A DNA stretch of 64,000 bases. Origin: an uncultured marine group III euryarchaeote. GTDB lineage: Archaea; Thermoplasmatota; Poseidoniia; MGIII; CG-Epi1. The stretch covers positions 4,907 through 68,906 of the forward strand of contig CACOJW010000001.1 of NCBI GenBank assembly GCA_902627615.1, written 5' to 3'. Shown piece after piece: positions 1 to 64,000 of this stretch. The notes under the pieces are model-generated. The model had not been told where the DNA came from, made no database searches, and worked only from the letters and a program-made list of their open reading frames with translations. The stretch's first letter is position 1. Each line of letters starts with the position of its first letter. The translations under genes were made by a program, and so were the position numbers.

Positions 1-2
1 TT

Positions 3-770
3 TTTCTTTTGACGTTTGCATATAGTGGGAATTGGCCTCCGATGGTAGTTATAGAATCAGGTTCAATGGAGCATGATAACAATCCACTTTATTCAGAGCC
101 AAGGTATAGCCATATTGGAACAATTGATACTGGAGATTTAGTCGTCGTTAAGAAAGCGAAAAAGTCAGACATAGTAACCTACCTTGAAGGTAAGAAAACA
201 GATTATAAGAAATATGGAGATTACGGAGACGTCATTGTTTATTACAAAAATGGCATTGAAACATATGAAGGTCAACCAGTAACTCCAGTTATTCACAGGG
301 CAATGGCCTGGGTAGAAGTTGTAGACAAAGAGAATGAAACCTATTATATTCCTGAAATAGATACAACATTTCAAGGCAAGATACAGTTGGCAGAAATAGG
401 TTTAGGAGGAGGTGCTAGTATTCAAAATATACAAAACTCAGGATACATTACTAAAGGTGATTCAACAGGCAATCCTCATCCCGATCAATTGACACATTAC
501 GATATTATGGGCGCACCAGTACAGCCAGTAGATCCCGATTGGGTAGTGGGAATGGCAAAAGGTGAATTACCTTGGTTTGGTCTGATTAAATTGCGAGTAA
601 CTCAACCAGACAATTATTACGAAGCCCCCCCTCAATGCAGAACCATGTTATGGGCATCTATGTTTATTGTTCTAGCAGGGCCAGTCCTAGCAGGACAATT
701 ATGGGATAATTATCAATCTCGTAATAATGCTAGTTCAACATCCAAATCAGGCAAGAACAGGAAAGAGTAA
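3..770 (+). CDS. Signal peptidase I, archaeal/ER (S26B, Sec11-like) type; 5' end cut by window edge
   Basis: The frame is open from nt 3, with no stop upstream of the TTG at 9, so the gene begins outside the window. It has the ordered S26 boxes SGSMEH (Ser box), GDLVVV, PVIHRA (His box of the Ser/His type) and TKGDSTGNPHPD. A C-terminal hydrophobic segment is present (MLWASMFIVLAGPVLAG). Confidence 0.8.
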   Translation, partial: FLLTFAYSGNWPPMVVIESGSMEHDNNPLYSEPRYSHIGTIDTGDLVVVKKAKKSDIVTYLEGKKTDYKKYGDYGDVIVYYKNGIETYEGQPVTPVIHRAMAWVEVVDKENETYYIPEIDTTFQGKIQLAEIGLGGGASIQNIQNSGYITKGDSTGNPHPDQLTHYDIMGAPVQPVDPDWVVGMAKGELPWFGLIKLRVTQPDNYYEAPPQCRTMLWASMFIVLAGPVLAGQLWDNYQSRNNASSTSKSGKNRKE

Positions 771-804
771 GCATTAATTACAGCATAATTAAACATAATT
801 AGCC

Positions 805-2331
805 ATGAGTCAAACTCCAGCAGCAGCTAAACGCGGAATTCCTTCCAAAACAGATTTTAAAGAATGGTATCCTTTTATCGTTGAAGCTGCTGAATTAGTT
901 GATAAAAGATATCCAATCAAAGGGATGGATGTATGGAGGCCTTATGGTTGGAAAGCAATGCGTTTGATAGATCATTTGACTCACAGTGAAATGGAGAGGA
1001 CAGACCACGACGAGGTTAATTTCCCGTTATTAATCCCTGAAGATTTGTTGGACAAAGAGAATAGATTGGTATCTTTACTGAAAGCAGCTAGGGAGCAAGG
1101 CGTAGATCCTTCTGAACTTAGAATGGAAGAGGATGTAACAGGTTTTGCAAAGGAAGTGTACTGGATAAGGCACGCTGGCGAAACTAAGTTGGATAAGCCT
1201 ATGTTTCTGAGGCCCACAAGTGAAACTGCAATGTACACTATGTTTCCTCTATGGATAAGATCACATGCAGATTTACCTCTTAAAACGTATCAAATAGTTA
1301 ACACTTTTAGATATGAGACAAAACAAACTCGTTCTTTCATAAGAGTAAGGGAAATACATTTCTTTGAAGCACATACAGCCCATGTTGATGAAGCCGATGC
1401 TACGAAGCAAATAGAAGAAGACTTAGGAATTGTTCAGAATTTAATGAATGAATTAAAATTACCAGTTTTAGTTACTAAGAGGCCAGTATGGGACACTTTT
1501 CCAGGAGCTTGGTATACTATTGGAATAGATGTAATAATGCCAGATGGGCGCACTTTACAAGTTGCATCTTGTCATCACTATAGAGATCAATGGGCAAAAG
1601 CCTTTGATGTAACTTACGAATCAGAATCAGGTGAACAAAAATTCGTACACCAAACAACATATGGTATGTCTGAAAGATTGCTGGGTGCTGTTGTTGCAAC
1701 TCATGGTGATGATCAAGGCCTGATTATGCCTCCCAGTGTAGCGCCAATTCAAGTAGTTGTGATTCCGATAATGGCTAAAGAATCTTCAGAAAATATAATA
1801 TTGGAAGCTGAAAAATTAGTTTCCAAGTTAAAGGAATCGGGAATTAGGGTTAGAATTGATGTAAGAGACATCCGCCCAGGTCAGAAATATTATGATTGGG
1901 AAATTAAAGGAGTGCCTCTAAGAATTGAATTAGGCCCGCGAGATTTAGCCAATGATTCATTTATGTGCGCTAGAAGAACTGGCGGCAAAGAGAGTCACCC
2001 TCTATCTAATCTTGTTAGTATAGTAAAAGACGAGTTAAATTCGATAGGTGAAAAGATGGATGAAAGAAGTAAAAAGCACTTCAGTTCTTGCATCAAAGTA
2101 TTGCCAACTTTCACAGTTGAAAATAATAACTTAGTATTTGATGAGTCAATTGAATCTAGTCATGTTTATGAAATGGCATTTGAAGGGAATGATGCAGAAG
2201 CACAAATAATTGAAGAAAGTACGGGTTTAGTTTTCTTAGGCAATTCAACAAGTAAATATTCTAAACCCAAAACTTGTGTTATGTCAGGTAAACCAACACA
2301 TAACAGAGTATACTTGGCAAAAACATATTAA
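805..2331 (+). CDS. proS: Prolyl-tRNA synthetase, archaeal/eukaryal type
   Basis: 508 aa. It has class II aaRS motifs (FLRPTSETAMY, FRYETKQTRSFIRVREIHFFEAHTAH). The C-terminal extension ends in ...AKTY, and a terminal Tyr is typical of this ProRS type. Confidence 0.9.
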   Translation: MSQTPAAAKRGIPSKTDFKEWYPFIVEAAELVDKRYPIKGMDVWRPYGWKAMRLIDHLTHSEMERTDHDEVNFPLLIPEDLLDKENRLVSLLKAAREQGVDPSELRMEEDVTGFAKEVYWIRHAGETKLDKPMFLRPTSETAMYTMFPLWIRSHADLPLKTYQIVNTFRYETKQTRSFIRVREIHFFEAHTAHVDEADATKQIEEDLGIVQNLMNELKLPVLVTKRPVWDTFPGAWYTIGIDVIMPDGRTLQVASCHHYRDQWAKAFDVTYESESGEQKFVHQTTYGMSERLLGAVVATHGDDQGLIMPPSVAPIQVVVIPIMAKESSENIILEAEKLVSKLKESGIRVRIDVRDIRPGQKYYDWEIKGVPLRIELGPRDLANDSFMCARRTGGKESHPLSNLVSIVKDELNSIGEKMDERSKKHFSSCIKVLPTFTVENNNLVFDESIESSHVYEMAFEGNDAEAQIIEESTGLVFLGNSTSKYSKPKTCVMSGKPTHNRVYLAKTY

Positions 2332-2400
2332 GTTTAAATTTATCTGAATCAGAGGATATAGGTACTAAGTTACACAATATAGTAAAAATACAACATTAGT

Positions 2401-2437
2401 TTTTATATACTGTCGGTCCGATGTTATAGTCCGACAG
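2401..2437 (+). promoter_or_regulatory. AT box plus perfect inverted repeat upstream of pilin gene 1
   Basis: TTTTATATA (2401-2409) is followed directly by CTGTCGG-N14-CCGACAG (2410-2437, 7 bp perfect). A second AT box GATATATC (2448-2455) lies ~26-30 nt before the ATG. GAGGA (2469-2473) lies 7 nt before the ATG. Confidence 0.35.
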
Positions 2438-2480
2438 ATTATCTTTTGATATATCTTGTCAGAAAAAAGAGGACGCAACC

Positions 2481-3056
2481 ATGGAACACAGAATAGTAAA
2501 GAACGACGATGGTGTATCTCCCGTTATTGCGGTCATTTTAATGGTCGCAATTACTGTGGTCTTGGCAGCTGTGCTGTACGTTTGGGCAGCCAGTTTCTTA
2601 GAGCAAGGAGAATCCGCACCTATAGCAACATTCTTCGTAGAAGAAAGCAGCAGTGGAGTATACCACGTAGAAGTGATTAAGGTCAGCAAGCAAGAAGATT
2701 TAGCTGGGTTCAGCTACTTTTTGAAAGATGACACTGGATCAACGTTTGTAGGCGGTAACGGCTTTGGCGAAATCGCTATGCAAATAGTTGGCGGTGAAGA
2801 ACACGGAATCGACACTAGTTACACTGGTGACGACGATCAATTAAAGAGCAGAGCAACCAATGTCAGTGATGACGATGGCTCTGAATACCCCGTTCACTTC
2901 TCAGACAACGACAGAGATAACAAGTTGTCAGCAGGAGACCAATTCATGGTCTACGGAATGGGTAACTCAGCAAACGGACCAGCAGCAGATAACTGGAAAT
3001 TAGATATTCAGTTTGACGCAAGTGGCGATATTATCGGCACTGCAAAGCTACTCTAA
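2481..3056 (+). CDS. Archaeal type IV pilin-like protein (class III signal peptide)
   Basis: 191 aa. The N-terminus KNDDGVSPVIAVILMVAITVVLAAVLYVWA has a short charged leader, a G/A-V-S-P-V-I processing region and a hydrophobic helix. It is paralogous to 55460..55954 and 56033..56536, sharing the N-terminus and a C-terminal F(D/E)xxGD(I/T)IG motif. Confidence 0.8.
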   Translation: MEHRIVKNDDGVSPVIAVILMVAITVVLAAVLYVWAASFLEQGESAPIATFFVEESSSGVYHVEVIKVSKQEDLAGFSYFLKDDTGSTFVGGNGFGEIAMQIVGGEEHGIDTSYTGDDDQLKSRATNVSDDDGSEYPVHFSDNDRDNKLSAGDQFMVYGMGNSANGPAADNWKLDIQFDASGDIIGTAKLL

Positions 3057-3085
3057 GGTTAGTTAGCTGAAATAACGTTAGGTAG

Positions 3086-3138
3086 GGGGAGGCACAGCTC
3101 CCCTGCCTTTCTGTTGTGCAAAGCTGTGTGATTTTTTT
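3086..3138 (+). terminator. Hairpin(s) plus T7 run downstream of pilin gene 1
   Basis: Stem A is GGGGAG (3086-3091) with CTCCCC (3098-3103). Stem B is CACAGCT (3093-3099) with AGCTGTG (3122-3128), followed by TGA and T7 (3132-3138). The stems share nt 3098-3099, so they are mutually exclusive. Confidence 0.45.
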
Positions 3139-3199
3139 CTGTTTAGCGAAGCTTTTATCTTATATCTGAATAATATCATTTAGGAGCTATTGTATATTA

Positions 3200-4303
3200 A
3201 TGAAGAAAATCAGTTTGATTTTGCTTACTTTTCTTTTAATTTTTGGAGCTTCGGGATCATATGGTTATTTTGTATACATTCATGAAGATGACGGCTCTAG
3301 TTCTGGAGAAATTGTAGTTCAAGAAGAATTAGTAGAGGAAGAGCAATCCGAAACTTCTGGGAATCAAACTGCAAGTAATGAAACAGAAAAACCCGGAGGG
3401 GAAGATTTACCTTTTGAAACATTTGGAATTTATAATTGTATAGATCATGATTCAGAACAAAGGTGTTGGCAGGTACATATTCCAGATGATTTAGACACGA
3501 GTATCTCGGTTCCTTTGATAGTAGATATTCACGGCTATTCTTCCAATTCAACTAATCATAGAGCATTATCAGATTTTGACTCAATTGCAGATGAATTTGG
3601 GGCAATTGTACTATATCCTGATGGACTTACAAGCCAAAACCCTTGGGATACAGATGCACATCAGGGTTGGAATGCAGGATGGTGTTGTGGTAGGCCAGCA
3701 AGTGAAAATGTTGATGATGTAGGATTCATAGAAGAAATAGTTAGTATTTCTTTAGAAATTTATAATATTGATTCAGATAGAATATATGCCTCCGGGTGGT
3801 CTAATGGTTGTGCCATGGCACAAAGGATGGCTATGGAATCAAGCCATATCTTTGCAGCAGTAGGTTGTATGTCCTTTTATCTTCTTATGATGCCAAATAA
3901 TAGTTATAATCCAATACCTGTGATGGAAGTACACGGATTTTTAGACCAAGTAGTATTGTATGAATCATCAGTTCTAAGTGTACCAACAAATCCAGAAGCA
4001 TGGACAGATCCAGAAGCCGTACAAACAGGAGCCATAGAGAATTTGTACGAGTGGGCTAGTTTGAATGGCTGTACGGGTGTAACGCCAGACTACAATGACT
4101 TACAGCCGCTTTATTCAATTCAAGGTTTTTCAAGTTGTGAGAATGATTCCCAAGTTCGTCTTATGACAATATATGCAGCTCAGCACAATCCCTATGCTAA
4201 GGACGTGGGAGGAGAAGGTCCTGGAGCGTTATTGCCAGGAACTCAAGGACTAGTTCAAAGTAGCTATATTGTCTGGGATTTTATCAGTCAGTTTTCTAAA
4301 TAA
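3200..4303 (+). CDS. Secreted esterase, LpqC/poly(3-hydroxybutyrate) depolymerase-like (COG3509-type)
   Basis: 367 aa with a signal peptide (MKKISLILLTFLLIFGASGS). It has the family motifs PLIVDIHG, YPDG, WNAGWCCG and VDDVGF, and the nucleophile elbow GWSNGCAM. Confidence 0.7.
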   Translation: MKKISLILLTFLLIFGASGSYGYFVYIHEDDGSSSGEIVVQEELVEEEQSETSGNQTASNETEKPGGEDLPFETFGIYNCIDHDSEQRCWQVHIPDDLDTSISVPLIVDIHGYSSNSTNHRALSDFDSIADEFGAIVLYPDGLTSQNPWDTDAHQGWNAGWCCGRPASENVDDVGFIEEIVSISLEIYNIDSDRIYASGWSNGCAMAQRMAMESSHIFAAVGCMSFYLLMMPNNSYNPIPVMEVHGFLDQVVLYESSVLSVPTNPEAWTDPEAVQTGAIENLYEWASLNGCTGVTPDYNDLQPLYSIQGFSSCENDSQVRLMTIYAAQHNPYAKDVGGEGPGALLPGTQGLVQSSYIVWDFISQFSK

Positions 4304-4342
4304 TATTTATTTTAACCTATCTACGATTAATTCTTTTAGAGG

Positions 4343-7300
4343 TTAACGTCTAGACCGATAGCTAATATAAACAAATCCAGCAACCAATACTCCAACAGCT
4401 AGTGCAATTACAGTAAATGAATTATTTTCTTCTTCATCAGTTTCACTTATTGAAAAAGTAGTAGAAGCTTTGTTATTTTCGGTGTTTTGTTCAGTTATAG
4501 CGTTTCCAGGATCTATATGAGCTTTGATAGCGTGAGTACCTCTTGTAGCATTCCATGTCGCACTTACTGTAACTTCACTGTTATTTCCGTCAAATTCTGC
4601 TGTAACCATTTTTATTGGCTCATCGTTAGCATAGAAAACTACTGGGACATAGTGTGCACCAGAATAGTTAACTAAATTTGTTACAGTAGCACTGATAGTT
4701 ACTTCAGTGCCCACAGTAGGGTAATCAGGCGTCCATACGAAATCTCCAGTTTCGATAGTAAAATCAGGCTCAGGCTGTTCAATCGGGTCTACAGTTACTG
4801 CAAATTCACGCCTTAAATCATCAATATCATTATCTTCATAGTCACTCCAAAATATTTCTACAAAGAAGGTTTCCCAAACACCAGGAACTACATTTTCATT
4901 AGGTGTAATTCTCAATTCAACTTCCTTTGTTTCATTTTCTTTCATGCTCAGCTTATTAGGAGTAAATTCGGCACTCCAGCCTTCAGGTATTTCATCTATT
5001 CCTGTTTCAAAAACGACATCTAAAAATCCTAGTGATGTAACGTTAAATGTGAATGTTGCAGTTTGACTTACAGGAATTTCGAATTCATTTGAATCGAGTG
5101 AGACTTCTATTCCTCTCATTAATTGTTTACTGATAGTTTCAATTTGATCAATACCATCAATTTCGTCAGTGATGTTAATGGTTTTATCTAATACAAATGC
5201 GTAATCACTAGTTTCAGATAAATCCTCATAGTTTCCAGAAAATTGGTAGATTCCCGAAGGGACTAGCATGTTTATTTGCCCATTATCGTTTTCCATAGTA
5301 AATGTGAAATTATCTCCACTAATTTCCACATTTCCAAAATTAATATTTTCATTATTATCGGAGTCTTGGTAAGTTACTGTATAATCGATTCCACGAACTA
5401 ATGAAGGACTCAATTCTTGAGCACTTTCTAATTCGAGTGAGCTTATTGACACGTAACTTGTTCCTGAAGTCGTATAGAACCAAGTTTTGTAGACTCCAGC
5501 ATCTAAATAAATTTCATATTTTCCTTCAGAATCTGCAACGGCAGTTCCTTTAATTTCAGTACCGTCAATGTTCCAAATATCTACTTTAGAATCAGACAAT
5601 ATTTCATTCGAATCGGCTATACCATCAAAGTTACGATCGTAGAAGATTGTACCAGAAACTCTAATTTCCCAGTCAGCTTGACGTTTGAAAGTTTGTTGGT
5701 CTCTACCAGCTTTAACGTATATGTTCTGTGAATTTAATTTGAACTGGTCATCACCGTCGTTCAAAGTAGTATCCATTGATATTTCATAGGTTTTAGGGAC
5801 CATTTCAGCAAAGATAATTTGGCCGTTTTCGTCAGTATAGTTGGCAAAAGTTTCTCCAGTTACAGCTTCGAAAATTACCAATCCATTTTCTAAGGGCACA
5901 CTATTTCCAGTTGCATTAATGTAAGTAATTTCCAAAGTTACATTAACTGTCTTTGGAATTAATACAATCTCGTTGTAATAATCTGTATTTCCATCAATTG
6001 TTAGAGTGTTTGTGAAATCTTGATAACCTTCTTCTTTTACTATAACATCATAAATTCCATTTGGAAGATCAACTCTTCCGTATTCTCCCACTCCAAAGAG
6101 CCCTTCATCAGCTTCCGAATTTTCTATGAATACAACTCCTGTGTCTTGTGAAATAAATTGAATTTGCACAGATCTATCGGTTATAACATTATTATCAGCT
6201 TGCGAACGAACGTCTCCTCTTACAAACCCTTCATCTTTTAGTTCAAGATTTTGCACAGCTGGTGCATTTAGATTTAGTATTGATCCATGACTGTAATGCT
6301 TACTTGTAAATCCATCCTGGAAGGTAACGTAGTAGTCACCAGGTAATAGGAAGCCATTGTAACCTGCAAATGTAGTAGATTCAAGGACAGTTACGTTGTT
6401 AAAATCATCTACTGGTGTGAATACTACCATTCCTGTTACAGCTTCATCTAATAATTTAGTTTCACCAGAAACTTGATATCTAAGTTCTGCAGAAACGTCC
6501 CCCATATCGAAATCAGGAGCTCCTATAGGAATGCTCATTTGCCCATGGACCAAATATCGGGTACCACTGTCCTCAAGGCTAAAAGTATACATATATTGTT
6601 CAGGAGGCAATTCCACATTATCGAAATATCCTTCACTATCGGTCGTGAAATTTAGATGGTAAAGTGGATTGTTAATTGGTGTAAATGATAAATTTGCGTT
6701 AATTATTGGATTACCATCGTAAACAAATCTTCCATCAACGCTGGCAGGGATTCTTTTAGCAAGTATTATGATTTCCTCAGTTTTTTGCAAATTTATTTTT
6801 TCAGTTTCCTCTTTGTCTTCTTCAGGACCATAATAAATTGTTTGTAATTCATAACCAAATTTGTTTAGGTCTACTTGGTATTCTCCGTCAGGTAAACTTA
6901 TCTTAGAGATAGGGTCAGTTGCCCATACGTTTAGATCACCTTCAGTAGTAGATAGGTCGATAGTTCCCTCTAGTGTAACAGTTTCTCCCATATGTTCCTC
7001 ATAAAGGATCATCCAGGCGTCATGACCTATACTTGCGGCTAAATCAACATTTTCTAAATTACCATTTATTGTGCCAAGACCTCGGAGCGCAACAAGATTT
7101 TGCTCTGCATTAGCGAGGGCGTGTGAGTAAACATCGTAATCACCTTCAGGAATAATAATTTCATAATTTCCTCCGAAAGTACTTGTCACTGAAGCAACAC
7201 CACTATCTGAAATAAATCGAATCATTTTTCCATCGTATGTGTTTTCTCCAGAATCAGGGTTAAACTTCTTATCTCCATCTAAGTCTTCAAACAATGTACC

Positions 7301-10300
7301 GGTTATAGTATATCCAGGACCCATTGCAGCATCAATTATTCCCGAATGAGTTTGACTGTCTATTCTGTCAAGATAAGCCAAAGTAGTTTGCTCTGTTTGG
7401 TGAACGGTGTAAATGTCATAGGTTCCTTCAGGTACTACTGTTGCGAAATATCCTTCTTCAGTTGTAAAGATGTTGTCGCTGAATTGCTCATTAACATTTC
7501 TTACGGTAATTTGCTCATTAGATATAGGATTATTATTATGAGACAGTACTCCTTCTATTCTAAATCCATCCATTAAAGTTGCGTTAAAGCTTCTGGACTG
7601 ACCTTTTGCAAGTTCGATTTCTTTGGTATTATTAGTCCATCCCGTATAAATGTCGTCAGATTCAAATCTTAAGGTATAATTGCCAGGTAACAGATTGTTA
7701 AAACAGAAAGAGATTGAATCATCTACTGAATCACCAGTACATTGAGACGCGTAATAGTATGTATTCAAAAACGTCTTTTCTACAGTACTTTTGTTGGTTT
7801 CATCGTAAAGTGAGACGGTAACAAGTTGTGAATCAAGTTCACCTGCAAAGATTTTACCCCAAACTATACCCGGTTCTAAGGCCCCTTTTACAGTAACATC
7901 TTGGTTAGCTTGTAAGGCAGCAGTCCCAGTATACGAAGCCAATTCTACAGTATGGCCATCCATTTCAGCAGTAATTTCGTATTCACCAGGTGCTAAATTT
8001 GTAAATTCATAATTCCCATTAGAATCTGTAGTTACAGTTCTGGAAACGTCAGAACGTATGTTTAGAGCAGTAACAGGTACTAATGGTATAGTATCATCAT
8101 CAGAGTCAAATGTTTCGTCTTTATTATTATCCCAGAAGAGTCTACCAGCTATAGAGGATGGCTCAACTTCTAAATCTATATTTATCCGATCTGTAGTTTG
8201 CCTCATTGCCTGTTCTTCAGAAATAATTACATTTTCTTTTCTAACTAAAATATTGTTAGATGATTTAAATATTTTTTCAATATCGGCTTCAGGAGTTCCC
8301 ATTGAAACAGCTAAGGTTAGATTTCCAGCAGGTGCCAGCACACTATACTCTCCATTTTTATCGGTAGTAGCTCTTCCGTGAGGAACTCTGTATTCATCAA
8401 GAACAGTTACATTTGCATTGACTATAGGATCACCGTCAGGCGTAGCTACAGTTCCATAGATTGTAGCCCCATCGTAATATTTTAATATTCTAAGTCCAGA
8501 ATTGTATTGAACTAACTTAAAGTGTGTTAAATTCCAGCCAGGTAAAGGAGGAAGTGATTGGTCTTGTCCAAGTACGCCAGCTATACTCGGTATTCCATCT
8601 TCTATCGGTCTGTCTACATCAATTGCAGACCATCCAATAAATGATCTGAAGAACATAGAATTTAGGAATTTATCTTTGTAAACTAATTCCTGAGATGTGA
8701 CTTGAACATCAGGATTATCTTCTAAAACTTCAATAGCTTCATCAAATGGAAGAGTTTGTCCGTTAGAAAGAGCGGCTTGAACTTCCACGAAATTTCCAAT
8801 GTCATAATCAGCTAGAGTAACGGGCGCATATAGGATACCAGTATTTCCGGCAGAATAAGGCATCAAGCGCGTGTCTGCAGCATAGTAGCGAATTGAATTT
8901 CCAGTTATTTGTTCAACTTCCCACATAAGATCTGCAACATCGTTTTTCTCAATAGTCATTAAGATAGGTTTTCCTGCTCGAATTGCAGCATTTTTAGGAT
9001 GGACGTCTTGGTTACTTCCATCAGCTTTCTTTGGTATGTAATCATCAGGGTTGGAAATTATATTTTCTAGTTTAGTAACGTTTTCTTCAGATAGGTAAAT
9101 GAGTAATTTGGTTCTTATTTCATTATCAAAACTTTCAGATTTACGATCAACTTCAGGTTCTATCAATCTATAAAGTAAAAGAGTCATTGCCTCATGTTCA
9201 GATTGAGATGCAATGAAATTACCAGCGATTTGGTATCCAAACTGGAAGTTATCGGCTACTGTAGGATGTTCACCAATATCAATTGCCCAGAAACCGTAAT
9301 CCCACCATGAGATGAAACCAGGTCTTTTCTCAGGTTCCAAATTTGTATCTTGTTCAGCTAACCATTCTAATCCTTCAATCCAATAATCAGAAGGGAAAGA
9401 AGGCCCAGTATTACCCATATACCATAGTTGGTTAGGATTTTCAATGGCATACATTCCTTCAGTACCATCAGGATATTTAGTTTGATTATTACGTTCATCC
9501 CAATCATATTCTTCAGGCCTTAGGAAATCATAACTTAAAAATTCAAAGATATCAGAATCGTGGTTTTTCTTATCTTCATATGGTACGCCTGCATCATATC
9601 CATAAAATGTATTAGGGAGGAAAATAAATAAGCCAACAAAAAGAGCAATTAATGGTCTTTTCATGTCAAAGCCTTGTCTTAGTCCTCTAATTCTATCGCG
9701 GAAACGATATTGATCTTCACTTTGAGCATCCATGTGCCCAACAACCATAACCAATAGCAGAAGGATTAAAGTTGAAATTAATCCAATTGCAATACTTACT
9801 GTAAAGAATAATATTACACCAGCAAAAATTGAAGCTAATGAGAGCCAATAGAACAGTCCCCCTCTTTTACCCCAGAATGCTTTCCAAGTGGTAATAATTG
9901 CAGGGAAATCGGCCCTTTGAATCAACAACCAAGTCATCCATCCACTAATTAGAGATACAACAGGAGTTGCGTTGAAAATAAAACGAATAGCAGATTGAGC
10001 CATATATATGGAAACAAGAGCCCAAGTCATAACAAACAAATAATCTTTCTTCCATATACTTTGATTGAATAGCTGATAAGCCATCCAAATCACACCGAAG
10101 ATTGCTAACCATATTGAAACAGGTCCAAAAGCAAAGACGAAATCAGCAAATTCAGGAGGCTGGGCCTCAGCAATGGTATTGAATAATTTTGTCCTAACGA
10201 AATATCCTTGACCACTGAAAAGTAAGAATCCGAGATCTTTGAAAACATATGTTAGCAATAAGTAAAGAATTGCAGCAATACCGGTTGACACTCCAATGAC

Positions 10301-11416
10301 TAACAGCCAAGGCAAGTCTCGAGTGGTAACCATAACTAATGACATTAGGACATATCCTAGTAAAATATAGGCGGGAGCTTCCCACCAGGTGTCAACAAAT
10401 CCCATCGTATTATAGTAAGGATATGAAATAATAACGGGCATTGAAAGCGTAACTAATCCTAAAGCTGCAGTTGCCAAGCTATCTACTCTACGGAATGCGT
10501 TTACTAGCATTTGCAATCCTAGATAAATGGCAATGATACCCATGATATATGGGAAACCTTTCCAACTCATGGAAATCATGGTAATAGTCATACCAGCTAA
10601 ACCGGCGTAACCCAGGGCCAATTTTTCCGAATTGACAAATTGACTTATCCCTTTCTTTATTTCATCGCCGTTTCTCCAATCCAAGACCCACTTCTTATCG
10701 TTCGCAACAGTCAAAGCCCTCATGAAGAAGAAATAAGCAGTTGTTCCGAATAATATGATGTAAGAGTCGTGGTCAGCTAGCGCCAAACTAGAATGCCCAA
10801 CGTGTTGTGAGTTTACACCTATGAAAAAAGCGCCAATTATTCCTGCTTCTTTACCAAATTGAGCTCTCCCTATTGCATAAACTGGGAAAATAATCAATGC
10901 ACCATATATTGCTGGTAAAACTTGCATAGACCACCAAACTGATTCTTCGGTATCTCCTCCGAAGAAGGGAGAGAGTGCTAATCCAATAATCGCAATAGAC
11001 CAATCGAATAGAGGCGGCCTGTTGTTGTTGGCCCCATATGGATAGTTAAGCATTGGATCTCTTTCGAGGTGCTCTCCATTTTCGGCAACGTAGTCAACAA
11101 CATGCTTGTGATAGTAAGGGTCACTACCTCCTGTAAGTTGAAAACCGTCTTCAGTTGCAGGTTCTAGAGTCCATGCAGTTCTAATGTAAAGTGAAAAAAG
11201 GAAAATTGCAAGTAAAATAAAAACAGTTGTCCAGTCTACTTTCTCGACTTTACGCGGCATAACTTCACTTTGTTCAGAGGTAGCTCTACCTGAAGCTGAA
11301 GAGAAGCGAGGGCGATAGCGATTTTTTGACTTGGAGTCACGTCTGCGACGTGTTTGTCTTGCCATTGATGTTGTGTCCTTTCGGTGTCCTCTAACAGAAG
11401 ACGGACTGGGCGCCAC
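4343..11416 (-). CDS. aglB: Oligosaccharyltransferase AglB/STT3 fused to a ~1400-aa extracellular beta-sandwich repeat array with a C-terminal TM anchor
   Basis: 2357 aa. The multi-TM N-terminal half carries GSDPYYH in the first loop and the hallmark WWDYGFW (encoded at 9293-9307). From about nt 8470 downward there are many carboxypeptidase-regulatory-like/PEGA-like repeats (e.g. GTVATPDGDPIVNANVTVLDE...TDKNGEYS). A CARDB-like domain follows (TVGTEVTISATVTNL...DPGNAITEQNTENN), then a terminal TM plus RSRR. The track start at 11416 is a GTG. The ATG at 11365 (MARQTRRRR) is a more likely start. Confidence 0.85.
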   Translation of the reverse strand: MAPSPSSVRGHRKDTTSMARQTRRRRDSKSKNRYRPRFSSASGRATSEQSEVMPRKVEKVDWTTVFILLAIFLFSLYIRTAWTLEPATEDGFQLTGGSDPYYHKHVVDYVAENGEHLERDPMLNYPYGANNNRPPLFDWSIAIIGLALSPFFGGDTEESVWWSMQVLPAIYGALIIFPVYAIGRAQFGKEAGIIGAFFIGVNSQHVGHSSLALADHDSYIILFGTTAYFFFMRALTVANDKKWVLDWRNGDEIKKGISQFVNSEKLALGYAGLAGMTITMISMSWKGFPYIMGIIAIYLGLQMLVNAFRRVDSLATAALGLVTLSMPVIISYPYYNTMGFVDTWWEAPAYILLGYVLMSLVMVTTRDLPWLLVIGVSTGIAAILYLLLTYVFKDLGFLLFSGQGYFVRTKLFNTIAEAQPPEFADFVFAFGPVSIWLAIFGVIWMAYQLFNQSIWKKDYLFVMTWALVSIYMAQSAIRFIFNATPVVSLISGWMTWLLIQRADFPAIITTWKAFWGKRGGLFYWLSLASIFAGVILFFTVSIAIGLISTLILLLLVMVVGHMDAQSEDQYRFRDRIRGLRQGFDMKRPLIALFVGLFIFLPNTFYGYDAGVPYEDKKNHDSDIFEFLSYDFLRPEEYDWDERNNQTKYPDGTEGMYAIENPNQLWYMGNTGPSFPSDYWIEGLEWLAEQDTNLEPEKRPGFISWWDYGFWAIDIGEHPTVADNFQFGYQIAGNFIASQSEHEAMTLLLYRLIEPEVDRKSESFDNEIRTKLLIYLSEENVTKLENIISNPDDYIPKKADGSNQDVHPKNAAIRAGKPILMTIEKNDVADLMWEVEQITGNSIRYYAADTRLMPYSAGNTGILYAPVTLADYDIGNFVEVQAALSNGQTLPFDEAIEVLEDNPDVQVTSQELVYKDKFLNSMFFRSFIGWSAIDVDRPIEDGIPSIAGVLGQDQSLPPLPGWNLTHFKLVQYNSGLRILKYYDGATIYGTVATPDGDPIVNANVTVLDEYRVPHGRATTDKNGEYSVLAPAGNLTLAVSMGTPEADIEKIFKSSNNILVRKENVIISEEQAMRQTTDRINIDLEVEPSSIAGRLFWDNNKDETFDSDDDTIPLVPVTALNIRSDVSRTVTTDSNGNYEFTNLAPGEYEITAEMDGHTVELASYTGTAALQANQDVTVKGALEPGIVWGKIFAGELDSQLVTVSLYDETNKSTVEKTFLNTYYYASQCTGDSVDDSISFCFNNLLPGNYTLRFESDDIYTGWTNNTKEIELAKGQSRSFNATLMDGFRIEGVLSHNNNPISNEQITVRNVNEQFSDNIFTTEEGYFATVVPEGTYDIYTVHQTEQTTLAYLDRIDSQTHSGIIDAAMGPGYTITGTLFEDLDGDKKFNPDSGENTYDGKMIRFISDSGVASVTSTFGGNYEIIIPEGDYDVYSHALANAEQNLVALRGLGTINGNLENVDLAASIGHDAWMILYEEHMGETVTLEGTIDLSTTEGDLNVWATDPISKISLPDGEYQVDLNKFGYELQTIYYGPEEDKEETEKINLQKTEEIIILAKRIPASVDGRFVYDGNPIINANLSFTPINNPLYHLNFTTDSEGYFDNVELPPEQYMYTFSLEDSGTRYLVHGQMSIPIGAPDFDMGDVSAELRYQVSGETKLLDEAVTGMVVFTPVDDFNNVTVLESTTFAGYNGFLLPGDYYVTFQDGFTSKHYSHGSILNLNAPAVQNLELKDEGFVRGDVRSQADNNVITDRSVQIQFISQDTGVVFIENSEADEGLFGVGEYGRVDLPNGIYDVIVKEEGYQDFTNTLTIDGNTDYYNEIVLIPKTVNVTLEITYINATGNSVPLENGLVIFEAVTGETFANYTDENGQIIFAEMVPKTYEISMDTTLNDGDDQFKLNSQNIYVKAGRDQQTFKRQADWEIRVSGTIFYDRNFDGIADSNEILSDSKVDIWNIDGTEIKGTAVADSEGKYEIYLDAGVYKTWFYTTSGTSYVSISSLELESAQELSPSLVRGIDYTVTYQDSDNNENINFGNVEISGDNFTFTMENDNGQINMLVPSGIYQFSGNYEDLSETSDYAFVLDKTINITDEIDGIDQIETISKQLMRGIEVSLDSNEFEIPVSQTATFTFNVTSLGFLDVVFETGIDEIPEGWSAEFTPNKLSMKENETKEVELRITPNENVVPGVWETFFVEIFWSDYEDNDIDDLRREFAVTVDPIEQPEPDFTIETGDFVWTPDYPTVGTEVTISATVTNLVNYSGAHYVPVVFYANDEPIKMVTAEFDGNNSEVTVSATWNATRGTHAIKAHIDPGNAITEQNTENNKASTTFSISETDEEENNSFTVIALAVGVLVAGFVYISYRSRR

Positions 11417-11451
11417 TCGGATGGTTATATAAGGTCTACTCTAAAATTAAA

Positions 11452-12741
11452 TTAAACAGAGGGTAGGAGCTTACCGGTACACTCGCCAAAACCAATTCTG
11501 TAATTATCTCCTTGACACCAACCTTTTAGCATCACAGTATCGCCATCTTCAAGAGCTAGTCTTTCTTCACCGTTTGAAAGTTTCAAAGGTTCACTCCATC
11601 CCCAAGTTAGTTCAAGCATAGATCCTCTACTATTTTTCTCAGGACCCGATATGGTTCCACTAGCCAACATATCTCCAGTTCGGAGATTACAACCTGTTGT
11701 TGTATGGTGTACAATTTGTTGATTCATATCCCAGTATAGATAATTGTAATTACTAGATGAAATTAATTCAAAATTATCCATTTTTTCAGATTTAAGGTGA
11801 ATTTCCAAGTTAATATCAAAAGTGCTATCTCGGCTATTCTGCAGATATTCAAGAGGCTTCGGTTCTTGCTTGGGTCCTTTACATCTAAATGGCTCCAACG
11901 CTTCTAGTGTGATTATCCAAGGAGAAATAGTAGTAGCTAGATTTTTGGCTAAAAACGGCCCCAATGGTTGATATTCCCAAGCCTGAATATCTCTAGCAGA
12001 CCAATCATTTACAAGGGCCATACCAAAAATATATTCTTCCGCGTTTTCTATAGAAATACGTTCTCCCAAACTATTTCCAGTACCTATGAATAGTCCCATT
12101 TCAAGTTCAAAATCCATTCTTTTACTATCTCCAAATGAAGGATTTTCTGCACTAGGCAGTTTAGTTTGACCTTTCGGCCTGATAACATCTCCTCCATCAA
12201 GAATTACTGAAGACGCTCGACCATGATATGCAATAGGTAAGTGAAGCCAATTAGGCATCAATGCATTTTCAGGCCCCCTGAATATTGTACCTACGTTTGA
12301 AGCATGTTCTTTTGATGAATAAAAGTCAGTGTAATCTCCTATATCAATAGGAAATTCCATTACAGCTTTTTCCATTGGAATTAAAACTAATTCTCTCAAT
12401 TCTTTATTATCTCTTAGTTTTTCAATGTCTTTATTTAGAAGATGACTAATTACATTTCTAGTATCTTTCCAGGCTTTTCTTCCCAAAGACATGAATGCAT
12501 TTAATGTAGGTTCATGGAAAACTTCAGTTCCTTCTACTTCGGTATTTTGAAAATATCCCGCTTCGTCTAAGTATGCTAAATCTAAGATATAATCTCCAAT
12601 TGCAGTAGCTACGTGTAGATCACCACCACCCTTTGGTGAATAGACTCCAAAGGGGATATTTTGGATTGGAAAATCTGAGTTTTCATCAACTTCAATCCAT
12701 GATTTTAGATTTGAATCGTGTGTTTTGTCCATTATGTCCAT
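11452..12741 (-). CDS. fahA: Fumarylacetoacetase (FAH), long form with N-terminal FAH domain
   Basis: 429 aa. The N-terminal domain (SWIEVDENSDFPIQNIPFGVY) and the C-terminal FAH fold are present. It is the last gene of the hppD-hmgA-X-fahA string and overlaps the upstream gene by 10 nt. Confidence 0.85.
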   Translation of the reverse strand: MDIMDKTHDSNLKSWIEVDENSDFPIQNIPFGVYSPKGGGDLHVATAIGDYILDLAYLDEAGYFQNTEVEGTEVFHEPTLNAFMSLGRKAWKDTRNVISHLLNKDIEKLRDNKELRELVLIPMEKAVMEFPIDIGDYTDFYSSKEHASNVGTIFRGPENALMPNWLHLPIAYHGRASSVILDGGDVIRPKGQTKLPSAENPSFGDSKRMDFELEMGLFIGTGNSLGERISIENAEEYIFGMALVNDWSARDIQAWEYQPLGPFLAKNLATTISPWIITLEALEPFRCKGPKQEPKPLEYLQNSRDSTFDINLEIHLKSEKMDNFELISSSNYNYLYWDMNQQIVHHTTTGCNLRTGDMLASGTISGPEKNSRGSMLELTWGWSEPLKLSNGEERLALEDGDTVMLKGWCQGDNYRIGFGECTGKLLPSV

Positions 12742-13739
12742 CCTAGTTTTGATAAGTCATCTATAGGCTCTTGAAAAGAGCAACTGCCGTATGAAATCAT
12801 ACCTTTTTCACGTACGACTTTAATTTTTTTAGTTTCAATTTCAAATTCAGTATCTCTGTCATCCCTTACTTTCCAAATTAGGGAATCGTTAGTAAAATTA
12901 AAATTTTCAGCATTTTGATCATCAATCATATGAGATAATAGAATAAACATTCGATATTTTTCTTGTGAGTTTTTTGGTTTTGGGAAGGTTGTTGCAAAAA
13001 TGCCTGCCCCAAAAGTATTGATGAATCCATGCATATACTCATCGTATTCTTCTGCAAAATGACGTATTGGATGATGTAACCCAGCAGTAAATTTCATTGG
13101 TACCTCCGCAATTACACATGTTTGTATCATGGCAGCAATCTGTTCAACTGTAGGAAATGCTTCCTTTACCACACCTCCACATCTTAATTTTATTCCTGCA
13201 TTTTTTATTTTAGATATTATTTGGACAGTAGGTATGATTTCATGATCCCAAGAACTTTCGTCCACTTCTGTTGAGTAGTTCATATCGATGTAAGGTAGCT
13301 GCGTAAATTCATGGTAATGTGTTAAATTAGAATCATTAAGTAGCGTAGCAGCCTTTACCATAGTCTTTTTGGATGGAGAATTGGAGGGCATTTTACATTC
13401 AATAACATCAATTTCAATCTTTTCTTTATGTTTCTTTCTATAATCATTAATATTGTTAATGTTTTTATTAATATTTTTTAAATACTCGTCGTCGTTATTT
13501 CCACCACCACCTAAGACTGACAGCCTCAGAGGCCCTATATCTTCGAAAAGAGGTAGAAATTGATCTAAATTTTCTAATTTTGAAGTATGAATTATAAAAC
13601 GGCTTAACATTTTAGAATTAGCACTCTTTAATTGTAAGATATATTCATCAATTGCTTCATTTAGAGGTAGTTCAGCAGGCGGGAAGAGGCCAGCATAATC
13701 TATCAGGCCTTCCATGAAAGCTCGAAGACTTTCTTTCAT
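12732..13739 (-). CDS. Conserved-looking hypothetical protein embedded in the homogentisate operon
   Basis: 335 aa with no TM segment or signal peptide. Notable motifs are LIDYAGLFPPAELP, KLRCGG and KFTAGLHHPIRH. It starts 5 nt after the hmgA stop and overlaps fahA by 10 nt. I cannot assign a family. Confidence 0.6.
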   Translation of the reverse strand: MKESLRAFMEGLIDYAGLFPPAELPLNEAIDEYILQLKSANSKMLSRFIIHTSKLENLDQFLPLFEDIGPLRLSVLGGGGNNDDEYLKNINKNINNINDYRKKHKEKIEIDVIECKMPSNSPSKKTMVKAATLLNDSNLTHYHEFTQLPYIDMNYSTEVDESSWDHEIIPTVQIISKIKNAGIKLRCGGVVKEAFPTVEQIAAMIQTCVIAEVPMKFTAGLHHPIRHFAEEYDEYMHGFINTFGAGIFATTFPKPKNSQEKYRMFILLSHMIDDQNAENFNFTNDSLIWKVRDDRDTEFEIETKKIKVVREKGMISYGSCSFQEPIDDLSKLGWT

Positions 13740-13744
13740 TGATT

Positions 13745-14929
13745 TTATTCGCCTAATGCTTCCTTGTATCCTTCACCATCAAGCCAAGATTTTGAATAAT
13801 TAGGGTCTTCAACATTGATTGCATATTTAGCTACTTTGAGAGGATAATGAGTATCAACCATGACTGCCAATTCGTCAGTCCATTTAGCACCTATTGAGGC
13901 TTCATATTTCCCAGGATGTGGGCCATGGGTTAATCCATCAGGATGTAGTGTCATGGATCCAAATTCAACACCTTTTCTTGACATGAATTCTTTCGAATCG
14001 TAATAGATAACCTCATCGGACATTATGTTAGCGTGATTGTAGGGTGCAGGTATTGCGTTTTTATCAAAATCGAAAGGTCTTGGGCAAAATGAGCAGACCA
14101 CAAATCGATCACTTGCAAATGTTTGGTGGACAGGCGGAGGTTCGTGAATTCTACCTACTATAGGCTCAAAATCATGAATGCTGAAAGCAAATGGGTAGTA
14201 ATATCCGTCCCATCCAACAACATCACATGGATGATGTCCTAGAGTAACTTCAGTAAATCTATTGCGTTGTTTTACGATAATTTTGAACTCCCCTTTTTCA
14301 TCATGTGGTACTAATTCATCAGGCCCTCTAAAATCGCGCTCAGAATATGGACTTCTTTCGATTATTTGACCATATTCATTTCGATATCTTTTAGGAGTTC
14401 TTACTTCACCAGGCGATTCTACAATTAGAAGAGAATGTTCTTCATCATTCATTATATATCGGTGTAAAATTCCTCTCGGAATAACTAGGTAATCTCCAGC
14501 ATTATACTTCATGTTTCCAAAAGCGGTTTCTAAAGTTCCACTTCCTTGACTGACGTATATTATCTCATCACCTTGTGCATTACGATAGTAATAATCATCA
14601 TTTTTGTCAGGATAACTCATCATCATCACAACATCATTGTTGAATAAGAAAGGTTTTCGATCCATAATTGCGCTTCCGCCTTTCTCTGCTCTATTGGTGT
14701 AAAAATGCCTCATCCTCAGACTTTTGTCATCATCTTCTTCGAGAGTAAAATGTCCGATTTCTTTAGTCGATAAAACTTCAGTTGGAGGGTAAATATGGTA
14801 AAGAAGTGATGAAGGCCCTACAAATCCCTTATTCCCCTTCAGTTCTTCATGGTAAATATTTCCATTATCATCTCTAAAAACGGTGTGTCTTTTCTTAGCT
14901 ACTTTTCCTAATTTATGATATCTGTGCAT
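13745..14929 (-). CDS. hmgA: Homogentisate 1,2-dioxygenase (short cupin form)
   Basis: 394 aa with HGD-like motifs (HEPPPVHQTF, MTLHPDGLTHGPHPG). Its ATG shares nt 14929 with the hppD stop (TAATG). Confidence 0.8.
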   Translation of the reverse strand: MHRYHKLGKVAKKRHTVFRDDNGNIYHEELKGNKGFVGPSSLLYHIYPPTEVLSTKEIGHFTLEEDDDKSLRMRHFYTNRAEKGGSAIMDRKPFLFNNDVVMMMSYPDKNDDYYYRNAQGDEIIYVSQGSGTLETAFGNMKYNAGDYLVIPRGILHRYIMNDEEHSLLIVESPGEVRTPKRYRNEYGQIIERSPYSERDFRGPDELVPHDEKGEFKIIVKQRNRFTEVTLGHHPCDVVGWDGYYYPFAFSIHDFEPIVGRIHEPPPVHQTFASDRFVVCSFCPRPFDFDKNAIPAPYNHANIMSDEVIYYDSKEFMSRKGVEFGSMTLHPDGLTHGPHPGKYEASIGAKWTDELAVMVDTHYPLKVAKYAINVEDPNYSKSWLDGEGYKEALGE

Positions 14930-16017
14930 TACAGGTTACCTCTTTCGGCTTGATGCCTTTCAATTGCTTCGAACAATGCTTTAAAGTTTCCAACTCCAAA
15001 GCCTTTCGATCCTTTTCTTTGTATAACTTCATAGAATACAGTAGGCCTGTCCTCTACGGGTTTAGTGAATAATTGTAATAGATATCCTTCATCATCTCGG
15101 TCAACTAAGATTTTTAATTTGCGGAGAACTTCAATATCTTCATCAATAACACCTACTCGCTCAGTTAAATCTTCATAGTAAGTGTCAGGAACTTCTAAAA
15201 ATTCAACACCATTTTCTTTTAGTTTCCCAATAGTTTTTATGATATCACTTGTTAAAAGTGCAAGATGCTGTACACCAGCCCCCTCATAAAATTCTAAGTA
15301 TTCATCGATTTGCGATTTTCTTTTACCCTCTGCAGGTTCATTAATCGGAAATTTGATTCTTCCATTATCACTTTCCATCACTTTTGACATGAGTGCAGAA
15401 TATTCAGTAGAAATATCATCATCGCTAAATTCTTGTATTTGTGAAAAGCCCATAGTATCAGCATAGAAGTTGACCCAATATTCCATTTTACCTAATTCCA
15501 CATTTCCGACAATGTGGTCTATGAATTTTAGCCCCACATTATTCCCTTCAATTTTACTTTCTACAAATCCAGGCAGAAAAGGTCCATTGTAATCGTCATA
15601 TGATATGAAAGAATGTACAGTTTCTCCGTAGGTAAATATTGAAGCTCTTGTTACACTACCATTTTCATCACTAACAGTTTCAGGCTCCATAGCACTCTTG
15701 GCTCCACGGGCTACACAGGCTTCGTAGCATGCTTTTGCGTCATCCACATGAAATGCAATATCCTTTACACCATCGCCATGCTTTCGAATATGCTCAGCTA
15801 ATTCATTATTTCCATTCAGCGGAGTAGAGAAGACCATTCTGATTCTACCTTGTCCTAAAACATAGCTAGCCTTTTCCCTGTCTCCAGTTTCCAAACCAGA
15901 ATAAGCAACTTGATCATATCCAAATGCCTTTCTGTAATAGTAGGCAGCCTGCTTTGCATTACCCACATAAAACTCAACGTGATGTACGGCTTTAAGTGGA
16001 ACTGGATCTTCACTCAT
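14929..16017 (-). CDS. hppD: 4-hydroxyphenylpyruvate dioxygenase
   Basis: 362 aa. It has two VOC modules, the N-terminal [16 protein letters not shown] and the characteristic C-terminus [21 protein letters not shown]. Confidence 0.9.
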
Positions 16018-16031
16018 TGATTATTTCACTT

Positions 16032-16049
16032 TTAGGAATTATGATTCCT
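16032..16049 (-). promoter_or_regulatory. Palindrome at the predicted start site of the homogentisate operon
   Basis: TAGGAAT-TATG-ATTCCTA has 7-bp arms. A TATA-like TTATAT on the minus strand (plus coordinates 16063-16068) lies ~26 nt upstream of the palindrome centre. The hppD ATG is at 16017. Confidence 0.3.
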
Positions 16050-16094
16050 ATTAAGTCCGGAGATATAAGATGATATGCATTATTAAAGCCTCGT

Positions 16095-18167
16095 TTAAGC
16101 ACTATTTTGATAATAACTATACCAATCATAATTGTAGTTAAAATCAGAGGCAGGATCATTTGATTCTAATAATAGTTCCCAGTCCCCTATCATTTCACCT
16201 TCATTTGTTTCGAAAATAAGCTCTTGAGTTTCGCCGTCGTTCAAGAGTAAGTCTTGTTCGAACACAGTTCCAGAAGGGCTATTGATTGTGACAGTAATGT
16301 CAGATTGTACAAAAGGTAGCCCACTGTTTCCAATTATGTTGATGTAAATGCTTACATTTTCAATATATGGATTAATTGTTGCAGGAACAGTCTCGTCAGC
16401 ACCTCCATTTACGCTACTCTCGCCTTCAACAAAGCTGTTGACACGTACTTGTTCAAATGCTACACTTTGTCTTTCCTCTGCATCTTTAGCAGTTAATACA
16501 ACAAAGTATAGTCCACCATCAGCCCAAGAATGATTCACCGTTTCTCCACTTGTTGTAGTTCCGTCTCCGAAGTCCCATTCATATGTTACAAAATTACCGT
16601 TAGATGTGGATGCATCGAATATAAATTCCTCGCCATTCCACCCACTTGTTCCACTTGCCTCTATATTGGCATCTAATATTACAGGGTCAACACCAACAAT
16701 TCTTGGCCCAATAAGTTGCCAAACAACTAAGAAAACAACTGTAAAGGCTAGAACTGCGACTAAATTATCTACAATTTCTTCTTTCCTTTGTTCGGTTAGA
16801 CCGGTTTTGACTTTGTCAAGTACTCCGGTAATTCCATCTGCAAAAATAAAACCACCATCAAGAGGAACAGAAGGTAAAGCGTTTGTTAATCCTACCATTA
16901 AGTTAAGCCAAAATATCCAATAGAATGAATTGGCAAGAATCCAAAAGAGATTATCTGGTATGATTCCAACAGCTCCACTGGGCTCAAAAATTGAAGTAAA
17001 ATGGTCAGGAAACGGTTGTAATTTAGCAAAAGGTAATGAGATGTACAGTAAGACATTTTCAGTAGGATTTGCTAAGTTATTAGTTACAAATTCGGGGTTT
17101 TCGGCAGCAACGCCCATGAATCCTTTTCCAGACATCCAAGGTTCATATAAATCAGGATAATACTTCAGATAATAACTTCCTTTATCAGATAAAGTTACAG
17201 CATAAGTTTCAGGAACTCCTGCATTCATAACCGAGACGTTGACCGTTTCTCCTGTATATGTGTCATTCATTATACGCTGCCAGTCATCGCTATTTTCTAC
17301 AGGTTCTTCGTTGATAGATGTTAGAAGCATCCATGGTTCTAAACCCGCTTCAGCGCCACCATAGTCAGTACTTACACTGTATAGTAATAATCCGTCTTCA
17401 GCAGGTGCCAGCGAGGCAACCATTACAGAGGAAAAGAGGAACGAAAAAATAAGTGCAATGACCATATTACTTCCGGGTCCGGCAGCATAGAGCCTCATTC
17501 TCTCCCATTTTTTCATAGCTTTCATTTCTTCTTCATCAGGTTCAACAAACGCCCCTACGGGAAAAATGAAAAGTAAAAGTCCTAAAGCTTTAACTTTAAC
17601 GTTGGCAACGCGGCTCAAAATTCCGTGACTAAATTCATGAATAACCATTGCGATGACGAGCGCTAAAATTCCATACCACAGAGGAATTACAGGATTTACT
17701 CCAGGTAATCCAATCATCATTTTAGGAGATACTGCAGAAGTTTTGGGAATCTGCCAAGCAAGAGTTGCTTGCCAAAGTAATAGTGAAAACATAAGAATCA
17801 TAATTACAAAAACGGTAACTACCCAAACATCACCCACTCTTCTCCAAAATGGCTTATTTTGAGATATCTTTTCTATGAAATCTTTCCCCCAGTCAGTTCT
17901 CCACATGAGAAAAGAACGTCCCCAAACTAGATCCATATTATATTTCGCTAAATATCCTTCATTGTCAGCCCATCTAACAGCAGTTACCCAAGCAGCGACG
18001 AATAGAGCAAAAGAATACCATCCGAGGTAAAGACAGAATAATAAGAAAAATATTAATTTAATGTGTCTACGGACATGAACTTCAGCAGGCATACCTGTTA
18101 ATTCAGGTAATATTTCTACTTCTTCTTCGATGGCTTCCCCTTCGGTTTCTTCTTTTTTCGTTGTCAT
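16095..18167 (-). CDS. Site-2 protease family (M50) membrane metalloprotease with PDZ-like insert and C-terminal PKD domain
   Basis: 690 aa with HEFSHG in a TM helix and multiple TMs. A PDZ-like segment is present (LTSINEEPVENSDDWQ...). After the last TM there is a PKD domain (YEWDFGDGTTTSGETVNHSW...VVLTAKD) and a further beta-rich region. Confidence 0.8.
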   Translation of the reverse strand: MTTKKEETEGEAIEEEVEILPELTGMPAEVHVRRHIKLIFFLLFCLYLGWYSFALFVAAWVTAVRWADNEGYLAKYNMDLVWGRSFLMWRTDWGKDFIEKISQNKPFWRRVGDVWVVTVFVIMILMFSLLLWQATLAWQIPKTSAVSPKMMIGLPGVNPVIPLWYGILALVIAMVIHEFSHGILSRVANVKVKALGLLLFIFPVGAFVEPDEEEMKAMKKWERMRLYAAGPGSNMVIALIFSFLFSSVMVASLAPAEDGLLLYSVSTDYGGAEAGLEPWMLLTSINEEPVENSDDWQRIMNDTYTGETVNVSVMNAGVPETYAVTLSDKGSYYLKYYPDLYEPWMSGKGFMGVAAENPEFVTNNLANPTENVLLYISLPFAKLQPFPDHFTSIFEPSGAVGIIPDNLFWILANSFYWIFWLNLMVGLTNALPSVPLDGGFIFADGITGVLDKVKTGLTEQRKEEIVDNLVAVLAFTVVFLVVWQLIGPRIVGVDPVILDANIEASGTSGWNGEEFIFDASTSNGNFVTYEWDFGDGTTTSGETVNHSWADGGLYFVVLTAKDAEERQSVAFEQVRVNSFVEGESSVNGGADETVPATINPYIENVSIYINIIGNSGLPFVQSDITVTINSPSGTVFEQDLLLNDGETQELIFETNEGEMIGDWELLLESNDPASDFNYNYDWYSYYQNSA

Positions 18168-18227
18168 ACGGTCCTATCTACATTGGATTCCACGCGGGCC
18201 TTTATTTAACCTCCATTATGGAGCCCA

Positions 18228-18908
18228 ATGGCCAAGAAAAAAGGTAAACGCGAAGAAATCTTCACGTTTCCTGAATTTAATAGAGATGAATATAGGACTA
18301 AGGAAATCCGAGATTCCAAGGTTACACTGTTCTCTGTATTTTATGCCTTAGTAGTGGCAGTAGTCTGTTATTCGCTAGTAAGAATGGCAGGAATAGGTGG
18401 TTGGGTAACTATTATTGGATTTATCGCACCTTTTGGTTTAACTAGAGTTCTTCCTTTAATTTTTGATACAAGTGAGTTTGAGCGAAAGAACTGGATTGGC
18501 CCAATGTTCATGTCTTTCATGGCTTGGTTAGGATTCATGATATTACTCTCCAACCCTCCATTCAATGATATTGCTAAACCTAAATTTCAAGGTGTTGATA
18601 TGTATGTTGAAATGGATGGTAAATGGAATGAAACAATGGAAATAGGTGAAGATACTCCTTTTGTTTTAGTGGTATCCGTAAAAGATAATTGGGAAGTAGA
18701 AACTGTAACTATTACCTCTGGTGCAGCAGGCCTTAATTCACAATCTATGCCCAAACTAGAACAGAATAATGAGTATAATATAACTGGAAATAGTTGGCAT
18801 TATCATGAATTTGATGGTTTGAAAAGTGGATCCTATTCGTTTACAATAAATGCAGCAGATTCTGAAGGTAATTCGAATTCAAAGAGAATAAGTATAACGA
18901 TTGGTTAG
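18228..18908 (+). CDS. Hypothetical membrane protein (3 TM) with extracellular Ig-like C-terminal domain
   Basis: 226 aa with three hydrophobic helices followed by a beta-rich domain. It has no recognisable catalytic motif. Confidence 0.5.
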   Translation: MAKKKGKREEIFTFPEFNRDEYRTKEIRDSKVTLFSVFYALVVAVVCYSLVRMAGIGGWVTIIGFIAPFGLTRVLPLIFDTSEFERKNWIGPMFMSFMAWLGFMILLSNPPFNDIAKPKFQGVDMYVEMDGKWNETMEIGEDTPFVLVVSVKDNWEVETVTITSGAAGLNSQSMPKLEQNNEYNITGNSWHYHEFDGLKSGSYSFTINAADSEGNSNSKRISITIG

Positions 18909-21466
18909 AGTAACTTCTGCTGGATTTCATGTAATTTTTCTAAGGCTTGAAGTGGCGTTAGGTTCATTAAATCCATTTTTTTAATTTCAGATACAACTGG
19001 ATTTTCTTTAGTTTCACTTCTAGCACCAAAATTAGCACCAAAAACAGATTGGACTGGGCCCGTTTTAGAAACTTCAATTGTAGATCCTTCCTCTAAATTA
19101 TTCAGAACCTTTCTAGCTCTTACTAATACTTCCTCAGGAACTCCAGCCATTTTTGCTACATGTATACCAAATGAAGCATCTGTAGGTCCTTCAGCAACTC
19201 TATGAAGTAGTTTCAATTCATGACCATCTTCTTTTGCTTGCATGTGGCAATTCACAGAGCGATCCAATATTTTTGCCACATCAGTTAATTGATGGTAATG
19301 AGTTGCAAACAAAGTTTTCACACCCTTACCGGCATGCAATTCTTCCGATACAGCCCATGCCAGCGCTAATCCATCAAAAGTTGATGTTCCTCTTCCTATT
19401 TCATCCAATAGTACTAGGCTGTTAGGAGTTGCATTCCGTAAAATGTTTGCTAATTCCAACATTTCCACCATGAATGTAGAGTGACCATGTACTAAATCGT
19501 CATGAGCTCCTACACGAGTGAATACTCTGTCTACCATACCCAATCTAGCCGAAGATGCTGGAACAAAGCAACCAGCTTGTGCCATTACGCTAATTAGTGC
19601 GGTTTGGCGCATATAGGTAGATTTACCACCCATATTAGGCCCCGTCAAGATCATAAGTTGCCTTTGTTTGTTATCTAACTGTAAATTATTAGGAATATAT
19701 TGACCTTCTCTAAGAACTTCAATAACAGGATGTCTTCCATCAGAAATGGACAAGGTTCCATCATCAGACATTTCAGGTCTAACATAGTTATTGATTTGGC
19801 TAACTTCAGCAAGAGAGCCAATAGCATCAATTCTAGAAACAGCCATCGTTGTAGCTTGCAATGAGCCTAAAAATTCTAAAATCCACTCTCTCAATTCTTT
19901 GAATAGTTCAGTTTCAAGAGCTTGGGAACGCTCGTCAGCTCTTAGAATAGAGGTTTCTTTTTCTTTTAATTCAGGAGTAATATATCGGTCACCAGCAGCT
20001 ACAGTTTGTTTACGATGATAATTTTCAGGTACTTTTTTTGCATATGCTTTTGGAACTTCAATGTAATAACCAAAAACACGATTGTATCCAATCTTTAATT
20101 TTGGAATTCCAGTTTTTTCTTTTTCTTCATTTTCTAATGAAGCAACCCATTCTCTTCCACTGGTAGCTTTTGACCTTAAGTCATCTAATTCTTTTGAGTA
20201 TCCTTTCTTGAAAATTCCACCGTCTCTCAGAACGGCAGGTGGATCTTCTACGATAGCTTCTTCTAGTTTTTTAGAAACTTGCTTGTGTACATCGATTGAT
20301 TTGACAAGTTTTTTCATTAATTTTGATTTCAAAGGTTCTTCACTTAGAAATTGCTTGAGATCTTTTACTGTATTTAGACTAGATTTTAAACTATCCAAAT
20401 CTCTAGGTGAAATAGATCCGTGTCCTAGTCGAGATAGTAATCTTTCAACATCTTGGAAACCTTTCAAAATATCTCTAATTTCTCTGCGACTAAGAGTATT
20501 GTCAAATAATTCTTGAACGGCATCATGTCTTTCGTTTATTCGTTCCAAATCGTATAGTGGCCGTAGTAACCAATCTTTCATTCTACGGGAACCTCCTGCC
20601 GTTGAACTTTTGTTCAGAACTGCAAACAAGGTATCTTTGGATGAGTCACTAATAGTACGTACAATTTCTAAATTTCTTAGAGTTACAGCATCCAATGTCA
20701 TTGTTTTAGCCTTAACCATTAAGGATGGAGGCCTTAGATGCGGTAAGTCACTGAATTGAGTCTCTATTGCATAAGAAAGAATTGCACCAGCAGCAGTTAC
20801 GGCCATTGGGTATGTATTCAATTCTTCAACACTTCCAAATCTTCCTTCTAATGCTTTTTTGGAAACGGGATACATCCATGAATCTGCCTTGCATGGTGTA
20901 ATATTTACACCTAAAGCTTTCATCCAGTTTTCAACGTCTACATTACCTTCAGGAACAATAACCTCAGCAGGCGCGTATCTCATCATTTCAGATTCCAAAG
21001 ATTCTCTGTCTTTGAATTGGGCTGTAGCGAATTCACCCGTTGAAATGTCCATTATCGCCAATCCAATTCCATCATCGGTCTCATTTATGGATGCTAAGAA
21101 ATTGTTAGAATTACTTAGCATAGTTCCTTCAACAACAGTTCCAGGACTTACGATTCTAGTAACTCCTCTTCTTACAATTCCTTTTGAGCTCTTCGGATCT
21201 TCAAGTTGCTCGCAAATTGCAACCCTATGCCCTTTTTTGATTAATTTTCCAAGATAGCCGTCAAGAGCATGGTAGGGTATTCCAGCTAATGGGATGGGCT
21301 TGTCGGAATTTTTGTCTCTAGCAGTTAAGGTGATATCAAGATCCTTAGCAGCTATTATCGCATCATCTCCAAAAGTTTCGTAGAAATCTCCCATTCTAAA
21401 TAATAAAATGGAATCTGGATTTTCACGTTTTATGGCGTGGTACTGACGCATCATTGGACTAGACAA
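18905..21466 (-). CDS. mutS: DNA mismatch repair protein MutS (bacterial MutS1 type)
   Basis: 853 aa. It has the N-terminal mismatch-binding region (MMRQYHAIK...GDFYETFGDDA), the Walker A motif GPNMGGKSTYMRQ and the STF motif DEIGRGTSTFDG. Confidence 0.95.
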   Translation of the reverse strand: MSSPMMRQYHAIKRENPDSILLFRMGDFYETFGDDAIIAAKDLDITLTARDKNSDKPIPLAGIPYHALDGYLGKLIKKGHRVAICEQLEDPKSSKGIVRRGVTRIVSPGTVVEGTMLSNSNNFLASINETDDGIGLAIMDISTGEFATAQFKDRESLESEMMRYAPAEVIVPEGNVDVENWMKALGVNITPCKADSWMYPVSKKALEGRFGSVEELNTYPMAVTAAGAILSYAIETQFSDLPHLRPPSLMVKAKTMTLDAVTLRNLEIVRTISDSSKDTLFAVLNKSSTAGGSRRMKDWLLRPLYDLERINERHDAVQELFDNTLSRREIRDILKGFQDVERLLSRLGHGSISPRDLDSLKSSLNTVKDLKQFLSEEPLKSKLMKKLVKSIDVHKQVSKKLEEAIVEDPPAVLRDGGIFKKGYSKELDDLRSKATSGREWVASLENEEKEKTGIPKLKIGYNRVFGYYIEVPKAYAKKVPENYHRKQTVAAGDRYITPELKEKETSILRADERSQALETELFKELREWILEFLGSLQATTMAVSRIDAIGSLAEVSQINNYVRPEMSDDGTLSISDGRHPVIEVLREGQYIPNNLQLDNKQRQLMILTGPNMGGKSTYMRQTALISVMAQAGCFVPASSARLGMVDRVFTRVGAHDDLVHGHSTFMVEMLELANILRNATPNSLVLLDEIGRGTSTFDGLALAWAVSEELHAGKGVKTLFATHYHQLTDVAKILDRSVNCHMQAKEDGHELKLLHRVAEGPTDASFGIHVAKMAGVPEEVLVRARKVLNNLEEGSTIEVSKTGPVQSVFGANFGARSETKENPVVSEIKKMDLMNLTPLQALEKLHEIQQKLL

Positions 21467-21544
21467 GAATTAGGGAGTAACAGGTCAGTTTTAGTTGTTG
21501 TGCCCTATTATTTAGGATTAATTTAATACAGCAGTCAATAGTAC

Positions 21545-23581
21545 TTGAATATCATGGGAGATAATCCGAAGCATACTAATTCTTTGATTAATTCTACAAG
21601 TCCTTATCTGTTGCAACATGCACACAATCCTGTGGATTGGTATGAGTGGTCTAAAGAGGCACTTGATGAGGCAAAGAAGCGCGATCTTCCAATATTGTTA
21701 AGCATAGGATATTCAGCGTGTCATTGGTGTCATGTTATGGAAAAAGAATCATTTGAAAACGAAGATACTGCTAAAATAATGAATAAGAATTTTGTTAATA
21801 TCAAGGTTGACAGAGAAGAAAGGCCAGATTTAGACGAAGTTTACATGTCAGCAACACAATTGATGAACAAAGGACAAGGAGGTTGGCCAATGACAGTTTT
21901 TTTGGCTCCAAATCTTAAGCCTTTTTTCGCAGGAACTTATTTTCCACCTCAAGATGCTTATGGTAGACCGGGTTTTCCTACGCTTCTTACTAGACTTTCA
22001 GAGGTATGGTCTAGCAACAAAGATCAATTACTTTTACAAGCAGATTCTATAGTACAACATTTGAATTCAGTTCAGGTTCAAAGTGTAACTATAGAAACAA
22101 ATGTTAATCAAAAAGCAATAAGGCACTGGAATTCTAATTTTGATAGAACCTGGGGTGGATTTGGCCCAGCACCTAAATTTCCGAACAGTGGAGCTATTTT
22201 GCATCTCCTAAATGATTATCATAGTAATGGTTCGGAAGAGTCGTTAACTTCAGCAGTGAAAACATTAGATTCGATGTACAGAGGAGGAATCTATGATCAC
22301 ATAGGTGGCGGATTTGCTCGATATTCAGTTGATGAGAAATGGTTAGTTCCTCATTTTGAAAAAATGTTGTATGATAACGGACAGCTAATGGAAGCTTATT
22401 TGGCTGGATATCAAATAACTAAGAAAGAAGAATACTTGGAGGTAATTTCTCAAATATTTGAGTGGTTAAACGATGAGATGATTGATCCTGAAGGAGGCTT
22501 TTATTCTTCTATGGATGCCGATTCAGAGGGAGTTGAAGGTAAATATTACGTTTGGAAACGCTCAGAAATTGAAGATATACTAGGTAAAGAAGATGCAGAT
22601 GTTTTTGCTCAATATTTTGATATAACAGAAGAAGGAAATTGGGAGGGCAATTCAATTCCTAGAATAATAATGAAGAAATCTTCCTTGTCCAATTTCTTAA
22701 AAATTCCTAAAGATGATATGAATGAGTCTTTATCCAATTCAAGAATTAAGGTAAAACAACATCGCGCTTCACGGATTCCTCCAGGAACAGATGATAAAGT
22801 TATAGTATCTTGGAATGGCTTGATGATTAGTTCTCTTGCTAAAGCTTCATCTGTACTTGGTAAGAAAGAATATTTTAATGCAGCAGATAAAGCAGTAAAT
22901 TTCATAATTCAAAAGATGTCGAAAGAAGATGGCACCTTGAATAGAATTTATAGGAAGAATGTTGCTCACATAGATGCTTTTGCAGAGGATTATTCGTATT
23001 TTGGCAATTCGCTTATTGATATGTATGAGGCTAGTTTTGATCCCAAATATTTAGAATTATCTAAAAAATATGCAGATATTTTGGTTGAAAAATTTTATGC
23101 AGATGGCCAATTCAAACAATCTCTGTCAAAAAATATTGTGATTAATAGTGGTAATAGTATGGATAATGCTACACCTTCTTACAACTTCATGTGCAGCTTA
23201 TTGCTGATTCGGCTTCATCATTATTATGGTAATAAAAAATATCGGGAAATAGTCGAATCATCTATGGATAAAGCAGGTAATTACATCAATCAATATCCTC
23301 ATGCTCATTCAACAGCACTTTTTGTACAAAATTATCTATCACCCGGTCCAAAAGAAATAGTATTAGCTGCAGAAACTAATGAAGATGTATTGATGGACAT
23401 TGTGAAACAAGCATACCTGCCTTGTAAGATTTTAGCTAGTACTACAACAGGCGTGAATCTTCCAATATTGGAAGGAAAGAAAATGTTGAACGGAAAATCT
23501 GCGATTTACATATGTAAAAACTATGCGTGCAGGGAACCAATAACTAGCGAATCAATATTGAGAGATTCTTTGGCACTATGA
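21545..23581 (+). CDS. Thioredoxin-domain protein of the DUF255/YyaL family
   Basis: 678 aa with [17 protein letters not shown] and [14 protein letters not shown], followed by an alpha/alpha-toroid-like C-terminal region. The track start is a TTG. The ATG at 21554 is the likely start. Confidence 0.8.
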
Positions 23582-23630
23582 ATAGGCACTAGAAATTAGG
23601 CTTTATATATGGTCAGTCTGAGAATAGATT

Positions 23631-24161
23631 ATGATTAAAGCATTAAACACCAAGTTGCTACTGACCGTTATGTTAGGCATTAGCTTTTTGAGTATGCAAA
23701 CAACATCTATAGCAGTAGAGTCGAATCCACATACAGATGATGTAGTGATTATTACGGTAGACAGTACGAATCTTCAGTTTTCACCCTCCGAAGTTACAAT
23801 TAACGAGGGTCAAACTGTTAGATTTTTCTGGAGCGGAGAATTTCTAGAGCACAATGCAGTATCTCCGTTAGGAATCTTTAGTACAGGTAATCCTCAAACA
23901 GAAATAGACTATGCGTTTACTTTTGATAAAGGGACGAATAACACATATGATTTCATCTGTGAACCCCACGAATTGGTTAACATGGTGGGAACTATTACAG
24001 TTAATCCAGCCGTAGAGGAAGAACAGGTAACAACTACAAACGAGACAATGGAAGCTGAGCAAGGAGATCTTCCTCAGTCATCTAATTCTCTGAATGGATT
24101 TCTGTTTATCCCAGCAATAGGATTAGTATTATTCGTTTCAAGATATTTTAGGAAAGCTTAG
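23631..24161 (+). CDS. Membrane-anchored type-1 blue copper protein (plastocyanin/halocyanin-like)
   Basis: 176 aa with a signal peptide. The Cu ligands are EHNAV and CEPHELVNM (Cys, His, Met). The C-terminal tail LNGFLFIPAIGLVLFVSRYFRKA resembles a PGF-CTERM variant. Confidence 0.8.
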   Translation: MIKALNTKLLLTVMLGISFLSMQTTSIAVESNPHTDDVVIITVDSTNLQFSPSEVTINEGQTVRFFWSGEFLEHNAVSPLGIFSTGNPQTEIDYAFTFDKGTNNTYDFICEPHELVNMVGTITVNPAVEEEQVTTTNETMEAEQGDLPQSSNSLNGFLFIPAIGLVLFVSRYFRKA

Positions 24162-24188
24162 GTCTGTAGCTCAAAAATTGTCGTGTAG

Positions 24189-25214
24189 TTACTTCTTAAC
24201 TAGAGGAGCTACTTTGTTGCCGAGTAAACCAATCGCGTTCATCAATTGTTGATGTGTTAGGCCAGCTACGTCTAGTTGAAAGCTAAATCGAGATAAGCCA
24301 CCTAGTGCTTCGCTGTGTCTTATCACTTTCTCAGCTACTTCTTCTACGTTACCTATCACGAGAGCTCCCGTTGGGCCAATTTGTGATTCAAAATGTTCTC
24401 GGGTAACAGGTGGCCAACCTCTCTCCCTACCAATTTTAGTAAATGATTCTGCATAGCCTGGGAAGAAGTCTTCTACCGCTTGTTCTCTTGTTTCAGCAAC
24501 ATATCCTAAAGCATGTACTCCTACTTTCAATTTCTCAGGGTCGTGGCCAGCTTTGATACCTGCATTTTTGTATAATTCAACTAGTGGAGCAAATCGATGC
24601 GTTTCACCGCCTATAATGGCAATCATTAGTGGCAATCCAAGAATCCCTGCTCTGATAAATGATTCAGGAGTACCTCCAACACCTACCCAGATTGGTAATG
24701 GATTTTGTATAGGTCTTGGATAAATCGCTTGATTAACTAAGTCAGGCCTATATTTACCTGACCAATTGACTATTTCGTTATCTCTAATTTTTAGCAATAA
24801 TTCAAGCTTTTCTGCATATAATCCATTATAGTCTTCCATTCTAAGGCCAAAAAGAGGGTATGCTTCAGTGAATGAACCTCGACCTGCCACGATCTCAGCT
24901 CTTCCATTCGATACTAAGTCCAATGTAGCAAAGTTCTGGAAAACCCTAACTGGATCTGCAGCGCTTAGTACTGTAACGGAACTGGTTAGTTTGATATTTT
25001 TAGTTCTTGCAGCTGCAGCCGACAATGTGATGTGGGCGGCTGAGTCCAAGTATTCCTTTCGGTGGTGCTCTCCGATTCCTACTTCATCAATTCCAACTTT
25101 ATCTGCATACTCTATGCGATCTAAAAGTTCATTTATTGCTTGATTGCCCGGTATTTGTTTACCGTTTTCATCCTTAAAATTTGCCGATGCAAAAGTATGT
25201 ATTCCAATTTCCAT
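24189..25214 (-). CDS. LLM-class (luciferase-like) flavin-dependent oxidoreductase
   Basis: 341 aa. The N-terminal pattern is typical of LLM proteins (MEIGIHTF...VGIDEVGIGEHH...LTSSVTVLSAADPVRVFQNFATLD). Confidence 0.75.
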   Translation of the reverse strand: MEIGIHTFASANFKDENGKQIPGNQAINELLDRIEYADKVGIDEVGIGEHHRKEYLDSAAHITLSAAAARTKNIKLTSSVTVLSAADPVRVFQNFATLDLVSNGRAEIVAGRGSFTEAYPLFGLRMEDYNGLYAEKLELLLKIRDNEIVNWSGKYRPDLVNQAIYPRPIQNPLPIWVGVGGTPESFIRAGILGLPLMIAIIGGETHRFAPLVELYKNAGIKAGHDPEKLKVGVHALGYVAETREQAVEDFFPGYAESFTKIGRERGWPPVTREHFESQIGPTGALVIGNVEEVAEKVIRHSEALGGLSRFSFQLDVAGLTHQQLMNAIGLLGNKVAPLVKK

Positions 25215-25221
25215 TTTAAAT

Positions 25222-25725
25222 TCAATCGTCTCTTTTGATTACGAGCCCTATAATCCCAATTTCAGATAACTTAGTAACTAATCCGAGTATATCATATTCT
25301 CCATTTTTTGTTAAGTCAGGATGCAAATATATGTAAAAAATTATAATTGCAAAAGTATAAGCAGCAAGTAAATATCTAAAGTTGGTCTTATTTTCTTCAA
25401 TTAAGGGTAGCTTTAGTATGTATAAAAAACAACCAAATCCCAAGAACCCGACAGCTCCAAGTAATAGCTTTAGATCCTCAGTTCCGAGAATTGCATGCAC
25501 AATTGTTGTGAAAACGATTAGTGAAGAAATCAGCCGTTCCTGATTACTCAATTCATGCCCACTTATTTTAGCTATGAAGAAGTATGTGATAATAGAAGAG
25601 ACCAAACTAATTCCTATGATAGTTTCATCCGGTAGAATCTCTTTGTGACCTCCACCATCAGCAGATGCATTTCCAAAACTAAATAGGATAATTAGCAAAA
25701 ATACCAACGTGGTAATTTTTTTCAT
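25222..25725 (-). CDS. Hypothetical membrane protein
   Basis: 167 aa with a signal peptide and ~4 TMs. It starts 1 nt downstream of tatC. Confidence 0.5.
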   Translation of the reverse strand: MKKITTLVFLLIILFSFGNASADGGGHKEILPDETIIGISLVSSIITYFFIAKISGHELSNQERLISSLIVFTTIVHAILGTEDLKLLLGAVGFLGFGCFLYILKLPLIEENKTNFRYLLAAYTFAIIIFYIYLHPDLTKNGEYDILGLVTKLSEIGIIGLVIKRDD

Positions 25726-25726
25726 A

Positions 25727-26431
25727 TCAGCTCACTTTACCTATGATTATTGAAAGTTCGTACAGAATTATCAGCGGTATCGCAAGTAAAAATTGAGATA
25801 TTACATCTGGCGGAGTTATCATTGCAGCCATAATGAAGAAAACAACAACTAAATGACTTCGGTATTCAGCCAGTTTGTCAGTTGTAGTTAATTCAAGCTT
25901 TAGCATCATTACTACAATTAGCGGTAATTGGAAGGTAATTCCCAATGAAAAAGTTAGTAAGAAAACAAAATGGTAGAAAGCACTAAGGCTGTATGTAGTT
26001 TGTAGTCCTGCATCAGCAGCATCATTTTGGAAGTATTCTAAGACTGTCGGTAATACTAGCTCTAGCGAATAGGTAACACCTAATAGGAACAAGACTAAAG
26101 AAATAATAAAAGTCGCAAGTAATTTTCCAATACCTAAATTAGGAATTAGCGAGCGAGATCTTAGAATTTGCCAAGTTTGAATTACAGTGATTATAAAAAT
26201 TAAAGAAATTGCAGAGTAGCCAGCAATCCTTAATTTAAGAAGAAAGAATTCGGCAGGCGCAAGATAGATTAGGGCAGCATCCTTCGGAAGAAGTTTTTCT
26301 GCAATCCAATCAATTATTTCAGGTGAAAAATTAAAAACAATTCCAAATACAGTGAAAGCGAGTACCAAATAAAACCATATTTTCCCCTTCAAATTGTCAA
26401 CGATATCATCGTACGCAGGTTTTTTGGCCAC
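25727..26431 (-). CDS. tatC: Twin-arginine translocase subunit TatC
   Basis: 234 aa with 6 TMs. It has TatC signatures (LAPAEFFLLKLRIA; FQLPLIVVMMLKL; AAMITPPDVISQ...ILYELSI). It is divergent from a tatA gene. Confidence 0.8.
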   Translation of the reverse strand: MAKKPAYDDIVDNLKGKIWFYLVLAFTVFGIVFNFSPEIIDWIAEKLLPKDAALIYLAPAEFFLLKLRIAGYSAISLIFIITVIQTWQILRSRSLIPNLGIGKLLATFIISLVLFLLGVTYSLELVLPTVLEYFQNDAADAGLQTTYSLSAFYHFVFLLTFSLGITFQLPLIVVMMLKLELTTTDKLAEYRSHLVVVFFIMAAMITPPDVISQFLLAIPLIILYELSIIIGKVS

Positions 26432-26502
26432 AATTGTTCATCAGACAGGGGTTTTTGTTGTTCGCCCATAAGGTTAATTTACCTCACTATTGATAGTAAA
26501 TC

Positions 26503-26676
26503 ATGATTGGTACCACCGAGGCATTGATTATTGGAGGAATTGTCGTTCTTCTTTTCGGAGCTAAAAAGCTACCAGAACTGGCTAAAAGTATGGGTCAATC
26601 AAAAGCCGCTTTCAATGAGGGTCTGAAGGAAGGGCCGTCCTTAGAAGAAGATGAGGACAAGGATGACACCGACTGA
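26503..26676 (+). CDS. tatA: Twin-arginine translocase subunit TatA/E (57 aa; absent from the supplied ORF track)
   Basis: My own translation is MIGTTEALIIGGIVVLLFGAKKLPELAKSMGQSKAAFNEGLKEGPSLEEDEDKDDTD*. It has the canonical TatA TM, the hinge FGxxKLPE, an amphipathic helix and an acidic tail. It overlaps the next ORF in another frame. Confidence 0.85.
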   Translation: MIGTTEALIIGGIVVLLFGAKKLPELAKSMGQSKAAFNEGLKEGPSLEEDEDKDDTD

Positions 26677-27907
26677 AAAATATTACAGAATTATAATTGG
26701 ATTGATACGAGAGAATCTTCTATTATTTTTTATTTCTATAGCTTTAGCTTTATACATAGATTACAAAGATTTTTTCGGGAAAAATTCATTAGAGATATAT
26801 TATGTCGGAGTTACATTTGTAATTTTATTTGGTATTCTCGTAACTATACAAAAATATCGTAACCCCTTGCAATATTCACCCAGATTTGTTCTGTTTGTTA
26901 AAGATAGGAATGATTCCATGATTAAGATGAAACCATTTTTGGATCCTTGGGTGATTAAATTAGGACTAGTAAATCCCAAAGAATTAGTTAATGTAAGATA
27001 CAGTATGTATCCGGATTTAGATCTTGGCTTAGATTTAGATCCTAATTCTGGAGTTATTACTGGCTACCCCATGGAAGTTGGGAATCATGCATCAGAAATA
27101 AAGATGAGATTCTTAGGAGGTTCTTATTCAACAAAAGTTAGAGTAGAAGTAGTAGATACGCTTAAGGAAAAAATGATTCACCAGAGAGATGAATTTGCGC
27201 CACCTAGAACTGTTGCACAGCTATTGTTACGTGAGGAAGATTTACTAAAAAGAGAACAAGATTTAGACTATGACATGTCTAAGAGGCAAGAAGCCTTGGA
27301 AGAAGAATACAAGTCTAAGGAACTGAGTTTGCAAGAATTAATAGAAATTGAGAAAGGAAACTTTACAAAGCAATTAGCAGAAATTAAGAAAGCATATGAG
27401 GAAAAACTCAATCAAAAAGATTCTAAAATATCTAGTATCAATAAAGAAATGGATACTAAGCTAAAGCAGCTTGAGGATGAAAGTAATCAGAAGATAGATA
27501 AGTTAGAAGCTGAAATGATACAGGCTTTACAGGATAAAGAGAGAGAATTTGTAGAATTTGAAAAGGAATCTAAACAAAGATTAGAAGAAAAAGAAAAAGA
27601 ATTAGAAAGTAAATATAGTGAAGAAAAAACTATAGACGATTCTGCTGAAAATGAAGACATTGGTGAAGGGGCAACTGTAGACAAAGGGCCGGAGGAAGTA
27701 AAAGTAGAGTCTTCAGAAGAAGAAAATGTCGAGAATTATGAAGAAAGTGTAGACAAAGACGTTAATTCAGAAGAATCTGCTGAAGAGGAGGAATACGATT
27801 ACGTTTCTATGACAAAAGCAGAACTTGTTGTATTAGCAAAGAAGCGGGGCTTGGCAGTTTCTGGAACCAAGAAAAAATTAATATCTAGGTTAGAAAGCCG
27901 CGATTAG
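26651..27907 (+). CDS. 2-TM membrane protein with Ig-like (He_PIG-type) motif, long coiled coil, acidic region and C-terminal SAP/Rho_N-like domain
   Basis: 418 aa. Two TMs are flanked by basic residues, which predicts a cytoplasmic tail. The tail has LDLDPNSGVITGYPMEVGNH, a K/E-rich coiled coil and the C-terminal MTKAELVVLAKKRGLAVSGTKKKLISRLES (27809-27904). The start may be the ATG at 26663. Confidence 0.65.
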   Translation: MRTRMTPTEKYYRIIIGLIRENLLLFFISIALALYIDYKDFFGKNSLEIYYVGVTFVILFGILVTIQKYRNPLQYSPRFVLFVKDRNDSMIKMKPFLDPWVIKLGLVNPKELVNVRYSMYPDLDLGLDLDPNSGVITGYPMEVGNHASEIKMRFLGGSYSTKVRVEVVDTLKEKMIHQRDEFAPPRTVAQLLLREEDLLKREQDLDYDMSKRQEALEEEYKSKELSLQELIEIEKGNFTKQLAEIKKAYEEKLNQKDSKISSINKEMDTKLKQLEDESNQKIDKLEAEMIQALQDKEREFVEFEKESKQRLEEKEKELESKYSEEKTIDDSAENEDIGEGATVDKGPEEVKVESSEEENVENYEESVDKDVNSEESAEEEEYDYVSMTKAELVVLAKKRGLAVSGTKKKLISRLESRD

Positions 27908-27940
27908 CATTTTATAGACACTTTCGGTCCCGAAAAAGTT

Positions 27941-30900
27941 ATGTTTTCTAAACGCATAATTTCAATGCTAGTCGTATTGAGTTTCATATCTCAATCGCTT
28001 GTCGTAGTAGACACAGATTCCTACTCATCAGTAGTCGTTGAAGACTCCTCAATTTTAGAAGAATTGTCTGAGCAAGATGGGGCTAGAGGTGGTAATGGAA
28101 TAGAATTAGTTTGGGATAATTCTGTTGGTTTTTCTCATCCAGATTCTATAGCTTCAATGGGAGATTACTTGCTTTATCATGATGTGATGGCAGGGTGTGA
28201 TAACGAGAACACAGGTTGTGGGACTGAACTTTTCCGCTCAGATGGAACGGCAGAGGGGACTGGTCCGGTCAAAGATATCTGGCCTGGTGAAACTAGCAGC
28301 GGATTAGGCGGAATAACCAATGTTAACGGTGTAGCTTATTTCCGTGCAGAAGATGGAACCAACGGAGATGAATTATGGAGATCTGACGGCACAGAAAATG
28401 GGACTTATATGGTCAAGGATATCTGGCCTGGTGATAACTCTAGCGATCCAGGTTATTTCACGAAACTGGGAAATGAGGTTTTATTCGTAGCTGATGATGG
28501 CGTTCATGGTAGAGAATTATGGAAAAGTGACGGCACTGCAGAAGGTACTGTTCTCGTCAAAGACATTGACGTCAATGATGAAGGTTATGACATAGAAGGT
28601 CAGTTTACACATCATCAGGATCTTCTTGGTGAATCAAGTACTCTCTTTAAACATGGAAATATTATCTATTTTAAAGGAGATAATGGTACTTCAGGCCATG
28701 AGTTGTGGAGAAGTGATGGAACTACTGATGGAACATATCTTGTCAAGGAAATTAGAGCAGGCGACATTGGAGGGATTCAAGGGCATTTTGAATCCTTTGG
28801 CGACCATTTTTATTTTCCAGCAAATGATAACACCGGCAAAGGTACTGAGCTGTGGAGAAGTGATGGTACAGAAGAAGGCACTGTTTTATTTAAAGAAATA
28901 TATTCAGGTTGGCGAAGCAGTCTCAGTTCACCCGGGAGGTTTCTAGCAGTAGGAGACACTCTTTTCTTCCATGCAGCAGATGGAACTGAGGAAGGGCAAT
29001 ATGATTACAATTTATGGAAAACTGACGGTACGGAAGAAGGTACCGTTAAAGTCAGCGATTCTGTAATAGTTGATAATAGCCATTTTCCAGCAGCAGTTGG
29101 CGATATTCTCTACTTTATGTCATCCAATAAAATGGAGAATGGTACTGAGTTGTGGAGGAGTGACGGAACCCAAAATGGAACTTTTATGATTAAGGATCTT
29201 AGGGATGGTGGTAGTCCACACAGTGGCTGCTGTGGATCTTACCCTAGGCTTGTGCCTACTGGAGACACTCTCTATTTTGAAGGTTGGAATATTACAGCTC
29301 ACGCATGGGAACTTTATCAGTCAGATGGAACTCCAGAGGGCACTTTCCAAGTAGAAGACTCGAATAACGTTTTAAGGAATAATCCCCTTACTAGCGATTT
29401 TACGTACATGGGTAATTCTTTATTCTTTAGAGGATACTGTGAATATCCTCAATGCTCAAGTTATTCGCTTTTCAAAATAGGAAATATAACTCCATTAAGT
29501 ACTCCAGGTTCAAAACCATCTTACTCAGTATACGAAAATGAAGCTATAGAACCTATTACTTTCGACTATTTAGAAGCTTACAGAGAAGATGCAGCCTACA
29601 AAGGTTCAGGAAACACTTCTGTAATTACACCATACCCTTTCACATCATCTGAGGATCATGTTGTAGTTAATGATATTCTCTTCTTTAGAGCAACCACTGA
29701 TGAGTATGGTGATGCATTGTGGAAAACTGATGGTACTGCGGAGGGAGTAGAATTAGTCAAAGACATAAATCCAGGTTCCTACGCCGAGATACACCACGGC
29801 CTTACAAGATTCAAGGATTCAATATTGTTTAGTGCCAATGACGGTACGCACGGAGAAGAATTATGGATTAGTGACGGAACTGAAAATGGTACCTTTATGC
29901 TTAAGGATATGGATGAGGGTGGCGAAGACAGTGACAGTGACCCTTGGGGTTTCTTAGATGCAGGTGACGTTGCTTACTTTTCAAGTTCTGATGATTCTGA
30001 GGATAGAGAACTTTGGAAGACAGATGGAACTACCAATGGAACAGTTCGAGTTAAGGACATTGTTTCAGATGGAAGTTCTTACCCAAATAGGCTAACTTTG
30101 TTTGGAGATGAGGTCTTTTTTACAGTTGGTGATCAAGTAAATTCGAATCAACTATGGAAAACAGATGGAACTGAGGAAGGGACAATACGAGTATCAGGTG
30201 TAGGCAGCGTAACAGAATTAATTGTAATGGGAGATACCTTGTATTTCACCGGATCAGGTACATCGTGTGGAGGTAGAGAATTATGGAAAACAGATGGTAC
30301 AAGTGATGGAACTGTTTGTGTTAAGGACATTAGGCCAGGCAGTACCTCCAGTGATCTAGATACATTTACTGTAGCCGGAGGTACTTTGTTCTTTAGAGCT
30401 AACGATGGAACTCACGGAAATGAATTATGGAAAAGTGATGGTACAGAAGATGGCACAGTTTTAGTTAAGGATATTTGCTCAGTACCAGGTTCTGTATCCA
30501 ATCGAATAGCAAGTCTTGGTAACATAGTTTATTTCGGAGCAAATGATGGCAGTATTGGAGATGAATTATGGAGGAGTGATGGAACTGAAGACGGAACTTA
30601 TCTCGTTAAAGACATTTATCCTGGTTATGGATCTAGTAATCCACAACAAATGACTCCAATTGGAGATCGTTTATTTTTCACAGCAGATGACGGTGAAACA
30701 GGCGACGAGGTCTGGATAAGTGATGGAACTGAATCTGGCACAGTACTGGTAGCCAATGTCAATCAAAATGAGTATAACTCAAACCCCGTAGAGTATGTGA
30801 AGCTCGGCAATCTCATTGTTTTTGCAGCGCATCTAGGCACTCTGCGTCTCGTATCTTACGATCCTACAGATATTTTGTATCATTCAAATGAAGGTATGCA

Positions 30901-33900
30901 TTGGTCCATTTCACCTAGTTTACCAGAAGGTTTGAGCTTAGACTCAAACACGGGAAAAATCACTGGAATTCCAACAGAGGTAATTGATTGGACAGATTAT
31001 ACAGTAACTCTTACAGCTTCAAATCCTGAAACAGGTTCTTACTTTTACAACGGAGACGGATCAACGAGTCTTCTGAAAGATATAAGGCCAGGAGACTGGG
31101 GCTCAAATGCTCCATTATTTCCTGTAGTTATGAACGGTATTGCCTATTTCGGAGCTAGCGATGGAACCAACGGGCAGGAATTGTGGAGAACAGATGGTAC
31201 CGAAGATGGAACCTACATGGTTAAGGATATTTATTCTGGCTCTAGTGCAGGATTTAGGAGCGATTTCAACACTAGGATGATTGCTTTTAATGATAATGTA
31301 TTTTTTTGGGGAAACAATGGAACTACAGGCGTTGAATTGTGGAAAACTGATGGTACAGCAGAAGGTACCGTTTTGGTTAAAGAGTTAACCGAAGGTTCAG
31401 GAGATACGTATGCTAGTGGAACTTTTACTATATTTAATGACGAATTATTTTTCATAGCCAAATCACCAGATTTCAATAAATACGAGATATGGAAAACAGA
31501 CGGAACTGAGGAAGGTACAGTTCAACTAACTGATATTCATGAAAACGATGGTGGCGTAATGGGCCCTCTTGTTGAAGTAAATGGCAAACTTTACTTTTCA
31601 GCTGGGGATCGTAACGAATATGGCTCTGAATTGTGGGTAACTGATGGTACCGAAAGCGGTACTGAAATGGTTGTTAACTTAAATGATAACGTTTCAAATA
31701 ATGGCAACTCGATGGTTTCTCGCTTATTTGGAGATGGAGATTTAATTTACTTTGCAGCAGATCCTGTTGGAAATTCGGATGGAAATGGTTATGAACCTTG
31801 GGTATATGATACAACAGCCCCAGTATCCTCGACTAATCCTCAGATGCTCATGGATGTTTATACTGGTCAAAATAATGGAGTTTCGGGCACACATTCTCCG
31901 GGCTTTACCAAAGCAGGTGATTCAGTTATTTTCTTTGCCCAGCAAAATGGATTTAGTAATCTTGACTTGTTTGTTACCGATGGAACTCCAGATGGTACGT
32001 CTTTAATTGTTGACTTTGAAACCGGTATTGATCCTGGTATCTTTAAAGGAAGTATAACTTTTAACGGTGAAGCTTACTTTGCAGCCGACATTCCCGCACC
32101 TAATGAATACAATTGTCCAAGTGACGCCCTCTGGAAGACAGATGGGACTGCCGATGGAACTGTAGTCGTTGCAAGCTGTATTTCTACAGACGGCAGTAGT
32201 ACTCAGTTCATTGAAACTTCGAATCAACTTTGGAGTGTTGTAGGCGACACACTCTTTTTCAGGGCTAAAGAATACCTTGAAGCTCCTGGTGATCCTTACA
32301 GCGTATTGTGGCGAACAGATGGAATACCAAACGGTTCAGGGACTTATCCGGTGGACTTAAGTTATTCAAATGAAAGATGTCAGCTAATGATAGATAACAA
32401 CAATCTTTTTGTGCTTAACAACAAAATTTACACAGGACAGAGAGAGATGTGTTCTACAAGTACAGATAATGATTACTATAACGGTACAGAGATTCGAGTT
32501 TACGATCCTACGAATATAACGTTCGGAACGCCTCTAGAATATACTTTTGATTTCAAATTGCAAGTTTTAGAACAATTATTCCCAATATTCCCAAGTGAGG
32601 ACAGTGCTGATCTTGCCATAGATGAGCCTATGGTGAACATCACCTTCCAGTATGATTTGAAGTCTGCAGGTACATTGGTTAACCAAAATATTGCGTTAGC
32701 TGCTCGCTCAACCTGTGCAATAGTAGAGAATGGAACAGTCGCCTGTTGGGGACATGGTGTTAGCAATACTCTAGGGAACGGCGTAGCTGCAAATTCTGGT
32801 ACTCCAATTTTAACGGCATCTATGCCAGATAATCGGTCTGTTGTAGCAATAGATGCAGGCATGCTCCATGGATGTGCTCTCTTAGATAATGGCTCAGTCG
32901 CTTGTTGGGGTGGCGATAATGATTATGGTGAAATGGGTGATGGAGATACAGCAGTGCATACAGTACCCGAACTTACTAACATAATAGGAACGGAACTTTA
33001 CGCGACCTCAATCTCAGTAGCTTATACTGGCGCCTGTGTAATACTTGATAACGGTTCAGTTTCTTGTTGGGGAGATAATCGATGGGGTCAAATCGGAGAT
33101 AATACCACAATAAATCGGTTCTCACCTACTCAAACTTTCCCGTTTGCAGATGGTAAAAAAGCAGTGAAGATTACATCAGGTCATAGACATCATTGTGCAC
33201 TGCTTGATGATGGAACAGTCTCATGTTGGGGTTGGAATGCTGAAGGACAACTTGGAGACAACACGACTAATTCATCGTATGTGCCTATACCTACCCACCC
33301 GCTTGGCGGGCCAGCTATTGCTATTTCCAGTAATCAAGACCATACCTGTGCAGTTCTTGAAAATGGTTCAGTAGTATGTTGGGGTAGGAATGATCACGGA
33401 CAAGTTGGAATTGGATCTAGCAACCCAGATAAGGTTCTCGTTCCTACGGCGATTAATTCCGATATCTTAGATGGCAAATCAGCTATTGCTGTATCTACTG
33501 GTGATGACCATACTTGTGCAATACTTGATGATAATTCGGTAAAGTGTTGGGGAAGAAATAATGCAAAACAGCTTGGTAATGGTGGTGATTTTGGTGGTGA
33601 TAAGGCCAAAATTGCTATTGAGAGTAACGGCGATCACACTTGCGTTCTGATAGAGGATGGTTCAATTTACTGTTGGGGCCGAAATAGTCACGGTCAAATC
33701 GGTGATGGAGAGGGTCCGTGTGGTTCTAGTGACAGTTGTAGTAGCGCACCAGTACAAGTTGATACATCGTATTCTTTCTTAACAGAGGATAATTCATTGA
33801 TGAACAGTATCGTTAATGTCACCGGTGCAACCTGTTCAATTTCACCAGACTTGCCTGATGGCTTGACTATCGCTCAAGGCACGTGTACTATCAGCGGAAC

Positions 33901-36900
33901 TCCCCTCGAGGAAATACCAAGTACAACATATGTAGTAAGTGCTGAAATTGATGGCAATACTTACACTACCAGAGTTAGTCTTTCAACTTATTACCGAGAT
34001 TCTGATGGCGATGGCTATCCAGATTACTTAGATGATTTCCCAGATGATGATACTGAATGGTTAGATACAGATGGAGATGGAACTGGCAATAATGCAGATA
34101 CAGATGATGATGGTGATGGTTTAACCGATGTTCAGGAACAAAATTCAGACCCAGCTACAGAACCATTAGATCCAGATACAGATGATGATGGCTACTGTGA
34201 TGGTCCCGTTTCAGTCACTATCGATGATGTTCTCATATGTGAAGCAGGCCCAGATGCTTTCCCGACAAATCCAGATGAGTGGAATGATAACGATGGGGAT
34301 GGGATCGGAGACAATGAAGATCCTGATGATGATAATGACCAGATTAGTGATGTTGATGAACTAGCATCCGATCCAGCTTCAGATCCATTAGATGGCTGTT
34401 CTCCTGATCAGAATTCAACTGCTTGTGATATAGATAATGATGGATTACCAAAGGGTGAAGAAATCGTAATAGGTACTAACGTAACCAATCCAGATACAGA
34501 TGGCGATGGATATTGTGATGGCCCTCTAACTGTAATTGGAGTTTGTATCGGAGGAGATGATTTCCCACTAGATGCTGGAGCCCACAAAGATACAGACGGC
34601 GATGGCATGCCAGACAATCTAACAGGTCCTTCAACCTCTGAACCAGCACTTGTAGAAGATCCAGATGACGATAATGATGGTCTTACTGATATTCAAGAAG
34701 ATGCAAATGGTAATGGAACGTTTGATGCAGGCGAAACTAATTCATTAGATCCAGATACGGATGACGATGGTTACTGTGACGGTCCCGTTTCAGTTACAAT
34801 TAACGGTGTTTTCATTTGTGAGGCAGGCCCTGATGCTTTCCCATTAGATCCTTCTGAATGGTTAGATACAGATGGAGATGAAATTGGCAATAATGAAGAT
34901 CCAGATGACGATGGTGACGGTTTGAATGATACATTAGAAGATGTAAATGGAAATGGAATTGTTGACGCAGGTGACACTGATCCTTTGAAGGTAGATACAG
35001 ATGGAGATGGCTTCTGTGATGGGCCAGTAACTATTGTAGATGTCTGTGAAGCAATCGATGCTTTCCCAACAGACGAAACAGAATGGTTCGATACAGATGG
35101 CGACGGCATTGGTGATAATTCAGATCCAGATGTTGATGGAGATGGAGTTGATAATGAGCAAGATGATTTCCCAGATGACGCTTCAGCAAGTAAAGATACA
35201 GACGGCGACGGAATGCCCGACACAATTACAGGCAATTCAACATCAGATCCAGCTCTAGTAGAAGACCTTGATGATGATAATGATGGTTTAACAGATATTG
35301 AAGAAGATACAAACGGTAATGGAACAGCTGACGCTGGTGAAACAGATTCATTGAATCCTGATACAGATGGTGATGGTTATTGTGATGGGCCAGTAACTAT
35401 CGTAGATGTTTGTGTTGCAGTCGATGCTTTCCCATTAGATTCTAGTGAATGGTTAGACACTGACGGAGATGGAATTGGTAATGAAGCAGATCCTGATGAT
35501 GATGGCGACGGTTTGAACGATACCGAAGAAATTGCACTTGGTTCAAGTCCGCTACTCAAGGATACAGATGACGATGGCATTCCAGATAATTGGGATCCTA
35601 GCCCAGTTGATCCAGATGGTGACTATGATGGCGACGGAATTCTTGATAGAGATGAATATAATCCAAATTCAACTACAGGTAACCCAGCAGATTCAGATGG
35701 TGACGGTGTAAATGATATGCTTCAAGGAGTTGCATCTACTAACACCTCTTCGTCAGATGAAAGAAACTGGACTGAATTGTGCTGTTGGGCATTGTTATTA
35801 CTCTTACTTCTTTTGATTCCATTATTGAAGAGGCAATACGACAACTCATTGGTATACGATCCTAATCATATAGAATATACTATCAATGATGACGATGCTA
35901 AAATCCGAATGGTTCCTTCATTACATGAATACACAAAGAATTACAGAAGTTACATGAAGTATGAGGATCTAAGAAGAGTTACTTATGGAATATCAGGAAA
36001 TTTAGTAGAAGGTTTAGATATAGATTCAAAGACGGGAGTAATTTCAGGACATCCAAAGAAAGTTGGATTGTATACGTATGAAGTAATTATGAAGCATTCT
36101 GATGGAAAATTCAAAGGTGAAGTTTCGATTAACGTCATAGATAAGAGCGAAGAAAAACCAGAGGAAGAAGAATCAGAATCTGCAGCAATAGTTAACCCTG
36201 AACCCGAGAATACAAAATCCAAGCCTAAATTTGTTGGAGGGACAGGAACTGAGATGGATCCGTTTGTTCTATCTCCAGCTAAAGGCCTCGAACCAGGTGA
36301 AGAAATTTTATCTAAACAAGTTTTGACAATATCTGGATTAAATTCTGGTGGAGTGGTTAATGCTAAAGATTTGAATTCAAAGGACAATGGCAAGAGGTTC
36401 TCTGTAGTGTCTGAAATTGATGACTTAGGCAGTCAAACTTCATTGGTCGCAGATGAAGATGGTAAAATTAAGTTCAGAGTGAATTTCAAAGACGATGAGC
36501 CTAGTACCGATGGTGCAGATTATGAAGCATTAATGAAGTTAGGAACGGCCTCGGTCTACGTTACATGGGCTGTAGAAGTTCTAAAGGAGGAATCCGAACC
36601 AGAACCTGAACCGGAACCAGAACCTGAGCCAGAGCCCGAACCAGAACCGGAACCTGAGCCTAAACTCGTAGTTACTGAACAAGAGGCTAAGAAGCAGGAA
36701 GAAATCGAAAGAGTCAAAGCTAGAGCTGAAACAATTGATTTCAAGGTAATCGGTGCTGCGACTCAAAGTACGTTGGCTAACGAAGTTGAGGCAGGCGCAT
36801 CAGAAGTTGAACTAGCTGATGCTTCAGAGTTTGAAAATGGAGGTACTGCAACTATTACTGATGCTGACGGAAGTGAGACATTTACTTGGAAAGGTAAAGA

Positions 36901-37474
36901 CAATAACCAGTTAACGGGCGTTTCAGGAATTACTAGGACATTTGTTGCAGCGTCAATAGTTGTATCAAAAGATGACCTGCAGGTAATCAAGGGAATAGGT
37001 CCTTTCATCGAAGAAAAGTTGAATGCCTTAGGAATCTATACTTACAGGCAAATAGCCAATATGACGCCAGAATTGGAAGATCAAGTCAATGAGGCTATTG
37101 AATTTTTCCCAGGCCGAGTTAAGAGAGACCAATGGGTCGCTCAAGCCAAGATATTGATTGGTGAAGATGCAGAGATTGATGAAAAGGCCCTCAAGAAAGC
37201 TGAAGACTTAGACAGAGTAGCAGCTAAGGCTGAAGGTATTGATTTTGGAGTTCTTGGTATTGCTAGCGCTTCTGACAAAGACAATCTGCAAGAGATTAAG
37301 GGAATAGGTCCTTTCATCGAAGAAAAGCTCAACGCGTTAGGTATCTTCAAGTTCTCACAAATTGCTAAGATGACTTCTGAGATTGAAGAAGAGGTAAATG
37401 TTGCAATTGAGTTCTTCCCAGGAAGAGTCAAGCGCGACGAATGGGTTAAACAGGCAGCTGAATTAGCCAAGTAA
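27941..37474 (+). CDS. Giant (3177 aa) mosaic surface protein: ELWxxDGT repeats, RCC1 propeller, thrombospondin type-3 repeats, TM, cytoplasmic tail with (EP)11 and two H3TH (COG3743-like) domains
   Basis: It has a signal peptide and about 23 copies (my count) of (E/D)LW(R/K)(S/T)DGTxxGTxxVKDIxPG. Seven RCC1 blades (CWGxNxxGQxGDG) lie at ~32690-33720. DxDGDG/DTDDDGYCDGP calcium-binding repeats lie at ~33990-35720. The TM is ELCCWALLLLLLLLIPLL (35774-35830), followed by KRQ. The tail has a He_PIG-like motif, (EP)11 and two copies of IKGIGPFIEEKLNALGI...FPGRVKRDxWVxQA. Confidence 0.85.
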   Translation: MFSKRIISMLVVLSFISQSLVVVDTDSYSSVVVEDSSILEELSEQDGARGGNGIELVWDNSVGFSHPDSIASMGDYLLYHDVMAGCDNENTGCGTELFRSDGTAEGTGPVKDIWPGETSSGLGGITNVNGVAYFRAEDGTNGDELWRSDGTENGTYMVKDIWPGDNSSDPGYFTKLGNEVLFVADDGVHGRELWKSDGTAEGTVLVKDIDVNDEGYDIEGQFTHHQDLLGESSTLFKHGNIIYFKGDNGTSGHELWRSDGTTDGTYLVKEIRAGDIGGIQGHFESFGDHFYFPANDNTGKGTELWRSDGTEEGTVLFKEIYSGWRSSLSSPGRFLAVGDTLFFHAADGTEEGQYDYNLWKTDGTEEGTVKVSDSVIVDNSHFPAAVGDILYFMSSNKMENGTELWRSDGTQNGTFMIKDLRDGGSPHSGCCGSYPRLVPTGDTLYFEGWNITAHAWELYQSDGTPEGTFQVEDSNNVLRNNPLTSDFTYMGNSLFFRGYCEYPQCSSYSLFKIGNITPLSTPGSKPSYSVYENEAIEPITFDYLEAYREDAAYKGSGNTSVITPYPFTSSEDHVVVNDILFFRATTDEYGDALWKTDGTAEGVELVKDINPGSYAEIHHGLTRFKDSILFSANDGTHGEELWISDGTENGTFMLKDMDEGGEDSDSDPWGFLDAGDVAYFSSSDDSEDRELWKTDGTTNGTVRVKDIVSDGSSYPNRLTLFGDEVFFTVGDQVNSNQLWKTDGTEEGTIRVSGVGSVTELIVMGDTLYFTGSGTSCGGRELWKTDGTSDGTVCVKDIRPGSTSSDLDTFTVAGGTLFFRANDGTHGNELWKSDGTEDGTVLVKDICSVPGSVSNRIASLGNIVYFGANDGSIGDELWRSDGTEDGTYLVKDIYPGYGSSNPQQMTPIGDRLFFTADDGETGDEVWISDGTESGTVLVANVNQNEYNSNPVEYVKLGNLIVFAAHLGTLRLVSYDPTDILYHSNEGMHWSISPSLPEGLSLDSNTGKITGIPTEVIDWTDYTVTLTASNPETGSYFYNGDGSTSLLKDIRPGDWGSNAPLFPVVMNGIAYFGASDGTNGQELWRTDGTEDGTYMVKDIYSGSSAGFRSDFNTRMIAFNDNVFFWGNNGTTGVELWKTDGTAEGTVLVKELTEGSGDTYASGTFTIFNDELFFIAKSPDFNKYEIWKTDGTEEGTVQLTDIHENDGGVMGPLVEVNGKLYFSAGDRNEYGSELWVTDGTESGTEMVVNLNDNVSNNGNSMVSRLFGDGDLIYFAADPVGNSDGNGYEPWVYDTTAPVSSTNPQMLMDVYTGQNNGVSGTHSPGFTKAGDSVIFFAQQNGFSNLDLFVTDGTPDGTSLIVDFETGIDPGIFKGSITFNGEAYFAADIPAPNEYNCPSDALWKTDGTADGTVVVASCISTDGSSTQFIETSNQLWSVVGDTLFFRAKEYLEAPGDPYSVLWRTDGIPNGSGTYPVDLSYSNERCQLMIDNNNLFVLNNKIYTGQREMCSTSTDNDYYNGTEIRVYDPTNITFGTPLEYTFDFKLQVLEQLFPIFPSEDSADLAIDEPMVNITFQYDLKSAGTLVNQNIALAARSTCAIVENGTVACWGHGVSNTLGNGVAANSGTPILTASMPDNRSVVAIDAGMLHGCALLDNGSVACWGGDNDYGEMGDGDTAVHTVPELTNIIGTELYATSISVAYTGACVILDNGSVSCWGDNRWGQIGDNTTINRFSPTQTFPFADGKKAVKITSGHRHHCALLDDGTVSCWGWNAEGQLGDNTTNSSYVPIPTHPLGGPAIAISSNQDHTCAVLENGSVVCWGRNDHGQVGIGSSNPDKVLVPTAINSDILDGKSAIAVSTGDDHTCAILDDNSVKCWGRNNAKQLGNGGDFGGDKAKIAIESNGDHTCVLIEDGSIYCWGRNSHGQIGDGEGPCGSSDSCSSAPVQVDTSYSFLTEDNSLMNSIVNVTGATCSISPDLPDGLTIAQGTCTISGTPLEEIPSTTYVVSAEIDGNTYTTRVSLSTYYRDSDGDGYPDYLDDFPDDDTEWLDTDGDGTGNNADTDDDGDGLTDVQEQNSDPATEPLDPDTDDDGYCDGPVSVTIDDVLICEAGPDAFPTNPDEWNDNDGDGIGDNEDPDDDNDQISDVDELASDPASDPLDGCSPDQNSTACDIDNDGLPKGEEIVIGTNVTNPDTDGDGYCDGPLTVIGVCIGGDDFPLDAGAHKDTDGDGMPDNLTGPSTSEPALVEDPDDDNDGLTDIQEDANGNGTFDAGETNSLDPDTDDDGYCDGPVSVTINGVFICEAGPDAFPLDPSEWLDTDGDEIGNNEDPDDDGDGLNDTLEDVNGNGIVDAGDTDPLKVDTDGDGFCDGPVTIVDVCEAIDAFPTDETEWFDTDGDGIGDNSDPDVDGDGVDNEQDDFPDDASASKDTDGDGMPDTITGNSTSDPALVEDLDDDNDGLTDIEEDTNGNGTADAGETDSLNPDTDGDGYCDGPVTIVDVCVAVDAFPLDSSEWLDTDGDGIGNEADPDDDGDGLNDTEEIALGSSPLLKDTDDDGIPDNWDPSPVDPDGDYDGDGILDRDEYNPNSTTGNPADSDGDGVNDMLQGVASTNTSSSDERNWTELCCWALLLLLLLLIPLLKRQYDNSLVYDPNHIEYTINDDDAKIRMVPSLHEYTKNYRSYMKYEDLRRVTYGISGNLVEGLDIDSKTGVISGHPKKVGLYTYEVIMKHSDGKFKGEVSINVIDKSEEKPEEEESESAAIVNPEPENTKSKPKFVGGTGTEMDPFVLSPAKGLEPGEEILSKQVLTISGLNSGGVVNAKDLNSKDNGKRFSVVSEIDDLGSQTSLVADEDGKIKFRVNFKDDEPSTDGADYEALMKLGTASVYVTWAVEVLKEESEPEPEPEPEPEPEPEPEPEPEPKLVVTEQEAKKQEEIERVKARAETIDFKVIGAATQSTLANEVEAGASEVELADASEFENGGTATITDADGSETFTWKGKDNNQLTGVSGITRTFVAASIVVSKDDLQVIKGIGPFIEEKLNALGIYTYRQIANMTPELEDQVNEAIEFFPGRVKRDQWVAQAKILIGEDAEIDEKALKKAEDLDRVAAKAEGIDFGVLGIASASDKDNLQEIKGIGPFIEEKLNALGIFKFSQIAKMTSEIEEEVNVAIEFFPGRVKRDEWVKQAAELAK
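28220..32340 (+). repeat. Coding tandem array of ELWxxDGT beta-propeller-type repeats
   Basis: The W(R/K)(S/T)DGT(x)2GT motif recurs every ~45-60 codons. The array is interrupted once by an Ig-like motif (SPSLPEGLSLDSNTGKITGIPT). Confidence 0.8.
33990..35720 (+). repeat. Coding array of thrombospondin type-3-like Ca-binding repeats with a recurring DGYCDGP...C...DAFP module (5 copies)
   Basis: DTD(G/D)DG(Y/F)CDGP(V/L)(S/T)V...DAFP(L/T)D...W.DTDGDGIG(D/N)N.DPDDDGDG recurs. Two ~190-codon super-repeats are visible (about 34170 and 34750). Confidence 0.8.
36596..36661 (+). repeat. (GAR CCN)11 hexanucleotide repeat encoding (Glu-Pro)11
   Basis: It reads gaacca gaacct gaaccg ... gagcct, 11 units by my count. 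It lies inside the cytoplasmic tail of the giant protein. Confidence 0.95.
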
Positions 37475-37941
37475 TGACAAATTACTGGTTAATGAAAAGT
37501 GAGCCACATGTTTACTCGTTTGATGAGTTAATCAAAGACGGTAGCACTTATTGGGACGGAGTCCGTAATTATCAAGCTAGAAATTTCATGCGAGATAAGA
37601 TGCGAATAGGGGATTTAGTTCTGTATTATCATTCCAATACTAAACCGCCTCATATTGCTGGTGTTGCAAGGATTTGCAAGGAATCTTATCCAGACTTTAC
37701 GCAGTTTGATAAGAAATCTAAGTACTATGACCCTAAAGCCACAGAAGAAGTCCCTAGATGGTTTCTTGTTGATATGGAGCCTGTAACCAAGTTTGATGAA
37801 ATTATATCCTTAGATCAATTGAAAGAAAATGATGCTTTAGAAGGAATGCTTGTCATTAAGCGAGGTCAGAGATTATCCGTACAACCAGTTGAAAAGCATC
37901 ATTTTGATGAAGTTTGTAGCATGGCGAATGCAAAATTATAA
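37474..37941 (+). CDS. EVE (PUA-like, DUF55/THYN1-like) domain protein
   Basis: 155 aa. NYWLMKSEPHVYSFDELIKDG...WDGVRNYQARNFMRDKMRIGDLVLYYHSN is the typical EVE N-terminus. Its ATG overlaps the TAA of the giant gene by 1 nt (TAATG). A T6 run follows the stop. Confidence 0.85.
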   Translation: MTNYWLMKSEPHVYSFDELIKDGSTYWDGVRNYQARNFMRDKMRIGDLVLYYHSNTKPPHIAGVARICKESYPDFTQFDKKSKYYDPKATEEVPRWFLVDMEPVTKFDEIISLDQLKENDALEGMLVIKRGQRLSVQPVEKHHFDEVCSMANAKL

Positions 37942-38010
37942 TTTTTTACAAAAAATAGTTAAAAAATAGCGCGAAAAACAGCGTTTTCGCTCATCATATT
38001 TAAGTGTATC

Positions 38011-38027
38011 CGAAAGGCTCTATATAC
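38011..38027 (+). promoter_or_regulatory. Candidate archaeal promoter (purine-rich BRE-like stretch + TATATA) for the downstream ncRNA
   Basis: CGAAAGGCTC-TATATA (TATA at 38021-38026). The expected start ~25 nt downstream (about 38048-38052) falls just before the first structured element. Confidence 0.4.
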
Positions 38028-38047
38028 CCCCCTAGTCTGTTGTAAGT

Positions 38048-38455
38048 TCCCGATGTTTGGGAAACATGACCTTCGGGTTATGAAGCCAACAAACAAAGGG
38101 AAAGCATAGAAGGAAACAACTTAGGAAACTAAGGGGAAACGATCTTTGAATGCAAGAAGGAAACAACCAGGACACTGGGGGAAACAATCGAGCGGGATAA
38201 GAAGGAAACAACTTAGATCATAAGGGGAAACAATCTAAGCACGCAAGCCAGGAAACGAGTTGGATGCAACGGGAAACAAAACTTGTACGCCGGAAAAGGA
38301 ACATGACCTTCGGGTCATGAACCAATTCCACCCCCGGGCAGAGGGATGTCATCCAACGCAAGAAGGTCGACGGAACTCTGCCCACTTTATTTTGGGCGGA
38401 TGTTAGTCTGATACACTCTATTTATGTGGAACGGGTGTTTTGTTCCTATTTTTTG
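38048..38455 (+). ncRNA. Candidate novel structured ncRNA with a GGAAAC-motif array (ends approximate)
   Basis: No ORF >=60 aa occurs on either strand in 37942-38541. The locus is G- and purine-rich against AT-rich flanks. Twin hairpins with C(UUCG)G tetraloops lie at 38065-38082 and 38302-38319. Four modules of GGAAAC-RA-[4-5 bp hairpin]-GGGAAAC have covarying stems. An 8-bp stem pairs 38336-38343 with 38376-38383. A U-rich tract lies at 38386-38393, and a hairpin plus T6 at 38428-38454. Confidence 0.55.
38108..38292 (+). repeat. Four degenerate ~46-nt tandem units inside the ncRNA candidate
   Basis: Units start at 38108, 38155, 38200 and ~38246. Units 1-3 begin with AGAAGGAAACAAC. Each unit contains GGAAAC, a hairpin and GGGAAAC. 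Confidence 0.8.
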
Positions 38456-38541
38456 TCTTATTAAGAATAGAGCTCAGTCTTTCTGTTAGTTCACCTTTTA
38501 TGGCCTCAACCATGGGCGTTTTACGATTCATTTTACAGTAC

Positions 38542-38751
38542 CTATGTTCTAGCTGCGATCTTAATGGAAGGCTTGTGTTCTGAAGCTTCTAGCTCCTTAC
38601 TTTCCATACGTTCCTTTATACTCAAACATCGCTTGCAAGTAACATCGCTCATTTTGATAAATTTCATTCTTCGAAATTCTTGAACGGTGGCACTGTGCCC
38701 ACACATAGTCATCCCTTCTTCTGCCAATGAAGGCAGATGTCTTCTCCTCAT
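38542..38751 (-). CDS. Small hypothetical protein, possible Cys/His metal-binding (69 aa or shorter)
   Basis: It contains MCGH...CKRC. An AT box at plus coordinates 38771-38780 lies ~25 nt upstream, which would make the transcript leaderless. I recognise no homology, so it could be spurious. Confidence 0.3.
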   Translation of the reverse strand: MRRRHLPSLAEEGMTMCGHSATVQEFRRMKFIKMSDVTCKRCLSIKERMESKELEASEHKPSIKIAART

Positions 38752-38792
38752 AATGCTTTTTCATCTTTCTAATATAAAAGGAGTATGTTATG

Positions 38793-38810
38793 GTGCCTAA
38801 GCTTAGGCAC
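38793..38810 (+). promoter_or_regulatory. Perfect 18-nt palindrome just downstream of a (bidirectional) TATA box
   Basis: GTGCCTAAGCTTAGGCAC equals its own reverse complement. AATATAAAA lies at ~38770-38779, so the palindrome covers the expected start site of the flavodoxin gene transcript. Confidence 0.4.
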
Positions 38811-38868
38811 TATCTCAAACCCTTTAAATGCAATAAACCCCACTCTAATAGCACTTAGAGGTAGTAGC

Positions 38869-39663
38869 ATGGCGGACACAGATATTGCCACATTTGCATC
38901 AGAAGGAAATCGGGATTTACACATCCTATTCGGTTCTCAAAGTGGTAACTCAGAAGGGCTTGCAGAGAAATGGCAAAAGGAAGCTCCACGCTATGGTTTG
39001 AATCCAACTGTTCACGACATGGATGGTTTTGATATTAAATCTATGAGTGAAATGACCAGAGTCATGATTGTTTGCTCTACTTGGGGTGAAGGGGAAATGC
39101 CCGATAATGCTGAAGAACTATATCAGGAAGCATTAGATGCTGGCAGTATACTTTCAAAAACTAATTTCTCAATATGTGCACTTGGAGATACGGGATACGA
39201 TTTATTCTGTCAATCCGGAAAAGATTGGGATAAAACATTGCAAGACATGGGTGGTTCCAGAATTTACGATCGTGTAGACTGCGATGTAGATTATGAAATG
39301 CCTGCAGAAGAATGGATGAAAGGAGTAATGCCAAAGCTGGCTTGCGTCGGTGACGACGGTGTTTTCGTTTCGGATCTTGAAGAAAAGATGGTTGCTTATG
39401 CTTCTGGAGTGGAAATTGATGAACCTGAAGAAGAGGTAGTGAGTGGAGTACCGCAGGCTGGAGTGATGATGATGCCTCAAGCTATGACTCCTCTTGAAAA
39501 GCCACGTCCACACCATTATACTGGCTACAAACAGAACTCATATTGTGTTAAATGTGGAAAGTATTGCTTTCATTGGCACGGTTCTTCACCGAACAATCCA
39601 AATCTTTATCCTAACTATGAGTGTAAAGAATGTGGATACATAAGGAAAATTAAGATAGCTTGA
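38869..39663 (+). CDS. Flavodoxin (FMN) domain protein with C-terminal Cys4 zinc-ribbon
   Basis: The start is set at the ATG at 38869, which has GAGGT 6 nt upstream. The track extension to 38785 lacks support. HILFGSQSGNSEGLAE is the CysJ-type FMN-binding domain. The C-terminus is CVKCGKYC...CKECGY. The first 190 aa are near-identical to 58382..59368. Confidence 0.8.
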   Translation: MADTDIATFASEGNRDLHILFGSQSGNSEGLAEKWQKEAPRYGLNPTVHDMDGFDIKSMSEMTRVMIVCSTWGEGEMPDNAEELYQEALDAGSILSKTNFSICALGDTGYDLFCQSGKDWDKTLQDMGGSRIYDRVDCDVDYEMPAEEWMKGVMPKLACVGDDGVFVSDLEEKMVAYASGVEIDEPEEEVVSGVPQAGVMMMPQAMTPLEKPRPHHYTGYKQNSYCVKCGKYCFHWHGSSPNNPNLYPNYECKECGYIRKIKIA

Positions 39664-40610
39664 TTGATAAACAATACATACAAGAAAGAAAAGAATTCTT
39701 TTATGTGTTTTTTGCGATAAGTACCATATTTGTAATTTATGCATTATTGTATATTTTGAATGGCTGGGAATGGACTGGTACGAGTCCTAGTGGTTACTGT
39801 GAAAGAGTCAGAGAAACTTGGATTCGTGAACCTACGAATACGGTTTCAAATTTAGCATTTGTATTTGTTGGAATGTATATTCTTTGGCAAGCGCAATATG
39901 ATCCAGTTGAAGGTAAACCTTCACTTTCCACAAGAAGTTGGTTCCTCATCCTATACGGAATTTCATGTGTCGCCGTTGGTATGGGCAGTTTTGCTATGCA
40001 CGGTTTCAATACTGGATGGGGGGGTTGGCTAGATGTCACAGGAATGATGATGTACATTTCAATGCCCGTTTTCTATAATTTTTCAAGATTCCTTAGATGG
40101 TCCGAAGAAGAATTTGTTACTTATTACTTAGGAGCAAACTTCGTTTTTGCAATCCTATTATGGCAATACAGTCTTCTTACTTTCCTGTGGGGTGCACTAA
40201 TTGGTATTTGGTTATCTCAGGAGTTAGCACTGAAATACCAGAAGCAGCCTCATGTAATTTTTCTAGTTCCTACTTCGATAATTATGTTTTTGTATCTTTA
40301 CACTTCGCCAAACAAGACACCAATAGATTTTTTCATAGATGAGATTGAAGGAGTTTTAGTTTGGGCAGCTCTAGCTTATTTCTTGTATAGTATTGAAGAT
40401 ATTAAATTGGAAAGAACTCACACGCCTTATTTCTGGGCAGGCTTTGCAGCTTATGCTTTAGCTACTATAATTTGGCAGCCAAGTAAAACAGACGGCGTTC
40501 TATGTGACCCTGATTCAATTGCTCAAGGTCATGCATTATGGCACTTACTTGGGGCAGTTTCAATGTGGTGTTTTTACAAATATTTTAGAACAGAAATTGA
40601 TAGTTATTGA
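39660..40610 (+). CDS. Alkaline ceramidase/PAQR-like 7-TM putative hydrolase
   Basis: 316 aa with ~7 TMs. YCERVRETWIREPTNTVSNLAFV matches the YCE...EPxNTxSN signature. His motifs are present (FAMHGF, HALWHLLG). The TTG start overlaps the upstream stop (TTGA). Confidence 0.6.
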   Translation: MIDKQYIQERKEFFYVFFAISTIFVIYALLYILNGWEWTGTSPSGYCERVRETWIREPTNTVSNLAFVFVGMYILWQAQYDPVEGKPSLSTRSWFLILYGISCVAVGMGSFAMHGFNTGWGGWLDVTGMMMYISMPVFYNFSRFLRWSEEEFVTYYLGANFVFAILLWQYSLLTFLWGALIGIWLSQELALKYQKQPHVIFLVPTSIIMFLYLYTSPNKTPIDFFIDEIEGVLVWAALAYFLYSIEDIKLERTHTPYFWAGFAAYALATIIWQPSKTDGVLCDPDSIAQGHALWHLLGAVSMWCFYKYFRTEIDSY

Positions 40611-43282
40611 CTTTCGTAAGTGATAACCCACATACGTAACTTAATTTCAGGCAAGTAACCATCAGCATCAGTTACGCTTGGATCATATTCCTCGCCTTGG
40701 TATAATCCTCTGTAGCTTAGTCGGTTTTCTCCGATACTTGATTCATCAGTAATATCTATTCGGTTATATTCAACATCTTGCCCTGGGCACCATCCAGCCC
40801 TTCCATAGACCCAGGTTCCATATTGGTTGGCTGAAACACCCTCATGCACTCTGTTGTAGCAACCGTAAGGTGTTCCGCCATTAGGATGTTCTAGTAGATC
40901 TAAGGTGTTTCCATTAATTGTAAACTCGTGTTGATGGTTACAGAATTCGGCACAATTTTCATCAGTACTACTGTGCCCGTGTCCAGTAAAAAATGTAACA
41001 ATCTCAACTTTTTCAGTATTATCAGTGACATTGTAGCTAAATGGATTTTCACTTCCAAATATGTTGTTATAGTCTAAGTTAAATTTTCTTGTTGCGCCAT
41101 GAAGATATTCGGCACCTACTGGAGTATATTCTTTATTTTCATTCCAGAAAAATAATTTGATTGTTAATCCGTAAGCATTTGGTTGCCAATAATTAAATTC
41201 ATTAATATTTTCATTTTTTAGTACACCTAACATCGGCGTTACATCGGAAATATATCGTCCCTCACGATTGTATGCAGTGATATATCTTCCTACTTCTGCT
41301 TTCCATACTCTATTCCATTTACCTTTACAAGAAGGGGAACTGTCTTCTCCTCCGTCGTCCCATCTATGTCCAGCATTTTCACAAAGCTCTTGAGAGGTAA
41401 ATTCAGGAAGAATTTGATTTATGCAATCGTTGTAAAGGCTAAATTCTATCAATGAGCATTCAGATTCGTATGCATTTAGGTATCCAATAAAGTCCCATTC
41501 ATTACAACCTTTATGGTCTGCACACGCCTCATAAGTATAAATTGCAAATGAGTCGAAATCTTCCATATTTTCAGGTAATTCTACATTCCGAATATTTGTG
41601 CCGCCACCCCAGCCACCACCATGCGTGTAGCTATCTCCTGCATTCCATTCAAGTAATGTTACAGATTCTCCTTTTATACAATTTTTAGGCATATATTGTC
41701 GTTCATGGCACGGGATGCTGGAATGGTATTCCATAGCAGCTAGTTCTCTTTCAAGGCCGAATTCAAAATTAAGATAGGTTGGTTCATTTGCGATGAAGTG
41801 GAATCTGTACCAACTAAAATTTTGATTAAAATTTAAATCCCAAAAGCTTCCTACTTCTTGCCATCTTTGTAATTGGTCTATGCAAAACCAAGCAGGCGAT
41901 TCTTTTGCAATAATAAAGTCTGCAATACTTCCTTCTAAGAAGTTTGCATCCATTGCAATGTAATGGACTCTGTTAGACCAATGTTCTCGGTCTTCTTCAT
42001 TCATGGCAGTCAGTGCAGCATTTACTCGGCCGGACATGTAGGAAACGTCCCCCATCCAGCCCCCATCGCGATATGATCCAAAAAAGTAATGAACATTGTC
42101 TGGAGACTTTTCAAACATTAAGCTTAATTCAGTCGCTTGTCCAACTGGATTAGCAGAATTCCAAGTTATTACACTATCGGGATTGGTAGGATTGTATATG
42201 ACGAAAACATAAGTATCTTTCCCGCTCCATTCTTGTTTAAATTTCCAATCATTTGTGAAATTTAAATTTTCATCAATTGGCTCAGGTATTGTGAAGTCTC
42301 CCGAAGTACCCATGTAATTAGTTGCGTAAGGCCCTCCATTCCAAGGAATAGGTTTTTCAAAGTAAGAACAGCCTTGTTCATCTACTTCTTCTCCATAAAG
42401 GAAAGGCCCATCTGAGCACTCATCATTGTCACCACATAAACCATCTCCATCAGAATCGCCAGTACTATCATCTCCCCAGCACAGGTCCACGGAATCGGGA
42501 ATACCATCACCATCAGAGTCTCTTTGTGATGCTGAACAGCCTTCATCATTTGCAATTTCGTTTAGTGGAGTTTCTTCACACGAATCACTTCTGTCATTAA
42601 TTCCGTCGTTATCATCATCCTTGTCTTCACTGTCATCTTTGCAACCGTCCATGTCCCAATCATAATTTTGGTTTCCAGCTTCCCAATCTGCAGCACCTCT
42701 GGGGCATAAATCAACAGTATTATTCATCCCATCATTATCGATATCATCATCAACTCCGTCAGGAATTCCGTCGCGATCGTAGTCGAGAGGTCTTGATGAG
42801 GGGCTATTTGGATTAGTTCCAAGTAATAATTCAATGGTATTATTGTATCCGTCTCCATCAATGTCATCGTCTTCGATTAACGAAGTATTACAGTTTTCTT
42901 TGATTGAGTCAGGCTTTCCATCATCATCCATATCATTTGTTGCACATTCATCATTTGGGAAATCATCTGAATTATCTCCAGTTCCATCATCATCAGAATC
43001 TTTCCATTCGTTTGGATTGTTAGGAAACTTATCAATGTTATCATTGTAACCATCTCCATCCGAATCATCATTCTGATTCTGGCTTCCATCATTCACATTA
43101 TTGTTGTTTTCGCCATCATCTTGGTAGTAGTCATTATTGTAATCATCATTGTCATTATAGACGATTTCATCATTAGTTTCTTCTAAGCACCCGCTGCTAG
43201 CTAAAATAGAACTCAAAAATAGAAATGCCATGATTATTGGCGTGATTTTACTTGAGCTCATGTATTTTCTATAATATACCAA
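40604..43282 (-). CDS. Secreted thrombospondin-type-3-repeat protein with PNGase F-like (peptide-N-glycanase) domains
   Basis: 892 aa with a signal peptide ending ...LASSGC (lipobox-like); the likely start is the Met at 43261. The N-terminal region has DxDxDG repeats. The C-terminal part aligns by eye to Flavobacterium PNGase F: CNEWDF (vs CDEWDR), GHGHSSTDENCAEFCNHQHEFTINGN (vs GWGH...GCAEWCFRTHTIAINN) and GTWVYGRAGWCPGQDV...RIDI (vs GNWAPDRAGWCPGMAV...RIDV). Confidence 0.7.
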   Translation of the reverse strand: MVYYRKYMSSSKITPIIMAFLFLSSILASSGCLEETNDEIVYNDNDDYNNDYYQDDGENNNNVNDGSQNQNDDSDGDGYNDNIDKFPNNPNEWKDSDDDGTGDNSDDFPNDECATNDMDDDGKPDSIKENCNTSLIEDDDIDGDGYNNTIELLLGTNPNSPSSRPLDYDRDGIPDGVDDDIDNDGMNNTVDLCPRGAADWEAGNQNYDWDMDGCKDDSEDKDDDNDGINDRSDSCEETPLNEIANDEGCSASQRDSDGDGIPDSVDLCWGDDSTGDSDGDGLCGDNDECSDGPFLYGEEVDEQGCSYFEKPIPWNGGPYATNYMGTSGDFTIPEPIDENLNFTNDWKFKQEWSGKDTYVFVIYNPTNPDSVITWNSANPVGQATELSLMFEKSPDNVHYFFGSYRDGGWMGDVSYMSGRVNAALTAMNEEDREHWSNRVHYIAMDANFLEGSIADFIIAKESPAWFCIDQLQRWQEVGSFWDLNFNQNFSWYRFHFIANEPTYLNFEFGLERELAAMEYHSSIPCHERQYMPKNCIKGESVTLLEWNAGDSYTHGGGWGGGTNIRNVELPENMEDFDSFAIYTYEACADHKGCNEWDFIGYLNAYESECSLIEFSLYNDCINQILPEFTSQELCENAGHRWDDGGEDSSPSCKGKWNRVWKAEVGRYITAYNREGRYISDVTPMLGVLKNENINEFNYWQPNAYGLTIKLFFWNENKEYTPVGAEYLHGATRKFNLDYNNIFGSENPFSYNVTDNTEKVEIVTFFTGHGHSSTDENCAEFCNHQHEFTINGNTLDLLEHPNGGTPYGCYNRVHEGVSANQYGTWVYGRAGWCPGQDVEYNRIDITDESSIGENRLSYRGLYQGEEYDPSVTDADGYLPEIKLRMWVITYESQ

Positions 43283-43330
43283 GAAATAAACTTTCGTGTC
43301 ATCAAATCACATATTTAGTGGCTTTTACTT

Positions 43331-43741
43331 ATGCACTCGATGTCAGTTCAAACAGCAAGAAAAGTAGCACTTGCTTATTGGGGATTTTCTAGTAAAGCTA
43401 GTGCTAGAGCTAAATCAGGAATAGACATAGATATAATCAAAGGAAATGGAGAATCAGATATAGAATCCGCAACTGGGCCTGAACAGAGATTTGCAGCAAT
43501 AGTTGAAAAATCTTGGGAAGATTATACTGGGCAGATAGGTGGTTACGGTAGAATTCCTTTTGAGACGTTGGTAGATTTGGCTACGAAGGCAAAATCTAAC
43601 AATGATATTGTAAGTAAATCCAGTATGGATGAAGTTGAAAAATGGGTTAAGCCACTTATCAACAGTAATTCAAATTACTTTATAGCAAAAACAACATATA
43701 AAAATCATGACATGAAAATCTTGATTAATACAAAGCGTTGA
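43331..43741 (+). CDS. Hypothetical protein
   Basis: 136 aa with no recognisable motifs. Confidence 0.45.
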   Translation: MHSMSVQTARKVALAYWGFSSKASARAKSGIDIDIIKGNGESDIESATGPEQRFAAIVEKSWEDYTGQIGGYGRIPFETLVDLATKAKSNNDIVSKSSMDEVEKWVKPLINSNSNYFIAKTTYKNHDMKILINTKR

Positions 43742-43779
43742 TTACAAACTTTATTAATTGACAGGCTAATTCCTATTTA

Positions 43780-44319
43780 ATGAAAATATACACCCGTAAT
43801 GGAGATGAGGGAGAAACTGGTCTTCTCTATGGTGACAAAGTTTCCAAAGCCTCAACATTACCAGAAGCTTATGGTACGGTTGATGAAGCTCAGGCAATCC
43901 TTGGTTTAGTTAGAACAGAATGTGAAAAAGGCAGCGATTTAGAGGAGAAAATAATTCATATTGAAAGAGATTTGTATGTTTTAATGGCTGAATTAGCTAC
44001 AGATCCTTCTAAACATGATAAATTAGTGTCAGGCAAAACAAAGGTAAACAAAGAAATGATTGATTTTTTAGAGAAATTCATCGATGAAATTTCAGCTAAA
44101 TTTGAGCTTCCAAAAGAATTTGTCATTCCCGGACAAAATAGAATATCTGCATTAATTGATGTCGCAAGAACCGTTGTAAGGCGAGCAGAACGCCGTACAA
44201 TTTCTTGTAATGTTTCAGATACATTAACAGTTCCTTATCTGAATAGGCTTTCAGATCTTCTTTGGGCTATGGCAAGATGGCAGGAAGGAGAATCAATTAC
44301 TTCACGTTCAGTAAAATGA
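43780..44319 (+). CDS. ATP:cob(I)alamin adenosyltransferase, PduO/MMAB type
   Basis: 179 aa. MKIYTRNGDEGETGLLYGDKVSK...GTVDEAQAILG is the typical PduO-type N-terminus. Confidence 0.85.
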   Translation: MKIYTRNGDEGETGLLYGDKVSKASTLPEAYGTVDEAQAILGLVRTECEKGSDLEEKIIHIERDLYVLMAELATDPSKHDKLVSGKTKVNKEMIDFLEKFIDEISAKFELPKEFVIPGQNRISALIDVARTVVRRAERRTISCNVSDTLTVPYLNRLSDLLWAMARWQEGESITSRSVK

Positions 44320-44984
44320 AAATTCCAGACCATCTAAGCAAACCCCTTTTGGAGCAATTAGCAGACCAAGCAGATTCAGAGGATTTTCTTGTTATGCGAG
44401 GAACTGCCTTGGGTTATGGCTTATTGAATAATACAGAAAAACGTAATGAATTCATTCAGAAATTTATTGATACAGATATACCTGATTTATCAGGGAATGA
44501 AATGGCCCGTGAATTACAAGCACGTGCAGTGGGGATGTTAGTTTTAGATCAAAAAGCAGATGATTTATTAGACCAAGCAAAAGATTTATTCGAGACAGAA
44601 TTAGAGAAAGCGCTTCCAGATTTGCCAGAAGATATTGCAATAGATGTAGCTACTGAGCCTTTGAAGATAGCAAGACAATCACGTAGCGGTTTGATGGAAA
44701 ATGCTTTTTTGAGTGAGGAATGGAAAACATGTGTAAATGAAGCTGAGCATGGAAGATTAATAATTCCAGATTACTTATTGTATCAGCCTCATAGGGATGG
44801 TTATCCAATAGAATTTGTTGCTAAAGGAATGGATAATGGCAATATGGATTTGGTAACAAAAGGCGTAGAAATGCAGGAAGAATTTTTGCAATATGTTATA
44901 GAGGTTGGTTATCTCAAACCTTGGGAAGAAGCATACTTTGTTTCTTACGCAATATCTATAATTTCTAGAGACTTACTCAAATAA
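44316..44984 (+). CDS. Hypothetical protein, translationally coupled to the adenosyltransferase
   Basis: The start is set at the ATG in the ATGA overlap with the upstream stop (MKIPDHLSKPL...). The track start at 44262 would overlap the upstream gene by 58 nt. I recognise no family. Confidence 0.5.
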   Translation: MKIPDHLSKPLLEQLADQADSEDFLVMRGTALGYGLLNNTEKRNEFIQKFIDTDIPDLSGNEMARELQARAVGMLVLDQKADDLLDQAKDLFETELEKALPDLPEDIAIDVATEPLKIARQSRSGLMENAFLSEEWKTCVNEAEHGRLIIPDYLLYQPHRDGYPIEFVAKGMDNGNMDLVTKGVEMQEEFLQYVIEVGYLKPWEEAYFVSYAISIISRDLLK

Positions 44985-45031
44985 CGCAGTTATAAATAGC
45001 GTTCAGTTCATAAATAGTTGAGGACTAAATA

Positions 45032-48000
45032 ATGTATATTATTAACTCAAAAGTTGGCAAGCAGGTCCTAGCATGGGCCTTGGTATTCACTTTGGTTCTA
45101 AGTACCATCCCTTCAGCTATTGGTGACGAGGACGACGATGAATACTTTTACTCTATTGAAGAAACATTGAGTGATGAAGATGGAGATGGTAGCGACGATA
45201 CAATAACTATCGGGTATGATTCTGATACTTCATGTGACTGTTGGATAAATATCACAGTTATAATCGACATTTATGACGTTAACTTCATAGAATCTATTAA
45301 TGAAACTTATGCAATATACAATGGTTATGGAGACTATGAGGATCAATCCTGGGATCCAGAATACAATGGTACGTTCGATTTTTATGTATCAATGTATGAT
45401 GAGTGGGGTAATTTTGAAGATAGTTGGAATGTCACTGATATAGAATTAAGAAAGATGTCAGGCTCTCCTGATGAAACTATTAATGTGGGTAATTTTGTTT
45501 ATGATAACGATGATGATGATCTTCCTAATGATATGGAATTTAGAGCAGCCATAAAGGATGAACCAATAGAGGGCGTTGAATTTAATGTAGAATTCTTTAA
45601 TGGTTTAGTTTGGACATATTATACTAATGGAACAACTGATGGTGACGGTTTTTTCATGGTATTTAATGCTACAGATGGAGAGTATCGTTATGATGCCGAA
45701 TTTGATGGTGAGGAATTAGAAGATGAAACCATTTCTTACACAGAAGTAGATGTCGCGAATAATTTAAGTCATGATATTATCCTTCTTGATTTAGATGATG
45801 CTGATGACTATGATGACATTGGAGCCATTCTTTTCGAGGATGGAGACACAGTTGATAATGGATATGTAGAAATATTTGACGATTCAGGAGATTTGTTTGA
45901 TTCAGGATACACAGATACAGATTATTATGGGTACACCATTTACGCCCTTAATGATGTTGAAAAAGGTAATTATACCTATGACTTTTATCGTCAGGAAAAT
46001 GGGGAATTACTACAGAGTGGATGGCTACATTCCTATGGTAGCACCCACACTAATCATGATGAGTGGTTTGAGGATTGGGAATATGCAACTAATGACACTA
46101 ATGGAGATGGTGAAGCTAATAGTATTGTAGTAAAATATGATCCTAACACTGAATGTAATTGTACGATTGAAATAGAAGTTGATTTCTCAGTTTACAACAA
46201 TGATACAGGTTCGTATGCTGATAGTGACTATTACTACCATGAAATAAATGGCACACAGGTAGATTCTTTTGAAACAGATGAATGGTCACCAAGTAAAAAT
46301 GGAAATTACACTTTTGAATTCTACCTCTACGATGATTCTTATAATTATGAGGACGAATTTAATTTTACAGTTTATCTGGAGTGTGACCAAGGTTCAAACA
46401 ACACATGTGATAACAACGAGTGGTTTGAAGATTGGGATTATGATACCGAGAGTACAGATAGCGATAATTTAGATGATACAATAAATATAGATTACAACCC
46501 GGACACAGACTGTGACTGTGAAGTGGGAGTCTATGTTTATATGGAAGTTTACGAGAATGTTTCAAGAAATTGGTTAGATTCTGAGAGCAGATATCATGTA
46601 ATTAATGGTACTGATGAAGAATATTTCTTTTACTCATGGACTTCATCCAATAGTACTTCCTACGATTTCTATGTTTACATGTATGATGAAAATTGGAATT
46701 TTGAAGATCAATTCCTGATTTCTAATATTTATCTATATCAAAAGAGTGGAGCAGGTGGACCTGGTGATGATGATGAATATTTTGACTGGATTGACGCATA
46801 TACTTATGATGAAGACAACGATGGATACAACGATACAGTTGAATTAGATTACGATCCAGATACAACATGTGAATGTAATGTGACTGTAACTTTCTTTGTC
46901 GATGCTTATGATAATGAGACTGGAGCTTGGGTAAACGGTACTGAAGAAGAGTATACCATCTATCATGATGATAATGATTACTGGTATAAATCTTGGTCAC
47001 CTGAATATAACGGAACCTTTGATTTCTATGTCGAACTTTACGATGAGGATGGGAATCTGGAAGATGAGCGGGAATATCTTGGAATTGAACTTCATACTCG
47101 AACAAGCGGCGGCGGCGGAGGTTCTGAAGACGAAGATGAGTGGTTCTGGGGTATAGATTGGGATGTTGACCAAAATACAATCGAGATAGGTTATGATCCA
47201 GATACAACATGTGATTGTACTGTAGACATAATCGTTTACATCGACGTTTATCTAAATTCAACAGGCGAGTATTTGGATTATGTTTATGCTAACCACACCA
47301 TAAATAATGGATATAGTGATTGGTTCACACAAGATTGGACTTCTTGGAATGATGATTATTATGATTTCCATGTTTACATGTATGACGAGGAATATAATTT
47401 TGAAGACGAATTTTGGATATATGATGAATACTTAGGCTCTGACGGTAGCGGAGGTAATGGAAGTGACGATGGCAACGGCATTGGGCATCTCGCATCAATC
47501 GAGGATTGGGAGGAGGATGGCTTTGTCAATGATTTCATCGGTGGAGTTCTTGAAGATGATGCGCTCAAAGAAGATGCATATTTTGAAATTTATGACGCGA
47601 ATGGTAATCTAGTTGATAGTGGCAATCCAAATTATGTAATTCCTGGTTATGGTGCACTATTTATCTCTTATAATCTAAGCGAAGCAGAGTATACTCATTA
47701 TGTTTTCTATGAAGAGAATGATGTTATGCTTCAGGCAGGAAATTTCTATTCTTACGGTGATACTACCTCTCAATTCGAGGTTATTAACGTTGAAAACGCA
47801 GTATTTGATGATGATGAATATTCAGTATACGATGATGTAGCATTCAATGCCCACCAAGGTGATTTCGACGAAGGCGTCGAGGGAGTTGAAATTGTAGTTT
47901 ATGTATGGAATGATGAAGAAGAAATGTGGTATGATCATGCCTATTTAGAAACTAACGAGACAGGTGAAGCATGGCTCTACAATGAAGAATGTGGTCAATA

Positions 48001-49276
48001 TGAATGGGAAGTTTATACTGATGGAATAGATGAAAGTGGATTCTATGAAGTTACGGCAGGATGTGATAGCGACGATAATACTAACGATGAAGACCATGAT
48101 GAATGGTTCAATTCTTGGGATTATCACGTATATGCTCCTGATTCAGTTGAAATTTTCTATGATCCAGATACAACTAACATGAACGGAGAAAATGTCACCG
48201 TTTACATGGACATATACAATGGAAGCGGATACTATGTTGGTTCTTATTCTCGAGAAGGAATGATTTATGGAAATGAATCTGATAATTGGACAGAGTTTTT
48301 CACTGCAGATTACAGCGACGAATATGATTTTGAGCTGTACATATATGACGCAGATAATAATTTTGAAGACTATGTTTCGATTCTAGGTGTCTACTTGGAA
48401 GTAAATTCAGCACCCGAAATTTATGGAATTAATACCCAAGAATTATCAGAGGGCCAGATATTCACGTTCGAGGCAGATGTTTACGATGAAGAAGGTGATG
48501 AACTCGAATATATGTGGGACATGGGTGACGGTAGTGAGTATGGCACTGAGTCGCCTCGCCATGTTTACCAAGATGATGGTCAATACGAAATTGCTCTCAG
48601 AGTCTTTGATGGTAATCAGGAAACAGAAGCATTTTTCGATGTAAATGTCATAAATTTAGCTCCAACATTAGAGATATCTTACGATGACTTCGGTCAAGAA
48701 GGCCAAATATTGTCCTTTACATCTCAATCAAGTGATGTATCTGAAGACACAGTAGAAGTGACTTGGTCTTTCCCAGACGGAACGCAGGCTGAGGGTAATT
48801 TTGCACAATATATGTTTGTTGATGATGGAGATTTTATAATTGGAGTTACAGCTGAAGATGAAGATGGCGGCAAGACCTCAGAAACTGTCATAGTAACTAT
48901 CGAGAATGTAGCACCAACTTTTACAGAATTCCAAATGCCAAGTGGTGGTCAAGAAGGTGAAACTTTAGATTTCAAAGTTGGCGCCACAGATCCTGGAGAA
49001 GACACAATTGTCTTTAACATCGATTTCGGTGACGGTACTACACCGTTGATAACTCAAGACGGCGGTAACATTTCACACAGATTTGCAGAAGGTGATACTT
49101 TTACAGTAGTTGTTTGTGCTAAAGATGAAGACGGCGGTGAAAATTGCAGACAACATATTATTCCAGTTTCATTACTTGAGCAGCTCGAAGATGAAGGATT
49201 ATTGCCTGGTTTCAACCTCTTACTGGCAATTTCAGCTCTTGGAGTTGTAGGAATTTTAAGACGTAGAACACACTAA
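45032..49276 (+). CDS. Giant acidic secreted protein: six copies of an unassigned ~105-115-aa module, beta-sandwich inserts, PKD domains, PGF-CTERM
   Basis: 1414 aa with a signal peptide. The repeated module is DEWF.DW.Y...I.(I/V).YDPDT.C.C.V...(V/I)D.Y......Y.I......W.P..NGT(Y/F)DFY(V/L).(M/L)YD(E/D)..N.ED. Three PKD-like domains follow (WDMGDGSEYG, WSFPDGTQAEG, IDFGDGTTP). The end is LPGFNLLLAISALGVVGILRRRTH (49205-49273). Confidence 0.85.
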   Translation: MYIINSKVGKQVLAWALVFTLVLSTIPSAIGDEDDDEYFYSIEETLSDEDGDGSDDTITIGYDSDTSCDCWINITVIIDIYDVNFIESINETYAIYNGYGDYEDQSWDPEYNGTFDFYVSMYDEWGNFEDSWNVTDIELRKMSGSPDETINVGNFVYDNDDDDLPNDMEFRAAIKDEPIEGVEFNVEFFNGLVWTYYTNGTTDGDGFFMVFNATDGEYRYDAEFDGEELEDETISYTEVDVANNLSHDIILLDLDDADDYDDIGAILFEDGDTVDNGYVEIFDDSGDLFDSGYTDTDYYGYTIYALNDVEKGNYTYDFYRQENGELLQSGWLHSYGSTHTNHDEWFEDWEYATNDTNGDGEANSIVVKYDPNTECNCTIEIEVDFSVYNNDTGSYADSDYYYHEINGTQVDSFETDEWSPSKNGNYTFEFYLYDDSYNYEDEFNFTVYLECDQGSNNTCDNNEWFEDWDYDTESTDSDNLDDTINIDYNPDTDCDCEVGVYVYMEVYENVSRNWLDSESRYHVINGTDEEYFFYSWTSSNSTSYDFYVYMYDENWNFEDQFLISNIYLYQKSGAGGPGDDDEYFDWIDAYTYDEDNDGYNDTVELDYDPDTTCECNVTVTFFVDAYDNETGAWVNGTEEEYTIYHDDNDYWYKSWSPEYNGTFDFYVELYDEDGNLEDEREYLGIELHTRTSGGGGGSEDEDEWFWGIDWDVDQNTIEIGYDPDTTCDCTVDIIVYIDVYLNSTGEYLDYVYANHTINNGYSDWFTQDWTSWNDDYYDFHVYMYDEEYNFEDEFWIYDEYLGSDGSGGNGSDDGNGIGHLASIEDWEEDGFVNDFIGGVLEDDALKEDAYFEIYDANGNLVDSGNPNYVIPGYGALFISYNLSEAEYTHYVFYEENDVMLQAGNFYSYGDTTSQFEVINVENAVFDDDEYSVYDDVAFNAHQGDFDEGVEGVEIVVYVWNDEEEMWYDHAYLETNETGEAWLYNEECGQYEWEVYTDGIDESGFYEVTAGCDSDDNTNDEDHDEWFNSWDYHVYAPDSVEIFYDPDTTNMNGENVTVYMDIYNGSGYYVGSYSREGMIYGNESDNWTEFFTADYSDEYDFELYIYDADNNFEDYVSILGVYLEVNSAPEIYGINTQELSEGQIFTFEADVYDEEGDELEYMWDMGDGSEYGTESPRHVYQDDGQYEIALRVFDGNQETEAFFDVNVINLAPTLEISYDDFGQEGQILSFTSQSSDVSEDTVEVTWSFPDGTQAEGNFAQYMFVDDGDFIIGVTAEDEDGGKTSETVIVTIENVAPTFTEFQMPSGGQEGETLDFKVGATDPGEDTIVFNIDFGDGTTPLITQDGGNISHRFAEGDTFTVVVCAKDEDGGENCRQHIIPVSLLEQLEDEGLLPGFNLLLAISALGVVGILRRRTH

Positions 49277-49298
49277 GTAGTTTAATGCCATATGGAGA

Positions 49299-49961
49299 AT
49301 GGGAATCATGATTCCCAGACTTTCTACTAATTGTGAAGGAGTTGACAAACTACTTGCAGGAGGGTTTGAACAAGGAACTGTTTCTCTTGTCTATGGAGAA
49401 GCAGGTACTGGGAAAACGAGTATGGCCCTGCAATTATCTCGTGAAGCTATCAAATCCTATCCAGACCACGTTGTATTATTTGTAGATACAGAAGGTTTAT
49501 CAGTTGAAAGAATGACTCAGATTTTCGGGGAAAATGATGCTTCAAAATTATTAATGATTAGACCTTCAAGTCTAAGCGATCTTCACCAGACATTAACTAA
49601 AAAATTAGAACAACATGATAAAATTTCTTTGGTTGTAGTAGATACAATCAACGCATATGTTCGTCTATCATACATGAAAAATAAGCAACTATCCTCACGC
49701 CAATTTTTGGAAATGACATCAATACTTCAACCCTTAGCAGAGAAAGGAGATTACCCAGTAATGATTACAGCTCAGGTCTATGAGAAAGATGGAGAAATAG
49801 GTCCTTATTTTGGAAAATCATTAATGCATTTATCCAAGACAATAATACATTTGGAAAAGAAAAAAACTCCTAGTTTGCGTAATATCCGTCTTAAAAAACA
49901 TAGATCACTTCCTGAAGAGTCAGTGGAAGCCTTTACCTTAACTAATAATGGTATAGAGTAA
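49299..49961 (+). CDS. radB: RadB-like RecA-superfamily ATPase
   Basis: 220 aa with GGFEQGTVSLVYGEAGTGKTSMALQLS (Walker A) and VVVDT (Walker B). The size and lack of an N-terminal HhH domain fit RadB rather than RadA. Confidence 0.7.
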   Translation: MGIMIPRLSTNCEGVDKLLAGGFEQGTVSLVYGEAGTGKTSMALQLSREAIKSYPDHVVLFVDTEGLSVERMTQIFGENDASKLLMIRPSSLSDLHQTLTKKLEQHDKISLVVVDTINAYVRLSYMKNKQLSSRQFLEMTSILQPLAEKGDYPVMITAQVYEKDGEIGPYFGKSLMHLSKTIIHLEKKKTPSLRNIRLKKHRSLPEESVEAFTLTNNGIE

Positions 49962-49998
49962 GCTCAACTCTTTAATTGTCCCGTCATTCCCCATTTCT

Positions 49999-51492
49999 AT
50001 GTCCGATTATGATGACTTCATAGGCAGAGTAAAGGAGCTGAATTTACTTGGTAGTTTGACAGGCCTTATGGGCTGGGACCAAGAAACAATGATGCCTCCT
50101 AAAGGCGGAAAACTCCGTTCAGAAATGATGGCTTTTCTTTCTAAACAATCCCATTCTAGAGTTACAGATCCAGAAATGGGAAGATTACTTGATTCATTGG
50201 AATCTCAAAATCTCGACGCTGAGCAATCAGCAAATGTTAGAGAAATAAGAAGAGGATATGAGAAAGCTACCAAGCTTCCTGAAGAATTAGTTGAAGAGAA
50301 AGCACGTCATAAATCACAAGCACTTCAGGTTTGGCAAGAAGCAAGATCTGAAGATAATTTTGAAAAATTTAAGCCATATCTTGAAAAAACTGTTGAACTA
50401 ACGTGTAAAACTGCAGAATATTATGGATATGAGGATAACATCTATGATGCTTTGTTAGATATTTATGAGCCAGGAATGACAGTATCTCAATTAGACCCTC
50501 TATTTGCAGGACTAAGAGAAGCTATTGTACCATTGGTAAAAGCCGTAGGCGAGAGCCCAAATCAACCCGACACTAGTTTTCTTGATATTGGTAAATTTTC
50601 TGAAGAAAAGCAAAGAGAATTTTCTTTAAAGGTTGCAGAAAGTATAGGATTTGATTTTGACGCCGGAAGAATGGATACTTCAACGCATCCTTTTTGTTCT
50701 GGAGCAGGACCTAATGATGTTAGATTTACAACACGTTATGATGAAGAGTTTCCTTTTGGTTGTCTGTATGGAGTAATGCATGAAACTGGCCATGGAACAT
50801 ATGAACAAGGATTACTGCAAGAGCATGAAGGAACACCAATGGGGCAGGCAGTATCGCTAGGTGTCCATGAATCCCAGTCCAGAATGTGGGAAAATATGGT
50901 TGGCCGTAGTCATGAATTTTGGCAATATTATATTAATGAATTCAAATCGTGTTTCGATCACTTACCTTCTGATTTGGATGTAAATACTTTGCATAGGGCA
51001 GTCAATACAGTACAACCATCGCTAATACGTGTAGAATCAGATGAAGCCACTTACAATCTTCACATAATGGTTAGATATGAAATTGAGAAACAATTGGTTA
51101 ATGGAAATATCAAAGTAGGAGATTTACCAGAATTTTGGAATAGCAAGATGGAAGAATACTTAGGGGTAACTCCACCTAATGATACTAAGGGCGTTTTGCA
51201 AGATATTCATTGGTCTATGGGTGCTATTGGTTATTTCCCAACCTATACTCTCGGAAATCTTTACGCCGCTCAGCTCTACGCAGCAGCTTTAGCAGATGAT
51301 TCAAGTATCCCTGATAAAATAGCAAAAGGTGAGTTTAGAGTATTATTAGATTGGATGCGAAGTCATATTCATGTGCATGGCTCGAAATTACTTCCTGCAG
51401 ATTTGATGACTCAGGCTACAGGTAAAGAGCCTAGCAGTGAAGATTTTGTAAATTATTTACAAACAAAGTATACAAAAATTTACAATCTATAA
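49999..51492 (+). CDS. Carboxypeptidase M32 (Taq-type metallocarboxypeptidase)
   Basis: 497 aa with HETGHGTYEQG (HExxH), HESQSRMWEN and the DIHWS motif. Confidence 0.9.
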   Translation: MSDYDDFIGRVKELNLLGSLTGLMGWDQETMMPPKGGKLRSEMMAFLSKQSHSRVTDPEMGRLLDSLESQNLDAEQSANVREIRRGYEKATKLPEELVEEKARHKSQALQVWQEARSEDNFEKFKPYLEKTVELTCKTAEYYGYEDNIYDALLDIYEPGMTVSQLDPLFAGLREAIVPLVKAVGESPNQPDTSFLDIGKFSEEKQREFSLKVAESIGFDFDAGRMDTSTHPFCSGAGPNDVRFTTRYDEEFPFGCLYGVMHETGHGTYEQGLLQEHEGTPMGQAVSLGVHESQSRMWENMVGRSHEFWQYYINEFKSCFDHLPSDLDVNTLHRAVNTVQPSLIRVESDEATYNLHIMVRYEIEKQLVNGNIKVGDLPEFWNSKMEEYLGVTPPNDTKGVLQDIHWSMGAIGYFPTYTLGNLYAAQLYAAALADDSSIPDKIAKGEFRVLLDWMRSHIHVHGSKLLPADLMTQATGKEPSSEDFVNYLQTKYTKIYNL

Positions 51493-51494
51493 AT

Positions 51495-51570
51495 TGGTAG
51501 CCCCCCTCGGATTCGAACCGAGGTCTCAGGCTCCAAAGGCCTGAATGATGGACCGCTACACTAGGGGGCT
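51495..51570 (-). tRNA. tRNA-Gln (anticodon UUG) with genomically encoded CCA
   Basis: The minus-strand sequence is AGCCCCCTAGTGTAGCGGTCCATCATTCAGGCCTTTGGAGCCTGAGACCTCGGTTCGAATCCGAGGGGGGCTACCA (76 nt). It has a 7-bp acceptor stem, a T arm CTCGG/TTCGAAT/CCGAG, an anticodon stem CAGGC/GCCTG and the loop CT-TTG-GA. Confidence 0.9.
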
Positions 51571-51639
51571 CCGTTTGTCCAAAGAATGGTGTCTTTAGGA
51601 TTGTTCCCTTGGTAAACAACAATTAATAAAGGTCCCCCA

Positions 51640-51912
51640 ATGTCTGAAACAGATATGACTGCAGCAGACAGGTTTATGAAGAAAATAAGTGATTATTACA
51701 ATGACTTAGGTTATCCTGTCGTCTGGGAAGATGTAGGCTCAGAAAGACAGCTGGAAATCCAGTTCAAATCAGAATCAGGTTACTTTGTTACAGCTACACT
51801 TCTTGCAGAAGGTAATGATGTAATCGTTAAAGATGAATGGGGCAGAGCTCAAAAAATAAAAGCTACAAAAGGCAATCTTGAAATGATTAAAAGTTGGTCA
51901 GAAGAACGCTAA
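51640..51912 (+). CDS. Hypothetical protein
   Basis: 90 aa. Its 3' end overlaps the convergent gpmA-like gene by 4 nt. Confidence 0.45.
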   Translation: MSETDMTAADRFMKKISDYYNDLGYPVVWEDVGSERQLEIQFKSESGYFVTATLLAEGNDVIVKDEWGRAQKIKATKGNLEMIKSWSEER

Positions 51913-52556
51913 TCAGGCAATCTACTCATACTTTTACTTCCGGGCCTAGAAATTATCTCTAAATTTGTAACATTTTCATTTTCAAAACTAAATACCCAGG
52001 GTTCACACCACCCAATTTCAGTTTTTAGTATTTGTTCAGAATTATAATTCTGTAAATGCATAACAATGGCTCTTATGCTATTCCCATGAGCTCCAACTAT
52101 AATTGTTTTTCCTTCTAAAATATGAGGCATTATTTCATTTTTCAAGTAAGGAATTACTCTATCAGCAGTATCTTTCAAAGATTCACCACCTGGTGGAGGC
52201 GTATCAAAGCTTCTTCTCCAAATATGGACTTGCTCTTTACCAAATTTCTCGGCAGCCTCAGTTTTATTTTGGCCAATCAAGTCTCCATAATCTCTTTCAT
52301 TCAGAGCTAGATTTTTAATAATTGAAATATTGTTTTGTTCAAGTCCTTTTAGGATAATATCTAACGTTTCTTGGGCCCTAATTAGATCCGAAGTAAAGGC
52401 TATATCAAATTTATAAGATTTTAATAATTTAACGGCTTGTTTAGCTTCATTTCTACCTTGTTGATTTAGATCTACATTTTTCCATCCAGTAAATCTATTT
52501 TGATCATTGTAGACTGAAAGCCCGTGTCTCACCAAAACAAGTTTTCCTTTTGACAT
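51909..52556 (-). CDS. gpmA: Histidine phosphatase family protein, 2,3-bisphosphoglycerate-dependent phosphoglycerate mutase-like
   Basis: 215 aa with LVLVRHGLSVYNDQNRFTGW (RHG catalytic motif), a downstream RAQET and the AHGNSIR motif. Confidence 0.8.
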   Translation of the reverse strand: MSKGKLVLVRHGLSVYNDQNRFTGWKNVDLNQQGRNEAKQAVKLLKSYKFDIAFTSDLIRAQETLDIILKGLEQNNISIIKNLALNERDYGDLIGQNKTEAAEKFGKEQVHIWRRSFDTPPPGGESLKDTADRVIPYLKNEIMPHILEGKTIIVGAHGNSIRAIVMHLQNYNSEQILKTEIGWCEPWVFSFENENVTNLEIISRPGSKSMSRLPD

Positions 52557-52558
52557 AA

Positions 52559-53539
52559 TTAGTTGAAGCTTTCGATGGCAACTTCTCCATATTTAGGTAA
52601 TGGTCTCGCATTTATTCTTAATTTCTTCTCAATTTGCTTAGCCAATTCTTTGGTAGAACCGTGTACCGTATAGACCTGTTTTGGGTTGCATTCTTCTACA
52701 AATTTCATTGTATCTGAAAAATCTGCATGATCGCTTATTGGAAATCCTGCGTCAACGCCTCGCAAAGCCCATTTTGCGAATGCACACCATCCAGAAACCC
52801 TTGCTACTTTAGCACCTTGTTTTCTCATATTTTGTACTGCAGCATTGGGTTTTTTTCCATTAGTTGCGCTAGTAGATGTAACTAATAGTCCAGGTTTTTC
52901 TTTTTCGTCCAGATCTTCATATCTAATATATTCTAGAGGAACGCCATATTTTTTGTAAATATCACTTACAGCACCTACTTCGTTAGATACAGTTGGAGTT
53001 GTTCCTGCTAAATTTGCAGTTGCAATAACTTCTTGGGCTTTTCCTAGAGAGTAAGCACCAATTATACCTCCGTCATTAGAAGAGGTTGTGCTAATCCACG
53101 CTTGTAAATCTTCTAAAACTTGGTTCCTATCAGGTAAAGTTTGATTAGGTTTTCCATAAGTAGATTCTACAATCAAGGTATCACATTCTTGAGGTTCAGC
53201 TCTTCCTGATGTCACAGTTCCGTAGGGATTGTAATCTCCTGTATAGAGGAGTCCGTTACATTCAATCATTGCAGAACCAACTACGTGGCCTGCAGAAACA
53301 AATTCAAGTTCAAAATCATTTATTTTGAATCTTTCATGGTAATTATGCGTTGTTGCCTTTTTTGCTCCAGTTCTTACTTTCATAACATCAGCCGTTGGAT
53401 TTGTCATATGCGTATTCGGCCTTAAATGATCAGAATGAGCGTGAGTTACAGCACCATCAGGTCTGCTGTTCGCAGGATCAAGATAAATTGCACGTTTGCC
53501 TTCTTTTAAACAAATTCCTCTGTGATTGAAAACTTCCAA
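52559..53539 (-). CDS. Metallo-beta-lactamase fold, short beta-CASP-like nuclease
   Basis: 326 aa with THAHSDHL (HxHxDH), ESTYG, SDHAD and a C-terminal VHG. The TTG start directly abuts the upstream stop. Confidence 0.7.
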   Translation of the reverse strand: MEVFNHRGICLKEGKRAIYLDPANSRPDGAVTHAHSDHLRPNTHMTNPTADVMKVRTGAKKATTHNYHERFKINDFELEFVSAGHVVGSAMIECNGLLYTGDYNPYGTVTSGRAEPQECDTLIVESTYGKPNQTLPDRNQVLEDLQAWISTTSSNDGGIIGAYSLGKAQEVIATANLAGTTPTVSNEVGAVSDIYKKYGVPLEYIRYEDLDEKEKPGLLVTSTSATNGKKPNAAVQNMRKQGAKVARVSGWCAFAKWALRGVDAGFPISDHADFSDTMKFVEECNPKQVYTVHGSTKELAKQIEKKLRINARPLPKYGEVAIESFN

Positions 53540-54064
53540 CTACTTACCACCTTTTAAGCTGAAAGAGTATCTAGATGGCTCTCTCCACCGGTGCCCAGTT
53601 AGATAACTACACAAATTACACTTGAATCCGATTGCAACTTTTCCACCATACAATGTAGCATTGTGAACTTTCTTTAGAGGTGATGTACAAACGGGACAGG
53701 GTTGTCCAGGAGAGGCAAATTCACCTCTGTGATGGTGATGTCCACTTTGGTCTTCACCAGGACGTATTCTTCTCCATCTTTTTACAACCGGATCATATCC
53801 AAGGCCTTGTTTTTTGAAATCTGATTCGTCAGCTTCAGGTGCAGCTCCAACGGATCTCGTTCTAATGTTGACTTTTACTTTTTTTGATAATATAGCTATA
53901 ATTCGCATTCTTTCTGCAGATAGTTTATATGCAGAATCTTCATCCTTTAATTTTTCTAAAACCTTACTGTGCATTTTGGTTTGTGTATCTACAGAGCCTC
54001 TTTCTTTCAGAACACCTACTACAGCTTCAACAATTGTCTTTTTAGTAGGTTTTCGGTAGTCCAT
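53540..54064 (-). CDS. Hypothetical protein with basic linker, His4 run and C-terminal zinc ribbon
   Basis: 174 aa with an N-terminal helical domain, SGHHHHRG, and CPVC...CNLC. Confidence 0.5.
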   Translation of the reverse strand: MDYRKPTKKTIVEAVVGVLKERGSVDTQTKMHSKVLEKLKDEDSAYKLSAERMRIIAILSKKVKVNIRTRSVGAAPEADESDFKKQGLGYDPVVKRWRRIRPGEDQSGHHHHRGEFASPGQPCPVCTSPLKKVHNATLYGGKVAIGFKCNLCSYLTGHRWREPSRYSFSLKGGK

Positions 54065-54158
54065 AAAGTCCTAGTGAGCGTATATGTTAAAGGCTGTCGG
54101 AGCTGATAGTAATTTTTATTAGCCCATTACAACAGTAAGTATACAACCGGAGGTTGCT

Positions 54159-54830
54159 ATGTCACTTGAAGATGTGGATGAATTATTTTATTTGCTTGAA
54201 AATCCGACACGGCGTCGAATTCTTCAGTTATTGTCTGTAGAAAGACTATATCCTCTTAAGATGCACAAACAATTATCTAAAGATATGGATGTGACTCAAC
54301 AAGCAATAGTTAAGCATCTTAAGATTTTAGAAGAACATGGAATTGTACAATCAAGAGATGAACCTAGTGACAGAGGTCCTAATCGAAGAGTTTATCACGC
54401 CTCAAAAGAGATTTCACTCCATATTGACGTAGGTCCATCAACTTACAAGCAAAAGGCTGAAACTGATTTTGATCTCAAAAATCTTTCAGAACAACACAAG
54501 CATGTTTTGGATGCAATAGAAGAGTCCAGAAGTATGGATTCAAAGGCTAGAATGGATTTACTTTCTCGTGTTTCTGAAGATCTACGTAAATCTGTAGATG
54601 ATGTTGAAAATGAAAGACGCAGCTTAATAGCTCTCATGGGAGAATTAAACAGGGAAATTACCTCGACAGCTCAAATGGCAGAGTGTAGCTATCAGGAAAG
54701 AAGATTATTACATCATATACTTCACAACAAAGACTACACTATAGAAGGTGCAGCAGTTGCTTTAGGACTTCGTGAAGCTGAGGTTAGACTAATACTTGAA
54801 AGTTTACAAAATAGGGGTCTGACAAGGTAA
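54159..54830 (+). CDS. ArsR-family winged-helix transcriptional regulator with coiled-coil C-terminal extension
   Basis: 223 aa with LENPTRRRILQLL...VTQQAIVKHLKILEEHGIV. GGAGGT lies 6-8 nt upstream of the ATG. Confidence 0.75.
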   Translation: MSLEDVDELFYLLENPTRRRILQLLSVERLYPLKMHKQLSKDMDVTQQAIVKHLKILEEHGIVQSRDEPSDRGPNRRVYHASKEISLHIDVGPSTYKQKAETDFDLKNLSEQHKHVLDAIEESRSMDSKARMDLLSRVSEDLRKSVDDVENERRSLIALMGELNREITSTAQMAECSYQERRLLHHILHNKDYTIEGAAVALGLREAEVRLILESLQNRGLTR

Positions 54831-54876
54831 TTGCATATTCTTTATATAGAATAGTAAAATCTTATCATACATTACC

Positions 54877-55404
54877 ATGAATTCACTGATGAAAGGTCTG
54901 GTTTTGATATTTGCACTTTGTTTACTTCTACCATCATCTAAGGCAGAAGATAGCGTTTATCGCGTAGATGGATTACCAGAAAATCTTTACTACGAAACTG
55001 CTAAAGTGTATAAAATAGATTTAGCAGCGAATGAATATTCTGAAATTTCTTCAGTTAATATAACAATTACTAACGGAACTCTAAGTCCATCAGAGGACAT
55101 TACTCCAGATATACACGACTTAATTTTAGAGGCCAGTAATTCTGGTTGGACATTTTATTGGCAAGCACCTTCTGAAACATTTTCATTGGGGGAAGGTGAA
55201 TCTGAATTAGCTATCATATTCAACCAAGACGATGGCTCTATTTGGGCTTCTTTTGATGCCGTTCTGAGACCTCCAGAGATTGTTGCACACAGTGAACCAT
55301 CAGTCCCTCAATGGGCATTGTCATTGGCTTGGGGAGGTGTTAGCATTACAGTTCTCTTAACGATTATAGGTGCATTTGTACTTCGTAGAGATCGCTTAAC
55401 GTAA
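54877..55404 (+). CDS. Hypothetical exported protein with C-terminal TM anchor
   Basis: 175 aa with a signal peptide and a terminal TM plus RRDR. It lies immediately upstream of the pilin pair. Confidence 0.5.
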   Translation: MNSLMKGLVLIFALCLLLPSSKAEDSVYRVDGLPENLYYETAKVYKIDLAANEYSEISSVNITITNGTLSPSEDITPDIHDLILEASNSGWTFYWQAPSETFSLGEGESELAIIFNQDDGSIWASFDAVLRPPEIVAHSEPSVPQWALSLAWGGVSITVLLTIIGAFVLRRDRLT

Positions 55405-55415
55405 GGTATATATGC
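55399..55415 (+). promoter_or_regulatory. Pilin promoter, copy 1 (ACGTAAGGTATATATGC)
   Basis: The 17-mer is identical to 55970-55986. The TATA lies ~50 nt before the ATG at 55460. A leader hairpin GAC-UUAG-GUC and GAGGA (55448-55452) follow. Confidence 0.55.
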
Positions 55416-55459
55416 TATCTCAGAAATAACTTTTCAGACTTAGGTCAGAGGATTGACAT

Positions 55460-55954
55460 ATGAAACGTAGATTTGTAAACGATGAAAAAGCCGTATCTCC
55501 AGTTATTGCAGTTATTTTGATGGTAGCTATTACTGTCGTCATGGCCGCTGTATTGTATGCTTGGGTATCCGGATGGGGCCTACAACCAAAGAACTCGCCA
55601 ACAGGTAGTATGATGGCAAGCAACGACGGCACCACTTGGGATGTACAAATAATTAAAATGAATCCTCAAGCTTCGATTAATTCGGTGCACTGGTATTTGA
55701 TGGACATCCAAGGCTTAACTAAGGCTGAGGGTGTAGTTACGGATATTTATGGTTACAAAAATGGTGAAGGTAAGTCAGTAATTTATATTGATAATGATTA
55801 TAATGCCAAAGTAAGTCCAGGAGATGTTTTTAGATTCTACGCAGGAGAAGGTGATAGTTTAGCAGATACTTCATCAATAGATGATTTTTCATTCCGTTTG
55901 AAATTTGATCCAACTGGCGACACAATTGGTTACGACGTAGATTTTAGTAGTTAA
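55460..55954 (+). CDS. Archaeal type IV pilin-like protein (class III signal peptide), paralog 2
   Basis: 164 aa. The N-terminus is MKRRFVNDEKAVSPVIAVILMVAITVVMAAVLYAWVSG. Confidence 0.8.
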   Translation: MKRRFVNDEKAVSPVIAVILMVAITVVMAAVLYAWVSGWGLQPKNSPTGSMMASNDGTTWDVQIIKMNPQASINSVHWYLMDIQGLTKAEGVVTDIYGYKNGEGKSVIYIDNDYNAKVSPGDVFRFYAGEGDSLADTSSIDDFSFRLKFDPTGDTIGYDVDFSS

Positions 55955-55969
55955 ATAATCTAAAATTTG

Positions 55970-55999
55970 ACGTAAGGTATATATGCACTGCTAGCAGTG
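55970..55999 (+). promoter_or_regulatory. Pilin promoter, copy 2, plus 14-nt perfect palindrome
   Basis: ACGTAAGGTATATATGC (55970-55986) overlaps CACTGCTAGCAGTG (55986-55999), which is its own reverse complement. A leader hairpin CUGAC-UUCG-GUCAG (56008-56021) runs into GAGGA (56021-56025). Confidence 0.55.
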
Positions 56000-56032
56000 T
56001 CTTAGTTCTGACTTCGGTCAGAGGACACAACA

Positions 56033-56536
56033 ATGAAACGAAGAATAGTAAACGATGAGCAGGCAGTTTCACCTGTAATTGCTGTCATTTTGATGGTAGC
56101 TATTACAGTCGTTCTGGCTGCAGTATTGTACGTTTGGGCTAGCAGTTTCCTTGGTGGTACAACCAAGAACGCACCAACCGGCAGTATGATAGCAAGCAGC
56201 GACGGTCAAGGCGACTGGACAATCCAGATTGTTAAGATCAATCCGCAGGTTTCCGTAAACTCTGTACACTGGTATTTACTAGATACACAGGGTAACACTA
56301 AGACTGATGCTCTAGTCTCTGATGTCTACGGCTATTACGAAGGACAAGGTAAAGCAGTAGTATTCATTGACAACGACTTCAATGGAAAGTTGAGCCCAGG
56401 TGACAAATTTGAAGTTCACCCAGCTGAACCCGATTCGGATTTAGCAGCAGTTAGTGATGTAACTGACTACCAATTCCGTTTGAAGTTCGAGCCTAACGGT
56501 GACACAATCGGTTACGATATAGCTCTATCACCATAG
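56033..56536 (+). CDS. Archaeal type IV pilin-like protein (class III signal peptide), paralog 3
   Basis: 167 aa. The N-terminus is MKRRIVNDEQAVSPVIAVILMVAITVVLAAVLYVWASS. Confidence 0.8.
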   Translation: MKRRIVNDEQAVSPVIAVILMVAITVVLAAVLYVWASSFLGGTTKNAPTGSMIASSDGQGDWTIQIVKINPQVSVNSVHWYLLDTQGNTKTDALVSDVYGYYEGQGKAVVFIDNDFNGKLSPGDKFEVHPAEPDSDLAAVSDVTDYQFRLKFEPNGDTIGYDIALSP

Positions 56537-56558
56537 AGTTAGTCATCGAGAATAGAGT

Positions 56559-56622
56559 GGGGACTTTCGAGTCCCCTCTCGAATGTAATCGGGGGTTTCA
56601 GCCCCCAATTACCCATTTTTTT
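56559..56622. terminator. Tandem GC hairpins plus T-runs between convergent genes
   Basis: The first hairpin is GGGGACT-UUCG-AGTCCCC (56559-56576). The second is GGGGG-N6-CCCCC (56591-56606). T7 (56616-56622) and T5 follow. The element lies between pilin 3 (+) and cca (-). Confidence 0.6.
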
Positions 56623-56628
56623 AAATTT

Positions 56629-57804
56629 TTAATCTAACCAGGGCATTCTCTGTACTGGTTGGGCACCTTCAAGCAAACCAGGATGTACTCTTGCATTAGG
56701 AATTAATTCTAGTATTACTTCATCGATTTTTGAATGTCTGGGAGGTCTTCCAATTTCTAATCTTTTACTGCTCAAGGTGGCATCAGGGTACTTTTTCAGA
56801 AAATCCAAAGCACCATCTTCCCAAGGTGGAGGGCCTTTGTGTGACACGATATCAGGTAACTCTACGGTAGCAGTTTCAAATACTAAAAAACAATTATTTC
56901 CTAAGTTTGCATTCCAAGCAATCGGTTCAAAGTCGGCTATTGCCTTGTTAATTTTTCTCCCTTGTCTTTGTAACCAAGGAAGTACAGTTTCTTCATTACC
57001 TCCTGGATGAGGAAGAGTTACAGTAGTAACAACTCCTTTAGATTTCCTAATCTTATTCTTTGGAAAGAAAAAATCAAGCGTAGGATTATTTAGAAATCCT
57101 TTTGCAGCTAGTATTGCAGTTCCCAAACCCTTCAAGGTGACTCCAGCAGAAACATTACGTCTTTCATCTACTGGATCTTTAATCATCATTACAGCTTTCG
57201 GTGCATTTTTTACGTCTTCTATAACAATAGGAGGTTTCCAAAGGGAAATTTTCCGGACTAAGTTTTCAAAATTTTCATACTTTATAATTAATATCTCTAC
57301 CAAGTATCCGGAAAATCCTCCAATTGCTGCATTAGCTCCGTATGCTCCTGCACCCTTTAGGAATTGCTTTGCTAACCTTACTTCATCCTCTTTTCCTGCA
57401 ATATTTTCAGCGACCCATTTCGTATGAAATGGAGTTCTATCAACTGCAGAAATTGATTTTGATGAGTCTTTGATAGCATAGCACGGTACTAAATCTATGC
57501 CAATACCTTCAATTTCGCCTCTAAGATAAGGATGCTGAGCATATAATTCTTTACCGTCAGTTAAAATTTCCCGAGCTACTTTTAGTCCTTCACTTTTCAA
57601 ATCCGTATCTTCGTCAAACCTAATAAATAAGTCAATATCAGCACCCTTAAGATTTGTTCCCTTAGCTATGGATCCAACAATTAGCGAATCTAAATTCTGT
57701 TTAGTTATTTCATTTTTTAGATTATTGTAAATCTTATTTATTTTTGTGGTTTCATTCTCATCGGGACGTATTCTTTCTAAAACCTCATCAAACAGTGTCT
57801 TCAC
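56629..57804 (-). CDS. cca: CCA-adding enzyme (archaeal class I tRNA nucleotidyltransferase)
   Basis: 391 aa with IVGSIAKGTNLKGADIDLFIRF (the class I polymerase-beta-type GS...DxD motif). The overall archaeal Cca layout is present. Confidence 0.85.
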   Translation of the reverse strand: MKTLFDEVLERIRPDENETTKINKIYNNLKNEITKQNLDSLIVGSIAKGTNLKGADIDLFIRFDEDTDLKSEGLKVAREILTDGKELYAQHPYLRGEIEGIGIDLVPCYAIKDSSKSISAVDRTPFHTKWVAENIAGKEDEVRLAKQFLKGAGAYGANAAIGGFSGYLVEILIIKYENFENLVRKISLWKPPIVIEDVKNAPKAVMMIKDPVDERRNVSAGVTLKGLGTAILAAKGFLNNPTLDFFFPKNKIRKSKGVVTTVTLPHPGGNEETVLPWLQRQGRKINKAIADFEPIAWNANLGNNCFLVFETATVELPDIVSHKGPPPWEDGALDFLKKYPDATLSSKRLEIGRPPRHSKIDEVILELIPNARVHPGLLEGAQPVQRMPWLD

Positions 57805-58373
57805 TCTTCCTCCTCAGGAAGTTTATTATTTTCCAAATCATCATTTCCCTTATCTTTTTCGTTATCCTCAGAATCTTTATTGTCTTTTTCAAACTTGCCT
57901 CTACGCCATGCCTTTATTCTTTCTTTTTCAGCTCGTTTTCTTAAGGTTTCAATATCATCCTTGATAGGTAAAAATATAGGTATAATAAATATAATTAGAC
58001 CAAATATAAATGCTACTAATCCCCAAATTAAATACTCAGGTTGATATGTTATAGTTTCAATAAAAATACTAATTAGTATCATGGAAATAATGGTAGAAGT
58101 CCAAATAATTTTGCGATAACTTTTTTCACTAAAGTAATACTTGTCCCCTTCGTCAGGAATTTCCACTGAAAAGTCTGCATCAGGTATTGTAATTTCATCA
58201 TTTTTGGTAATGGGCCTTTCTAGTTTTATTTTTCTAAGATATAGATGAGCAAATATTCCTCCAAACAAGAATGCTACCTGCCCGTATCCAGGGTCTCCCG
58301 CTGCAGTTGCAGCCCATATTGCGTATGCAACACAGAGCCATATTGCTACAATAATAGAATTATATAAATCCAT
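57801..58373 (-). CDS. Hypothetical 4-TM membrane protein with K/E/D-rich tail
   Basis: 190 aa. It lies 8 nt downstream of the flavodoxin-ferredoxin gene and overlaps cca by 4 nt. Confidence 0.5.
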   Translation of the reverse strand: MDLYNSIIVAIWLCVAYAIWAATAAGDPGYGQVAFLFGGIFAHLYLRKIKLERPITKNDEITIPDADFSVEIPDEGDKYYFSEKSYRKIIWTSTIISMILISIFIETITYQPEYLIWGLVAFIFGLIIFIIPIFLPIKDDIETLRKRAEKERIKAWRRGKFEKDNKDSEDNEKDKGNDDLENNKLPEEEE

Positions 58374-58381
58374 CTAAAAAT

Positions 58382-59368
58382 CTAGACTTTGCTTTCCATA
58401 GTTATTGCTTCCACAGGGCAAGCAAAAGCGCACAATGTACAACCAACACAAGTATCATCAAGGATGAGAGCTTTTTTCGATTCAAATTGTGAAGTTCTCG
58501 CATTTAAGTCCCAAGAAATCATATCTATTGATGCAAAATTACAATAATAAACGCATTGAGTGCATCCTATACATTTTTCGTTATCTACTAAAGCAATGTA
58601 ATCTCTTCCCTGGGGTAATGATTTCAAGGTTACCTTTCTTAGTTCCTTAAACATCTCTTTTGCTTTTTCAATACCTGTTGTTGGTAGTTCATCTTCTGCC
58701 AACACTCCTTTGACTCGCTTTAACCACTTATTAGGTTTTTTGAAAAAGAGTGGAACTGTAGCCATGGCTTGGTAAGCGGTAGTTCCTCCAACAGCTTCAA
58801 CTTCTTCTTCAGGCTCATCAATTTCCACTCCAGAAGCGTAAGCAACCATTTTTTCTTCAAGCTCAGGAACAAAATTTCCGTCATCCCCGACGCAAGCTAG
58901 CTTTGGCATTACTCCATTCATCCACTCTTCTGCAGGCATTTCGTAATCTACATCACAGTCTACGCGATCATAAATTCGGGCACCGCCCATATCTTGCAAA
59001 GTTTTGTCCCAATCTTTTCCGGATTGACAGAATAGATCGTATCCTGTATCTCCAAGAGAGCAAACTGAGAAATTAGTTTTTGAAAGTATACTGCCAGCAT
59101 CTAATGCCTCTTGATATAGTTCTTCAGCATTATCAGGCATTTCTCCTTCTCCCCAAGTAGAGCAAACAATCATCACACGCGTCATTTCGCTCATGGATTT
59201 AATATCAAATCCATCCATGTCATGAACAGTTGGATTCAAACCATAGCGTGGAGCTTCCTTTTGCCATTTCTCTGCAAGCCCTTCTGAGTTACCACTTTGG
59301 GAACCGAATAAGATGTGTAAATCCCGATTTCCTTCAGTTGCGAATTTAGTAATGTCAGTATCAGACAT
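58382..59368 (-). CDS. Flavodoxin (FMN) domain fused to a 2x[4Fe-4S] ferredoxin domain
   Basis: 328 aa. The N-terminal 190 aa are near-identical to 38869..39438. The C-terminus has CIGCTQCVYYC and CVGCTLCAFACP. Confidence 0.8.
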   Translation of the reverse strand: MSDTDITKFATEGNRDLHILFGSQSGNSEGLAEKWQKEAPRYGLNPTVHDMDGFDIKSMSEMTRVMIVCSTWGEGEMPDNAEELYQEALDAGSILSKTNFSVCSLGDTGYDLFCQSGKDWDKTLQDMGGARIYDRVDCDVDYEMPAEEWMNGVMPKLACVGDDGNFVPELEEKMVAYASGVEIDEPEEEVEAVGGTTAYQAMATVPLFFKKPNKWLKRVKGVLAEDELPTTGIEKAKEMFKELRKVTLKSLPQGRDYIALVDNEKCIGCTQCVYYCNFASIDMISWDLNARTSQFESKKALILDDTCVGCTLCAFACPVEAITMESKV

Positions 59369-60258
59369 TAATTTTCACCTTCTAAACATGCAACAAGAAA
59401 TTGCATCAAATCCATCATTTCATAGTCGTGATGATGGCCGTCTTCAGGATTCATTCGTTCTTCATTTAACATACATTGCATGTGCATGTAGCATTTTGGA
59501 CAGCCTCCAAGCATCAAATCAATACCTGCATCAGTTCCTTGGTCGAGTCTTTTTCTACGTACTGCTTTAGTTGCATCATTACAATACATCATAGATGATA
59601 CGCCACAACATAATGCACGTTCTTTGTTATTTTCTAATTCGACCATGGTAGCGCCGTCTACAAGTTGTATTAAATCTCTAGGAGCCTCATACTCGCCCAT
59701 CATTCTTCCTAGACGGCACGGATCGTGATAGGCAACGGTTACATTTTCAGGAGCTTTGAATTTTAATCCTCTACCTTGCAAGGTTTGGGTGATGTGTTCA
59801 ACCTTAATTCCTAGCTTTCCAGGAAGATCATAATCTACTGCAAAAGTTCGATAGCATTCAGCACATGAACAGGTTAAAATTTTTATTCCAGACTCTTTTA
59901 ATCTTCGCATATTATGTTCTTTTAGGGCATCAAATACTTCTAATTGGCCTTGCCATAATTGATCGTGGCCTGAACATTTGAACATGTTCATATCCAATAT
60001 TAATGGATCAATATTTGCATAATTTAACAATTTTATTGAGGCGGCTGCAATTGAAGCATGGTCAGCATCGCCTTTGTTCAAGTGAGTAAATTTAACTTCA
60101 ACATCCATAAAATCTACGCATCCTGGAAAATAGCCATATTCGTGAGGCCTTTCTGGTTTCCAGGAGCTTTCATCTTTATTCATGGCGTCTTCTACAATCA
60201 GTCTCTCAAATAGTGGATGTGGAATAGTTCTAGCATATGGCTTGGTTCTACTACTCAT
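59368..60258 (-). CDS. Two-CCG-domain Fe-S protein (HdrB / GlcF C-terminal / SdhE-like)
   Basis: 296 aa. CCG-type domain 1 is degenerate (YFPGC...KCSGH...LTCSCAECY). Domain 2 is YHDPCRLGR...ALCCGVSS...GGCPKCY. Confidence 0.7.
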   Translation of the reverse strand: MSSRTKPYARTIPHPLFERLIVEDAMNKDESSWKPERPHEYGYFPGCVDFMDVEVKFTHLNKGDADHASIAAASIKLLNYANIDPLILDMNMFKCSGHDQLWQGQLEVFDALKEHNMRRLKESGIKILTCSCAECYRTFAVDYDLPGKLGIKVEHITQTLQGRGLKFKAPENVTVAYHDPCRLGRMMGEYEAPRDLIQLVDGATMVELENNKERALCCGVSSMMYCNDATKAVRRKRLDQGTDAGIDLMLGGCPKCYMHMQCMLNEERMNPEDGHHHDYEMMDLMQFLVACLEGEN

Positions 60259-61372
60259 GATTCAACACCGCCTTTGGAGACTCGCCACCAATAATGTTTG
60301 GAATTGTCGTATCGGAATCTGAGCTTGCACCCATAGTAAAGAGTGCTCTTTGTTCTAAGACATAATCGATGTACTCTATATTTTGAGGGCAAACGGCAGT
60401 ACACATTCCACATGTTATACATGACCACATTGCAGTTCCGTCATGTTCATTTTGGAATGTATTGTAAATAATATTTAATTCGTGCTCACCTTCCATATCT
60501 CTTACGGGGCAAATGTCATCACATAGACCACATTGATAGCAACGATTCAATTTGAATTCATATATTCTTTGCATTCTTCTGTCAGTTATTCCATTGACAT
60601 ACAGATCAAACCTCTCTTCATCAGTAAGTGGCTTTGCACCTTCAGACCTTCTTCTATCTAAAAATACGTAAGTCATTATTGCAAGAACAATAGGTCCCCA
60701 TACTGTTAGTACCATCAGAATATCTGTAGTTACTTGAGGGTAATACAGTGCAATGTTAGCATTAATAGAGAATATAGATAGCATGACAATCATTACAATT
60801 CCGTAAACTCCTATCGCAGCTCTTACAGGATCTTCGACAGGTCTTCTCTCATGCCCGCGGTTTACGACATCTCCATACTGAGGATCAATTAGTGCACCAA
60901 TTGCCCTATCGATAAAGGGAACTGCAATTACAAGATTTACTATTAAACCTTGAACCAAAGTTCCCCAAACTTTAGCAGACATCAAGAATAGCTCGATATC
61001 TTCTAATCCTAAGAATGGAAGCATAGATAGAGGTATAGTCATTTTGATATCCCATGCTACTTTTAAGCATCCAAAAGCCCACAATAGATACCAATCAGGT
61101 AATGGCGGAGGATAAGCAGTTCCAGCAGTTGGATCTGCAGCAGAATGTAACGGTGGCGGTACAAAAGCCGTTAGGTAAAACAAAAGTGCCATGATATATA
61201 GGGTAAAGACTCCGTCCCGTGTTACTTCGTGTGGGTAAAGCGGTTCTCCTTTAATCATATCAGCTTCGAGAACTGAGTGATCTTCTCTATTTTCCAGCTT
61301 ATTTATTGTATCAAGGTCTAATTGCTCTTCTTGATGCTCATAAATCATTTCTGTTAAGTCGTCTTCACTCAT
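60251..61372 (-). CDS. Fusion of the cytochrome b C-terminal part (subunit IV-like, 4 TM) to a cytoplasmic 2x[4Fe-4S] (HdrC-like) domain
   Basis: 373 aa. AADP...PPLPDWYLLWAF corresponds to the PEWY motif of the Qo site. Four TMs are followed by CYQCGLCDDICP and CITCGMCTAVCP. Confidence 0.75.
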   Translation of the reverse strand: MSEDDLTEMIYEHQEEQLDLDTINKLENREDHSVLEADMIKGEPLYPHEVTRDGVFTLYIMALLFYLTAFVPPPLHSAADPTAGTAYPPPLPDWYLLWAFGCLKVAWDIKMTIPLSMLPFLGLEDIELFLMSAKVWGTLVQGLIVNLVIAVPFIDRAIGALIDPQYGDVVNRGHERRPVEDPVRAAIGVYGIVMIVMLSIFSINANIALYYPQVTTDILMVLTVWGPIVLAIMTYVFLDRRRSEGAKPLTDEERFDLYVNGITDRRMQRIYEFKLNRCYQCGLCDDICPVRDMEGEHELNIIYNTFQNEHDGTAMWSCITCGMCTAVCPQNIEYIDYVLEQRALFTMGASSDSDTTIPNIIGGESPKAVLNHE

Positions 61373-62337
61373 CAGTGCGGTTCAGCCTCCCCTTGTATCC
61401 ATACAATAGCCATATGAATTATCATAAGTACAGTTCCTACTAGAGGAAGCACAAAAATATGAAGCCAATACATTCTTGTTACAGTATCTCCAGTAATTTG
61501 GGTCCCTCCAAATACAATAGCTGCAATCGGTGGCCCCATGGCTGGAATTGAGGTAGCCATTTCAAGTCCGATAGATGCTGCAGCGAATCCAAGCTCATCC
61601 CAAGGCAGAATATATCCTGTGAAACCGAAAAATATGGTAACCATGAGTAATATAACTCCTAGAATCCAGTTAACTTCACGAGGATTTCTGTATGCTCCAA
61701 CAAAGTAAACTCTCATCATATGTAGAAATACTGCAGCTACCATGAAATGCGCAGCCCAGTGGTGAATTGCGCGAATAATATAACCAAATGATACTTGAGT
61801 CATTATTAGCTCCATAGATCTGTAGGCTCCTGAGGAAGCTTTACCGGTCTCAGGGTCAGTAATAAATTCACCATCAGGTACATAATAAAATCCTAAATAT
61901 ATTCCAGTAATTACTAGAATTATGTATGAAAAGAAAGAAAGTCCTCCCAGTGAGTAGAATGGATACCAATACCATACAGCTTTTACATTGTACCTTTCAG
62001 TATGGGATTGAGGCATCGTTCTTCCTGTTGCAGGGAGTAAAGTGTAAACAACTGAATAGTATTCTCTCTTAACTAATGAAACATATCGGTGTAGTGCAAA
62101 TCTTTCGTCTACCCACTTCCACGCTTCAAACATTATTCCAGGAAGTAGACCTGTGAAATACAAGTATCCTACTCCTAGTGCACCACCGAGTAAAGATAAA
62201 AATATCAGTGGGAAAGTATATTTGCGCATTAACTCTTCTATTAACGGAGTTTCAGCATTAGCAGGCAATGCGAAGAAGGTTAAACACCCTATTATAATCA
62301 TTAGTATTTTGTTAATTTTCATTTTAGCCCTGCCCAC
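61372..62337 (-). CDS. Cytochrome b, N-terminal (b6-like) half
   Basis: 321 aa. IHHWAAHFMVAAVFLHMMRVYFVGAY gives H-x13-H, and HIFVLPLVGTVLMIIH gives the b6-type H-x14-H. The GYILPWDELGFAA motif is present. Confidence 0.9.
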   Translation of the reverse strand: MGRAKMKINKILMIIIGCLTFFALPANAETPLIEELMRKYTFPLIFLSLLGGALGVGYLYFTGLLPGIMFEAWKWVDERFALHRYVSLVKREYYSVVYTLLPATGRTMPQSHTERYNVKAVWYWYPFYSLGGLSFFSYIILVITGIYLGFYYVPDGEFITDPETGKASSGAYRSMELIMTQVSFGYIIRAIHHWAAHFMVAAVFLHMMRVYFVGAYRNPREVNWILGVILLMVTIFFGFTGYILPWDELGFAAASIGLEMATSIPAMGPPIAAIVFGGTQITGDTVTRMYWLHIFVLPLVGTVLMIIHMAIVWIQGEAEPH

Positions 62338-63013
62338 AATATTTTAGCCAATCAATTTCAGTAGTTAATCCTATCAGTTCACCGTTTTCTTCAGCAACAG
62401 GAACTACAGGTAAGCCATAGGGCGCGGGCCCTTCCAATAATTCAGCAGCCATGACTTCTCTTCCCTGCTCGTCTATATTTTGTATTATAGATATAGGGTC
62501 AAATAGTGATAAATGGCAAGGACAAAGGAACATATTCTCATAGTCTTTCCCACTTATGGCACTAGTTCCAGCTTCAGTATACACAGGTTTACAACATAGA
62601 TGCGGGCATTTGTAAGTATGATATGCCATCAAAATAGAACTTCCATCTCCAACACTTACTCCTAATCCTTCCATTCCCGGTTCAGCAGGTACTCTTGCAA
62701 GAGCTAATTGAATTTCGCAGGCCCCCAATTCTTCCTCTAAATTTTCGGGACCCCAATTAACGATTGCGACGTCCCACACATTCTCGAAATCAGCAACAGT
62801 GGCAACGTCGTTTCCTTTATTTTCGTACCACTTTCCAGCTTCAGCTTTGAATGTAAGCGTATCATGCGCATCATCTTTATTGCACCTAGTAATTGGAGGT
62901 GGCAGTAAGGTTTTCAGAGCAGGAACAGCAAGAGCCCCAGTCATACCGGCACCAGCTAATCCAATAGCTCCTTGTAAGAAGCCTCTTCGAGTAATTTCCA
63001 TATTACCTCTCAA
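62324..63013 (-). CDS. Rieske [2Fe-2S] protein with twin-arginine signal
   Basis: 229 aa with TRRGFLQGAIGLAGAG (Tat signal). The cluster boxes are CPHLCC and CPCHLSLF. The likely start is the ATG at 63001. Confidence 0.85.
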   Translation of the reverse strand: MRGNMEITRRGFLQGAIGLAGAGMTGALAVPALKTLLPPPITRCNKDDAHDTLTFKAEAGKWYENKGNDVATVADFENVWDVAIVNWGPENLEEELGACEIQLALARVPAEPGMEGLGVSVGDGSSILMAYHTYKCPHLCCKPVYTEAGTSAISGKDYENMFLCPCHLSLFDPISIIQNIDEQGREVMAAELLEGPAPYGLPVVPVAEENGELIGLTTEIDWLKYCGQG

Positions 63014-63296
63014 GTTTTGTAATAACTTTCCTCCTTCGTTTTTTTGCTTCTAAGATATCTGGCATGAAAGAGCGCCTGTAGAAATCAATCATAAGTCCTA
63101 AAACCAGAAATGCCATAGCTAGAACAAATGAAAGAAACTGCTGATCCCATCCTTCTAATATGCCATATATGAATAGAGAATCATACATAATTTCAAGAAC
63201 TAAAAAAATAAGTATTATTGCGAATACTTCTATTTGTTCTTTACCAGGGATATTTCGTAGCTGTTTCCCGAGTTCTTCATCCCTGTATGTACCCAT
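63003..63296 (-). CDS. Small 2-TM membrane protein in the Rieske/cyt b operon
   Basis: 97 aa with two hydrophobic helices and a basic tail. It overlaps the Rieske ORF by 11 nt. Confidence 0.5.
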   Translation of the reverse strand: MGTYRDEELGKQLRNIPGKEQIEVFAIILIFLVLEIMYDSLFIYGILEGWDQQFLSFVLAMAFLVLGLMIDFYRRSFMPDILEAKKRRRKVITKLER

Positions 63297-63354
63297 AAGT
63301 TTCTGAGCATCTTCTGCAGTTAGTTCCCCTTTGGAAACTTTTTCTAGGATTTCA

Positions 63355-64000
63355 TTAACCTCGGTAATTTGAACTCCCTCCTCGTATTACTATGTAAGAA
63401 ATAAAAACAGATAAGAAAACTACAGCTATAGCAATTAATGCAATCCAATATTGCATTATTGACACTCCCATTTCATGTATTGAGCTTTCGTGTGTTGTAG
63501 CTTGTGGGGTGCCTAAAGATACAGCGGTTAAGTATCCCCATTGGTCTCCATTAGTTCCTTGCCCATTAACTGCATTAAAATAGATTATGAAAACAGCATC
63601 TCCTGCCCCTTCGGTAGGTGCAGCCCATTGGAAAGTCCAATTTCGAACGTCGTTACTATTATCATTATGCGAAATGTAAGCACCTTCGCCACCTACCCAA
63701 TAATTTTCATCAGTGATAAATGCACCTTCTGTAACTTCAGCTAGAAAACCACCATACCTTACTGCATCTTCTACCATAATAACAGTCGAATCATATATAA
63801 CTAAGGTAATATTATAAGTTTCCTCAGGCACATATGAATTTGGTATTCCTTCCAAGCTATACATTCCTTCATTCAACTGTTCGTCCATGTGACAAGAGCA
63901 ACCGTTTGCAATGGAGTCTTCAGCCCATTCATCACCGCCACTGACCCCACCGTTAGGATATCCTTCAGCACTTTTACCAACTATGAGTGCTGTTACAATC
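63355..64000 (-). CDS. Exported Reeler/DOMON-like domain protein with C-terminal TM anchor; 5' end outside window
   Basis: The frame stays open upstream of the track Met (...IVTALIVGKSAEGYPNGGVSGGDEWAEDSIANGCSCHMDEQ...). The Reeler-like pattern is C..H near the start, GGFLAEV, SH...NWTFQWAAP..GAGDAVFIIYFNAVN. A terminal TM helix is present. Confidence 0.55.
   Translation of the reverse strand, partial: IVTALIVGKSAEGYPNGGVSGGDEWAEDSIANGCSCHMDEQLNEGMYSLEGIPNSYVPEETYNITLVIYDSTVIMVEDAVRYGGFLAEVTEGAFITDENYWVGGEGAYISHNDNSNDVRNWTFQWAAPTEGAGDAVFIIYFNAVNGQGTNGDQWGYLTAVSLGTPQATTHESSIHEMGVSIMQYWIALIAIAVVFLSVFISYIVIRGGSSNYRG

What the first reader, a model, noticed from the sequence alone, without database searches (positions are those of the whole stretch)
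57801..64000. Rieske/cytochrome b module hard-wired to HdrC/HdrB-like Fe-S modules and a flavodoxin-ferredoxin
Nine co-oriented minus-strand genes are packed with 1-14 nt overlaps (63013/63003, 62337/62324, 61372, 60258/60251, 59368, 57804/57801). This implies one translationally coupled operon. The gene order is as follows. First is a Reeler/DOMON-like exported protein, then a 97-aa 2-TM protein. Then come the Tat-signal Rieske protein and the b6-like cytochrome b N-terminal half (H-x13-H and H-x14-H). Next is a protein whose N-terminal half is the cytochrome b C-terminal/subunit IV part (PDWYLLWAF = PEWY). After a fourth TM it continues into a cytoplasmic 2x[4Fe-4S] domain. Then follow a two-CCG-domain (HdrB-like) protein, an FMN flavodoxin fused to another 2x[4Fe-4S] domain, and a 4-TM protein. 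The ninth gene, cca, closes the string. In canonical bc1/b6f complexes the low-potential branch ends at the Qi site. Here the b-haem subunit is covalently extended by cytoplasmic Fe-S clusters. It is followed by an HdrD-like (C+B) unit and a low-potential flavin/Fe-S carrier. Four TMs after the PEWY loop place the Fe-S domain on the cytoplasmic side, which is topologically consistent. Two readings are possible. In one, the low-potential electron of quinol oxidation is exported to a cytoplasmic acceptor (a disulfide, or flavodoxin/ferredoxin). In the other, a cytoplasmic donor feeds quinone, as in HdrDE/DsrMK-type modules, with a Rieske branch added. No cytochrome c1/f gene is present. The candidate high-potential partners are the Reeler-like protein and the blue copper protein at 23631..24161.
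Basis: partly seen in the sequence, partly recalled or inferred. Interest (0 to 1): 0.8.

Follow-up and report, generated by a model that had tools for sequence, protein, structure and literature searches.

The report
Complex III wired to cytoplasmic iron-sulfur carriers
A marine archaeon (Marine Group III) encodes a respiratory Rieske/cytochrome b complex whose cytochrome b is fused to iron-sulfur domains and followed by an EtfD/HdrD-like protein and a tethered flavodoxin or ferredoxin. This probably lets low-potential cytoplasmic electrons enter complex III directly; the layout is real, conserved and biochemically untested.

Summary
Nine co-oriented, abutting or overlapping minus-strand genes (56629 to beyond 64000) encode:
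- a Reeler-fold membrane protein;
- DUF7318;
- a Tat-Rieske protein;
- a b6-like cytochrome b N-half with four invariant His and no haem ci Cys;
- a cytochrome b C-half (PDWY, 4 TM) fused to 2x[4Fe-4S];
- a two-CCG protein whose Cys pattern matches mycobacterial EtfD;
- a flavodoxin + 2x[4Fe-4S] protein;
- a TM protein;
- cca.

The window is from Marine Group III Euryarchaeota, and the order is kept in every MGIII locus with enough flank. In other archaea the cytochrome b C-half, Fer4 and CCG domains form one polypeptide, which supports a physical complex. Two of those loci are followed by HdrC/B/A and MvhD genes.

The core belongs to the known haloarchaeal split Rieske/cyt b type. The flavodoxin replaced an ancestral zinc-ferredoxin-like domain in one MGIII subclade.

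Best reading (about 0.5): reduced ferredoxin/flavodoxin, or ETF, feeds an Fe-S wire to haem bH and the Qi site. Rival (about 0.2): low-potential electrons are exported.

Prior art is one sentence on Angelarchaeales (Diamond 2022). I rate it a new variant of a known kind, interest about 0.68.

The parts
63355..64000 (-). g1: Reeler-fold ('choice-of-anchor V') extracytoplasmic protein with a C-terminal TM anchor. The ORF runs off the window end. It carries an invariant Cys-His (GCSCH) and His111. It is a conserved first gene of this archaeal Rieske/cyt b operon type.
   Evidence: NF041895, 7.6e-16; Foldseek F-spondin reeler, E 4e-5; synteny.
63003..63296 (-). g2: DUF7318, a 2-TM protein. A conserved SHOCT-like N-terminal helix is encoded upstream of the ATG (to about 63374) without a canonical start codon.
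   Evidence: (PF24002, 5.7e-14); present next to the Rieske gene in haloarchaeal, Thermoplasmata and Hydrothermarchaeota loci.
62324..63013 (-). g3: Tat-signal Rieske [2Fe-2S] protein (CPHLCC...CPCHLSLF). Its likely start is the ATG at 63001.
   Evidence: TIGR01416 5e-8; TAT signal; 7yr9 Rieske, 9e-4; C136, H138, C140, C141, C164, C166, H167 invariant in 15 aligned sequences.
61372..62337 (-). g4: cytochrome b N-terminal half (b6-like). Four haem-ligand His: H192/H206 and H293/H308. It reads FYSLGG where b6 has FYCLGG, so there is no haem ci Cys. It has two extra N-terminal hydrophobic segments.
   Evidence: PF00033, 2e-39; spinach b6 6rqf, 2.7e-41, alignment.
60251..61372 (-). g5: cytochrome b C-terminal half (subunit IV-like plus an eighth helix; 4 TM) fused to a cytoplasmic 2x[4Fe-4S] HdrC-like domain.
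   Evidence: Fer4_8, 1.3e-10; QcrB C-half, 3.4e-9; HdrC; family profile: cyt b C-halves 1e-12, subunit IV 7e-7, HdrC 8e-11, EtfD 7e-32; relatives hit PF00032.
61088..61099 (-). PDWY: the Qo-site PEWY motif, residues 92-95 of g5.
   Evidence: (invariant P92 D93 W94 Y95).
60388..60541 (-). Eight cluster cysteines of g5: CYQCGLCDDICP ... CITCGMCTAVCP (C278-C288 and C318-C328).
   Evidence: all eight Cys and both Pro invariant.
59368..60258 (-). g6: two-CCG-domain Fe-S protein of EtfD/HdrD type. The first motif is C-S-G (single Cys) and the second is CCG. Cys47/95/132/135 and Cys181/217/218/253/256 line up with EtfD cluster D1 and D2 ligands.
   Evidence: PF02754, 2.2e-18, two stretches; TfrB 8e-25; 9ojn EtfD 3e-14, alignment. 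Only Cys95 to Cys256 are inside the printed alignment; the Cys47 match to EtfD Cys503 is inferred by motif position.
58382..59368 (-). g7: CysJ/MioC-like FMN flavodoxin domain (residues 19-147) plus linker plus an RnfB/NuoI-like 2x[4Fe-4S] domain (residues 259-324).
   Evidence: (Flavodoxin_1 7.5e-29; Fer4_21 3.7e-14). In many MGIII relatives the N-domain is instead a zinc-ferredoxin-like 2-cluster domain.
MGIII-specific, function unknown.
   Evidence: no significant family; conserved in position in MGIII only.
56629..57804 (-). g9: archaeal CCA-adding enzyme. Its GTG start overlaps the g8 stop. It is co-oriented and syntenic in MGIII but functionally unrelated.
   Evidence: (TIGR03671, 3.7e-103).
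23631..24161 (+). Halocyanin/plastocyanin-like blue copper protein with a signal peptide and a C-terminal TM. It is a possible, unproven electron acceptor and is not part of the operon.
   Evidence: PF00127, 3.3e-12; halocyanin domain, 2e-11.
38869..39663 (+). Second flavodoxin gene: 94% aa identity over 181 aa to the g7 flavodoxin domain, with a Cys-rich C-terminal tail (CxxC...CxxC). It may be the free counterpart of the tethered domain.

Best explanation
[quoted passage not shown] It has acquired a cytoplasmic Fe-S 'wire'.

Anatomy (shown):
- Rieske protein, b6-like N-half and 4-TM C-half of cytochrome b.
- Conserved accessory subunits g1 (Reeler fold) and g2 (DUF7318).
- After the eighth helix, on the cytoplasmic side, the C-half continues into a 2x[4Fe-4S] domain.
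- Next comes an EtfD/HdrD-type two-CCG protein.
- Last comes a subunit made of an RnfB/NuoI-like 2x[4Fe-4S] domain and a tethered soluble-carrier domain. That carrier domain is zinc-ferredoxin-like in the ancestral form and flavodoxin in this lineage.

Mechanism (inferred):
- Reduced ferredoxin/flavodoxin, for example from 2-oxoacid:ferredoxin oxidoreductases, or possibly ETF, donates electrons to g7.
- Electrons pass through the CCG clusters of g6 and the two cubane clusters of g5 to haem bH and the retained Qi quinone site. This mirrors the mycobacterial EtfD wire: CCG clusters, then 2x[4Fe-4S], then haem b, then menaquinone.
- Quinol made at Qi is oxidised at Qo. One electron goes through the Rieske protein to a blue copper protein and the oxidase; the other returns through bL/bH.
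- Complex III thus doubles as the entry point for low-potential cytoplasmic electrons. This is a Mitchell-type Q cycle in which the second Qi electron comes from the n-side.
For: Identity of the parts.

Physical coupling:
- The cyt b(C)-Fer4 fusion is universal in MGIII.
- Cyt b(C)-Fer4-CCG is one ORF in nine non-MGIII loci and in library proteins P0123/P0125/P0136/P0139.
- The linker from helix H to the first Cys is only about 14 residues in the most compact of those relatives, such as P0122. This would keep the cluster at the membrane surface.

Co-conservation: g1-g9 order is kept in all MGIII loci with enough flank.

Direction of electron flow:
- The best solved homologue of g6 and of the family profile is EtfD, an ETF:menaquinone oxidoreductase that feeds haem b and MK (PMC13083937).
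- g6 has EtfD's single-Cys first motif (C-S-G) rather than Hdr's CCG.
- The Qi-side PHExxRD signature, which corresponds to mitochondrial FHPYYTIKD, is retained in MGIII just as in Fer4-less relatives. The Fe-S chain is therefore added to Qi and does not replace it.
- The distal domain of g7 is a copy of a soluble carrier: zinc-ferredoxin-like (8.7e-18), swapped for flavodoxin in a derived clade. A 94%-identical free flavodoxin gene lies in the same window.
- Diamond et al. 2022 independently proposed ferredoxin entry at complex III for Angelarchaeales.
Against: - No experiment and no structure exist. The AF2 model of g5 was unusable (pLDDT 40) and multimers could not be run, so the haem bH-to-cluster distance is unknown.
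- Electron-wire homology says nothing about direction; Fe-S chains are reversible.
- These archaea are reported to have a complex I lacking NuoEFG that could already oxidise ferredoxin (for related groups), so the need for a second entry point is unclear.
- Distant relatives keep a full CCG in both motifs and sit next to HdrABC/MvhD genes, so other chemistry is possible in the wider family.
- The donor (ferredoxin, flavodoxin or ETF) is not identified.
Confidence: 0.5

Rival explanations
1. Export of the low-potential electron (quinone-based bifurcation with a cytoplasmic outlet). Quinol oxidation at Qo sends one electron to the Rieske protein. The other goes through bL and bH into the Fe-S chain to reduce flavodoxin/ferredoxin or another cytoplasmic acceptor, instead of or besides Qi. 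This resembles what has been proposed for the anammox Rieske/cyt b complexes with NAD(P) oxidoreductase subunits (background knowledge: Kartal et al. 2013; de Almeida et al. 2016).
For: - The same architecture supports either direction.
- The terminal subunit carries low-potential carrier domains.
- In L053 and L047 the Qi Arg-Asp is lost.
- L053 and L079 are followed by HdrA/MvhD bifurcation-type genes, so an outlet role is conceivable at least in those lineages.
Against: - In MGIII the Qi signature is retained.
- MGIII genes in the window indicate an aerobic heterotroph (tyrosine catabolism, peptidases), for which reduced ferredoxin is a product rather than a need.
- Inference: an electron moving from bL to bH works against the membrane potential. 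With menaquinol (about -74 mV) and a Rieske centre near +200 mV, the low-potential electron is at best about -350 mV, which is marginal for ferredoxin or the flavodoxin sq/hq couple.
- The nearest characterised homologue, EtfD, works inward.
Confidence: 0.2
2. EtfD-like role. The physiological donor is electron-transfer flavoprotein from beta-oxidation and amino-acid catabolism rather than ferredoxin/flavodoxin. The module would be an ETF:quinone oxidoreductase built onto complex III, with g7 acting as an adaptor.
For: - EtfD is the best solved match to g6 (3e-14) and to the family profile (7e-32), with matching D1/D2 Cys ligands.
- Marine Group II, the sister group of MGIII, is described as degrading fatty acids and proteins.
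Against: - No ETF genes lie in the operon or in the 64-kb window.
- EtfD needs no ferredoxin/flavodoxin subunit, whereas here a carrier-like subunit is conserved.
- EtfD His583 is Glu134 here.
Confidence: 0.15
3. Genuine Hdr-like thiol/disulfide chemistry. The CCG protein would reduce a cytoplasmic disulfide with electrons from haem bH, or oxidise a thiol pair to reduce quinone, as in HdrDE, DsrMK or sHdr systems.
For: - CCG domains are the catalytic module of HdrB/HdrD.
- Distant fused relatives keep CCG in both motifs.
- Those relatives neighbour HdrC/HdrB/HdrA/MvhD genes, and in L053 also a GcvH-like lipoate-carrier protein.
Against: - In MGIII the first motif has lost the extra Cys (C-S-G). 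In EtfD this pattern binds an occluded linear [3Fe-4S] cluster that serves electron transfer, not catalysis.
- No thiol-cofactor or sulfur-metabolism genes lie in the operon.
Confidence: 0.08
4. There is no shared complex. The Fe-S genes are merely co-transcribed with an ordinary Rieske/cyt b complex, and the Fer4 tail on g5 is a non-functional or regulatory appendage.
For: cca shows that unrelated genes can ride in this operon.
Against: - All eight cluster Cys and both Pro are invariant across relatives that are only 31-43% identical to g5.
- Independent fusions join cyt b(C), Fer4 and CCG.
- Synteny holds across several archaeal groups, judging by the record titles.
Confidence: 0.04

Closest known systems
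Haloarchaeal 'halocyanin-Rieske/cyt b' cluster (split cytochrome b; Baymann et al. 2012, PMC3509893; 'subfamily N' of Dibrova et al. 2017, PMC5600118)
   Same: - Cytochrome b is split after helix 4, with eight helices in total (4+4).
- No haem ci cysteine and no c1/f gene.
- Flanking 'hypothetical' genes, here identified as g1 (Reeler fold) and g2 (DUF7318), are shared with haloarchaeal, Thermoplasmatales and Hydrothermarchaeota loci.
   Different: - Haloarchaeal C-halves end after helix 8 and have no Fer4, CCG or ferredoxin/flavodoxin genes.
- No halocyanin gene lies in the MGIII operon; the nearest blue copper gene is 34 kb away.
- The MGIII Rieske protein has Ser/Phe rather than Ser/Tyr at the potential-tuning positions.
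Mycobacterial EtfD / EMO-type membrane Fe-S oxidoreductases (PDB 9ojn; PMC13083937)
   Same: - Two cubane [4Fe-4S] clusters plus two CCG domains on the cytoplasmic face of a haem-b membrane domain next to a quinone site.
- The first CCG motif has a single Cys.
- All D1 and D2 Cys ligands are present at the corresponding positions.
   Different: - EtfD is one polypeptide with its own 5-TM mono-haem anchor and no Rieske/Qo branch.
- Here the anchor is the bc-type cytochrome b of a Q-cycle enzyme, and the parts are split over g5 and g6.
- A carrier-like subunit (g7) is added.
- EtfD His583 is Glu here.
HdrDE / DsrMK / HmeCD-type quinone-interacting Hdr-like modules
   Same: An HdrC-like 2x[4Fe-4S] domain plus an HdrB-like CCG pair attached to a membrane b-cytochrome.
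   Different: - Those use a NarI/HdrE-type cytochrome b and have no Rieske protein or Qo site.
- In HdrB both CCG motifs carry the Cys pair; MGIII g6 lacks one Cys.
Angelarchaeales complex III locus with hdrD-like and rnfB-like genes (Diamond et al. 2022, PMC9038741)
   Same: The same association was noted, and the same hypothesis was stated in one sentence: complex III as an entry point for reduced ferredoxin. Thermoplasmata loci L054 and L063-L067 show g2, Rieske, cyt b, cyt b(C)-Fer4, CCG and an RnfB-like gene where the contig reaches far enough.
   Different: - As far as the passages I searched show, that paper gives no analysis of the cyt b(C)-Fer4 fusion, the EtfD-type ligands, the accessory subunits or the distribution.
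- MGIII adds the zinc-ferredoxin/flavodoxin carrier domain and g8.
Proposed ferredoxin:plastoquinone reductase route through cytochrome b6f in cyclic electron flow; anammox Rieske/cyt b complexes with NAD(P) oxidoreductase subunits
   Same: The same concept: an n-side redox partner communicating with the low-potential haem/Qi region of a Rieske/cyt b complex (one search lists 10.1101/2020.08.22.262592; the anammox case is from background knowledge).
   Different: - b6f uses haem cn and transient Fd/FNR binding.
- Anammox complexes use FAD/NAD(P) subunits.
- Here the link is a covalently fused Fe-S chain.

Membership tests
Rieske/cytochrome b complex (bc1/b6f superfamily) | Rieske [2Fe-2S] subunit with CxH...CxxH ligands plus disulfide Cys, exported by Tat | tested here: met
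   CPHLCC...CPCH; C136/H138/C164/H167 and C141/C166 are invariant in 15 aligned sequences. Tat signal found. PDB Rieske match 9e-4.
Rieske/cytochrome b complex (bc1/b6f superfamily) | Cytochrome b with two His pairs on helices B and D (haems bL and bH) | tested here: met
   PF00033 2e-39. Cytochrome b6 match 2.7e-41 with all four His aligned. H192/H206/H293/H308 invariant.
Rieske/cytochrome b complex (bc1/b6f superfamily) | Qo-site PEWY motif in the ef loop of the C-terminal part | tested here: met
   PDWY at g5 residues 92-95, invariant. The family profile hits cyt b C-halves at 1e-12 and subunit IV at 7e-7.
Rieske/cytochrome b complex (bc1/b6f superfamily) | Cytochrome c1 or f subunit | tested here: not met
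   No CxxCH protein is encoded in the operon. This is usual for archaeal members. g1 is a candidate substitute, unproven.
Cytochrome b6f sensu stricto | Cys that binds haem ci/cn (FYCLGG); 4+3 helices | tested here: not met
   The motif is FYSLGG. g5 has four TMs, so 4+4 helices.
Haloarchaeal split Rieske/cyt b cluster | Split after helix 4, eighth helix present, no haem ci Cys, DUF7318-type upstream gene | tested here: met
   A cultured haloarchaeon locus (L072) shows DUF7318, Rieske, cyt b N-half and cyt b C-half.
Haloarchaeal split Rieske/cyt b cluster | Halocyanin gene within the cluster | tested here: not met
   The only blue copper gene found is at 23631-24161, about 34 kb away.
HdrD / HdrBC heterodisulfide reductase | HdrC-like 2x[4Fe-4S] (two CxxCxxCxxxCP motifs) | tested here: met
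   g5 C278-C288 and C318-C328. HdrC matches.
HdrD / HdrBC heterodisulfide reductase | Two complete CCG motifs (C...CCG...CxxC) forming the catalytic noncubane cluster pair | tested here: not met
   The first motif is K-C-S-G, with one Cys; the second is complete. Some distant fused relatives do have CCG in both motifs.
HdrD / HdrBC heterodisulfide reductase | Disulfide reductase activity; HdrE/NarI-type anchor | not testable with these tools
   Activity cannot be tested here. The anchor is a bc-type cytochrome b, not the HdrE type.
EtfD / EMO (ETF:menaquinone oxidoreductase) | Cluster ligands: D1 by four Cys (single-Cys first motif), D2 by five Cys, plus two cubane clusters | tested here: met
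   Within the alignment to 9ojn, g6 C95/132/135 match EtfD C538/581/584 and C181/217/218/253/256 match C637/672/673/709/712. C47 is matched to EtfD C503 by motif position only, because it lies outside the aligned stretch. His583 is replaced by Glu134.
EtfD / EMO (ETF:menaquinone oxidoreductase) | Own 5-TM mono-haem b anchor in the same polypeptide; ETF as donor | tested here: not met
   The anchor is the cyt b C-half of a Rieske/cyt b complex. No etf genes lie in the window. The donor is not testable here.
RnfB (Rnf complex subunit) | Part of an rnfABCDEG operon | tested here: not met
   Only Fer4-domain similarity was found (TIGR01944 at 1e-10, below its cut-off). No other rnf genes were seen in the annotated ORFs of the window.
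Flavodoxin | Flavodoxin_1 FMN-binding fold | tested here: met
   PF00258 7.5e-29. CysJ FMN domain 1ykg 1.8e-25.

The most novel reading that the evidence does not exclude
This complex III variant would be a natural, hard-wired solution to a question still argued for cytochrome b6f: can a Rieske/cyt b complex exchange electrons directly with ferredoxin-level carriers on the n-side?

The most novel version not excluded by my evidence has the flow running outward. Qo-site bifurcation in an abundant marine archaeon would then deliver its low-potential electron through haem bH and a fused Fe-S chain to flavodoxin/ferredoxin. That would make a quinol-driven, quinone-based bifurcating ferredoxin/flavodoxin reductase. 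In relatives such as L053 and L079 it would be coupled to an HdrABC/MvhD flavin-based bifurcating module.

A second unexcluded novelty concerns g1. The Reeler-fold subunit with its invariant Cys-His could be the long-missing covalent-haem or metal subunit, a c1 analogue, of archaeal bc complexes. This would address the 'haloarchaea paradox'.
Probability: 0.2. Interest if true: 0.9.

Novelty: new variant of a known kind. Interest (0 to 1): 0.68.

Why it matters
Rieske/cyt b complexes are normally closed Q-cycle machines whose low-potential branch ends at Qi. A variant with a covalently attached cytoplasmic Fe-S chain has three consequences:

1. It would show how aerobic archaea that oxidise 2-oxoacids with ferredoxin-dependent enzymes return those electrons to respiration.
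2. It would provide a stable natural model for n-side electron exchange with haem bH/Qi. That idea goes back to Mitchell's original Q cycle and is still disputed for b6f in cyclic electron flow.
3. It links the two known bifurcation worlds. The Qo site and Hdr-type modules occur here in one operon family.

The ferredoxin-to-flavodoxin domain swap within MGIII is a compact example of apparent iron-sparing remodelling inside a respiratory complex. MGIII and related Thermoplasmatota are widespread in the ocean, soils and groundwater, so the enzyme is likely to be quantitatively relevant.

Tried and rejected
- **AF2 of g5:** a 13-sequence MGIII alignment gave pLDDT 40.5 and pTM 0.22. The model is unusable, so no fold search was run and no topology was taken from it.
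- **AF2 of g1 with diverse locus-derived homologues:** It was redone with MGIII-only homologues and gave pLDDT 69.
- **g1 as a cytochrome f analogue:** I considered this because of its N-terminal 'YP' and the CxCH motif about 20 residues later, its beta-rich domain and its C-terminal anchor. Foldseek gives the Reeler domain and no cytochrome f hit among the matches listed. The 'YP' and the first Cys are not conserved outside MGIII. The idea is rejected as stated. Only the invariant Cys-His plus His111 remains unexplained.
- **First genome scan:** the 12-sequence alignment had no usable conserved stretch. A second attempt with 8 sequences worked, but it relied on a single peptide pattern ([LF]PDWY[LF][LI]W). 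Lineages with another Qo motif, possibly MGII proper, would have been missed.
- **Haem ci / true b6f membership:** rejected.
- **RnfB identity of g7:** rejected; the similarity is limited to the Fer4 domain.
- **Literature:** searches found no characterisation of such a complex. The only mentions are Tully 2019 (an orphan 'RnfB' plus cyt b/Rieske in MGII) and one sentence in Diamond 2022.
- **Promoter/terminator scan:** not run, because that tool does not cover archaeal promoters.

Full report
**What is in the sequence**

The table gives the junctions when each ORF is taken at its longest.

| Junction | Overlap or gap |
|---|---|
| g1/g2 | 58-nt gap |
| g2/g3 | 11-nt overlap |
| g3/g4 | 14-nt overlap |
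| g4/g5 | 1-nt overlap |
| g5/g6 | 8-nt overlap |
| g6/g7 | 1-nt overlap |
| g7/g8 | 8-nt gap |
| g8/g9 | 4-nt overlap |

Gene calls in relatives are 4-5 codons shorter for g3 and g4 (225 and 316 aa). I infer that these two genes start at internal ATGs, which would leave 1-nt spacers. Either way the string is contiguous.

- g1 has no stop upstream and runs off the window.
- The frame of g2 stays open for 30 codons above its ATG. It encodes a conserved SHOCT-like helix there. Relatives start that helix with GTG or ATG, but the window has GTT at that position.

**Identity of the parts**

| Gene | Identity | Key evidence |
|---|---|---|
| g1 | Reeler fold with C-terminal TM anchor | Pfam Reeler only 0.002; NCBIfam 'choice-of-anchor V' 7.6e-16; AF2 model pLDDT 69 matches F-spondin reeler domains, E 4e-5 |
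| g2 | DUF7318, 2 TM | 5.7e-14 |
| g3 | Tat-Rieske protein | Tat signal and CPHLCC...CPCH; ligands and disulfide Cys invariant in 15 aligned sequences |
| g5 | cytochrome b C-half + 2x[4Fe-4S] | TMs near 54-72, 133-155, 185-203 and 218-236; PDWY at 92-95; two CxxCxxCxxxCP motifs after the fourth TM |
| g6 | two-CCG protein | PF02754 2.2e-18 |
| g7 | flavodoxin + 2x[4Fe-4S] | CysJ/MioC-like FMN domain, PF00258 7.5e-29; RnfB/NuoI-like Fer4 domain |
| g8 | membrane protein | no family match |
| g9 | archaeal CCA-adding enzyme | 3.7e-103 |

An odd number still places the Fe-S domain in the cytoplasm.

Pfam's Cytochrom_B_C model does not reach significance on the window protein itself. The assignment of the g5 N-half rests on other evidence:
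- NCBIfam QcrB matches the C-half at 3.4e-9.
- Relatives hit PF00032 with E-values between 1e-12 and 1e-6.
- A family profile hits Rhodobacter and actinobacterial cytochrome b C-halves (1e-12), b6f subunit IV (7e-7), HdrC (8e-11), HdrB (1e-7) and EtfD (7e-32).

**Where it comes from and how conserved it is**

The g5 protein is 97% identical to one from a Marine Group III euryarchaeote single-cell genome. More than 100 database clusters share at least 61% identity, and the few that carry an organism name are from marine group II/III or Thermoplasmatota archaea.

I compared all nine window proteins with 84 fetched loci. The results fall into three groups.

- **MGIII loci.** Every locus with enough flank keeps the g1-g9 order.
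- **Other archaeal MAGs with the fusion.** Most are labelled Thermoplasmata, Methanomassiliicoccales or Methanobacteriota, with single Geothermarchaeales and Bathyarchaeia records. They also have the cyt b(C)-Fer4 fusion. Nine loci, and library proteins of 543-932 aa, carry the CCG domains in the same ORF. Eight loci have CCG as the next gene, often followed by an RnfB-like ferredoxin. Three loci have the Fer4 tail only.
- **Loci without Fe-S parts.** Haloarchaeal, Thermoplasmatales and Hydrothermarchaeota loci have g1, g2, Rieske, cyt b N-half and cyt b C-half only.

The core is therefore the split, eight-helix, haem-ci-less haloarchaeal Rieske/cyt b type described by Baymann et al. 2012. The 'hypothetical' flanking genes of that description are now identifiable as the Reeler-fold and DUF7318 subunits. 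The Fe-S extension is an add-on found in a subset of lineages.

The fusions are Rosetta-stone evidence that g5, g6 and the membrane core form one complex.

**The terminal subunit**

In many MGIII relatives g7 is a 271-274-aa protein with four Fer4 motifs and no flavodoxin. Its N-terminal part resembles the zinc-containing ferredoxins of Thermoplasmatales (8.7e-18). That ferredoxin class is described as the acceptor of 2-oxoacid:ferredoxin oxidoreductases in aerobic archaea (abstract of PMC2946596, listed).

A neighbour-joining tree of g4+g5+g6 places the polyferredoxin form in the deep branches. The flavodoxin form occupies one derived, nearly monophyletic clade that includes the window. A carrier-like ferredoxin domain was therefore replaced by flavodoxin. 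This is the classical iron-sparing substitution.

The window also holds a second flavodoxin gene (38869-39663, plus strand). It is 94% identical over 181 aa to the g7 domain and has a Cys-rich C-terminal tail. Orthologous g7 flavodoxin domains in other full-length MGIII loci are only 72-78% identical to the window's. This points to a recent duplication or gene conversion. Together these observations suggest that soluble ferredoxin/flavodoxin is the natural partner of the module.

**Which way do electrons go?**

The best solved homologue of g6 is M. smegmatis EtfD (9ojn; 3e-14). Its structure shows a wire running from CCG clusters D1/D2 through two cubane clusters and haem b to menaquinone. EtfD accepts electrons from ETF.

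Several features point to inward flow, from a cytoplasmic donor to haem bH/Qi:
- g6 has EtfD's single-Cys first motif (C-S-G against C-T-G).
- g6 has Cys residues at positions corresponding to all D1 and D2 Cys ligands of EtfD. It lacks the extra Cys that characterises catalytic HdrB.
- The n-side PHExxRD signature of g5 is retained in MGIII exactly as in relatives without the Fe-S tail. This signature corresponds to the mitochondrial FHPYYTIKD segment, which holds the Qi Lys/Asp (from background knowledge).
- The Fe-S chain therefore appears to be added beside a working Qi site rather than replacing it.

This gives a Q cycle in which the second Qi electron comes from ferredoxin, flavodoxin or ETF.

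The opposite direction cannot be excluded. In that reading, Qo bifurcation exports its low-potential electron. It is thermodynamically marginal for ferredoxin against a membrane potential (inference). It also seems unnecessary for an aerobic heterotroph (window context).

In two distant lineages the picture may differ:
- In L079 and L053 the fused gene is followed by HdrC, HdrB, tandem HdrA and MvhD genes. L053 also has FrhB-like, GcvH and FAD-oxidase genes.
- In L053 and L047 the Qi Arg-Asp is lost.

**Prior knowledge**

- Tully et al. 2019 noted that MGII has cytochrome b and Rieske genes but no canonical bc1, plus an orphan 'RnfB'.
- Diamond et al. 2022 wrote one sentence on Angelarchaeales. 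[quoted passage not shown]
- No paper in the searchable library analyses the fusion, its ligands, its distribution or its biochemistry.
- The phylogenomic survey by Dibrova et al. 2017 contains no mention of 4Fe-4S clusters or heterodisulfide reductase.

**High-potential side**

No c1/f gene is present. g1 has an invariant Cys-His (CxCH in MGIII, xxCH elsewhere) and an invariant His111 on a Reeler-fold ectodomain. It heads the operon in haloarchaeal-type clusters too.

The haem-c subunit of haloarchaeal bc complexes has never been identified (Kletzin 2015; Pfeiffer and Dyall-Smith 2021). That makes g1 a candidate worth testing, but nothing here shows that it binds a cofactor. The halocyanin-like protein at 23631-24161 has the usual copper ligands and a membrane anchor. 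It lies 34 kb from the operon.

**Verdict**

The most likely function is electron entry from low-potential cytoplasmic carriers into complex III. The arrangement is a new, uncharacterised variant of a known enzyme family, already glimpsed once in the literature.

Noticed in passing
window 38869-39663 (+) versus 58797-59368 (-): A second flavodoxin gene is 94% identical in protein over 181 aa to the g7 flavodoxin domain (DNA aligned). It has a Cys-rich C-terminal tail (CxxC...CxxC). Orthologous g7 domains in other full-length MGIII loci are only 72-78% identical, which suggests a recent duplication or gene conversion within this lineage.
   Followed up: partly
window 63296-63390 (-), g1/g2 junction: g2's conserved SHOCT-like N-terminal 26 aa are encoded upstream of its ATG and have no ATG/GTG/TTG start. 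The window has GTT where L001 has GTG, and the window's ATG is TTG or CTA in relatives. A conserved GGAGG lies just upstream. The g2 frame is the g1 frame shifted by +1 and overlaps the g1 stop. The start is either non-canonical or a +1 frameshift.
   Followed up: partly
window 63355-64000 (-); also L056, L059, L062, L069, L070, L078: The Reeler-fold first gene of the operon has an invariant Cys-His (GCSCH in MGIII) and an invariant His111 in a low-confidence loop. It co-occurs with Rieske/cyt b genes in haloarchaeal-type clusters. It could be the unidentified covalent-haem or metal subunit behind the 'haloarchaea paradox'. No cofactor evidence exists.
   Followed up: partly
L079:8708-13566 and L053:3683-10843: In two distant archaeal lineages the cyt b(C)-Fer4-CCG fusion gene is followed, co-directionally, by HdrC-like, HdrB-like, tandem HdrA-like (about 1010 aa) and MvhD/FlpD genes. 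L053 also has FrhB-like, GcvH-like and FAD_binding_4 genes. L079 has a multihaem c gene upstream in place of g1.
   Followed up: partly
L042, L043, L082: A third variant occurs in high-GC MAGs labelled Halobacteria or Methanobacteriota. It has cyt b(C)-Fer4 without any CCG gene nearby. L042 and L082 have a small gene upstream with a C-x-x-C-H motif, as in mono-haem cytochromes c. L042 and L043 have a small (93-102 aa) ORF downstream of g5.
   Followed up: no
L047 and L053, g5 N-terminal region: The otherwise conserved n-side PHExxRD motif (Qi-site Arg/Lys-Asp equivalent) reads IIQF and IVPL in these two fused lineages, so Qi may be altered there.
   Followed up: no
window 56629-57804 (-): The archaeal cca gene overlaps the stop of g8 (GTGA). 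It keeps this position behind the respiratory operon in all MGIII loci with enough flank, an odd but conserved hitch-hiker.
   Followed up: no
window 4343-11416 (-) and 27941-37474 (+): Two giant ORFs. One is 2357 aa, with an STT3 (AglB-like) oligosaccharyltransferase N-terminus fused to CarboxypepD_reg, CARDB and PEGA domains. The other is 3177 aa, with RCC1 repeats and He_PIG domains.
   Followed up: no
window 11452-16017 (-): A tyrosine/homogentisate catabolic cluster: HPPD-like dioxygenase, homogentisate dioxygenase-like protein, an unassigned ORF and fumarylacetoacetase. This is consistent with an aerobic heterotroph.
   Followed up: no
window 25727-26431 (-) and 55460-56536 (+), 2481-3056 (+): A TatC gene, needed for Rieske export, lies about 36 kb from the operon. 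One ORF (2481-3056) matches the archaeal type IV pilin N-terminal family. Two tandem ORFs beside the operon (55460-56536) have similar pilin-like N-termini, and the corresponding genes in relatives carry Pilin_N.
   Followed up: no
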